A stretch of DNA of 38,236 nt from an uncultured Planctomycetaceae bacterium (GCA_964497475.1 CAZCDM010000002.1:1-38236); one strand, 5' to 3'; shown: positions 1 through 38,236, numbered from the stretch's first letter. The notes: generated by a model not told the origin, from the sequence alone. Program-made: numbers and translations.

Positions 1-5
1 AAATT

Positions 6-54
6 GGAATTGTACAACAGGCTCGTAGGCCCTGTGGAATTGTGCAACAGGTTC
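6..54. repeat. Two direct copies of a 16-nt motif (ggaattgtRcaacagg) 30 bp apart. The second copy extends to a 19-nt unit that recurs inverted at 38186..38204.
   Basis: Positions 6-21 ggaattgtacaacagg and 36-51 ggaattgtgcaacagg match 15/16. Positions 36-54 ggaattgtgcaacaggttc are the exact reverse complement of 38186-38204. Confidence 0.8.
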
Positions 55-233
55 AAATCTTCGCCCGGTTTGCCGGCTGAGTGTGTATTGCGGCCGAAAG
101 GGCGACACCTGGGCAGTCGTATAATTATCGGGCCGGGCAACGAGGTGCTATTGGAGTACCCGCCCCGGCTAGACGATAAGCATCAGGACGAGACGTGTTC
201 GGGCGGGGGCCTGCAACCTGGCAAGGGGGTATC

Positions 234-866
234 ATGACAAGCATCGAATTGGATACCACGCAGCAGACGACTCATTCTGGCAAGCCCAGTTGGCTGGTGT
301 CGGTCTGGGTGCTTTCGGCGGTTCTGCTCTGGGGCGGAGCGACCGCGATCGGTTCGGCTCGGCTGGACGCACGCATGGTTCTCGGCGCGATGGTCCTGCT
401 GCTGTGGGGGTTATGGCTGTACAGCGAGCTGAGGCTCCGGCGGGTCAGGCGTCACCTCTGTGTTGAACCGGACGCGCCTCAAGCTCTGGCCCAAAACCAG
501 CGCAGCTGTTCCTGCACCGAGCGGGACATGATTTTCGACCTGCACTGCACCCTCAGCCGGCTGGAAGACGACCAGGAACTCTTTGCGACGATGGTCGAGC
601 TGTTTCTGCGCCAGCAGCCCAGGCAGAGCGAGGAACTCCATCGGGCCATCGAACAGCAGGACCGCGAACACCTGCTCTGGGCGATCCATCTTCTGCTGGG
701 CATGGTCGGCCAGTTCGATGCGCCCAAGACGCACAGCACGATCCAGCGGCTGTTGCGTCTGGCCCGCAGCGGCCAGTGGGATGCGCTCGCCCAGGCGGCG
801 ACCTGTCTGGACCGCGAGATCGCCAAGCTCCGGACGTCGCTGGCCTCGTACGTGCCCGGCTCGTGA
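234..866 (+). CDS. Membrane-anchored histidine-phosphotransfer (Hpt) domain protein
   Basis: ORF 195..866, with ATG 234 preceded by aaggggg (223-229). Two hydrophobic helices (SWLVSVWVLSAVLLWGGATAIG and MVLGAMVLLLWGLWLY) precede a helical C-terminal half. That half carries an Hpt-like signature around His codon 687-689 (LLWAIHLLLGMVGQFDA, compare HxLKGxxxxxG). GTG 195 is an alternative start. Confidence 0.55.
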   Translation: MTSIELDTTQQTTHSGKPSWLVSVWVLSAVLLWGGATAIGSARLDARMVLGAMVLLLWGLWLYSELRLRRVRRHLCVEPDAPQALAQNQRSCSCTERDMIFDLHCTLSRLEDDQELFATMVELFLRQQPRQSEELHRAIEQQDREHLLWAIHLLLGMVGQFDAPKTHSTIQRLLRLARSGQWDALAQAATCLDREIAKLRTSLASYVPGS

Positions 867-881
867 TTTGGCCGAAGGATA

Positions 882-2108
882 TCAGGGGGCCCTGGGTTGG
901 GGGATCGTGCCGGTGTCCTGGCCGAGTTCCAGCAGGGCCGCCTCCATCTCGAAGGCGGAGATCCGTCCGTCCTGGTCGAGGTTGTGCGCGTCGAGTCGCC
1001 GGTCGATCTCGGCCTGGAAGCCCTTGATGAACTGCTCGCGCTCGGCTTGATCGAGTCGGCCGCTGGCGTCGGCGTCGAATCGTTGGGTCAGCCCGTCGAG
1101 CCACTTGCCGATGCCCCGAGCCGCCTTTTCGCGAAAGGCCTGGCGCTCGGCCTCGGTGAGCTGGCCGTCGCCGTTGGTGTCCTGCCAGGCGGTCATCCGC
1201 AACTGCATGCGAATACCCACCACGAGCATCTCGTTACGCAGGGCCTTGGCCTCTTCGTCACTGATCTTGCCATCGCCATCGCGGTCGGCCATGCGCCGGT
1301 GGACATGCTGGCCGACCTCGCCGAGCTTCTGCTGGAAGGCGATGGTCGCCTCGTTCTCGTCGCCGTCGAGCTGGCCGTTGCCGTTGGCGTCGAAATGTTG
1401 CAGCAGGAAGCTCTCCCGCATGGCCGTGAAGGGCAGATTGTCCTGCTGGATGGCCTGCTGCTCGGCAGGGCTGATCTTGCCATCGCCGTCGGCATCGTAG
1501 CGGGCCAGCCGCTTTTGCCGTCGCTGCTCGGCCAGGGTGTTCTGCGCCACGCGGAGTTCCTCTTCATCGAGCACGCTGTCACCGTTGGCGTCGAACATGG
1601 CCAGCATCCGATCGTCGACGCGACCGATGGGGTTGGCCTGGCCCGGCGCGGGCTTGGACTTGGGGGCGGGGATCTTGCCGGCCTGGAGGGCTGCATTGGC
1701 GGCGGTTCGCTCCGGGCCTCGCAGGCGGCCGTTGTGGTCCGCGTCAAAGGCGGCCAGCACTCGCTTACGCAACGCCTCGCGGTACGCGTGGGCTTCGAAC
1801 CAGTCGATCGTACCGTTGCGGTTCTTGTCATGCGTTCGCATGGACTGGAAGGAATCGAACGGCCGGGCGAAGGCGTCTTTGCCGCCGGCCTGGGCGTTGG
1901 CGGCGAACTCCTCGGCGGACAGCTCGTTGTCCTTGCCGGCCGCCCGAAAAAACCGCTGCCGCTCCCGGCCTCGCTGGTAGGGATCGATCGGTCCGGTGCA
2001 ATGGTCCGGCGGCGGGGCAGCGGGCTGGCTGGACTGGGCCCGGCCTGGCCCGGCCGAAGCGACCAGCACCACACCGGCCATCGCGAGATGAATCATCCTC
2101 CACGTCAT
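882..2108 (-). CDS. Secreted multi-EF-hand calcium-binding protein with nine canonical loops
   Basis: N-terminal signal peptide (MIHLAMAGVVLVASAGPGRAQ). Nine 12-residue DxDxDG-type loops each ending in Glu: DKNRNGTIDWFE, DADHNGRLRGPE, DANGDSVLDEEE, DADGDGKISPAE, DANGNGQLDGDE, DRDGDGKISDEE, DTNGDGQLTEAE, DADASGRLDQAE, NLDQDGRISAFE. Confidence 0.8.
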   Translation of the reverse strand: MTWRMIHLAMAGVVLVASAGPGRAQSSQPAAPPPDHCTGPIDPYQRGRERQRFFRAAGKDNELSAEEFAANAQAGGKDAFARPFDSFQSMRTHDKNRNGTIDWFEAHAYREALRKRVLAAFDADHNGRLRGPERTAANAALQAGKIPAPKSKPAPGQANPIGRVDDRMLAMFDANGDSVLDEEELRVAQNTLAEQRRQKRLARYDADGDGKISPAEQQAIQQDNLPFTAMRESFLLQHFDANGNGQLDGDENEATIAFQQKLGEVGQHVHRRMADRDGDGKISDEEAKALRNEMLVVGIRMQLRMTAWQDTNGDGQLTEAERQAFREKAARGIGKWLDGLTQRFDADASGRLDQAEREQFIKGFQAEIDRRLDAHNLDQDGRISAFEMEAALLELGQDTGTIPQPRAP

Positions 2109-2241
2109 CCCATCATTATAAGGGGTCGGGCCGTCGTGTCGACGGGTTCATCGCAGCCTCGGGCGGGATTTCTCCGATACCTTCTATATGGTCCGGCGTT
2201 GTGTAGGGTATAATACCTCCTGCCGGCCCGGCCGGTTTCTT

Positions 2242-3906
2242 ATGAGTATCGCCGACGCACTGGTCAAGAAAGGGCTCATCAGCTCGGAGCAGCTTTCCGA
2301 GGCGGTCGAGCTGCGCCGCCAGCAGGGTCTGCGGCTGGACATGGCTCTGCTGGAACTCGGCCACGTTCGACAGGAAGACCTCCTCCACGCCATGGGCGAG
2401 CAGCTCTCGCTCGACGTCGTCGACCTGACGCAGGCCGAGATCGATGTCGAGGCCCTGCGATCCCTGCCGGCCCGGCTGGTCCACAAGAAAAAGCTCGTGC
2501 CCGTCTCGCGAGGCGAGTCGCACATGACCGTCGCCACCTGCGACCCCTACGACCTCTACGCTTTCGACGAGCTCCGCCTGCTGACGGGCCTGGAGATCGT
2601 GCCCGTGCTGGCGACCTCCGACGATATCGATTCGATCATCAAGACGCACTACGGCGTGGGGGGCAATACCGTCGACGAGATGATCGATGACGACGAGATC
2701 GAGGTCGAGGTTGACGAGAACTCCGAGGACCTCATGGAGATGGCCGAGGAGGCTTCGGTCATCAAGCTCGTCAACGAGATCTTCCTCGAGGCGATCAACG
2801 AGCGGGCGAGCGACATCCACATCGAGCCGTACGAAGAGAAGCTCCACATCCGCTACCGCATCGACGGCGTGCTCCAGCCGGCCAGCCTCCCACCGCAGAT
2901 CGACCGGTTCCGCTCGGCCATCACCAGCCGCATCAAAATCATGGCGCACCTGAACATCGCCGAGAAGCGGCTGCCACAGGACGGCCGCATCGACATGCGT
3001 GCCGGCGGCCGACAGGTCGACGTCCGCGTCAGTGTCATCCCGATGCTCTTTGGCGAGGGCATTGTGATGCGTCTGCTCGACAAGTCGCAGGTGCTTTACT
3101 CGCTGCCCGAGCTGGGCATGTTTGAGGATACCTTTGCCGAGTTCCACCAGATCATCCGTCGGCCGCACGGCATTATCCTGGTCACGGGCCCGACCGGCAG
3201 TGGCAAAACGACCACGCTCTACGCCTCGCTGCAGGAGATCGTCAACGCCGAGACCAAGGTCATCACCACCGAAGACCCCGTCGAGTATCACCTTGAGGGC
3301 GTCAATCAGATTCAGATTCGCCCGGACATCGGCCTGACGTTCGAGCGCGGGCTGCGGGCAATTCTTCGTCACGACCCGGACGTGATCATGATCGGCGAGA
3401 TTCGCGACCTGGAAACCGCCGAGGCCGCCATCCAGGCCGCCCTGACCGGGCACCTCGTGTTCAGCACGCTGCACACCAACGATGCCGTCTCGGCCGCGAC
3501 GCGTATGCTCGACATGGGGGTCGAGCCGTTCCTGGTGACCAGCACGCTGACGGCCGCCATGGCCCAGAGGCTGGTGCGGACGATCTGCCCCGACTGCAAG
3601 GAAGAGTATCAGCCGGACCCAGCCGACCTGCCGGCGGACTTCCAGCTCCAGCCGGGCCAGACGATTTTTCGCGGCGCCGGCTGCAAGCGGTGTCGCAACA
3701 GCGGCTACCAGGGGCGGGCGGGCATCTTCGAGCTGTGGCAGGTCAACGAGCCGGCCCGCGAGAAAATCATGGCCCGGGCGTCGACCAGTGAGATCGCCGC
3801 CGTTGCCCGCCAGGCCGGGCTGCAACTGCTTCGCGAAGATGGCTGGCGGAAGGTCCGCCAGGGCATTACCACGCCCGAGGAAGTCACCCGCACCACCCAG
3901 GCGTAA
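2242..3906 (+). CDS. gspE: Type II secretion / type IV pilus assembly ATPase (GspE/PilB family)
   Basis: ORF 2188..3906; the likely start is ATG 2242 (MSIADALVKKGLIS). It has a T2SSE_N-type N-terminus and a Walker A motif GPTGSGKTTT (3187-3213). It also has the Asp box/Walker B region (DPDVIMIGEIRD), a His box (TGHLVFSTLHTND) and the tetracysteine CPDC...CKRC motif typical of GspE. Confidence 0.93.
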   Translation: MSIADALVKKGLISSEQLSEAVELRRQQGLRLDMALLELGHVRQEDLLHAMGEQLSLDVVDLTQAEIDVEALRSLPARLVHKKKLVPVSRGESHMTVATCDPYDLYAFDELRLLTGLEIVPVLATSDDIDSIIKTHYGVGGNTVDEMIDDDEIEVEVDENSEDLMEMAEEASVIKLVNEIFLEAINERASDIHIEPYEEKLHIRYRIDGVLQPASLPPQIDRFRSAITSRIKIMAHLNIAEKRLPQDGRIDMRAGGRQVDVRVSVIPMLFGEGIVMRLLDKSQVLYSLPELGMFEDTFAEFHQIIRRPHGIILVTGPTGSGKTTTLYASLQEIVNAETKVITTEDPVEYHLEGVNQIQIRPDIGLTFERGLRAILRHDPDVIMIGEIRDLETAEAAIQAALTGHLVFSTLHTNDAVSAATRMLDMGVEPFLVTSTLTAAMAQRLVRTICPDCKEEYQPDPADLPADFQLQPGQTIFRGAGCKRCRNSGYQGRAGIFELWQVNEPAREKIMARASTSEIAAVARQAGLQLLREDGWRKVRQGITTPEEVTRTTQA

Positions 3907-3921
3907 GGCCGGGCGATCCGC

Positions 3922-5124
3922 ATGGCTACCTACCAGTACATTGCCAAAACCGCCCAGGGCGAATCGGTCAAGGGCACGATGCAGGGCGAGTCGGAATCGT
4001 CCGTGCTTCGCACGCTGGCCGAGCGGTCGCTGTTTCCCGTGCAGGTGGCCGAGCTGGATCAGGCCTCCGCGGCCGGTTCGCTGGTCGCACGCCGCGTCCG
4101 ACAGAGGGAGATCGGCCAGGCCTTCGGGCAGATGGCCGACCTGCTCCGCGCCGGCGTGCCGATTCTCCGAACGCTGGAGACGCTCGCCAAGGCCGCCAGC
4201 AATCCCGCCCTGCGAGAGACTCTCCAGAGCGTCTGCGACGAAGTCAGCAACGGCCGGACTCTCGCCGATTCACTCGGCGATCACCCCAGGCAGTTCACCA
4301 AGCTGCACACCTCGATGATCCACGCCGGCGAGGAGGCGGGCTTTCTCGAAGACGTCCTGGAAAATCTCGCCGCCTTCATCGAGCGGCAGGACGAGCTTCG
4401 CAGCAAGGTCCGCAGCATGCTGATGTACCCGGTCGTGCTGCTGGTGCTCGGGCTGGGGTTGCTGGTGGGCATCATGGTCCTGGTCGTGCCGAAGTTCAAA
4501 GGCTTCTTCGAGTCGATGACCCTGCCGGGCCCGACGCGGATTCTCTTCGCCGTCAGTGACCTGCTGACCCAGCGAATCGGGCTGCTCGTGGCGATCCTGG
4601 TCCTGCTGGTGATGGGCGCAGTGGCTCTGTTCCGCAGCGAGTTCGGCCGGTCGATGTGGCAGCGGCTTCGCCTGTCGATGCCCGTGCTCGGCGCGGTCAA
4701 TCGCAGCGTGGCTATCACCCGGTTCTGCCGCATCCTCGGAACGATGCTCCACAACGGCGTGCCGATTCTCCAGGCCCTGGAGATCAGCAAAGATGCGACC
4801 GGCTCGGAGATTCTCGCCGGACAGATCGCCGAAGCGGCGGAGAATGTGCGTGCGGGCGAGCCCCTGGCCGAGCCGTTTCGGCATACCCGGTTCTTCCCGC
4901 CTGACGTGCTGGAGATGATCGCCATCGCCGAGGAGTCCAACCAGATGGATCGCGTGCTGCTCCAGGTGGCCGACACCATCGAGACGCGCACCAACCGCAA
5001 GGTCGATGCGGCGGTGAGGTTGATCGAACCGTTGATTCTTGTCGTCCTGGCGGTGACAATCGGGTTTGTTGCCGTCGGGCTGCTCTACCCGATTTTCCTG
5101 ATGTCCCAGACCCTGACGGCCTGA
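3922..5124 (+). CDS. gspF: Type II secretion inner-membrane platform protein (GspF/PilC family)
   Basis: 400 aa. The two-fold repeated GspF architecture is visible (LADSLGDHPRQFTKLHTSMIHAGEEAGFLEDVL and LAEPFRHTRFFPPDVLEMIAIAEESNQMDRVL). Three hydrophobic segments are present. It lies 15 nt downstream of gspE. Confidence 0.93.
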   Translation: MATYQYIAKTAQGESVKGTMQGESESSVLRTLAERSLFPVQVAELDQASAAGSLVARRVRQREIGQAFGQMADLLRAGVPILRTLETLAKAASNPALRETLQSVCDEVSNGRTLADSLGDHPRQFTKLHTSMIHAGEEAGFLEDVLENLAAFIERQDELRSKVRSMLMYPVVLLVLGLGLLVGIMVLVVPKFKGFFESMTLPGPTRILFAVSDLLTQRIGLLVAILVLLVMGAVALFRSEFGRSMWQRLRLSMPVLGAVNRSVAITRFCRILGTMLHNGVPILQALEISKDATGSEILAGQIAEAAENVRAGEPLAEPFRHTRFFPPDVLEMIAIAEESNQMDRVLLQVADTIETRTNRKVDAAVRLIEPLILVVLAVTIGFVAVGLLYPIFLMSQTLTA

Positions 5125-5180
5125 GACGTGTTACACAAAAACCCCGATGCCTGAGACGGGTTATACCAAAACCCCGACGG
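5121..5180. repeat. Tandem imperfect 30-bp direct repeat (2 copies, 25/30 identical) in the gspF-gspG spacer
   Basis: 5121-5150 is ctgagacgtgttacacaaaaaccccgatgc and 5151-5180 is ctgagacgggttataccaaaaccccgacgg. Copy 1 contains the gspF stop codon (5122-5124). Confidence 0.75.
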
Positions 5181-5212
5181 GCCGTGACCCGCAACCGGAA
5201 AGGAATCACCAC

Positions 5213-5659
5213 ATGAAGCGAACCACAACCAACCGACTCGCCTTTACCCTCATCGAGGTTCTGTTGGTGATCGGTATTCTCGTAGTGCTCGGCGGCGTGG
5301 CCGTGGGCGTCTACTCCAAGGTCAAGAGCAGCTCCGACAACAAGGCGGCGACGATCCTTGTCGGCGACGTCGCCGCGCAGGTCGAGCGGTATCAGATCGA
5401 CATGGGAAGCTACCCGCAAGAAGAGGGCCTGACGCTGCTGATCGAAAAGCCCGAGGACGAAAAGCTCGCCGAGAAATGGGCCGGGCCTTACCTCAAGAAT
5501 GGCGTGATCCCCACCGACCCCTGGGGTGAGGAGATCAAGTACGAGAAGCTCGAATCGCAGGAAGGCACGGGCGCGCCGTTCAAGGTGTATTCCACCGGGC
5601 CCGACCGCGAGGAAGGCACGGACGATGATATCTCCAACGTCGTCGAGAAAACCGAATAG
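5213..5659 (+). CDS. gspG: Major pseudopilin, GspG family
   Basis: ORF 5147..5659; the likely start is ATG 5213 (ggaaagga upstream). Prepilin-type N-terminus MKRTTTNRLA/FTLIEVLLVIGIL, with Ala rather than Gly at -1. GspG core: VERYQIDMGSYPQEEGL, AGPYLKNGVIPTDPWGEEIKYE, VYSTGPDREEGTDDDISN (C-terminal acidic Ca-site-like loop). Confidence 0.9.
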   Translation: MKRTTTNRLAFTLIEVLLVIGILVVLGGVAVGVYSKVKSSSDNKAATILVGDVAAQVERYQIDMGSYPQEEGLTLLIEKPEDEKLAEKWAGPYLKNGVIPTDPWGEEIKYEKLESQEGTGAPFKVYSTGPDREEGTDDDISNVVEKTE

Positions 5660-6236
5660 CGGTTTCACGCTGGTCGAGATTCTCCTGGTTCTGGCCGTGC
5701 TGGTGACCCTCGGCAGTGCGATGGCCGTCAGCGTGGGCGTCTATTCCCACCGGCAGGACCTTTCCGGCGCGGGCGAGCAGTTCGCCACCGCGCTGCGGAT
5801 GGCGCGGGCCGAGTCGGCCCGGCTGGGCCGGCGGCTGCGGATCGACTTTGACTCCGCCTCGACCGACGAACCCTACCCGACCGTGCTCTACGAGCCCGAC
5901 CCGCTCACCCAGCCCGCCACGTTCGTTCCGCTGGAGCGAAGCTGGGTGAAGAAGTTCGCCGACGAGCGCATCCGCGTGCTGGTCAGCCTCCGCAGCGAAC
6001 CGCGCTACGACGACGCCATCGCCACCATCGATCCCGCCACCGGCGAGGTGCTCCACTCGATCGACTTCCAGCCCGACGGCTCGGCCGACAGCGCCCAGAT
6101 CGTGCTCGCCCCGGTCGACGAAGAGGACGGCCGACGCGTGCTGGTCACCCTGGCCGCACCGGCCGGGCGAATCACCGCGCAGCTGTTCTCCGCCGAGCAG
6201 TGGCAGGACGAAGGCCCAGACCTGGAGAGCCCTTGA
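5625..6236 (+). CDS. gspH: Minor pseudopilin, GspH-like
   Basis: ORF 5526..6236; ATG 5625 gives MISPTSSRKPNSG/FTLVEILLVLAVL, a prepilin methylation motif. The following segment LSGAGEQFATALRMARAESARLGRRLRIDF resembles the GspH domain. It overlaps the gspG 3' end by 35 nt. Confidence 0.7.
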   Translation: MISPTSSRKPNSGFTLVEILLVLAVLVTLGSAMAVSVGVYSHRQDLSGAGEQFATALRMARAESARLGRRLRIDFDSASTDEPYPTVLYEPDPLTQPATFVPLERSWVKKFADERIRVLVSLRSEPRYDDAIATIDPATGEVLHSIDFQPDGSADSAQIVLAPVDEEDGRRVLVTLAAPAGRITAQLFSAEQWQDEGPDLESP

Positions 6237-6667
6237 CGCAGCCGAGACGACAACCTCGCATCCGCCGTGCGGTGGCCCTGCTGGAGGTGGTCCTGGCCAT
6301 CAGCATCGTCGTCATCGCCGCAGCCGTCATCCAGGGCAGCTACGTCGCCACCACCGCCGCGACGGCTCGCATGCAGCAGCAGGTCCGCGCGGAAAATCTC
6401 GCCGCGACCATTCTCGCCCGCGTTCGGCTCGGGCTGATCGATCCGGTTGCCGCCGGGCCGAATGATTTCGAATCGCTCTACCCCGACCGCGCCGGGTGGA
6501 CCTGGCAGATCGAGGTCGCCACCGAGCCGCTGGACACCGACGGCCCCGAAGCGACCCGCGTGGAGGTCCTCGTGACCAGCCCCGACGCACGCGTCCGCCA
6601 GCGCCTCGCCCAGTGGTTCCTCCCGGCCGTCAGCCAGCCCGCCCAAGCCATCGAGGTGGTCGAATGA
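6233..6667 (+). CDS. gspI: Minor pseudopilin, GspI-like
   Basis: ORF 6200..6667 (GTG 6200). TTG 6233 would form a TTGA overlap with the gspH stop, matching the coupling seen elsewhere in the operon. The N-terminus RRA/VALLEVVLAISIVVIAAAV has Glu at +5. Its small size (about 145 aa) fits GspI. The start is uncertain. Confidence 0.55.
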   Translation: MTQPRRQPRIRRAVALLEVVLAISIVVIAAAVIQGSYVATTAATARMQQQVRAENLAATILARVRLGLIDPVAAGPNDFESLYPDRAGWTWQIEVATEPLDTDGPEATRVEVLVTSPDARVRQRLAQWFLPAVSQPAQAIEVVE

Positions 6668-7398
6668 ACCTCGCCCGCCATCGCCATGCAGCAGGGGGGT
6701 TCACACTGCTGGAGGTTATCCTGGCTGTGTCGTTGACGGTGATGCTGGTCAGCGGACTGTTCGCGCTGTACTTCACCGGGCAGAAAACCGCCCAGGCCGT
6801 CACGCGCCGCCAGGAGCAGCTCCTGGCCCAGCGGTTGGTGATGCGGCAGATCGCCGCCGAGCTGGAGTCGGCCTTGGTCTACGGCGCGCTGGCTCGGGGC
6901 ATGGACGGCCAGCCCGACCAGGCGACCTGGCCCAGCGCAGCACTGCCCGGCCCGGCCGCGTGGATTCCTCCGCGCACCGGCCAGCCCGCCCGCGCCCCGC
7001 AGGGCGACGTGCGGTTCGTCGGCTACCGGCTGCGATACGAACAGGGCGACGACCTGGCCGAGCCGATCCTCGTCGGCCTGGAGCGAACCTGCCAGACCAT
7101 CCTCGACCCGCGCGTGATCGAAGAATCCGAGCAGGACAGTGACGCCACCGTGCGGACGCAACTGCTCTCGACGCAGATCCGCACCTTGCAATTCCGCTAC
7201 TTCAACGGCAGCACCTGGAGCGACACCTGGGCCACGCCCGACCTGCCGGCCGCGGTGGAGATCACCCTCGGCACGGACCTTCCGCCAGGCCAGGGCCAAG
7301 AGCCCGACCCGGCCACGATCGTCCGTCGCGTGGTGACGCTCCCGGCCAGCGAGGCTCTCTTCGATGGCGGCGTGCGCGGGTTGGAGGGGTCGCCATGA
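6664..7398 (+). CDS. gspJ: Minor pseudopilin, GspJ-like
   Basis: ORF 6496..7398; ATG 6664 overlaps the gspI stop (ATGA). It gives MNLARHRHAAGG/FTLLEVILAVSLTVMLVSGLF. The C-terminal segment LQFRYFNGSTWSDTW...PAAVEITL is GspJ/PulJ-like. Confidence 0.65.
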   Translation: MNLARHRHAAGGFTLLEVILAVSLTVMLVSGLFALYFTGQKTAQAVTRRQEQLLAQRLVMRQIAAELESALVYGALARGMDGQPDQATWPSAALPGPAAWIPPRTGQPARAPQGDVRFVGYRLRYEQGDDLAEPILVGLERTCQTILDPRVIEESEQDSDATVRTQLLSTQIRTLQFRYFNGSTWSDTWATPDLPAAVEITLGTDLPPGQGQEPDPATIVRRVVTLPASEALFDGGVRGLEGSP

Positions 7399-8798
7399 TC
7401 CAGCGGGCCTCCCATCGACGTGGCATGGTGCTGCTGGTGGCGCTGCTGATTGTGGCGCTGGCGTCGGCCACGGTCGGCGCGCTGGTGTTCCGCACCTCGG
7501 CCGAGTATAAATCCGTAGCCGCCGCGCATGAAGTCGACCAGGCCACCCGCGCCGCGCGCAGCGGCATCGATGCGGCCATGGCGATGATCGCCTCGCGACC
7601 CGACGACCCGCAGTTGCTGCTGGACAACCCTGCCGCGTTCGAGCATCGGCTCGTGACTGGCGAGGGCGAGGAGGGCTGGTACTTCACGGTCTTCGCGCCG
7701 CCACGCGATGGCCAGGCCGAGCCGCGCTACGGGCTCATCGACCAGGGCGGCCTGCTGAACCTCAACGTCGCCACCGCCGAGATGCTCATCGAACTGCCCG
7801 AGATGGACGCCCAACGCGTCGACAGCCTGCTGGACTGGCGCGATCCGAACCACGATGCCCGTCCCGACGGCGCGGAAGAAGAGCACTACGCACTGCTCCG
7901 GCCGATTCCGTACCGCGCGAAAAACAATCCGATCTTCACGCTCGACGAGCTGCTGTTTGTCCGCGGCTTCGATGCGACGGTGCTTTACGGAGAGGACGCC
8001 AATCGCAACGGCCTGCTCGACGAGGCCGAGGACGACGGCGAGACGAGCTTCCCGCCCGACGACGCCAACGGCGAGCTCCGCATGGGCTTATCTGCCTGCG
8101 TCACGCCCTTCAGCTACGAGTACGATGTGGACTCATCCGGCCAGCCCCGGACCAACCTCAACACAGCCCGGTCGATCAGTGGCCAGTCGCTGCCGGCCGG
8201 GCTGGATGACTTCCGCCGCGCGATGCAGGACGAGGGCGTGACCTTCACGCACCCGGCCCAGTTGCTGGAGATGACCTGGGTCCTCCAGGCCGATCATACC
8301 GACATCAATCCGCAGTGGACGCCGGGGACGATTGTTCGTTCTGGCGTGGGTGCTGCCGAGCTGCCGGCCGTGCTGGATCGGCTGACGTGCGAGCAATCGG
8401 GCGGGCCGCGCGGGGCACTGCTGGTCGGGCGGGTGAACGTTCAGACGGCCCCGGCGAAGGTTCTTGCAGCCTTGCCCGGCATGGACGACAATTTAGCTCG
8501 ACGGATCGTTGCCGAGCGGGATTCGCTCTCGGCCGAGCAACGACAAAACATAGCCTGGCTGTTCATGCAGGGCCTGGTCGACGCCGAGACGTTCCGCGCC
8601 ATCGCGCCGATGCTGACCGCCCGCGGGCTGCAGTACCGCGTCCGGTCGGTCGGGTACTGCCCGGCCCGGGGCGTGTACCGCGTGCTCGAGGCAGTGATCG
8701 ACGCGGCCCGCGAGCGCCCCCGGCTGCTGTACCTGCGGGACATCACGCCGCTGGGGCTGCCGATTGACCCGGCCGGACAGCAGGCAGGAGAACGGTAA
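7395..8798 (+). CDS. gspK: Minor pseudopilin, GspK-like
   Basis: ATGA overlap with gspJ. The hydrophobic N-terminus RRG/MVLLVALLIVALASA lacks Glu+5, as is typical for GspK. Motifs GLIDQGGLLNLNVATAEMLIELPEM and GRVNVQTAPAKVLAALPGMDDNLARRIVAER are helix-hairpin-helix-type GspK motifs. Confidence 0.75.
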   Translation: MIQRASHRRGMVLLVALLIVALASATVGALVFRTSAEYKSVAAAHEVDQATRAARSGIDAAMAMIASRPDDPQLLLDNPAAFEHRLVTGEGEEGWYFTVFAPPRDGQAEPRYGLIDQGGLLNLNVATAEMLIELPEMDAQRVDSLLDWRDPNHDARPDGAEEEHYALLRPIPYRAKNNPIFTLDELLFVRGFDATVLYGEDANRNGLLDEAEDDGETSFPPDDANGELRMGLSACVTPFSYEYDVDSSGQPRTNLNTARSISGQSLPAGLDDFRRAMQDEGVTFTHPAQLLEMTWVLQADHTDINPQWTPGTIVRSGVGAAELPAVLDRLTCEQSGGPRGALLVGRVNVQTAPAKVLAALPGMDDNLARRIVAERDSLSAEQRQNIAWLFMQGLVDAETFRAIAPMLTARGLQYRVRSVGYCPARGVYRVLEAVIDAARERPRLLYLRDITPLGLPIDPAGQQAGER

Positions 8799-10381
8799 TG
8801 AAATTCCGACGACAACGCGATCCGGCCTCGTCGGCCCCGCGGAAGTTCCTGGCCGTCGACTTCGACAGCCAGGCCATTCGCGCCATCCTTGTGACGTCCA
8901 TTGCCGGCAAGGCCCGGCTGAAGTCGTGTCACACCGCGCTGCTGGGCTCGCCCGACGAACCGCCCACGCCGGAGATCATCGGCCAGGCGCTGCGGGAACT
9001 CATCGAGGCCGAAGCTCTGCCCGACGTGCCGCTGGTGATGTCCGTGCCGCGGGGCAAGGCCATCCTCAAGCCGCTGCGTCTCCCGCCCGGCACGGCTCCG
9101 GAGGAAATCGCCGCCATGGTCCAGTTCCAGGTCCAGGGCGAGATTCCCTTCCCGCCCGATGAGACGGTCCTGGATCACACCGTCGAGGGGCCGGTCGAAG
9201 ACGCCACCGGCCAGATCGGCGTGGACGTACTGGCCGCGGCCGTGCGAAGCGACGTGCTGGAGGAGTATCGCCGGATCGCCGAGGCCGCCGGTCGACGCCT
9301 CCAGCGGCTGGGCCTGCGCCCCTACGCCAACGTCCGTTGCATCGAGGCCGAGCAGGCCAACGACCCCGCCCAGACCACGGCGCTGATCTACCTCACCGCC
9401 GACGAGACGGAGATCGACGTGCTCGAGGGCGAGCACCTGGCCTTTTGTCGCTCGGCGGTGATCGATCTCACCCAGGACGACCCGGCCCGGGCCATCGTCG
9501 CCGAAGTCGAGCGGACGCTGCAAGGCTACTCCGCCCAGCACGACGGGCGCCGGCCGGACCGGCTGCTCGTGGCTGGCGATACGGGCATGGAGGCCGATGT
9601 GGTTTCCACGCTGCGGACCGGGGGCCTGGCCGTCGAGTTCTTCACGCCCGAGTTGAGTGATGGCGTCGAAGCCGAGTCGGCTTCGGGGTTCCTCTCCGCG
9701 GCGGGCTTGGCACGCGGAGCCCGCGGGCCGGGCAAGACACCCTTCGATTTTCTCTCGCCGAAAAAGCCTCCGCAACATCGCAACCCGCAGCAGGACCGCA
9801 CCGCCGCCATCGCGGCGGCCGTCATCGGTGCGGTCCTGCTGCTTGCCGTCGGCGGGTGGTGGTATCTTGGCACCCTCCGCGACGAGGTCGAGTTCCAGCT
9901 CCGTAAGAAGAAGGACCTCGCCAGGAAGGTCGAGAAGACCGAGGCCCTGATCAAGCGAGTCGATCCGATCATCGAATGGGTCGACGAGTCGGTCGGCTGG
10001 CTGGATCACCTGCGGAACCTCACGGTGATCCTGCCCGACGCGCGGGATGTGTACATCGATCAGTGGCGGACGGGCAAGGACTTCGTCCAGTTCACCGCCC
10101 GCGCGCGGGACAGCGTCGTGGTCGATCGGCTCGTCAAGGATCTCCAGGAAGCCGGCTACGCGCCCAAGACCAACAAAGATGGCCTGGAAGAAGACAACCC
10201 CTTCGGCTATGTGCGTCACACCGAGATCAGCGTCTTCGTGCCGACCGAGTGGCCCGAAGACCTCATGGTTCGTCAGCCCCCGCCGCGCCCGGCCGATGAC
10301 GATCTCGACTGGTCGCTCGACGAGGCCCGCCACGAACTCCGCCGCGCCCGCCAGCAGGAACAGCAGAGGGACGAACAATGA
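8798..10381 (+). CDS. gspL: Assembly-platform protein: PilM/GspL-like cytoplasmic actin-fold domain fused to a transmembrane helix and a PilN-like periplasmic region
   Basis: TAATG overlap with gspK. The N-terminus KFLAVDFDSQAIRAILV resembles the PilM/GspL phosphate-1 strand. A single TM segment follows (AAIAAAVIGAVLLLAVGGWWYLG). After it come a coiled segment (EVEFQLRKKKDLARKVEKTEALIKRV) and a periplasmic domain. Confidence 0.65.
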   Translation: MKFRRQRDPASSAPRKFLAVDFDSQAIRAILVTSIAGKARLKSCHTALLGSPDEPPTPEIIGQALRELIEAEALPDVPLVMSVPRGKAILKPLRLPPGTAPEEIAAMVQFQVQGEIPFPPDETVLDHTVEGPVEDATGQIGVDVLAAAVRSDVLEEYRRIAEAAGRRLQRLGLRPYANVRCIEAEQANDPAQTTALIYLTADETEIDVLEGEHLAFCRSAVIDLTQDDPARAIVAEVERTLQGYSAQHDGRRPDRLLVAGDTGMEADVVSTLRTGGLAVEFFTPELSDGVEAESASGFLSAAGLARGARGPGKTPFDFLSPKKPPQHRNPQQDRTAAIAAAVIGAVLLLAVGGWWYLGTLRDEVEFQLRKKKDLARKVEKTEALIKRVDPIIEWVDESVGWLDHLRNLTVILPDARDVYIDQWRTGKDFVQFTARARDSVVVDRLVKDLQEAGYAPKTNKDGLEEDNPFGYVRHTEISVFVPTEWPEDLMVRQPPPRPADDDLDWSLDEARHELRRARQQEQQRDEQ

Positions 10382-11439
10382 AGCCCGACCGCAAACTTCT
10401 GCTCCGCGTGGCCGGCGTCCTGGCGGCGCTGGTGGTGGCCTACTTCTTTGTGGACTACTTCCTGCTTGCCCCGGCCGGGGCCTACCGCGAGCGGGCCGAC
10501 CGCCTGCGTCGGGAAAATCGTCAGTGCGAGTACTTTCTTACGAAGGAGGGCACGTATCGCCGCCGGCTCAAGGACATCGCCGGGCGAACCTTCGGCACGG
10601 ATCCCCTGGCCGTTCGCGAAGCCATCCGTGTCCGCATCGACAAGATGGTCTCCGCCAGCGGCATGCGACGCGGCACGACGGCCAGTTCGCCCGTGGTCGG
10701 CCGACACAAGAAAGACAGCTACCAGGAGATCGGCTGGAAGTACGACCTCATCGGCAAGTTGCCCCAGGCCATCGACATGCTCTACCTGCTCCGCGAGGAC
10801 CCGTACCTGCATCGCATTGAAGGCCTGACCCTCACGCCCACCGGCGAGAGCAATGAGGTCAAGCTCGACTTCCGCTATATGACCCTCGTGCTGGAACCCC
10901 GCAAGGGGGAGACGCTGCCCACCGGCGACCCGGAAACCCCCAAGCCCATCGCCGAACTCGGCGAGCCGCGCAATCGATACGACCCCATCGCCCGGCGGAA
11001 CATCTTCCGGCCGTACATCCGCAAGCGGGCCGAACAACCCCTTGCCAGCCAGCCCGCCGACCCGTCCGGCGAGCCGCCCGTCGCAGATTCCGGCCAGGGC
11101 GGACGCTTCCGCGTCGTGAGCCTCAGTCGGTTCGGAACCCGGCAGGATATTTCAGTTCGAGACTCGCAGACCGGGGAGGTTCAGATGTATAATCCTGGGG
11201 ATGCCTTGGGTGGTGGCACGATCGTGATGGTCGACCAGCGCAGCATGCCCGACCCCGGCAAGCCGGAACTGCTTTCGCCCAGCCGACTGATCATTCGCAT
11301 CGGCCAGCAGTACTTCGCCGTCGAACTCGGTCAGACGCTGGACGAGAAGAACCGCCTCGCCCCGGATCAGCTGCCCGCGTCGTTCCGTCCCGCCGGCGCC
11401 CGGAACAATATTCCCTCGCCCGATGGTGCGGCAGGGTAA
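10378..11439 (+). CDS. Bitopic assembly-platform protein: GspM/PilO-like N-terminal half, Pro-rich linker, GspC-HR/PilP-like C-terminal beta domain (tentative)
   Basis: ATGA overlap with the preceding gene. TM helix LLLRVAGVLAALVVAYFFVDYFLLAP, then a linker QPLASQPADPSGEPPVADSG. The C-terminus FRVVSLSRFGTRQDISVRDSQTGEVQMYNPGDALGGGTIVMVD...LIIRIGQQYFAVELGQTL resembles the secretin-N0-binding HR/PilP fold pattern. Confidence 0.5.
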   Translation: MKPDRKLLLRVAGVLAALVVAYFFVDYFLLAPAGAYRERADRLRRENRQCEYFLTKEGTYRRRLKDIAGRTFGTDPLAVREAIRVRIDKMVSASGMRRGTTASSPVVGRHKKDSYQEIGWKYDLIGKLPQAIDMLYLLREDPYLHRIEGLTLTPTGESNEVKLDFRYMTLVLEPRKGETLPTGDPETPKPIAELGEPRNRYDPIARRNIFRPYIRKRAEQPLASQPADPSGEPPVADSGQGGRFRVVSLSRFGTRQDISVRDSQTGEVQMYNPGDALGGGTIVMVDQRSMPDPGKPELLSPSRLIIRIGQQYFAVELGQTLDEKNRLAPDQLPASFRPAGARNNIPSPDGAAG

Positions 11440-11483
11440 CGAAGACCTGGCATGTGTGCCGTAGCCAGGCAAAGGAGATTGAC

Positions 11484-11672
11484 ATGCAAGGAACGCGAAC
11501 CGTCATCTGCAGCGTGGTGCTTGTACTGGCCTCGCTCGTCCAGGCCGAGTCGGCCTCTCAGCCCGCCGCAACGCAGCCGGCCTCGGCGCCCGCGGCCCAG
11601 CCCGCCTCACAGCCGAAACCCGCGCCAACCCCGGCCGCTGCCGCTCCGGCATCCAAGCCGCAGCCCGAGCCG
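11484..11672 (+). other. Secretin signal peptide (11484-11546) plus low-complexity Pro/Ala/Gln linker (11547-11672)
   Basis: Signal peptide MQGTRTVICSVVLVLASLVQA / ES. Linker ASQPAATQPASAPAAQPASQPKPAPTPAAAAPASKPQPEP. Confidence 0.7.
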
Positions 11673-14600
11673 ACCTTCGTCTTCCAGTTCGCCGGCGCGC
11701 CCTACACCGATGTCGTCCGCCGCTTCGCCCAGGCGCTCGGCAAGCCGCTCATCGGCGACCTCAACATCGAAGGCGAACTCCACTTCACCGACGAGAAGGC
11801 CTACACCGCCAGCCAAGCCCAGGATGTGCTGAACCTGCTGCTGGCCATGCGCGGCTATGTGCTGCGACCGCAAGGCCGATTCCTCCGCCTCATGCCCCTG
11901 GCCGACGTGCCCGGCGATACCCGCATCCTCCGAGGCCTCGCCGAAGCCCAGAGCGAAGACGTCTCCCCTGGTGAAATCGTCACCATGGTCCTGCCGCTGA
12001 AATTCCTCGACCCCGACGAAGCCTCCAAGAGTGTCATTCGGCTGGTCTCGCCGTTCGGTTCGATCTCGCCGCTGCCCGGCTCGCGGGCGATGGCGATCAC
12101 CGACCGGCTCGACAACATCCGGCGCATCGACGCGATGCTACAGATCATCGATACGCGCACCGTCGTCGACAAGGAACTCAAGACCGTCTCTCTCACCCAC
12201 GCCTCGGCCCAGACCGCCGCAGGGCTGGTCAACAGCATGTTTGGCGCGCAGCAGCAGGGCAACCTCGTCTACGACCCCAAGCAGAAGAAGATGGTCCCCC
12301 GGCAGGTCGACGCCCGGGAGATCGTCACCACCAGCTTCGACGACCGCACCAATGTTGTCGTCCTGCTCGGCACGCCGGAGCGGCTGGCCATGGCCGAGGA
12401 AATGCTCCGCACCCTCGACCAGGCCAAGACTCCCTCGCAGTTCGAGACGCGCATCTTCCAGCTCGGCCAGGCCCAGGCCGCCGACCTCGCCCGCACCATC
12501 GGCCAGCTCCTGCCGCCTCCGCCCAAAGGCCAGCAACCCCCGCGCCTGGCTCCCCAGGCCAACACCAACCGCCTCGTCGTCTCCGCCCCGGCCGAGCAGC
12601 TCACGCAGATCGCCTCGCTCATCGCCGAGCTGGACACCGCCTCGAAGCAGACTGAAGGCCTGAAGATTGTCGAACTCAAGCACGCCGACGCGAACCACCT
12701 CGCCCACCCGCTGCACCGCTCGCTGGCTCGCCGCGACGAGCGAGGCCGTCTGCACTACCCCGTCCACGTCCATGTCATTCCTGGCACGAACCAGTTGATC
12801 CTCACCGGCCCGCAGGCTGAACTCAACGCCGCCATGGACCTGCTCGCTCGCCTCGACACCGAAGCCGTCGCCGAAGCACGCGAGGTCCATGTCATCCAGC
12901 TCGCCTCGGGCGATGCCTACCACGTCGCCCGTTCGCTGTCTCGCATCTTCAACACCCCCGGCCAGACGGCCCGCCTCGTCGTCGAGGCCGAACGCGACAC
13001 CAACAGCCTGATGATCTCCGCCTCGCCGGACGACTGGCCCGAGATACGCAAGACCCTCGACGACCTCCAGCAGACCGCCACGGAAATCAAAACGCCCGTG
13101 ACGCGCATCGTCCCGCTCGCCCACGTCAAGGCGGGCGCTCTGGCCCGCACGCTCCAGCGGGCCGTGGCCAGCCGGCACTGGGGGCGTCGCGGTGCGGGCA
13201 CGGTACCAATCTTCATCCACGCCACGCCCGGCGATGACGCGCTTCTGATCACCGCCGCACCGAGCGAGCAGCAGCAGGTCGCCGCGCTGATCGAAACCCT
13301 CGACAAGCCAACTGAAAACATCGAGCCGATGACGATGGTCTCACTGACCAGCGCCAAGGCCGACGAACTCGCCAACCGGCTTCGCTCGCTGCTGCCCGAA
13401 GCCCACGGCCGCGATGCCACCGTCTTCATCCAGGCCGACCCCGCCACCAACACCGTCCTGCTGCGGGCCCCCCAGGCTCGCCGCCAGGCCATCACCGACC
13501 TCATCGACAAGCTCGACAAGGCCACGCTCGAAACCGCCCGCGAGACACGCATGGTCCAACTGACCAATACCTCCGCGGCCGCGCTGGCTCAGACGCTCCA
13601 GCAGCTCTACCCTCGGCCCGGCCGGGGCGTGGCGCCCATCGAAGCCGTCATCATCACCGCCGCCCCCAGCGACCAGTCGCTGCTCATCGAGGCCGCCCGC
13701 TCCCGCGTCGATGAGGTCGTCCAGCTCGCCGAGACCCTCGACGCCAAAGACAAGACCCAGCCCATCGAGGTCCGCATCTACCAGGTCGACGAAGGCTCGG
13801 CCGACGATGTCGCCCGGACGCTGGGCAACCTCTTCGCTCGACAGAATCGTCGGCGGCACTCCGTCGCAGCCGGCGAGCCCGCCCCGCGCTTCGAGTTCAA
13901 CCAGGCCACCAGCCAGGTGCTCGTCGCAGCCACGCCCGATCAGTTCGAACGCATCGATAAGCTCATGCAGAAAATCCAGTCCGCCGGCCGCTTGGCCCAG
14001 CAGACCCGCACCTTCCAGTTGCAGTACGCCCAGGCCGACGAACTCGTCCGCCTGCTGCAGACCGTCCTGCCCGACCAGACCACCGGGCGCCGGCGAGGCC
14101 GACAGGGCAATGCCCTTCGCGTAGCGGCCATGCCCACGGCCAATGCCGTCGTCGTCCAGGCCCAGCCGGATAAGCTCGCCCTCGCCGAGCAGATCATCAC
14201 CACCTTCGACACCAAGGCCGCCAGCGAGCGGACCACCATCCGCGTGGTCCAGCTGAAAAAGGCCCAGGCCGAAACCCTCGCCCGATCCGTCGGGCAGACG
14301 CTCGAAACGCGCGGGGCCGATGGCGTGGCCGTCACCGCCGAGACCAACTCCAACAGCGTGCTCGTCCGAGGCCCGGCCGAGCGCGTCGACGAGGTCCTGG
14401 CGATGATCCGCAAGCTCGACGCCGACAGCACCTCCGAGGATGTGCAGGTTTATGTCTACCCGCTGAAGAACGCCAACGCCAAGCAGCTCGCGGGCAATCT
14501 CGAGCAGATGTTCCGCGCCCTGCTTCGCCAGCTCGGCCGGCGCGGCGAGAGCGTTTTCTCCGTCGCCGCCAACGACCGCACCAACAGCCTGCTCATCGCC

Positions 14601-17600
14601 ACCAAGCCCGCCTCCTATGCCATGGTCGAGAAGATGCTCCGCGACCTCGATCAGACCGACCAGGCCGCCCGCGATGTCGAGTACATCGTCCTCCGCAGTG
14701 CCGATGTCTCCGAGGTCAGCCGGCAGCTGTATGACATGTTCCGCGATCGGCCCTGGAACGATCGGCCGGTCGTTCAGATGGACCGCGAGTCCAACGCCCT
14801 GACGCTCATCGGCACGGAGACCGACCTGGCCACGATGGCCAAGGTCGTCACCAAGCTCGACACCGCCGCCGCCCGGGCCGCCGTTCGCGTCCGCGTCGTG
14901 CCGCTTGATGACGTCGACGCCAAGAAGATGGCCGAGATGATCCGCCGGCTCTACGCGCAGATGACCGACAGCCCCATCGTCGTCGCCGAGAACCTCACCG
15001 CCGCTCAGACCCAGCCGGCCACCCAGCCGACGGCCCAGCCGGCGATTACCATCGCCTACGACACCACCGCCAACACGCTGCTGCTGTCCGGCCCGAAGCG
15101 TGACCTCGACGAAATCGAATCGCTCGTCTCGCAGCTGTCGTGGGGTACGAACATCGCCGAGGCCGAGTACCGCGTATTCACCGTCGCCAAGGCCAGTCCC
15201 GTCGAGGTCGCCCGCACGCTCGATGAACTCTTCAACCCGCAGGACGGCAATCGTCGCCGCCGGGCCGAGCCCAACATCGTCGCCGTGCCCGAGACGCGCA
15301 CTCGCAGCGTCATCGTCAAGGCCAAGCCCACCGACTTCGCCGCCATCGAACCGCTCATCGCGAAGATCGATTCCGCCGGCGGTGACGAGACCTACTTTGT
15401 AAAGGTCTACGCGCTGAGCAACGCCCGTGCCCCCCAGGCCGCCGCCGCACTGCAGCAAACCTTCCTTGCCGAGCCCGGCCGTCACGGCCGGGGCCAGGCC
15501 GACACGCCCACCGTCCGCATCAGCCCCGAACCCAGCAGCAACACGCTGGTCGTCCGGGCCGACAAGGCCGACCACGCCAAGATCGCAGACCTCATCAAGG
15601 AGATCGACATCTCCAGCGTCGCCGAGCTGCCCGTGCGGATGATTCCGCTCCGCCATGCCGACCCGGCCCCGCTCGCGGCCATGCTCAACCGCCTCTACGC
15701 GCCGCGGAACCGGCGGCAGGGCAGCGAGGTCCGCATCGAAGCCGACGCCGACGCCCGCACGCTCATGATCCGTGCCGACGATGAATCCTTCGAGAAGATC
15801 CGCAAGCTCGCGACCACGCTCGACGCCAGCAGTACCGTCGGCCAGGCCAACCAGACGCTGCTGCGTCTCGAGCACGCCCAGGCCGACACCGTCGCTGCCT
15901 CGCTCCAGCAGGCGTTCCTGCCCCGGCGGGGCCAGCGCATCACCGCCGAGGACCTCGTGACCGTCGTGGCCGAGCCGGCCAGCAACAGTCTCATCGTCAC
16001 GGCCAACGAGCCGAACCTCAAGAAGGTCCGCGCCCTGGTCGACCAGCTCGACACCGAAGAGGCCGGCACCGTGAAGACCGAGTTCTTCCTGCTGACCAAC
16101 GCCCAGGCGACGGACCTGGCCGCCGTGCTTCAGCGAGTTACCGGCGCGACCGGTCGCCGAGGTCGCGGCCAGGCCGGGCCCGAGCTGCGCATCTCCGCCG
16201 AGCCGGCCAGCAATGCCCTGGTTCTTTCCGGCCCGGCCAGCCAGGTCTCCGAAATGATGCAGATGGCCATCCAGCTCGACCAGGCCGCCCAGGCCACTAC
16301 GCCCGGCGTCTACATCATCCCGCTGGACAGCGGCGACGCCGAGTCGATGGTCGCCATGATCCGCGACCTGCACAACCAGCAGCGGGCCGCGGCCCGGCGG
16401 ACGAAGAACGACGTCGAGCCCCTGGCCGTCTCGGCCGACGCCCGGGCCAATGCGATCGTCCTGGCCTCCAGCAAAGACATGTACGAGCAGGTCCAGCAGT
16501 GGGTCCGCCATCTGGAACAGATGAAGCCCCGCCGCGGCGAGGTCCGCGTGATTCCGCTCGAGCATGCCGACCCGGCCGAGGTCCAAAAGGCCATCGATCA
16601 GCTCAACGGCCAGGCTGCCCCGGCCGCCCGGCCAGGCCGACGCGCCCAGGCAGGCAGCTCTCCGTTCGAGGTGACCGTCCTGCCCAGGCAGCAGGCGATC
16701 ATGGTCACCGGCAGCGACGCCGACTTCCAGGCCATCCAGAAGCTCATCGAAACCCTCGAAGCCTCGGCCCGCAAGACCCAGCGCACCAGCCGCATTATCG
16801 TACTCAAGCACGCCAACCCCCAGCGGGTCGTCCAGGCGCTGGCGCCGGTGCTGCGAACCACCCGCTACAGCCAGGGCCAGCAGCCGCCGAGCATCTCCGC
16901 GATGGCCGATTCCAACGCCGTTGTCGTCGCAGCCACCAAGGAGCAGATGGACGAAGTCGGCAAGCTAATCCAGCAGCTCGACTCGCCCGAGGTCGCCCAG
17001 GACCTGACCTTCCGCGTGTTCACCCTGACCAACGCCCAGCCGACGAAAATCGTCCCCACCCTCCAGCGGATGCTGCGGCAGCTCCAGCGGGCCCATCCTG
17101 GTACGCAGATCGACGTCCAGGCCGACGAGCGAACCCGCGCGCTGATCATCACCGCCAAGGAAGGCCTCTTCGATCAGATTGCCCGGCTGGTCGAGACGCT
17201 GGACAAGGCCCCCGCCTACGCCCAGGCCGACGTGCTCATCATCCCGCTCCGCCGGGCCGACGCGACGCAACTGGCCCGCGTGCTGCAGGACATGCTCCGC
17301 CCGGACGGCAATCAGATCACCGCCGAGGCCCGCGCCCTCCAGGAGCAGGTCCGCCTGCTGCAGGTTCGCAGCACGATGAAGGAAACCCTCCCGCCGCTGG
17401 ACTTGACCAAGCCAATCAAGATCGACGCCGACCCCGCCCGTCCCCAGGGAACCAACTCGCTGATTCTCTCGTCCACGCCAAAGAACCTCGACGCCCTGGC
17501 CGCCATCGTCGACGTGCTCGACACCGTGCCCCTCACCGCCGGTGTGAAGGTCAAGCTCATCCATCTGACCAATGCCGACGCCGTCAGCGTGCGGGACATC

Positions 17601-20600
17601 CTGCGGGATGTCTTCGCCCAGGGCCGGCGCCTGGCCGGCCAGCCGGGCCAGAGCACCGCCGGCCGGGCCGAGCCGGAATCGACGACCGGCAAGGCGCTGG
17701 TCAAGACGCTGAACATCTCGGCCGACACGCGCACCAACAGCCTGATCCTCTCCGGCGAGGAGGACGTCCTGGCCCTGGCCGACCTGCTGGTCAAAGACCT
17801 CGACCGCGAGAAGGGCAAGGTCGTCACCGAGATTCGCCTCTTCCGGCTGGACCATGCCGACGCAACGCGGCTGGCTCCGACGTTGCAGGCCGTCTTCGCC
17901 GAGCGGGGCCGGAACCCCGCCGCCGAGGGCGTCCAGACGCAGGTCACCCGGCTGCGGACGCATCTGGCCGGTAAGGATGGCAAGGCCGACCTCCAGGAGA
18001 GCGATTTTCCGAAACTGCACCCGGCCTTGTCGATCCGCGCCGAGGGCGGGACGAATATGCTCGTCGTCGCCGCCCGCAGCGACGTCATGCCCCTGATCGC
18101 CGACGTCGTCAAGAGCATGGACATCCCCGGGGCCGGCTCGATGAACCAGGTGCGGATCTTCCCGCTGGTCCATGCCGACGCGACCCGGCTGGACGGCGTG
18201 ATCCGCTCGCTCTACACCGGCCCCAATGCCAAGCTCGTCCGCGACGAAGATCGACCCACCGTCGCCGTCGACACCCGCACCAACTCGTTGATCGTCTCGG
18301 CCAGCGAGAAAACGTTCTCGATGCTGACGACGCTGCTCGGCCGGCTCGATGCCAAAACCCCCGTTGAGCTGCGCGACCTCCGCCTCCTGCCGCTGGAAAA
18401 CGCCGAGGCCCTCACCGTCGCTTCGATCCTCCAGCGGATGATGGACGCCCGCGTGCAGCGCCAGCAGTCGCTCGGCCTGAAAGACGCCGAAGCCCTGCGG
18501 ACGGTCATCCTCGCCGATGCACGATCGAACAGCCTGATCGTCGGCGGCTCGACTGAGAGTTTTCAGATCGTCCGCGACCTCGCGACGAAGCTGGATACAG
18601 CCAGCCCGGCCCTGGCCGGTCAGGTCCAGGTCCTGCCGCTGGAGGAGGGCAACGCGGCGACCATTGCGACAACGCTGAGCCGACTCTTCGCCCAGCGGTA
18701 CCAGGCGGCCCGCACGGCCGAGATCAAGCGGCAGCGCCCCGTGATCCTGCCCGACCTGCGGACCAACAGCCTGCTCGTGGCGGCCACGGCCGATGACTCG
18801 AAGATCCTCAAGAGTCTCCTGCAGCGCCTCGACGTCAAGCTGACCGACCCGGCGGTGCAGCTGACGGTCATCCCGCTGGAATACAATGATGCCGGCGTGA
18901 TCGGCCCGGAAATCGGCCGGCTGTTCGCCGCCCGCCTGCGGAGCATGACCCCCGCCGACCAGACACCCAGTCCGCAGGATCGCGTGGACGTGGCCATCGA
19001 CTCGCTGAGCAATTCGCTGATCGTCTCGGCCAGCAAGGAGAACCTCGGGCTCATTCGCGAGCTGCTGGCCAAGGTCGATGTTGCCCCGGCCGACGAGACC
19101 GGCGTGGTGCGGATGTATCCGCTCAAGCACGCCGACGCCCAGCGCGTCGCGACGATGCTGCGAGGCCTGCTCGACCAGGGGCTCTACAAGCCCGGGCTGG
19201 TCGGCTCGGCCAACCAGGCCGCCACCATCAAGGCCCGCGAGAAGGTCTCCCTGGCCGTCGACGCCCGCATGAATGTGCTGATCGTCTCAGCCAGCCGAGA
19301 GAACTTCTCGATCCTCGAACAGATCATCGCCAAGGTCGACTCCGACGAGAGCTTCGGCTTGCTGGGCGATATCCAGGTCTTCCCGCTGAAGCATGCCGAC
19401 GCAGCCCGCCTGGCGCCGACGCTGCAGGCTTTCTTCCGCCAGAAGCGGGCCGCCGAGGAGTCCACTGGCTCGACCGGCCGATCGCTGCCGGTGGTCGTCC
19501 TTCCCGACAGCCGGACCAACGCGCTGCTCGTGGCCGGCAGCCGGGAGAGCTTCGCAGCCGTGAAGAACATCATCGCCCGGCTGGACACGGACGACTCGGC
19601 TCCGGCGACGGACTTCCGCGTTTTCGAGCTCAAACACGCCACCGCCCAGCGGCTCCAGGGCACGCTGCAGAAGCTCTTCGACGACCGCACCGTCCGAGGC
19701 CAGGGCAAGGACAAGGTCTCGATCCTCGCCGACCCGCGGAGCAATACGCTCATCGTCGGGGCCACGCCGGACGAGATGGAACTCGTCGCGTCGATGGTCC
19801 ATCGCCTCGATAAGCCCAGTGACGACGATCGCCAGCTCGTGAAGATCTACCCCCTGGCCAAGGCCGACGCCGTCCAGGCCCTCGACACCCTCAAGAGCCT
19901 CTACCGCTCCGGCGGTGGCGACCCCAACGACCTTTCGCTGACGGCGGACGAGCGCATCAATGCGATCATCGTCTCGGCCGGCGTGGAAGATCAAAAACGC
20001 ATCGCCCAGCTCGTCGATCAGCTCGACCGCGACAAGGTCACTCGCGTCACGGAAATCCGCGTCTTCCCGCTGGACAATGCCGACGCCGAGGAACTCGCCG
20101 CGCTGCTGATGGACGTGCTGACCGAAAAGCCCAAGGCGCTGACCAAGGTCAGCCCCAACCGTCAGACGCTGCTGCAGTTCATTCGCCGCACGCCGGCGGG
20201 CAAGAATCTCATCACATCGGCCCTGCAGGAGGGCGTGCTGATCACGCCCGACAAACGGACCAATGCACTGGTCGTCTCGGCCCCGCTGGACAACATGCCG
20301 CTGCTGTCGAGCATGATCTCCTCGCTCGACTCGGCCAGCCCGCGGGCGGCGGAAATTCGCGTCTTTGCTTTGCAGAATGCCGACGCGGCACGGATGGCGG
20401 AGGTTCTCGCCCAGCTGTTCCGCTTCGAGGACAAAGCCGGCACCGACCGCGAAGGCCCGGCCGTCAAGTACACCCTCGCCGACGGCCAGCTCGCCTCGGC
20501 CACCACCGGCCAGGTCGACCAGGCCAGCCTGAACATCACCGTCGATACCCGCACCAACAGCCTGCTCATCGGTGGCTCGCCGGAGCAGTTGGACATGGCT

Positions 20601-21896
20601 GCGGCCGTGATTACCCGCCTCGATGCCTCCCCCGGCCAGGAGCGCGTCACCCGTGTGTATCGGCCCAAGAATGCCCAGGCTTCGAACATCGAGAAAACCG
20701 TCCGCGCCTTTCTTGACCAGGAACGCCAGCGGCTGGTCTCGACGCTCGGCAAGGACAACCTCGACGCCGCCCAGCGGATGCTCGAGCGGGAAGTGGCCGT
20801 CGTGGCCGAGGAAGAATCCAACACGCTGCTGCTCTCGGCCAGCCCGCGGTACTTCCAGACGCTGGGCCAGATGATCGAGGAGCTCGACCAGCCGCCTGCC
20901 CAGGTGCTCGTCCAGGCCCTGCTGGCGGAGGTCCGGCTGGACAACGACTCGACCCTCGGCGTGGACTGGGGCTGGCAGACGACCTACCGGAGCAACCTCA
21001 TCGAGGGTGGCTCGAACATGTCGGTCCGGGCGTCGCTCGAGGCGGGCAATCCGATTGGTTTTAATGTCTCGGTCACCGGCGGCGACCTGAACTTCTTCCT
21101 GCGGGCGCTGCAGCAGCAGAACCGCGTGGAGGTTCTCAGCCGGCCGCAGATTCTCGCAGCCAACAATCAGTCGGCCCTGATCGAAGTCGGCCAGCGCGTG
21201 CCGCTGATCACCAACAGCCGCGTAACCGACCAGGGCGATACGATCAACACGATCACCTACGAGCAGATCGGCGTGCAGCTGGAGATTCTCCCGCGGATTG
21301 GTTCGGACGGCTCGGTGCGGATGGAGGTCAAGCCGACCATTTCTTCCGTGAGCAAATCCTTCACGCCGATCACGCAGTTCGCCGAAGCACCGTACATCAA
21401 CAACCGGGCCGCTCAGACCACCGTGACCTGCCAGGACGGCCAGACGATCATCATCGGCGGGCTGATTACCACGACCGACGAAGACCGCGAAGACAAGGTG
21501 CCCATCCTGGGCGACATTCCGCTGATGGGCCTGCTGTTCCGCAACACGACCAAAACCAAGAACCGCAGCGAGCTGTTGATCTTCCTCACGCCGCACATCC
21601 TCCGCAACGGGGGCGACCAGAACTCGGTGACCACGCGGGAGCTGAAGGATAATGACACGCTGCGTTCGTTGAAGATGAATCATCCGTACAAGGATCGCGC
21701 GCTGGATACCTTTACCGACGAAGCCCTGCGTGACATGGTCAACCAGGAATCCCGCACCCTGCCCGATACCAACACCGAGAGGCGCCTGCGGAACGTTCAC
21801 GATACGGTGATCGAGCTGGAGCTGCTGCCTGAAGAGTGGATTGACGAAACCTGGAAGCCTGGCGACCCCGCTCCGGTGGAGAAAGAAGTGGAATGA
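11484..21896 (+). CDS. gspD: Giant secretin (GspD family) with an N0 domain, about 37 tandem secretin N-domain-like modules, a secretin beta-barrel core and a C-terminal tail
   Basis: Uninterrupted ORF 11454..21896. The likely start is ATG 11484, with aaaggag at 11471-11477. See the sub-features below. The core carries hallmark secretin motifs: VLVQALLAEV, VLSRPQILAANNQSALIEVGQRVP, GVQLEILPRI, IIIGGLI...KVPILGDIPLMGLLF and SELLIFLTPHIL. Confidence 0.9.
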   Translation: MQGTRTVICSVVLVLASLVQAESASQPAATQPASAPAAQPASQPKPAPTPAAAAPASKPQPEPTFVFQFAGAPYTDVVRRFAQALGKPLIGDLNIEGELHFTDEKAYTASQAQDVLNLLLAMRGYVLRPQGRFLRLMPLADVPGDTRILRGLAEAQSEDVSPGEIVTMVLPLKFLDPDEASKSVIRLVSPFGSISPLPGSRAMAITDRLDNIRRIDAMLQIIDTRTVVDKELKTVSLTHASAQTAAGLVNSMFGAQQQGNLVYDPKQKKMVPRQVDAREIVTTSFDDRTNVVVLLGTPERLAMAEEMLRTLDQAKTPSQFETRIFQLGQAQAADLARTIGQLLPPPPKGQQPPRLAPQANTNRLVVSAPAEQLTQIASLIAELDTASKQTEGLKIVELKHADANHLAHPLHRSLARRDERGRLHYPVHVHVIPGTNQLILTGPQAELNAAMDLLARLDTEAVAEAREVHVIQLASGDAYHVARSLSRIFNTPGQTARLVVEAERDTNSLMISASPDDWPEIRKTLDDLQQTATEIKTPVTRIVPLAHVKAGALARTLQRAVASRHWGRRGAGTVPIFIHATPGDDALLITAAPSEQQQVAALIETLDKPTENIEPMTMVSLTSAKADELANRLRSLLPEAHGRDATVFIQADPATNTVLLRAPQARRQAITDLIDKLDKATLETARETRMVQLTNTSAAALAQTLQQLYPRPGRGVAPIEAVIITAAPSDQSLLIEAARSRVDEVVQLAETLDAKDKTQPIEVRIYQVDEGSADDVARTLGNLFARQNRRRHSVAAGEPAPRFEFNQATSQVLVAATPDQFERIDKLMQKIQSAGRLAQQTRTFQLQYAQADELVRLLQTVLPDQTTGRRRGRQGNALRVAAMPTANAVVVQAQPDKLALAEQIITTFDTKAASERTTIRVVQLKKAQAETLARSVGQTLETRGADGVAVTAETNSNSVLVRGPAERVDEVLAMIRKLDADSTSEDVQVYVYPLKNANAKQLAGNLEQMFRALLRQLGRRGESVFSVAANDRTNSLLIATKPASYAMVEKMLRDLDQTDQAARDVEYIVLRSADVSEVSRQLYDMFRDRPWNDRPVVQMDRESNALTLIGTETDLATMAKVVTKLDTAAARAAVRVRVVPLDDVDAKKMAEMIRRLYAQMTDSPIVVAENLTAAQTQPATQPTAQPAITIAYDTTANTLLLSGPKRDLDEIESLVSQLSWGTNIAEAEYRVFTVAKASPVEVARTLDELFNPQDGNRRRRAEPNIVAVPETRTRSVIVKAKPTDFAAIEPLIAKIDSAGGDETYFVKVYALSNARAPQAAAALQQTFLAEPGRHGRGQADTPTVRISPEPSSNTLVVRADKADHAKIADLIKEIDISSVAELPVRMIPLRHADPAPLAAMLNRLYAPRNRRQGSEVRIEADADARTLMIRADDESFEKIRKLATTLDASSTVGQANQTLLRLEHAQADTVAASLQQAFLPRRGQRITAEDLVTVVAEPASNSLIVTANEPNLKKVRALVDQLDTEEAGTVKTEFFLLTNAQATDLAAVLQRVTGATGRRGRGQAGPELRISAEPASNALVLSGPASQVSEMMQMAIQLDQAAQATTPGVYIIPLDSGDAESMVAMIRDLHNQQRAAARRTKNDVEPLAVSADARANAIVLASSKDMYEQVQQWVRHLEQMKPRRGEVRVIPLEHADPAEVQKAIDQLNGQAAPAARPGRRAQAGSSPFEVTVLPRQQAIMVTGSDADFQAIQKLIETLEASARKTQRTSRIIVLKHANPQRVVQALAPVLRTTRYSQGQQPPSISAMADSNAVVVAATKEQMDEVGKLIQQLDSPEVAQDLTFRVFTLTNAQPTKIVPTLQRMLRQLQRAHPGTQIDVQADERTRALIITAKEGLFDQIARLVETLDKAPAYAQADVLIIPLRRADATQLARVLQDMLRPDGNQITAEARALQEQVRLLQVRSTMKETLPPLDLTKPIKIDADPARPQGTNSLILSSTPKNLDALAAIVDVLDTVPLTAGVKVKLIHLTNADAVSVRDILRDVFAQGRRLAGQPGQSTAGRAEPESTTGKALVKTLNISADTRTNSLILSGEEDVLALADLLVKDLDREKGKVVTEIRLFRLDHADATRLAPTLQAVFAERGRNPAAEGVQTQVTRLRTHLAGKDGKADLQESDFPKLHPALSIRAEGGTNMLVVAARSDVMPLIADVVKSMDIPGAGSMNQVRIFPLVHADATRLDGVIRSLYTGPNAKLVRDEDRPTVAVDTRTNSLIVSASEKTFSMLTTLLGRLDAKTPVELRDLRLLPLENAEALTVASILQRMMDARVQRQQSLGLKDAEALRTVILADARSNSLIVGGSTESFQIVRDLATKLDTASPALAGQVQVLPLEEGNAATIATTLSRLFAQRYQAARTAEIKRQRPVILPDLRTNSLLVAATADDSKILKSLLQRLDVKLTDPAVQLTVIPLEYNDAGVIGPEIGRLFAARLRSMTPADQTPSPQDRVDVAIDSLSNSLIVSASKENLGLIRELLAKVDVAPADETGVVRMYPLKHADAQRVATMLRGLLDQGLYKPGLVGSANQAATIKAREKVSLAVDARMNVLIVSASRENFSILEQIIAKVDSDESFGLLGDIQVFPLKHADAARLAPTLQAFFRQKRAAEESTGSTGRSLPVVVLPDSRTNALLVAGSRESFAAVKNIIARLDTDDSAPATDFRVFELKHATAQRLQGTLQKLFDDRTVRGQGKDKVSILADPRSNTLIVGATPDEMELVASMVHRLDKPSDDDRQLVKIYPLAKADAVQALDTLKSLYRSGGGDPNDLSLTADERINAIIVSAGVEDQKRIAQLVDQLDRDKVTRVTEIRVFPLDNADAEELAALLMDVLTEKPKALTKVSPNRQTLLQFIRRTPAGKNLITSALQEGVLITPDKRTNALVVSAPLDNMPLLSSMISSLDSASPRAAEIRVFALQNADAARMAEVLAQLFRFEDKAGTDREGPAVKYTLADGQLASATTGQVDQASLNITVDTRTNSLLIGGSPEQLDMAAAVITRLDASPGQERVTRVYRPKNAQASNIEKTVRAFLDQERQRLVSTLGKDNLDAAQRMLEREVAVVAEEESNTLLLSASPRYFQTLGQMIEELDQPPAQVLVQALLAEVRLDNDSTLGVDWGWQTTYRSNLIEGGSNMSVRASLEAGNPIGFNVSVTGGDLNFFLRALQQQNRVEVLSRPQILAANNQSALIEVGQRVPLITNSRVTDQGDTINTITYEQIGVQLEILPRIGSDGSVRMEVKPTISSVSKSFTPITQFAEAPYINNRAAQTTVTCQDGQTIIIGGLITTTDEDREDKVPILGDIPLMGLLFRNTTKTKNRSELLIFLTPHILRNGGDQNSVTTRELKDNDTLRSLKMNHPYKDRALDTFTDEALRDMVNQESRTLPDTNTERRLRNVHDTVIELELLPEEWIDETWKPGDPAPVEKEVE
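11673..20888 (+). repeat. Protein-level tandem array: N0-like domain followed by about 37 diverged 70-106 aa secretin_N / ring-building-motif-like modules
   Basis: Each module shows the same pattern. It starts with a beta strand (e.g. VRVFPL, IRVVQL, VKIYPL) and a helix (xADAxxLAxxLxxLF). A variable Arg/Gly/Gln-rich loop follows, then a strand (DxRTNSLIVSA and variants) and a helix ending in LD or ID (e.g. IAELD, LARLD, IETLD, IDKLD, LGRLD, VDQLD). I counted 37 such terminators by eye. The copies are strongly diverged, with no near-identical copies in the translation. Confidence 0.8.
20889..21600 (+). other. Secretin C-domain (outer-membrane beta-barrel and gate region)
   Basis: From QPPAQVLVQALLAEVRLDNDSTLGVDWGW to ELLIFLTPHIL. 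These are the conserved secretin family motifs listed for the CDS above. Confidence 0.88.
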
Positions 21897-22354
21897 TTCG
21901 CTCGGCCCTGATCGTGGTTGTTTCGGCGGTGCTGATCGCCTGCGGCCCGCCGCGGACGCCGACGGTCGATCATGTCCAGCTGGTCATGCCGCCCCAGCCC
22001 GTCGATATCGAAAGCACGGCTGGGCCCGACGGCGTCCAGGCCCGCGTGTTCCTCTACCAGGGCCCCAACGCCCAGACCGTCCTGGGCGACGGGCGATTGG
22101 ATATCCTGCTGTTCGACGGCCGACTGAACCAGGCCGGGCCCAAGACCGACCCCGTCCCGCTGAAGGTCTGGAGCTACACCCCCGAACAGCTTCAGCGGTT
22201 CCAGTCGCAAACCATTGGCCTGTGGAACTACAATCTCATGCTGCTCTGGGGTGACGCTCGCCCGACGCAAAACATCGTCACCGTTATTGCTCGCTACACC
22301 GCGCCGTCGGGCCAGCAGGTTTTTTCATCGCCCGTTCAAGTGCCGATCCGCTGA
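21893..22354 (+). CDS. Small lipoprotein translationally coupled to the secretin (candidate pilotin or accessory factor)
   Basis: ATGA overlap with the secretin stop. N-terminus MIRSALIVVVSAVLIAC with lipobox LIA/C, followed by GPPRTP. The mature part is about 135 aa and looks beta-rich. I recognise no family. Confidence 0.6.
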   Translation: MIRSALIVVVSAVLIACGPPRTPTVDHVQLVMPPQPVDIESTAGPDGVQARVFLYQGPNAQTVLGDGRLDILLFDGRLNQAGPKTDPVPLKVWSYTPEQLQRFQSQTIGLWNYNLMLLWGDARPTQNIVTVIARYTAPSGQQVFSSPVQVPIR

Positions 22355-22368
22355 GAAGCAAGGTGCCG

Positions 22369-23493
22369 TTACCGCACCGTCATGTTGTTGCGGTGGACGG
22401 CTTCGGGCGTGGGGCAGTGGCCGAGCGTTTCCTCGATCTGCTCGGTGCGGAGCCCGGCGATCTGTTGCAACTCGGCCGAGGCGTAGCTGGTCAGCCCCCG
22501 GGCGATCTCCAAGCCGTCCGGGCCGACGATCGAGACTGTCGCGCCTTTTTCGAACGTGCCCTGGATTTCCGTCATGCCGCTGGGCAGCAGGCTCTTGCCC
22601 ATCTCCCGCAGGGCGGTCGCTGCACCGGCATCGACGTAAATGGTCCCTTCGGGTCGGGCGGCCTGGCCGATCCATCGGCGCTTACTGGAGAGCTTCCGGT
22701 CGGCCGGCAGGAACACCGTGCCGAGCTTCTCGCCCGCGCGCAGACGGGACAGAACTTCCGGCGTGTGTGCGTTGGCGATGACGACGGCCTCGCCGGCAGC
22801 GGTGACCAGCCCGGCCGCGGCGATCTTCGCCGACATGCCGCCCGAGCCGAGCGAGCTTCGTCGTTCGTCGGCCAGGGCGAGGGCATCGTCGTTGACCTGC
22901 TCGATAACGTCGATGACCTGCCCGCCGTCATCCAGTACGCCATCGACACTGCTCAGCAGCACGAGAACCTCCGCCTGGAGCATGTTCGTCACGTGGGCAG
23001 CGATGATGTCGTTATCCCCATACCGCGTGTCGAGCTCTTCGGTGGCTACGGCGTCGTTCTCGTTAAGAATCGCCAGGGTGTCCAGTTCGTGCAGCGCGCA
23101 AAGCGTATTTCGGATGTTGAGGTATCGGCCGCGATGCTCGAAGTCGTCCCGGCTGATGAGCACCTGCCCGACGCGCCGGCCCAGCGGGGCGAGTGCATCG
23201 TGGAAGGCGCGCATAAGCTGGCCCTGGCCGACGGCGGCGACGGCCTGGAGTTCCGGCAGCGTTTTGGGCCGGGCCGGCAAGTCCAGCTCGCCGAGCCCTG
23301 CGCCGATGGCGCCGCTGGCCACGAGCGTGACGTCCACGCCATCATCGAGAAGGTCGGCGATCTGTCGGCTGAGGGCGGCGACCTGTTGTGCATCGAGTCG
23401 GCCAGCGCGGTCGGTCAACCCGTTCGTGCCGACCTTGACGACGATGCGGCGGGCTCGGGCGATGATGTCCTGTCGGATGGCCTGGTCGGGCAT
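22369..23493 (-). CDS. proB: Glutamate 5-kinase with a C-terminal PUA domain
   Basis: This is the C-terminal 374 codons of ORF 22369..24420, starting at ATG 23493 (MPDQAIRQDIIARARRIVVKVGTNGLT). Motifs: VTLVASGAIGAG, NENDAVATEE, GDNDIIAAHV, GSGGMSAKIAAA. PUA-like tail: GTIYVDAGAATALREMGKSLLPSGMTEIQGTFEKGATVSIV. Confidence 0.9.
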   Translation of the reverse strand: MPDQAIRQDIIARARRIVVKVGTNGLTDRAGRLDAQQVAALSRQIADLLDDGVDVTLVASGAIGAGLGELDLPARPKTLPELQAVAAVGQGQLMRAFHDALAPLGRRVGQVLISRDDFEHRGRYLNIRNTLCALHELDTLAILNENDAVATEELDTRYGDNDIIAAHVTNMLQAEVLVLLSSVDGVLDDGGQVIDVIEQVNDDALALADERRSSLGSGGMSAKIAAAGLVTAAGEAVVIANAHTPEVLSRLRAGEKLGTVFLPADRKLSSKRRWIGQAARPEGTIYVDAGAATALREMGKSLLPSGMTEIQGTFEKGATVSIVGPDGLEIARGLTSYASAELQQIAGLRTEQIEETLGHCPTPEAVHRNNMTVR

Positions 23494-23495
23494 GG

Positions 23496-24839
23496 TCAGG
23501 CCTCCTGCTCGATGAGGTCGGTGGCGATGTCGCCAGCCGTCAAGGCTGGTCGTCGGCCCAGCAGTGCGCAGAGCATCTCGACGTTTCGTTTCGTCGCGCC
23601 CTGCTGGCTGCGGACGTACTGTTGGGCGGCCTGCCCGGCGGCGGCTGCGGAGGTTGGGTCGGCCAGCCAGGCGCGGAGTTGGTCGATCAGCGCATCGAGG
23701 TTTGCCACACGCACGCAGCCGTTCCTGGCCAGGGCGTCGGCCTGGGGGAAGTTGTAGGTGTGCGGGCCGAAGCAGGTCGGTCGGGCCAGGGCGGCCGGTT
23801 CGATCATGTCGCTTCCGCCGGCGGGGACAAGGCTCCGCCCGACGAAGACCACGTCGGCCAGGGCGTAGAAGCATCGCAGTTCGCCCATGGTATCGCCCAG
23901 CAGGACGACGGGTTGCTGGGCTGCGGCGGGGGGTCTGGACGGGTCGGTGCATTCGCTGCGCCGGCGGGCGAACATGCCGCGTGATTCGATCAGCCGGGCA
24001 ACTTCCTCGAAGCGTTCGGGCTTGCGCGGCACGAGGGCCAGTTGCAGGGCCGGGCAGTGTTTCCGCAGGATGGACCACGCATCGAGGAGCAGCTGCTCCT
24101 CGCCGGGGCCGGTCCCGCCGGCGACCCACAGCGGTGCGTCGGCATCGATGCCCATCGCCTGGGCGAGATCGTCCTGCCCGGCGATGTGGTCGGAGATTTC
24201 CATCGCGTCGAACTTCATCATGCCGGTGACGTGAATCTTCTGCGGATCGGTGCCCAGCGAGCGGAAGCACTCGGCATAGGTTTCGTCCTGCACGCCGATG
24301 GCGGCGAGGCGATTGAACAGCCGTCGAGCGATGGGCTTGATCAGCCGGTATCGCGGGTAGCCCTTGTCGGGGCTCATGCGTCCGTTGACGATGGCTGCGG
24401 GGATGTCGCGACGATTGCACGCAGCCAGGAAGTTCGGCCAGGCCTCACCTTCCATGAGGATGACCAGGCTCGGGCGGGCGCGGTTCAGCGTGCGGCGGAC
24501 GACGAGGCTGAAGTCCATCGGCCAGCGGAACACCGCATGGCCGGGTGCGAACAGCTCGCGTGCGCGGTCGATGCCGGTCTGCGTCGTCGCGCTGATGATG
24601 ATGCGGAAGTCCGGCAGCTGGGCGTGGAGTTCGTTGACGAGGAAGCGGGCGGTATTGATTTCGCCGAGGCTCACGCCGTGGATCCAGATGACCGGCTGGA
24701 GGTGGTGGCGCAGTGGGGCCTTGCCGAGGCGTTGGGCCCAGTCGCGGGTGTATCGGCCGTGGCGGATCATGCGGATCAGCCACAGCGGGCTGCTCAGCAG
24801 GATGGCCAGGCCGTAGGCGATGTCTAACAGGATGCTCAT
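23496..24839 (-). CDS. waaA: 3-deoxy-D-manno-octulosonic acid (Kdo) transferase
   Basis: ORF 23496..24962; the likely start is ATG 24839 (MSILLDIAYGLAILL). It has an N-terminal membrane anchor and the motif VIWIHGVSLGEINTARFLV typical of KdtA/WaaA. The C-terminal glycosyltransferase region includes VFVGRSLVPAGGSDMIEPAALARP. It ends 2 nt before the proB start. Confidence 0.85.
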   Translation of the reverse strand: MSILLDIAYGLAILLSSPLWLIRMIRHGRYTRDWAQRLGKAPLRHHLQPVIWIHGVSLGEINTARFLVNELHAQLPDFRIIISATTQTGIDRARELFAPGHAVFRWPMDFSLVVRRTLNRARPSLVILMEGEAWPNFLAACNRRDIPAAIVNGRMSPDKGYPRYRLIKPIARRLFNRLAAIGVQDETYAECFRSLGTDPQKIHVTGMMKFDAMEISDHIAGQDDLAQAMGIDADAPLWVAGGTGPGEEQLLLDAWSILRKHCPALQLALVPRKPERFEEVARLIESRGMFARRRSECTDPSRPPAAAQQPVVLLGDTMGELRCFYALADVVFVGRSLVPAGGSDMIEPAALARPTCFGPHTYNFPQADALARNGCVRVANLDALIDQLRAWLADPTSAAAAGQAAQQYVRSQQGATKRNVEMLCALLGRRPALTAGDIATDLIEQEA

Positions 24840-24897
24840 CGGTGCAAGTATCCCGGCCGGGCGGGGCGGTGTCAATCGCGCAGGCGGAGGCGGGGGC

Positions 24898-24926
24898 TTG
24901 ACTCGGCCGGGCCGAGGGTGTAAGAC
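24898..24926 (+). promoter_or_regulatory. Candidate sigma70-type promoter for ilvC
   Basis: ttgact (24898-24903), a 17-nt spacer, then taagac (24921-24926). aggag sits at about 24954-24958, ahead of ATG 24965. The -10 element is weak. Confidence 0.25.
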
Positions 24927-24964
24927 ATCTCGTTTGCAACCATACCCCTGCAACAGGAGCAACC

Positions 24965-25990
24965 ATGACGGACAACAATCTGAAGATCTACTACGACAAA
25001 GACGGCTCGCTGGATGCGCTGTCGGGCAAGACGGTGGCGGTGTTTGGCTTTGGCAGCCAGGGTCACGCCCACGCCCAGAACCTGCGTGACAGCGGCGTGA
25101 AGGTGATCGTCTCTGAGCTGGAAGGCACGCACAATTACAAGCTGGCCAAGGAGGCGGGCTTCGAGCCGGTCTCGGCCGCCGAGGCCACCAGGCAGGGCGA
25201 CCTGCTGATCGTGACCCTGCCGGATGAAGTGCAGGCGACGGTGTACGAGAACGACATCAAGCCGAACCTCGCCCCGGGCAAGACGCTGGGCTTCTGCCAC
25301 GGGTTCAACGTTCGCTTCGGCTGCATCGTGCCGCCCGAGGGCGTCAACGTGGTGATGATCGCACCGAAGGGTCCGGGCCATACCGTCCGCGACTGCTTCG
25401 TGGAAGGTTCGGGCGTGCCGGGCCTGATCGCGATCGAGAAGGACGAATCGGGCGATGCCCACGATATTGCGCTGGCCTGGGGGATCGGCGTGGGCTGTGG
25501 CCGGGCGGGCATCATCGAGACGACCTTCACCGAAGAAACCGAGACCGACCTGTTCGGTGAGCAGGCTGTGCTGTGTGGCGGCCTGACGGCGCTGGTCAAG
25601 GCCGGCTTCGAGACGCTCACCGAGGCGGGCTACCAGCCGGGCATTGCCTACTTCGAGGTGCTGCACGAGCTGCTGCTGATTATCCGCCTGATGGCCGAGG
25701 GCGGCATCAGCTACATGCGGTACAGCGTGTCGAACACGGCCGAGTGGGGCGACCTGGCCGTCGGCCCGAAGGTCATCGACGACAGCGTCAAGGCGAACAT
25801 GAAGAAGGTGCTCGGCGAGATCCAGGACGGCAGCTTCGCCAAGCAGTGGCTGGCTGAGTGTGCCGACGGCAAGCCGAACTTCAAGAAGCTCTACGAGGCG
25901 GACTTCAACCATCCCATCGAGAAGGTCGGCCGCGATTTGCGGAAGATGTTCAGCTGGATGGACGCCAAGGAACCGCCGAAAGAAGACTGA
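24965..25990 (+). CDS. ilvC: Ketol-acid reductoisomerase (class I)
   Basis: 341 aa. Rossmann motif VAVFGFGSQGHAHAQNLRDSGV. Other matches: GFNVRFG, VMIAPKGPGHTVR, EETETDLFGEQAVLCGG, SNTAEWGD. Confidence 0.95.
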   Translation: MTDNNLKIYYDKDGSLDALSGKTVAVFGFGSQGHAHAQNLRDSGVKVIVSELEGTHNYKLAKEAGFEPVSAAEATRQGDLLIVTLPDEVQATVYENDIKPNLAPGKTLGFCHGFNVRFGCIVPPEGVNVVMIAPKGPGHTVRDCFVEGSGVPGLIAIEKDESGDAHDIALAWGIGVGCGRAGIIETTFTEETETDLFGEQAVLCGGLTALVKAGFETLTEAGYQPGIAYFEVLHELLLIIRLMAEGGISYMRYSVSNTAEWGDLAVGPKVIDDSVKANMKKVLGEIQDGSFAKQWLAECADGKPNFKKLYEADFNHPIEKVGRDLRKMFSWMDAKEPPKED

Positions 25991-26013
25991 CCGGCCGTTG
26001 CGTAACTCCCAAG

Positions 26014-26043
26014 GCCCGTCGCGATTGCGGCGGGCTTTGTTTT
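26014..26043 (+). terminator. Rho-independent terminator downstream of ilvC
   Basis: Stem gcccgtcgc (26014-26022), loop gatt, stem gcggcgggc (26027-26035) with one G-U pair. It is followed by tttgtttt (26036-26043). Confidence 0.6.
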
Positions 26044-26184
26044 GCGCACAGCGTGCGGGCCGGTAGACTACAGTGCAGGCTGGGAGTGCATGGTGGGGCT
26101 CCCGTTCCACCATGTCTGCTATGATTGGACGGCGGGACAGGAGCCCCGCCACCCTGGAATCCCAATTTGCGTGAGAATGCAGCG

Positions 26185-26940
26185 ATGGCTATCGACGCCG
26201 ACCATCTCGAATCGCTCTACCGGCGGTACACCACGCGGGCCATGGCGGCCGGCGATCCGGTGCGGGTGATGTATCGCTACGCCGACCCGCTGGATCGCGA
26301 GGTGGCCGGGCTGGTGGGCTCGTGTCTGGCTTACGGGCGAGTCGAGCAGGCGATGCTCTCGATCGACCGGGCGCTGGAGGTGCTGGGTGACCGGCCGGCG
26401 GAATACATCGCGCGGACGTCGCGCGGCGAGCTGCGACGCCGGCTGGCGGGGTTTCGACACCGGGTGACCAGCGGGGCCAAGCTGGCTGAGCTGCTGTGCG
26501 GGGCGGCCGGTGCGATTGCGCAGTTCGGCTCGCTGGAAGAGTGCTTCGCCGAGGCGCGGCGCTGTGAGCCGGAGCTGCTGCCGGCGGCGGCTTGGTTCTG
26601 CCACACGCTCGACCCGGAGCGGCGGTGCGATCATCTGCTGGCCAACCCGTCGCGCCGCAGCGCGTGCAAGCGGCTGCATTTGTTCCTGCGGTGGATGGTC
26701 CGGCGCGATGCGGTCGACGTGGGTCACTGGCGGTGCATCGCCCCGGCTGAGCTGCTCATGCCGATCGACACGCACCTGCTGGCCTGGGCACAGCGGCACG
26801 GCGCGACGCAGCGCAAGCAGGCTGACGAAACCACCGCCCGTGAGGTAACCGCAGCCGTTGCGGCGATCTGCCCGGCCGACCCGGTGAAGTACGATTTCTG
26901 CCTCGCCCATGCCGGCATGGATGCCTACCGCGAGCGATAG
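26185..26940 (+). CDS. TIGR02757 / DUF2400-like protein (endonuclease III-like fold family)
   Basis: ORF 26125..26940; ATG 26185. Segments LVGSCLAYGRVEQ, CKRLHLFLRWMVRRDAVDVGHW, LLMPIDTHL and DPVKYDFCLAHAG match my recollection of this family. Not verified by search. Confidence 0.55.
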   Translation: MAIDADHLESLYRRYTTRAMAAGDPVRVMYRYADPLDREVAGLVGSCLAYGRVEQAMLSIDRALEVLGDRPAEYIARTSRGELRRRLAGFRHRVTSGAKLAELLCGAAGAIAQFGSLEECFAEARRCEPELLPAAAWFCHTLDPERRCDHLLANPSRRSACKRLHLFLRWMVRRDAVDVGHWRCIAPAELLMPIDTHLLAWAQRHGATQRKQADETTAREVTAAVAAICPADPVKYDFCLAHAGMDAYRER

Positions 26941-27011
26941 CTCGTCCCGCACGCGGCCGCGAACTTGCAGTCGGGGAACGCTTCGCCCGGCTCGGCCGTA
27001 TACAATGAGAC

Positions 27012-28361
27012 ATGGTCGAATACCTTTTGCAATTTCTGGCCGACTTCTGGTCGGTCCTGATGGAGATGTCGCCCTACCTGCTGCTGGGCTTTGCGGTGGC
27101 CGGGCTGCTGTCGATCGTCCTGTCGCCGAAGCTCATCGAGCGTCACCTCGGCGGGCGGGGCATCGTGCCCTGCATCAAGGCTGCCGCGTTCGGCGTGCCC
27201 CTGCCGCTGTGCTCGTGCGGGGTGATTCCCGTTTCGGCCTCGCTTCGCCGACACGGCGCGGGCAAGGGGGCGACGACATCATTCTTGATCTCGACCCCGC
27301 AGACCGGCGTGGACAGCATCCTGGTGACCTTCAGCCTGCTGGGCGTGGTCTTTGCGATCTTCCGCCCGTTGATTGCCCTGGCCAGTGGCGTTCTGGGCGG
27401 GGTGGTCGTCAGCCGATTCGCCGGCCAATCGTCGGCCGACCCGAGCGACTGCTGTGGCAGCGGCCAGGGCCATGCCGAGGAGCAGGTTCACGGCGAGTCG
27501 TGTTCGGCGGACGATTCCTGCGGCGAGTCCTGTCAGGGCGAGCATGAAGAGGATGCCGGGCCGGGTGGGTTCGTTGCCCGGTTGGTCGACGGGCTGCGAT
27601 ATGGCTTTGGTGAACTGCCGGCCGACATTGGCAAGGCGCTGCTGGTGGGGCTGGTGATCTCGGCGGCGATATCGGCCTTCGTGCCGGAGGGATTCTTCGC
27701 CGAGCATCTCGGCCGGGGCGTGCTGGCGATGGGGGTCATGATGTTGCTGGGCGTGCCGATGTATGTCTGCGCGACGGCGTCGGTGCCGATCGCCGCGGCG
27801 CTGGTGCTTGATGGTGGCGTTACGCCGGGGGCGGCTTTGGTATTTCTGATGACGGGCCCGGCCACCAACGCGGCCACGCTGGCGACGATCTGGCGGGTGA
27901 TGGGCAAACGCACGGCGGTGCTCTACCTGCTGACGGTCATCGGCTGTGCCTTCGCCGGCGGGTTGCTGCTGGATGGCATCTTCGACTGGGGCGGGTACAG
28001 TCCCGGCCGGGCCGTCTCGCAGATGCTGCCGACTTGGCTGAAGTATGGCGGGGCCATCGGCCTGCTGGCCGTGCTCGGCTGGGCGATCATCCGGCCGCTG
28101 TTCAAGCGCAATGAGGCCGACGACTCGGCCGACGGGCTCGACCGCCTCGTGCTGGACGTCGAGGGCATGACCTGTTCGCATTGCAGCCACTCGGTGCAGC
28201 GGGCGTTGCTGGAACAATCGGGCGTCGATGCGGCGCGGGTCGATCTGAAAGGCGGCCGGGCGACAGTGACCGGGGAGGACCTCGATACGGACACATTGAT
28301 CGCCGCGGTGGAATCGCTGGGCTATCAGGCCCGGGCGCGGCAAACCAAAGAGAAGGAGTGA
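27012..28361 (+). CDS. ArsP/DUF318-type permease with a Cys/His-rich loop and a C-terminal heavy-metal-associated (HMA) domain; putative metal transporter
   Basis: Multiple TM helices. It has a PLPLCSCGVIPV motif and a loop DPSDCCGSGQGHAEEQVHGESCSADDSCGESCQGEHEED (about 27430-27560). The C-terminal HMA is LVLDVEGMTCSHCSHSVQRAL...VESLGYQA, with GMTCSHC at about 28164-28184. tacaat at 27001-27006 lies 5 nt before the ATG and there is no SD, so a leaderless transcript is possible. Confidence 0.7.
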   Translation: MVEYLLQFLADFWSVLMEMSPYLLLGFAVAGLLSIVLSPKLIERHLGGRGIVPCIKAAAFGVPLPLCSCGVIPVSASLRRHGAGKGATTSFLISTPQTGVDSILVTFSLLGVVFAIFRPLIALASGVLGGVVVSRFAGQSSADPSDCCGSGQGHAEEQVHGESCSADDSCGESCQGEHEEDAGPGGFVARLVDGLRYGFGELPADIGKALLVGLVISAAISAFVPEGFFAEHLGRGVLAMGVMMLLGVPMYVCATASVPIAAALVLDGGVTPGAALVFLMTGPATNAATLATIWRVMGKRTAVLYLLTVIGCAFAGGLLLDGIFDWGGYSPGRAVSQMLPTWLKYGGAIGLLAVLGWAIIRPLFKRNEADDSADGLDRLVLDVEGMTCSHCSHSVQRALLEQSGVDAARVDLKGGRATVTGEDLDTDTLIAAVESLGYQARARQTKEKE

Positions 28362-28363
28362 CG

Positions 28364-29437
28364 ATGCTGACGACACGGATATTGATCGGGGTAGGACTGG
28401 GCTTGGCTGCCGGCGCGATTGGCGGGGCGTTGATGAAGCGCGCCGGCGGGAGTTGCCCGCTGACGTGTAATCCCATCGGCGGCGCGGTGGTCGGTGCGGT
28501 GCTGGGTTGGCTGATCGCCTCGATGATCGGCGGATCCGCCGGCGGGGCCGACGCGCTGGCTCGCATCGAAAGCGAGGAACAGTTCGCCGCCGAGGTCCTT
28601 CAGGCCGACGGGCTGATGGTTGTCGACTTCTATCAGGACGGCTGTCCGCCGTGCAGCCGACTTGCACCGGTGCTCAGCGAGCTGCAGCAGGAGGTTGGCT
28701 CGCGGGTGGGGTTCCGGGCGGTGGATGTGCGGGCCAATGGAGGCCTGGTGGAAAAATATCAGGTGCAGGCAACGCCGACGGTGCTATTATTCCATACAGG
28801 CCAGGTCGTCGGCGGCTGGCGAGGCTATCGGGACAAGGCCGACGCCCGCCGGGCCATCGACGACGCCCTGGCAGAGACGCAACCGAAAACCCAACCCGCA
28901 AAGGACGAACCCATGCAGGAACATTCCGGAGCAGTAACATTCAAAGGTGCCCCCCTGACCCTCCTCGGCCCGGTGCTCAACGTCGGCGACGACGCCCCCG
29001 ATGCGACCGTGATCGACACCGACCTCAACGAGGTTCAGCTGGGCAGCTACCAGGGCAAGACCGTCGTGCTGACCACCGTGCCCTCGCTGGATACGCCCGT
29101 GTGCGACACGATGACGCGCATGTTCAACAAGAAGGCGACCGAGCTGTCGGATGACGTGGTCGTGCTGACGATCAGCATGGATCTGCCCTTCGCCCAGGCG
29201 CGGTGGTGCGGCGCGAACGATATCGAAAACGTCCGGGCCCTCAGCGACCATCGCGATGCAGCCTTCGGCGAGGCTTGGGGCCTGCTGGTCAAGGAGCTTC
29301 GGCTGCTGGCGCGGTCGGTCTGGGTCGTCAACGCCGAGGGTGATATCGTCTACAAGGAACTGGTGACCGAGATTGCCGACGAGCCGCAGTACGACAAGGC
29401 CATCGCGGCGGTCCGCACGCTGGCGGACGCGTCGTGA
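28364..29437 (+). CDS. Fusion protein: glycine-zipper membrane anchor with a CxxxC motif + thioredoxin domain (CPPC) + thiol peroxidase (Tpx)
   Basis: ATG 28364 is preceded by gaaggag (28352-28358). N-terminus LIGVGLGLAAGAIGGALMKRAGGSCPLTCNPIGGAVVGAVLGWLIA. Thioredoxin region: MVVDFYQDGCPPCSRLAPVL...ATPTVLLF, with CPPC at 28643-28654. After the linker ETQPKTQPAKDEP, a complete Tpx runs from Met codon 28913: VTFKGAPLTLLG, VPSLDTPVCDT, LPFAQARWCGA. No stop codon separates the parts. Confidence 0.8.
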   Translation: MLTTRILIGVGLGLAAGAIGGALMKRAGGSCPLTCNPIGGAVVGAVLGWLIASMIGGSAGGADALARIESEEQFAAEVLQADGLMVVDFYQDGCPPCSRLAPVLSELQQEVGSRVGFRAVDVRANGGLVEKYQVQATPTVLLFHTGQVVGGWRGYRDKADARRAIDDALAETQPKTQPAKDEPMQEHSGAVTFKGAPLTLLGPVLNVGDDAPDATVIDTDLNEVQLGSYQGKTVVLTTVPSLDTPVCDTMTRMFNKKATELSDDVVVLTISMDLPFAQARWCGANDIENVRALSDHRDAAFGEAWGLLVKELRLLARSVWVVNAEGDIVYKELVTEIADEPQYDKAIAAVRTLADAS

Positions 29438-29808
29438 GCGTTCGAGCGGGCGAGGTATACAAGTGCGGCGTGTGCGGCATTGTGGTTGCCGTGCTCGACG
29501 CCGGCGCGGGCGAGCCGATCTGTTGCGGCCAACCGATGACGTTGCAGCAACCAGGCCGAAGTGGCGAGGCGGACAGTCATCAGCCTGTCATCTCGGCCGG
29601 GCCGGAGGGTGTGTCGGTTGCCGTTGGCCAGCATCCCCACCCGATGCAGGACGATCACTTCATCCAATGGATCGAGCTGACGCGCCGTGACGGCTATGTC
29701 GAACGGGTCGACCTGACACCGGACGACGAGCCGGCGGTGCGGTTTTCGCCCGGGCCTTGCCAGGCTGTCCGCATTTTTTGCAACCGTCATGGGTTGTGGA
29801 TCAACTGA
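29434..29808 (+). CDS. dfx: Desulfoferrodoxin (2Fe superoxide reductase)
   Basis: GTG 29434 overlaps the upstream stop (GTGA). The N-terminal desulforedoxin motif is YKCGVCGIVVAVLDAGAGEPICCGQPM. The SOR centre ligands are HQP, HPHPMQDDHFIQW and CNRHGLW. Confidence 0.9.
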   Translation: MSVRAGEVYKCGVCGIVVAVLDAGAGEPICCGQPMTLQQPGRSGEADSHQPVISAGPEGVSVAVGQHPHPMQDDHFIQWIELTRRDGYVERVDLTPDDEPAVRFSPGPCQAVRIFCNRHGLWIN

Positions 29809-29810
29809 AA

Positions 29811-29840
29811 CGCGACACGGTCCGATGGGCTGGATATAAT
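29811..29840 (+). promoter_or_regulatory. Candidate sigma70-type promoter for the ferritin gene
   Basis: gcgaca (29811-29816), an 18-nt spacer, then tataat (29835-29840), about 67 nt upstream of ATG 29907. Confidence 0.3.
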
Positions 29841-29906
29841 GTCATGACGCGGCCGATTTCGGCGGCGCATAACACAAAGCTTTCAATCGAACGAAAGGAA
29901 TACACC

Positions 29907-30449
29907 ATGCTGAATGAAAAAATAGAACAGGCGTTCAACGATCAGATCAACGCGGAAACCCACTCGGGCTGGCTGTATTTGCAGATGGCGGCCTGGCTGG
30001 ACGAGAAGAACCTCTCCGGCATGAGCCAGTGGATGGAAGTCCAGGCGCAGGAAGAAACACTCCACGCGATGAAGTTCTTCCGCCACATTCAGGAGCGGGG
30101 CGGGTCGGTCAAGCTCCAAGCGATCGACGCACCCAAGAAGCTCGAGTGGGGCTCGGTCGAAGAGCTCTTCGCCGACGCCCTGGCCCACGAGCAGTACATC
30201 ACCGGGCGGATCAACGATCTGTCCGACCTGGCCGACGAGGTCAAGGACCGCGCCTGCCGCAGCCTGCTGCAGTGGTTCACCGACGAGCAGGTCGAGGAAG
30301 AAGACAACGTCCAGACAAATCTCGATAACGTCAAGCTCGCCGGCGAGCAGGGCCCAGCCCTGATGATGCTCGACCGCGAAATGGCGGGGCGTGTCTTTGC
30401 CTATCCGACCCAGGTGACGGGCACGGGTGAAGAGCCGGCGGCGAACTGA
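29907..30449 (+). CDS. ftn: Non-heme ferritin
   Basis: ORF 29757..30449; ATG 29907 with aaaggaa upstream. Ferroxidase-centre pattern: INAETHSGWLY, QAQEETLHAMKF, ALAHEQYIT, FTDEQVEEE. Confidence 0.9.
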   Translation: MLNEKIEQAFNDQINAETHSGWLYLQMAAWLDEKNLSGMSQWMEVQAQEETLHAMKFFRHIQERGGSVKLQAIDAPKKLEWGSVEELFADALAHEQYITGRINDLSDLADEVKDRACRSLLQWFTDEQVEEEDNVQTNLDNVKLAGEQGPALMMLDREMAGRVFAYPTQVTGTGEEPAAN

Positions 30450-30489
30450 ATCATACGAACAGGCCATCACGGCCAACCGGGAGGCGGAT

Positions 30490-31695
30490 GTGAACGGTGC
30501 ATTTCATGCGGTACAGGTAACGGAAAACGTCTACTGGGTCGGCGCGATTGATTGGGCGGTGCGAGATTTTCACGGGTACTCGACCCATCGCGGAACGACG
30601 TACAATGCGTATCTGATTTTGGCTGACAAGGTCACGCTGGTTGATACGGTCAAGGCCGGTTTCTTCGACGAGATGATGGCGCGGATTTCGTCGGTCATCG
30701 ATCCGTCGAAGATCGAGGTGCTGATCTCGAACCATGCCGAGCCGGACCATTCCGGCGAGCTGGCAGAGGCGCTGCGGGTGATCGAGCCGGACGTCGTCTA
30801 CGCCAGCAAGAACGGCCAGAAGGCGCTCGACGCGCATTACGGCCTGGGTGATCAAATCACGCCCGTCGAGGATGGCCAGAGCGTGGACCTCGGTAGCGAG
30901 AGCGTCGTCTTCGCCGAGACACGCATGTGTCACTGGCCGGACAGCATGGTAAGCTACCTGCCGGCTCAGAAGCTGCTGTTCAGCCAGGACGCCTTCGGCA
31001 TGCACCTGGCCTGCTACGAGCGGTTCGCCGATCAGGTCGACCTCGGCGTGCTGCACTTCGAGGCGGAGAAATACTACGCCAACATCCTCATGCCGCTGGA
31101 CGGCTTCGTCTCCAAGGCGCTGGAGAAGCTCACCGCGGCCGGGTGGGAGATGAACATTCTCTGCCCGGACCACGGCCCGATCTGGCGGGCCGAGCCGGGC
31201 AAGATCATCGGCTGGTATGCGGGCTGGGCGGCAGGGACGCGGACGGACAAGGCCATCGTGCTGTACGATACGATGTGGAAGAGTACCGAGAAGATGGCCC
31301 GCGCGGTGGGCGAGGGCCTCGGTGCCGGCGGAGCCCGGCCGACGCTCATGCCGCTGTCCGGCACGCATCGCAGCGACGTAGCCACGCGGCTGCTGGAGGC
31401 TGGGGCGCTGCTGGTTGGTGCCCCGACGCTGAATAACGAGATATTCCCCCGCATTGCCGACGTGCTGACCTACATCAAGGGCCTTCGGCCCGAGGGGCTC
31501 ATCGGAGCGGCGTTCGGGTCGTTCGGCTGGAGCGGCGAGTCGGTCAAAAAGCTCCAGGAGTTCCTCGGCGAAATGAACGTCGAGATCGTCCACGATTCGC
31601 TCAAGAGTAAGTTCGTGCCAGACGGCGATGTGTACGGCGCGTGCTTCGAGCTGGGCAAGAGCGTAGCAGCCGAGCTGAAATCGCGCGTGGGCTAG
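30490..31695 (+). CDS. Flavodiiron protein (FprA / rubredoxin:oxygen oxidoreductase type)
   Basis: ORF 30427..31695; the likely start is GTG 30490 after gggagg (30478-30483). The metallo-beta-lactamase-like domain carries the diiron motif SNHAEPDHSG. The C-terminal flavodoxin-like domain includes AIVLYDTMWKSTEKMA, GAPTLNN and FGSFGWSGE. Confidence 0.9.
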   Translation: MNGAFHAVQVTENVYWVGAIDWAVRDFHGYSTHRGTTYNAYLILADKVTLVDTVKAGFFDEMMARISSVIDPSKIEVLISNHAEPDHSGELAEALRVIEPDVVYASKNGQKALDAHYGLGDQITPVEDGQSVDLGSESVVFAETRMCHWPDSMVSYLPAQKLLFSQDAFGMHLACYERFADQVDLGVLHFEAEKYYANILMPLDGFVSKALEKLTAAGWEMNILCPDHGPIWRAEPGKIIGWYAGWAAGTRTDKAIVLYDTMWKSTEKMARAVGEGLGAGGARPTLMPLSGTHRSDVATRLLEAGALLVGAPTLNNEIFPRIADVLTYIKGLRPEGLIGAAFGSFGWSGESVKKLQEFLGEMNVEIVHDSLKSKFVPDGDVYGACFELGKSVAAELKSRVG

Positions 31696-31795
31696 CTGGC
31701 GGTGAGGCATTGCAATGTCCGGCGTGGGCGTCCTACAATACAGTGCAAGGGCTGGATGGATCGTGTATCAGCCCGCGATCTCAGCAGGAGATGCC

Positions 31796-32107
31796 ATGTT
31801 TGAAGCAATGAACAAGATGATGCTGGCCGGGTTGGGCGTGATGTCGATGTCGCGTGAGAAGGCCGAGTCGATTTTCGATGAATACGTCGCACGCGGCCAG
31901 GCCGAGCGGGAAGGCAAGAGCAGCTTCGTCAAGGAGCTGATGGACTCGGCCGACAAGACGCGGCAGGATCTTGAGAAGCTCGTCAACGAGCAGATGCACA
32001 AGGCCATTGAGTCGACGTCCGTGGCGACCAAGAACGATATTTCGCGCATCGAGCAGCAGCTCCAGGCCATTACGGCGACCCTGGAAAAACTCCAGCAGGA
32101 CGACTGA
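31796..32107 (+). CDS. Phasin-like / PHA-granule-associated-type small coiled-coil protein
   Basis: ORF 31715..32107; ATG 31796 after aggag (31786-31790). The helical sequence is MFEAMNKMMLAGLGVMSMSREKAESIFDEYVARGQAE...ISRIEQQLQAITATLEKL. Proteins of this kind are often found just upstream of ubiB-family genes (from recollection). Confidence 0.45.
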   Translation: MFEAMNKMMLAGLGVMSMSREKAESIFDEYVARGQAEREGKSSFVKELMDSADKTRQDLEKLVNEQMHKAIESTSVATKNDISRIEQQLQAITATLEKLQQDD

Positions 32108-32108
32108 G

Positions 32109-33806
32109 TTGGCCCCCTGGCCGCTGCACATCGGGCGTTCGTTCGAGCATGCCCGCCGGTACCGTCACATCATGGCGGTGCTGATGAAGTATGGCTTTTC
32201 GGAGGTGGTCTCGCGACTGCACCGCAGCGTGATCGGCCGATTCGGAAAACGGTCGGTCCCTCGGCGGGTTCGCTCGGCCGACGGCAGCAAGCACACTACG
32301 CCCGAGCGCGTGCGGATGGCGCTGGAAGAGCTCGGCCCGACGTTCATCAAGCTCGGCCAGCTGCTCAGCACCAGGCCCGACCTGATCCCGCCGGAGTACG
32401 TCGAGGAACTCACCAAACTGCAGGACCAGGTTCCGCCGGAGAAGTTCGCCCGCATCAGGGCGGTGCTGGAAGAGGACCTCGGCCAGACCATCGGCGAGGT
32501 GTTCGTCGAGTTTGACGATCAGTGTATTGCCGCCGGCAGCATTGCCCAGGTGCACCGGGCCGTTCTGCCCGGCGGGCGCGTGGTGGTCGTGAAGGTCACT
32601 CGCCCGGGGATTCAGGAGCGTCTCGCCTTTGAGTGCGACATGCTCAAGAGCTTGGCCGACTGGCTGGGCACGGTCAACGATGCCTCGGGCAAGATCGACC
32701 TGCCCCGCATGGCCCGCGAGTTCACCGAGGCCGTCTCGCTGGAAGTCGACATGACCGTCGAGCGACGGAATCTCCAGCAGTTCGGCCGGAATTTTAAGGA
32801 CGATCCGACGGTTCACGTTCCGGAGGTGGTGCCGGAGTTTTGCACCAAGCGGGTGCTGGCCATGGAATACATTGACGGGATCAAGCCTCGCAGCCGCGAG
32901 TCGATGATCGCGGCCGGGCTCGATCCGCAGGTACTGGCCAGCCGCGGGGCCGACTTCGTGCTCAAGCAGATTTTCGAGTATGGGCTGTTTCACTCCGATC
33001 CGCATCCGGGCAATATGTTGATGCTGGATGGAAATATCGTCGTGCCGATCGACTTCGGCCAGGTGGCCCGGCTGCGCAGTGGCGACCGCGAGCTGCTCAG
33101 CGAGCTGGTTCTGGGCATCGTCGACCATGACGTGGATGCGGTTTTGCATGCCTTCCGCACAGCCGAGCTGCTCGACGACGAGACCGATACGCACGAGCTG
33201 GCTGCCGACGCCGAGGAGCTCATCGACCGCTACTACAACCTGCCGCTGGAGGAAATTCCCCTGCGAGAGGTGATCAACGAGATGTTCTCGCTGATCCGCA
33301 AGCACGAGATCAAACCGCCCGCCCAGTTCACGCTGATGCTCAAGAGCCTCATGACCATCGAGACGTTGGCGGTGACACTCGATCCGCAGTTCGATACGAT
33401 CGAAGCCCTCAAGCCATTCGCCCGGCGGTTTCGCCTGCAGCAGCTTGACCCGCGTCAGTACATCGGGCAGATCCGCTCGGCCTTGCGCGAGACGGCACAG
33501 TTTGCCGGGCGGTTCCCTGAAGATGCCCGTGCGATTATCCGCAAGGTCCGCAAAGGCGACTTCCAGCTGCGGGTGCACCACGAGCATCTCGAAGCCCTGG
33601 TCAGCACGCTGGACAAGAGTTCCAACCGCATCAGTTTTGCGGTGATTATCGCAGCTCTGCTGGTGGCCAGCAGTATGCTCACGCCGCAGGAAGGGCTGGT
33701 GCTGGGGTTCATCCCGCTGCAGATTATGGGTGTGGTGGGCTACTGCGTGGCGGCGGTGATGGGCGTCTGGCTACTGATTTCGATTCTTCGCGGCCGCCAT
33801 TTCTAG
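32109..33806 (+). CDS. ubiB: ABC1/UbiB-family atypical protein kinase with C-terminal TM helices
   Basis: ORF 31971..33806. TTG 32109 directly follows the upstream stop, and ATG 32171 is an alternative start. Motifs: ELGPTFIKLGQLLSTRPDLIPPEYVEEL, AAGSIAQVHRAVLPGGRVVVVKVTRPGI, FHSDPHPGNMLM, IDFGQV. Two C-terminal hydrophobic helices are present. Confidence 0.85.
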   Translation: MAPWPLHIGRSFEHARRYRHIMAVLMKYGFSEVVSRLHRSVIGRFGKRSVPRRVRSADGSKHTTPERVRMALEELGPTFIKLGQLLSTRPDLIPPEYVEELTKLQDQVPPEKFARIRAVLEEDLGQTIGEVFVEFDDQCIAAGSIAQVHRAVLPGGRVVVVKVTRPGIQERLAFECDMLKSLADWLGTVNDASGKIDLPRMAREFTEAVSLEVDMTVERRNLQQFGRNFKDDPTVHVPEVVPEFCTKRVLAMEYIDGIKPRSRESMIAAGLDPQVLASRGADFVLKQIFEYGLFHSDPHPGNMLMLDGNIVVPIDFGQVARLRSGDRELLSELVLGIVDHDVDAVLHAFRTAELLDDETDTHELAADAEELIDRYYNLPLEEIPLREVINEMFSLIRKHEIKPPAQFTLMLKSLMTIETLAVTLDPQFDTIEALKPFARRFRLQQLDPRQYIGQIRSALRETAQFAGRFPEDARAIIRKVRKGDFQLRVHHEHLEALVSTLDKSSNRISFAVIIAALLVASSMLTPQEGLVLGFIPLQIMGVVGYCVAAVMGVWLLISILRGRHF

Positions 33807-33818
33807 CGGCCTGGACGA

Positions 33819-34865
33819 TCAGTTGTAGAAGGTCGCGTATCGTTCCATGGCATCGAGCACGGCGGTGATGTTGTTGTGTGGCGTGCCGGGGTAGATGCCA
33901 TGGAACATCATCAGCCCGCCCTCGGGGCGGCCGATGGTTTCGACGGCGTGGCGGATGTGGTCGTCGATCTGCTGCGGGGTTCCGTTGACGGTGATGCTCT
34001 GGCGGTCGATGTCCAGGTCAATGGCGACGCGGCCGCCGTAGGTCTTGGCGATCCAGTCGATACCGTTAACGAGGTCCTGGAGGTTGAGGACTTCCACGCC
34101 GCCTTCGATGAGATCCTCGGCGAGGGTACGGATGTCACCATCGGAGTGCATGTGAATGATGCAGCCGGCCTTGCGTGCCGGGGCAATCAGTCGCTGGTAG
34201 CTGGGCTTGATCCACTTGCGGAACTGGTCTGGTGATAGCATCGGGCCGACCTGCATGCCGAGATCTTCGGGGTATCCGATCCATTGAGCCTCGCGGGACA
34301 GGGCGTTTTGTACGAGGTGGAGATTGAACCCCTCGACGATTTCGATCAGGTTCCAGAGGCGTTTCTCGTCGTCGGCCATGTCCATCAGCAGGTTCACATA
34401 GCCGCGGAGGTCGCAGAGTCGCAGGAAGGTATGGCCGTGGTCAAGCCCCGCACTGAAGGTGGGGTTGCGCAGCTCGGATTCGTCGGTCTCGTAGAAGGTC
34501 TTGCCATTGCTTTTTCGCGGGTCGGGCGGGGTCCAGCTGTCAAAGGCATCCCATGATTCCAGCGGATGCTTGACCACCGTGCCGGTGATGCCCTCAATGG
34601 AGCTTTCCCACACGCAGCCCCAGGGGTCGGTGTAGGGCTGGCCCACCTGCTGGTAGGGGTGGGATGTCGGCCGGGCCGGGCCGGTGGAGGGGTCGTAGCT
34701 GGGAAAAAGCATCGGGTGCGATTCCATCCACTCGCCAATGGCGTCGTGGGGGTAGGCGTCCCAGCAGGAGCCATTGAAGCAGGCCCGGGCGGGGATGTAG
34801 TCCGGCCGATCAAATCGAACAGCCTTGATGATGTTGATCTCGGTGTCAGTGAGCGGGAATGGCAT
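33819..34865 (-). CDS. Uroporphyrinogen decarboxylase (URO-D) family protein; MtaA/CmuA-like paralogue of unknown substrate
   Basis: ORF 33819..34907; the likely start is ATG 34865 (MPFPLTDTE). The C-terminal TIM-barrel-like region is GCIIHMHSDGDIRTLAEDLIEGGVEVLNLQD...GGRVAIDLDIDRQ...GGLMMFHGIYPGTP. The family call is by eye only. Confidence 0.5.
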   Translation of the reverse strand: MPFPLTDTEINIIKAVRFDRPDYIPARACFNGSCWDAYPHDAIGEWMESHPMLFPSYDPSTGPARPTSHPYQQVGQPYTDPWGCVWESSIEGITGTVVKHPLESWDAFDSWTPPDPRKSNGKTFYETDESELRNPTFSAGLDHGHTFLRLCDLRGYVNLLMDMADDEKRLWNLIEIVEGFNLHLVQNALSREAQWIGYPEDLGMQVGPMLSPDQFRKWIKPSYQRLIAPARKAGCIIHMHSDGDIRTLAEDLIEGGVEVLNLQDLVNGIDWIAKTYGGRVAIDLDIDRQSITVNGTPQQIDDHIRHAVETIGRPEGGLMMFHGIYPGTPHNNITAVLDAMERYATFYN

Positions 34866-34951
34866 GGCGGAACCTTTCAGGTGCTTGCGTGCGAATGGCA
34901 CGAGCATAGCAGGCTTTCGGCCGATTGGGTAGGGGCCCGTTGCCGTGAGGG

Positions 34952-35737
34952 TCAGGCCTGGCCGGCCTGATCGATGCCGAAGAGGTTGGACGTCTCGCGT
35001 GAGACATAGCTGCCCTCGGAAAACTCGGTTTCAATGTCCAGCCCGCGGATGATGACATGGCGGACGAAGACCCGCACGAGTGCGGCGGTCTTACGGAGGT
35101 AGTCGGCCGGGTGGGGCGTGGGTGGTTCGACGAGGCCGAACATGTCCATCCCGCGGCCGGGGTTGCGGTACTGCTGGAGGACGTAGCGGTCGGCGCCGTG
35201 GATCCGCCGGCCGATGCGGAGGATGTCGGCCGTCGTCAGCTCCGGGGCGAAGGTCGTGCGGAACTCATAGGCGATGGGGTTGGCCATCAGCAGGTTGATC
35301 GTTTCGTTGACGGCGTCGATATCGACGGGGGTTTTGCAGATGGCTTCGTACTTCTGGAAGGGGGCCTTGATGTCCATGGCCACGAAGTCGACGAGTTGGC
35401 GCTCGATGAGGTCGCGGATGACCCAGGGTCGCGTTCCGTTGGTGTCGACTTTGACCAGCAGGCCGAGGTCTTTGATGCGGGCACAGTACTCGGCGAGGTC
35501 TTTCTGGAGGGTCGGGCAGCCGCCGGTGATGGTCACGGCATCGAGGAAGTCAGCCCGCTCGGCCAGCAGGGCCAGGACGTCATCGGGGTCGTGGGTGGTA
35601 TCGGATTCGCCGGGGGCGAGGAGCTGGCGGTTGTGGCAGTACCAGCAGTCGAGGTTGCAGCCGGGCGTGAAGAGCACGGCGGCCATCTTGCCGGGAAAAT
35701 CAACGAAGGATGTTGGTTCCAGTCCTGCGATTCGCAT
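34952..35737 (-). CDS. nrdG: Anaerobic ribonucleoside-triphosphate reductase activating protein (radical SAM)
   Basis: MRIAGLEPTSFVDFPGKMAAVLFTPGCNLDCWYCHNRQL carries the CxxxCxxC cluster motif. GGCPTL is also present. It lies 77 nt downstream of nrdD on the same strand. Confidence 0.85.
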   Translation of the reverse strand: MRIAGLEPTSFVDFPGKMAAVLFTPGCNLDCWYCHNRQLLAPGESDTTHDPDDVLALLAERADFLDAVTITGGCPTLQKDLAEYCARIKDLGLLVKVDTNGTRPWVIRDLIERQLVDFVAMDIKAPFQKYEAICKTPVDIDAVNETINLLMANPIAYEFRTTFAPELTTADILRIGRRIHGADRYVLQQYRNPGRGMDMFGLVEPPTPHPADYLRKTAALVRVFVRHVIIRGLDIETEFSEGSYVSRETSNLFGIDQAGQA

Positions 35738-35814
35738 CGTATTGGGGGGAGTTGGCAGAAGGCAGTGGGCGTTTTACAAAAGCCAATCCGCCTGCTGTGT
35801 TCTGGCTGCTGTTG

Positions 35815-37905
35815 TTATCCAACCACTTCGGGCATGGCGTATTTTTTTCGTTCGAAGTACTCGGCCTTCTTACCAGCGTTGTAGTTTTCCACCGGGCGGA
35901 GGTAGCCGGTCACGCGGGACCAGACCTCGCAGGTGGACTGACACTCGGGGCAGTTGAAATGCTCGCCGGCGATGTAGCCGTGGGTGTTGCAGATGCTGAA
36001 GGTCGGCGTGATCGAGACGTAGGGAAGCTGATAGCGGGTGAAGATTTTCTGCAGGAGCTTCTTGCAGACTTCGGGGCTGTCGATCTTCTGGCCGAGGTAC
36101 AAGTGGAGGACCGTGCCGCCGGTGTAGAGGCATTGCAGTTCGTCCTGGTTTTCGAGCACGGTGAAGAGGTCGTCGGTGTAGCCGACGGGCATTTGCGTGG
36201 AGTTGGTGTAGTAGGGGGTGTCGGTGCCGGCGCAGATGATGTCGGGATATCGCTGCCGGTCCAGCCGGGCAAGGCGATGGCTCGTACCTTCGGCGGGCGT
36301 GGCTTCGAGGTTGTAGAAGTGGCCGGTCTCTTCCTGGACGGCCTGCATGACGTCGCGCATATGGTGCATGAGTTCGACGGCGAAGTTGCGTCCCTCGGCC
36401 GAGACGATATCACAGCCGAGGAAGTTCAGCAGGGCTTCGTTCATGCCGACGATGCCGATGGTGTTGAAGTGGTTGGTCCAGTACTCGCCGGTGCGCTGCT
36501 TGACGTGTCGCAGGTAAAACTTGCTGTAGGGGTACAGGCCGTTCTCGGTCTGCTCCTCGATGATCTTGCGTTTGATCTCCAGCTGCGTCTTGCCGACGTG
36601 GATCAGCTCGGTGACGCGGTCGAGGAATTCCTGCCTGGTCCGGGCCTGGTAGCCGATGCGCGGCAGGTTGATGGTGAACACGCCGATGCTGCCTGTCAGC
36701 GGGTTCGAGCCGAAGAGCCCGCCGCCGCGTTTGCGCAGTTCGGTGGTGTCCAGCCGGAGGCGGCAGCACATGCTGACGGCGTCGTCGGGGGACAGGTCGG
36801 AGTTGACGTAGTTGGCGAAGTACGGGATGCCGTACTTGGCGGTGGTTTGCATGAAGGCGTCGACGCTGGGGCTGTTCCAGTCGAAGTCGCGGCTGACGTT
36901 GATCGTCGGGATGGGGAAGGTGAAGACGCGGCCCTTGGAGTCGCCCTCCATCATCACCTCGCAGAAGGCCTTGTTGAACAGGTCCATCTCGTCCTGGAAG
37001 TCGCCGTAGTTGGCGTCCATGATCTCGCCGCCGATGATGACGGCCTGGTCTTTGAGGGTGTTGGGGACGGTCAGGTCGAAGGTGAGATTGCTGAAGGGGC
37101 ACTGGAAGCCGACGCGCGTCGGGACATTGATGTTGAAGACGAACTCCTGCAGGGCCTGCTTGACCTGCTCGTAGGAGAGCTTGTCGTAGCGGAGGAACGG
37201 GGCGCAGTAGGTGTCGAAGCTGCTCCAGGCCTGGGCACCGGCCGACTCGCCCTGGGTGGTGAAGGTGGAGTTGATGATCTGCCCGAGGAAGCTCCGCAGA
37301 TGCTTGGCGGGCTTGGACTCGCACTTGCCGGCCACGCCGCCGAAGCCGTCGACGAGCAGCTGGCGGAGGTCCCAGCCCGCGCAGTAGGGCCCGAGGAAGC
37401 CGAGGTCGTGAATGTGGGCGGCGCCCGATTCGTGGGCCTTGCGGACCTCGTCGGGGTAGACCTCGTACAGCCAGTAGTTCTTTGTGAAGAACTCGCGGAC
37501 GTAGTTGTTGAGCCCGTTGATGGACTTCTGGGTGTTGGCGTTTTCCTTGGCCTTCCAGTCGCGGTCTTCGAGGTAGTCGCCGAACATCTCGATCGTCGCG
37601 CCGATCAGGGCGTTCATCTGGCGGGCGCCTTTTCGCTTCTCGCGATAGAGGATGAACGCCTTGGCTGTCCGGGCGTGGCCGTTCTCGATGAGGACCTTCT
37701 CGATGATGTCCTGGACTTCTTCGATATCCGGCTCGCGCTGGCCGATGCGTTCTGCCGCGATGTCGAGCACTTCGCGGCAGAGCGATTCTGCCTTTGCGAA
37801 ATTGTCTCCCCCGCAAGCGACGGCGGCCTTGTAGATGGCCCGGGTTATTTTCTCAGGCTGAAAAGTGACAACCTGTCCATCACGCTTTCGAATCCGTTCG
37901 AACAT
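35815..37905 (-). CDS. nrdD: Anaerobic ribonucleoside-triphosphate reductase (class III)
   Basis: ORF 35815..37998; the likely start is ATG 37905, with a ggag RBS at about 37913-37916 on the minus strand. It begins with an N-terminal ATP-cone (MFERIRKRDGQVVTFQPEKITRAIYKA). The C-terminal Zn ribbon is CNTHGY...CPECQ. The glycyl-radical motif is SRVTGYLRPV, with the Gly codon at 35905-35907. Confidence 0.93.
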   Translation of the reverse strand: MFERIRKRDGQVVTFQPEKITRAIYKAAVACGGDNFAKAESLCREVLDIAAERIGQREPDIEEVQDIIEKVLIENGHARTAKAFILYREKRKGARQMNALIGATIEMFGDYLEDRDWKAKENANTQKSINGLNNYVREFFTKNYWLYEVYPDEVRKAHESGAAHIHDLGFLGPYCAGWDLRQLLVDGFGGVAGKCESKPAKHLRSFLGQIINSTFTTQGESAGAQAWSSFDTYCAPFLRYDKLSYEQVKQALQEFVFNINVPTRVGFQCPFSNLTFDLTVPNTLKDQAVIIGGEIMDANYGDFQDEMDLFNKAFCEVMMEGDSKGRVFTFPIPTINVSRDFDWNSPSVDAFMQTTAKYGIPYFANYVNSDLSPDDAVSMCCRLRLDTTELRKRGGGLFGSNPLTGSIGVFTINLPRIGYQARTRQEFLDRVTELIHVGKTQLEIKRKIIEEQTENGLYPYSKFYLRHVKQRTGEYWTNHFNTIGIVGMNEALLNFLGCDIVSAEGRNFAVELMHHMRDVMQAVQEETGHFYNLEATPAEGTSHRLARLDRQRYPDIICAGTDTPYYTNSTQMPVGYTDDLFTVLENQDELQCLYTGGTVLHLYLGQKIDSPEVCKKLLQKIFTRYQLPYVSITPTFSICNTHGYIAGEHFNCPECQSTCEVWSRVTGYLRPVENYNAGKKAEYFERKKYAMPEVVG

Positions 37906-38075
37906 AGCATGCTCCTTCACGCAGCCTGACGATCCCAGTGTGTTGCGGAAATCCCTGCCCGACCGATGGCTGCTGCCAGCGTGCCCAAAGGCCGCCAAGT
38001 CACCCGTCCAAGCAGTCGGAGACGACGCAGCACATACAACTCATCGGCTGAATCCTGTCATCCCCGACAAGTAAA

Positions 38076-38124
38076 ACACTATATGGGGGGTATCGCACAA
38101 CTGCAACCACAAAATATAGATTTT
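38076..38124. promoter_or_regulatory. Candidate tandem NrdR boxes upstream of nrdD
   Basis: acactatatggggggt (38076-38091) matches about 12/16 of the NrdR consensus acaCwAtATaTwGtgt as I remember it. A weaker second site, acaaaatatagatttt (38109-38124), starts 33 bp away. The second box and the spacing are imperfect. Confidence 0.3.
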
Positions 38125-38185
38125 GATAATATTAGCGTAACCGAATCTGAATGCGTGGTTAAGCCGTTGTTTTTCAATAGTATAT

Positions 38186-38204
38186 GAACCTGTTGCACAA
38201 TTCC
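38186..38204. repeat. Inverted copy of the 19-nt left-end motif, upstream of nrdD
   Basis: gaacctgttgcacaattcc is the exact reverse complement of 36-54. With flanks (35-58 against 38182-38205) the match is 23/24. It lies about 280 nt upstream of the nrdD start and is oriented toward nrdD. Confidence 0.8.
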
Positions 38205-38236
38205 ATTTTAACAAATGAATATTGCTGCAAGGTTGG

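What the first reader, a model, noticed from the sequence alone, without database searches (positions are those of the whole stretch)
11484..21896. Gigantic secretin of about 3,470 aa with about 37 tandem N-domain modules: a possible ultra-long periplasmic conduit
Seen: a single uninterrupted 10.4-kb ORF. It encodes a signal peptide, a Pro/Ala/Gln linker and an N0-like domain (TFVFQFAGAPYTDVVRRFAQALGKPLIGD...GYVLRPQGRFLRLMPL). Then I count 37 consecutive 70-106 aa modules by eye, each with the strand-helix-loop-strand-helix pattern of secretin N1-N3 ring-building domains. They are followed by an unmistakable secretin beta-barrel core (20889-21600) and a roughly 95-aa acidic tail. Established: canonical GspD proteins are about 650-750 aa with N0-N3. 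The multi-ring PilQ of Thermus, with N0-N5, is the known example of extra N-domains stacking to span an unusually wide periplasm. Inference: suppose these modules stack as rings at roughly 3-4 nm each (my rough recollection of published structures, not a measurement). The channel would then extend on the order of 100 nm, far beyond a normal periplasm. That could fit bacteria with greatly enlarged or invaginated periplasmic space, such as Planctomycetota. Alternatively the array could be a flexible tether or scaffold, or only partly ring-forming. I am not aware of a characterised secretin of this architecture.
Basis: partly seen in the sequence, partly recalled or inferred. Interest (0 to 1): 0.92.

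Follow-up and report, generated by a model that had tools for sequence, protein, structure and literature searches.

The report
Giant 37-module type II secretin
This 10.4-kb gene really does encode an outer-membrane secretion pore whose periplasmic "neck" is built from 37 repeated ring-building domains instead of the usual 3, and it is a typical member of a large, apparently undescribed family of such giants in Planctomycetota and Verrucomicrobiota, so how so long a neck fits in a cell envelope is an open, testable question.

Summary
Window 11484-21896 (+) is one uninterrupted ORF of 3,470 aa. In order it has a Sec signal peptide, a Pro/Ala/Gln spacer, a GspD-type N0 domain, 37 Secretin_N modules, a secretin beta-barrel core and a 96-aa acidic tail. 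It closes a complete, translationally coupled type II secretion operon (GspE-F-G-H-I-J-K-L-like).

It is not an assembly artefact. The modules share only about 25% identity and there is no DNA tandem repeat.

It is not unique either. Among 1.84 billion cluster representatives, 110 of the best 150 hits are complete secretins of 2,349-5,532 aa with 20-56 modules (median 38). Most of the related loci sampled from Phycisphaerae, other Planctomycetota and Verrucomicrobiota MAGs carry one.

Modules are positional orthologues across the family, and the inter-module linker is fixed at about 8 residues.

Stacked rings forming a tube over 100 nm long remain the most parsimonious mechanism, but this is unproven. 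The "enlarged periplasm" rationale is weakened: Planctomycetia loci have only 5-7 modules, and a review reports that internal membranes "appear to be absent" in Phycisphaerae.

Eight of ten allowed literature searches found no description of this architecture.

Verdict: a real new variant of a known kind, moderately to highly interesting.

The parts
2188..3906 (+). GspE-type secretion ATPase
   Evidence: PF00437 T2SSE E 6e-139 and MshEN domain.
3922..5124 (+). GspF platform protein
   Evidence: PF00482 T2SSF, two stretches, E 5e-58.
5147..5659 (+). GspG major pseudopilin
   Evidence: PF08334 T2SSG E 1e-21 and N_methyl motif. The true start is probably an internal Met just before 'MKRTTTNRLAFTLIEV'.
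5526..6236 (+). GspH minor pseudopilin
   Evidence: PF12019 GspH and N_methyl. The ORF start is upstream of the likely true start.
6200..6667 (+). Putative GspI-like minor pseudopilin
   Evidence: Position between GspH and GspJ, with a hydrophobic N-terminal segment. The N_methyl hit is only a trace (E 7.7). Inference.
6496..7398 (+). GspJ minor pseudopilin
   Evidence: PF11612 T2SSJ and N_methyl.
7395..8798 (+). GspK minor pseudopilin
   Evidence: PF21687 T2SSK_1st and PF03934 T2SSK. This marks the system as T2SS rather than type IV pilus.
8798..10381 (+). GspL-like assembly-platform protein
   Evidence: PF11104 PilM_2 (actin-like cytoplasmic domain) E 5e-13.
10378..11439 (+). Conserved 353-aa protein with an N-terminal hydrophobic segment, possibly a GspC/GspM analogue
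   Evidence: Homologues lie directly upstream of giant secretins in L027, L028, L030 and L051. No Pfam or PDB sequence match. The function is inferred from position only.
11484..21896 (+). Giant secretin ORF, 3,470 aa (mature form about 376 kDa)
11484..11546 (+). Sec signal peptide (aa 1-21)
   Evidence: Read from the sequence: MQGTRTVICSVVLVLASLVQA|E. No predictor was run.
11547..11675 (+). Pro/Ala/Gln-rich spacer (aa 22-64)
   Evidence: A comparable 40-100-aa P/A-rich spacer precedes N0 in the full-length N-terminal homologues of A2.
11676..11933 (+). N0 domain (aa ~65-150)
   Evidence: PF21305 is weak on its own. The profile matches N0-N1 of XcpQ/GspD at E 1.8e-42.
11961..12161 (+). Module 0, the N1 equivalent (aa ~160-226)
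   Evidence: Aligned to XcpQ residues 107-204 (N1). Only half of it is recognised by the module HMM.
12177..20891 (+). 36 consecutive Secretin_N modules (aa 232-3136), each 62-98 aa, joined by 7-9-aa linkers
   Evidence: [quoted passage not shown] Foldseek finds secretin N-domains.
20892..21605 (+). Secretin beta-barrel core (aa ~3137-3374)
   Evidence: PF00263 at aa 3208-3374. The AlphaFold2 model is mostly beta strands from about aa 3140 onward (model residues 191-424; residues 206-251 are low-confidence). The best Foldseek matches are T2SS GspD structures 5zdh, 6hcg and 5wq7 at E 1e-24 to 1e-26.
21606..21893 (+). 96-aa acidic C-terminal tail
   Evidence: 23 D/E against 13 K/R. Predicted helical with low confidence. 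The position corresponds to the pilotin-binding S-domain of GspD, which is an inference.
21893..22354 (+). Conserved 153-aa lipoprotein, translationally coupled to the secretin; a candidate pilotin or accessory protein
   Evidence: The start codon overlaps the secretin stop (ATGA). Lipobox LIAC. Homologues lie directly downstream of the secretin in 34 of 80 loci, and an unannotated 166-aa ORF overlaps the secretin stop in L082. No Pfam or PDB match.

Best explanation
The ORF encodes GspD, the outer-membrane secretin of a complete type II secretion system, in an anaerobic bacterium that is probably a member of Phycisphaerae (Planctomycetota).

It belongs to a large subfamily found in Planctomycetota and Verrucomicrobiota. 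In this subfamily the periplasmic stack of ring-building N-domains has grown from the canonical N1-N3 to 20-56 modules; this protein has 37.

Shown here:
- The domain architecture.
- The operon context.
- The N-domain fold of the modules.
- That the array is ancient and module-by-module conserved across the family.
- That the linker between modules is held at about 8 residues.

Inferred mechanism:
- As in known secretins, 12-15 protomers assemble.
- Each module forms one homo-oligomeric ring, and the rings stack into a continuous tube.
- N0 at the far end docks on the inner-membrane platform. The candidate partners are the two conserved proteins encoded just upstream.
- The GspG/H/I/J/K pseudopilus grows inside the tube and drives folded substrates to the gated barrel in the outer membrane.
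- At roughly 3-4 nm per ring the tube would be 110-150 nm long. The complex would weigh about 5.6 MDa for a 15-mer.
For: Identity:
- Pfam and NCBIfam hits.
- The N0-N1 profile match to solved GspD structures.
- The AlphaFold2 model of the C-terminal 521 aa is most similar to T2SS GspD cryo-EM structures.
- The operon is GspE-F-G-H-I-J-K-L-like with overlapping starts and stops.

Reality of the array:
- Module paralogue identity averages 25% and never exceeds 44%.
- There are no DNA tandem repeats.
- 110 of the top 150 cluster representatives are complete, with 20-56 modules.
- Giant ORFs occur in most of the 80 PVC loci, including two records titled as chromosomes, CP070772.1 and OZ245825.1.
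- Two contigs of 108 and 192 kb also carry 10-12 kb of Secretin_N coding sequence.

Ordered architecture:
- 30-36 of the 36 window modules find their best match colinearly in seven orthologues carrying 36-56 modules; two shorter orthologues gave 20 and 25.
- Identity between orthologous modules reaches 0.76, against 0.38 for the best paralogue.
- Of 5,096 linkers in the family, 81% are 7-9 aa and the mode is 8.
- The four-module AlphaFold2 model has pTM 0.67, which suggests defined inter-module geometry. Two- and three-module stretches superpose on XcpQ N1-N2 / N0-N1-N2 crystal structures at 5-8 A rmsd.

Precedent:
- Thermus PilQ has six stacked N-rings in a 350-A complex, described as enabling it to span most of a wide periplasm (PMC5745081).
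Against: - No oligomer could be modelled, so ring formation by the extra modules is unproven.
- Superposition of the four-module model on whole GspD cryo-EM chains was poor (rmsd about 40 A). Agreement with the stacking geometry is therefore untested.
- Pooled direct-coupling analysis of 3,573 adjacent module pairs gave only weak inter-module couplings. The top score was 1.05, against 0.73, 0.59 and 0.46 for the i+2, i+3 and i+5 controls.
- Linkers are A/P/G/E-rich with no conserved sequence, a composition typical of flexible linkers.
- Module number varies from 20 to 56 through block insertions and deletions, so the exact length is not critical.
- A tube of 110-150 nm is hard to place in a normal periplasm. 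The giants occur in Phycisphaerae, where internal membranes are reported as apparently absent (PMC12673574), and in Verrucomicrobiota. Planctomycetia, the class with the enlarged periplasm, have 5-7 modules.
Confidence: 0.5

Rival explanations
1. Extensible tether. Only the outer-membrane-proximal modules form stable rings. The remaining modules behave as beads on a string, or as a loosely ordered, telescopic sleeve. This would keep the outer-membrane pore connected through N0 to the inner-membrane platform while the distance between the membranes varies.
For: - Conservation rises toward the C-terminus. Mean identity between orthologous modules is 0.43 for modules 1-12, 0.50 for 13-24 and 0.60 for 25-36.
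- Linkers have a flexible-type A/P/G/E composition.
- Module number is tolerant to block indels, ranging from 20 to 56.
- Inter-module couplings are weak.
Against: - The linker length is strictly conserved: 81% are 7-9 aa across 5,096 linkers.
- Even N-terminal modules are positional orthologues. Both facts argue for a defined geometry rather than a generic spacer.
- The four-module model has pTM 0.67.
Confidence: 0.25
2. A different superstructure. The modules do not stack one ring per module. Instead they pack laterally or in several layers to form a short, wide periplasmic chamber, lattice or scaffold. This could serve as a staging cage or docking rack for the many secreted hydrolases of these bacteria, or as an anchor to the cell wall.
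For: - Geometry: 15 x 37 = 555 modules give a 110-150 nm tube only if the wall is single-layered and about 15 modules around. A wider or multilayer assembly would fit a normal periplasm. This is an inference.
- It would reconcile the protein's size with the reported apparent absence of internal membranes in Phycisphaerae.
- Six modules carry conserved 15-30-aa insertions (module lengths 81-98 aa; the module-23 insertion is conserved in P0288 and P0293). These could be interaction sites.
Against: - No precedent among solved secretins, all of which show one ring per N-domain (structures listed; PMC5745081).
- An 8-aa linker and superposition on extended N0-N1-N2 crystal structures fit end-to-end rather than side-by-side packing.
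Confidence: 0.15
3. Artefact or dead gene. On this reading the array is a misassembled or expanded repeat, or a pseudogene that is not expressed as one polypeptide.
For: - The window comes from a short metagenomic contig of 38 kb.
- Some related genes on contigs of 108 and 192 kb are broken into 8-10 ORFs.
Against: - There is no DNA-level repetition that could mislead an assembler, and modules are about 25% identical.
- The same contig was recovered in 2 samples.
- Intact ORFs of 2,349-5,532 aa exist in 110 independent cluster representatives, with colinear module order.
- The gene has a strong Shine-Dalgarno sequence and is translationally coupled to the genes on both sides.
- Conservation across phyla implies purifying selection.
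Confidence: 0.02

Closest known systems
Canonical T2SS secretin GspD / PulD / XcpQ / EpsD (e.g. PDB 5wq7, 5zdh, 6hcg, 5wln)
   Same: - N0 domain, beta-alpha-beta-beta-alpha N-domains, secretin barrel core and a C-terminal tail.
- Encoded with GspE, F, G, H, I, J, K and L.
- Best sequence and structure matches.
   Different: - 37 N-type modules instead of 3 (N1-N3), and 3,470 aa instead of about 650-750.
- A P/A-rich spacer precedes N0.
- No recognisable GspC, GspM or pilotin family. Instead there are two conserved unannotated neighbours.
Thermus thermophilus PilQ (six stacked rings N0-N5, 13-mer, 350 A long; PMC5745081)
   Same: Extra N-domain rings lengthen the periplasmic part of a secretin. 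This is the only characterised precedent found here for adding rings to reach across a wide periplasm.
   Different: - Six rings against 38 domains.
- PilQ serves a type IV pilus and DNA-uptake machine, not a T2SS.
- The window's operon has GspK, and no PilN/O/P/T genes were detected in the window.
Medium-sized secretins of Planctomycetia (Fuerstiella, Schlesneria, Pirellulales loci L069-L080; sequences only, uncharacterised)
   Same: Same C-terminal domain family (33-38% identity), same module type, and T2SS genes nearby.
   Different: Only 5-7 modules and about 1,170-1,420 aa.
Giant secretins of Phycisphaerae, Verrucomicrobiota and other PVC MAGs (e.g. P0121 5,063 aa, P0122 5,277 aa, P0125 5,532 aa, L028 3,949 aa)
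   Same: - True orthologues, with colinear modules, the same 8-aa linker, N0 and the core.
- The lipoprotein lies downstream in the 34 loci where this could be checked.
   Different: - Module number differs through block indels (20-56).
- All carry only automatic names such as 'type II secretion system protein D'.

Membership tests
T2SS secretin GspD (TIGR02517 / secretin superfamily) | C-terminal secretin beta-barrel domain (PF00263) | tested here: met
   E 2e-50 at aa 3208-3374. The AlphaFold2 model matches GspD cryo-EM structures at E about 1e-26.
T2SS secretin GspD (TIGR02517 / secretin superfamily) | N-terminal N0 domain (PF21305), which contacts the inner-membrane platform | tested here: met
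   The single sequence is below the Pfam cutoff (17.6 against 27 bits). A profile of homologues matches N0-N1 of XcpQ/GspD at E 1.8e-42, and orthologues carry PF21305.
T2SS secretin GspD (TIGR02517 / secretin superfamily) | Secretin_N (N1-N3-type) ring-building domains between N0 and the core | tested here: met
   36 Pfam stretches plus one diverged module. The fold is confirmed by AlphaFold2 and Foldseek. The number (37) lies far outside the characterised range.
T2SS secretin GspD (TIGR02517 / secretin superfamily) | Equivalog HMM score above the curated cutoff | tested here: met
   1,251 bits against a cutoff of 351; the best stretch covers model positions 126-600. The score is inflated by the repeats.
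T2SS secretin GspD (TIGR02517 / secretin superfamily) | Encoded with T2SS core genes, including the T2SS-specific pseudopilin GspK | tested here: met
   GspE, F, G, H, J, K and an L-like gene lie directly upstream on the same strand.
T2SS secretin GspD (TIGR02517 / secretin superfamily) | Homo-oligomeric (12-15-mer) gated channel in the outer membrane | not testable with these tools
   Only monomer predictions were available.
T2SS secretin GspD (TIGR02517 / secretin superfamily) | S-domain and cognate pilotin, or a pilotin-independent class | tested here: inconclusive
   The tail has no family match. A conserved, translationally coupled lipoprotein lies downstream but matches no pilotin family.
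Multi-ring type IV pilus secretin (Thermus PilQ type) | Part of a type IV pilus / competence machine (PilM/N/O/P, PilT, major pilin) | tested here: not met
   The operon carries T2SS-type GspG, GspH, GspJ and GspK. No PilN/O/P/T genes were detected in the window.
Multi-ring type IV pilus secretin (Thermus PilQ type) | More than four stacked N-domain rings demonstrated structurally | not testable with these tools
   The domain count is met many times over, but stacking is not shown.

The most novel reading that the evidence does not exclude
Giant secretins build a rigid protein nanotube 100-200 nm long, containing 300-850 ring-building domains per complex. The tube would run through, or along, the periplasm of Phycisphaerae and Verrucomicrobiota. 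It would be a previously unseen envelope organelle that carries a pseudopilus and folded substrates over distances several times the width of a normal periplasm. That would imply either locally very deep periplasmic compartments or a secretion pipeline oriented obliquely or parallel to the membranes.
Probability: 0.3. Interest if true: 0.85.

Novelty: new variant of a known kind. Interest (0 to 1): 0.68.

Why it matters
Secretins are among the best-studied bacterial outer-membrane machines. Every characterised one has at most about six periplasmic rings.

This family shows that lineages of Planctomycetota and Verrucomicrobiota conserve secretins with 20-56 rings' worth of domains, each kept position by position. 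It poses a concrete structural problem: where does a 4-9 MDa assembly, possibly longer than 100 nm, sit in the envelope?

It also bears on an ecological question. These abundant polysaccharide degraders must export folded enzymes, and this may be how they do it.

The finding supplies two conserved unannotated partner proteins that can be tested as new T2SS components. It also warns that many "secretin" entries of 400-900 aa in metagenomic catalogues are fragments of giant genes.

Tried and rejected
- **Full-length homologue search.** Searching with all 3,470 aa timed out. It was replaced by searches with the C-terminal, N-terminal and internal segments. These return only fragments of 910 aa or less, because most contigs are short.
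- **"Short" relatives on long contigs.** I first suspected these were genuinely short paralogues. They proved to be pieces of 10-12-kb secretin genes split into 8-10 ORFs.
- **Paralogue alignment A3.** An alignment of overlapping four-module windows aligned out of register and was discarded. Non-overlapping windows plus orthologues (A4) were used instead.
- **Stacking geometry by Foldseek.** Only 2-3-domain crystal fragments superpose reasonably (5-8 A). Whole cryo-EM chains give meaningless rmsd of about 40 A. Inconclusive.
- **Direct-coupling analysis.** Pooled analysis of 3,573 adjacent module pairs recovered strong, reproducible intra-module contacts. Inter-module signal was only marginally above the i+2, i+3 and i+5 controls. 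Inconclusive. Lateral ring contacts could not be assessed without coordinates.
- **Neighbour proteins.** Profile searches of the downstream lipoprotein and the upstream 353-aa protein against Pfam and PDB sequences found nothing.
- **Literature.** Eight searches found no description of giant multi-N-domain secretins. The library lacks most subscription-journal papers, so absence is not proof.
- **Misassembly or pseudogene.** Rejected.
- **Type IV pilus secretin.** Rejected on operon content.

Full report
**1. Observation**

The window carries an uninterrupted + strand ORF from 11454 (GTG) or 11484 (ATG) to 21896. The ATG at 11484 lies 6 nt after AAAGGAG, so the product is 3,470 aa. The mature form is about 376 kDa with pI 6.0.

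Domain searches give the following.
- Pfam finds 36 separate Secretin_N (PF03958) stretches, 1,197 bits in total.
- It finds one Secretin (PF00263) domain at aa 3208-3374 (E 2e-50).
- It finds a sub-threshold N0 hit.
- NCBIfam's GspD equivalog scores 1,251 bits against a cutoff of 351.

An HMM grown from the protein itself places 36 modules at aa 232-3136. They are 62-98 aa long and separated by linkers of 7-9 residues.

A further, diverged module at aa ~160-226 aligns to the N1 domain of Pseudomonas XcpQ. This emerged when a profile of N-terminal homologues was compared with PDB sequences. The same match (E 1.8e-42) covers N0.

**2. Not an artefact**

- The modules average 25% pairwise identity, with a maximum of 44%.
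- Tandem Repeats Finder sees only trivial short repeats in the 10.4 kb. Nothing here could make an assembler expand or collapse the array.
- The exact protein is on record from NCBI and JGI, on a 38-kb contig seen in two samples.

**3. Context**

The genes immediately upstream on the same strand mostly have overlapping starts and stops. In order they are:
- GspE, GspF and GspG;
- GspH, a putative GspI, GspJ and GspK;
- a GspL-like protein with a PilM_2 domain;
- a 353-aa unannotated protein with an N-terminal hydrophobic segment.

The secretin's stop codon overlaps the start of a 153-aa lipoprotein gene (ATGA; lipobox LIAC).

The rest of the window is chromosomal housekeeping: Kdo transferase, ilvC, an amino-acid kinase with a PUA domain (proB-like), and others. 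It also carries anaerobe markers, namely NrdD with a radical-SAM protein that is a candidate activase (an inference), and a domain combination suggesting a flavodiiron protein.

The closest C-terminal homologues and the one locus that shares downstream synteny (L001) are labelled Phycisphaerae or Planctomycetota.

**4. The family**

A search of GTDB species representatives used a profile of the C-terminal 521 aa and returned 80 loci with 10-kb flanks. I measured the stop-to-stop ORF and counted modules in each.
- Most loci labelled Phycisphaerae, Planctomycetota or Verrucomicrobiota (Limisphaerales and others) contain giant secretin ORFs.
- Ten are complete at 2,418-3,949 aa with 22-36 modules.
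- About forty still run off the 5' end of the 10-kb flank with 37-44 modules. These include two records titled as chromosomes, CP070772.1 and OZ245825.1.
- In at least eight of those, N0 sits right at the flank edge, so the proteins are about 3,900-4,000 aa.
- Planctomycetia loci (Fuerstiella, Schlesneria, Pirellulales) have 5-7 modules and about 1,170-1,420 aa.
- Sumerlaeota loci have 2 detected modules and about 700 aa.

An exhaustive HMMER search used the first 1,200 aa against 1.84 billion cluster representatives. It found 458 proteins at E <= 1e-30. Of the best 150, 110 have both N0 and the core. These are 2,349-5,532 aa long (median 4,054) with 20-56 modules (median 38). The window's protein is thus a median member.

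These proteins carry only automatic names.

Many hits of 400-900 aa in the protein catalogue are fragments. Two that lie on contigs of 108 and 192 kb are the last piece of 10-12-kb secretin genes split into 8-10 ORFs, every piece carrying Secretin_N.

**5. Internal logic of the array**

Each window module was matched to its best partner in orthologues.
- The matches are colinear for 30-36 of 36 modules in seven orthologues that carry 36-56 modules. Two shorter orthologues gave 20 and 25.
- Size differences arise from blocks of inserted or deleted modules. For example, P0121 has ten extra modules between window modules 8 and 9.
- Identity between orthologous modules reaches 0.76. It averages 0.43, 0.50 and 0.60 for the first, middle and last dozen modules. 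The best paralogue averages 0.38.
- Across 5,096 linkers in the family, 81% are 7-9 residues and half are exactly 8. Their sequence is unconserved and A/P/G/E-rich.

The array is therefore ancient. Every module has its own conserved identity, and the spacing is under strong selection.

**6. Structure**

AlphaFold2 on aa 2950-3470, using 24 sequences, gave pLDDT 69. The barrel and the last N-domain are predicted with higher confidence. Foldseek's best PDB matches are T2SS GspD structures 5zdh, 6hcg and 5wq7 at E 1e-24 to 1e-26, ahead of T3SS and type IV pilus secretins.

AlphaFold2 on four internal modules, aa 2219-2537, used 19 sequences. It gave pLDDT 86 and pTM 0.67, with a beta-alpha-beta-beta-alpha unit in each module. 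All significant Foldseek matches are secretin N-domains. Two- and three-domain stretches superpose on XcpQ N1-N2 or N0-N1-N2 crystal structures at 5-8 A. Superposition on whole cryo-EM chains is uninformative.

The fold test is met. The stacking-geometry test is inconclusive.

**7. Mechanism**

The most parsimonious reading follows what N1-N3 do in every solved secretin and what N0-N5 do in Thermus PilQ. That complex has six rings and is 350 A long (PMC5745081). On this reading each module forms a ring, and the rings stack into a tube linking the N0/inner-membrane platform to the outer-membrane gate.

At 3-4 nm per ring, which is my estimate scaled loosely from the Thermus complex length, 37 rings give 110-150 nm and 56 rings over 170 nm. 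Positional orthology fits this picture, because each ring's lateral contacts would co-evolve within one module. The fixed linker length fits it too.

Several points count against treating it as settled.
- No oligomer could be modelled.
- Pooled direct-coupling analysis found only marginal coupling between adjacent modules. The top score was 1.05, against 0.73, 0.59 and 0.46 for non-adjacent controls.
- The linkers look flexible.
- Module number is evolutionarily plastic.

The class for which the enlarged periplasm is reported (PMC7716846 abstract; PMC11131199), Planctomycetia, has the modest 5-7-module forms. A recent review says internal membranes "appear to be absent in Phycisphaerae" (PMC12673574).

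I therefore weight the readings as follows:
- stacked-ring conduit, about 0.5;
- partly ordered, extensible tether, about 0.25;
- a different, wider or multilayer superstructure, about 0.15;
- artefact, about 0.02.

**8. Comparison and novelty**

By every sequence-level criterion this is a GspD-family T2SS secretin. It is not a type IV pilus secretin, because the operon has GspK and no PilN/O/P/T genes were detected in the window.

It differs from all characterised secretins in four ways:
- the number of N-domains (37 against 3-6);
- the P/A-rich spacer before N0;
- the absence of recognisable GspC, GspM or pilotin families;
- two conserved unannotated neighbours in their place.

Eight full-text searches found no paper describing such secretins. 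The library omits most subscription journals, so this is suggestive rather than conclusive.

I rate it a new variant of a known kind. It is real, widespread, conserved and structurally puzzling, but it is an elaboration of a known machine and not a new kind of system.

Noticed in passing
window 21893-22354 (+): A 153-aa lipoprotein (lipobox LIAC) whose ATG overlaps the secretin stop codon. Homologues sit directly after the secretin in 34 of 80 related loci, and an unannotated 166-aa ORF overlaps the secretin stop in L082. It matches no Pfam family and no PDB sequence. It is a candidate new pilotin or secretin accessory protein.
   Followed up: partly
window 10378-11439 (+): A 353-aa protein with an N-terminal hydrophobic segment and a conserved C-terminal region (RYD..I.RR..FRP ... 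SRLI.R....AVE.GQ.L). It is conserved directly upstream of giant secretins in L027, L028, L030 and L051. No Pfam or PDB match. It may stand in for GspC/GspM as the partner of N0.
   Followed up: partly
L082 378-12397 and L083 1-11611: On contigs of 192 kb and 108 kb, the giant secretin gene is split into 8-10 consecutive ORFs, all with Secretin_N. This points to frameshift errors or pseudogenisation. It means many 'secretin' entries of 400-900 aa in protein catalogues are fragments of giant genes.
   Followed up: partly
window 11547-11675 (aa 22-64 of the secretin): A Pro/Ala/Gln-rich low-complexity spacer lies between the signal peptide and N0. A spacer of 40-100 aa is present in the full-length N-terminal homologues aligned (A2). 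Its role is unknown.
   Followed up: no
window 17232-18125 and 20055-20891 (modules 23-25 and 34-36): These six modules are 81-98 aa long because of 15-30-aa insertions. In the AF2 model the module-35 and module-36 insertions fall after helix 1. The module-23 insertion (ITAEARALQEQVRLLQVRSTMKETLPPLDLTKP) is conserved in fragments P0288 and P0293. They may form constrictions, gates or binding sites within the stack.
   Followed up: no
window 897-2213 (+): A 438-aa ORF with no Pfam family lies immediately upstream of GspE and overlaps its start (2188). It has no homologue in the 80 related loci. It may or may not belong to the operon.
   Followed up: no
window ~10000-24000: The giant gene shows strongly negative GC skew (-0.1 to -0.2) and positive AT skew. 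The cumulative GC-skew minimum falls at about 22-23 kb, where the skew changes sign. This probably reflects the composition of the long + strand gene rather than a replication landmark, but it was not tested.
   Followed up: no
window 28181-29437 (+), 30427-31695 (+), 34952-37998 (-): Genes for redox stress and anaerobic life lie here: a thioredoxin-Redoxin/AhpC fusion, an ODP beta-lactamase-fold plus flavodoxin protein (a domain combination suggesting a flavodiiron protein), and anaerobic ribonucleotide reductase NrdD beside a radical-SAM protein that is a candidate activase. They suggest the host is an anaerobe or microaerophile.
   Followed up: no
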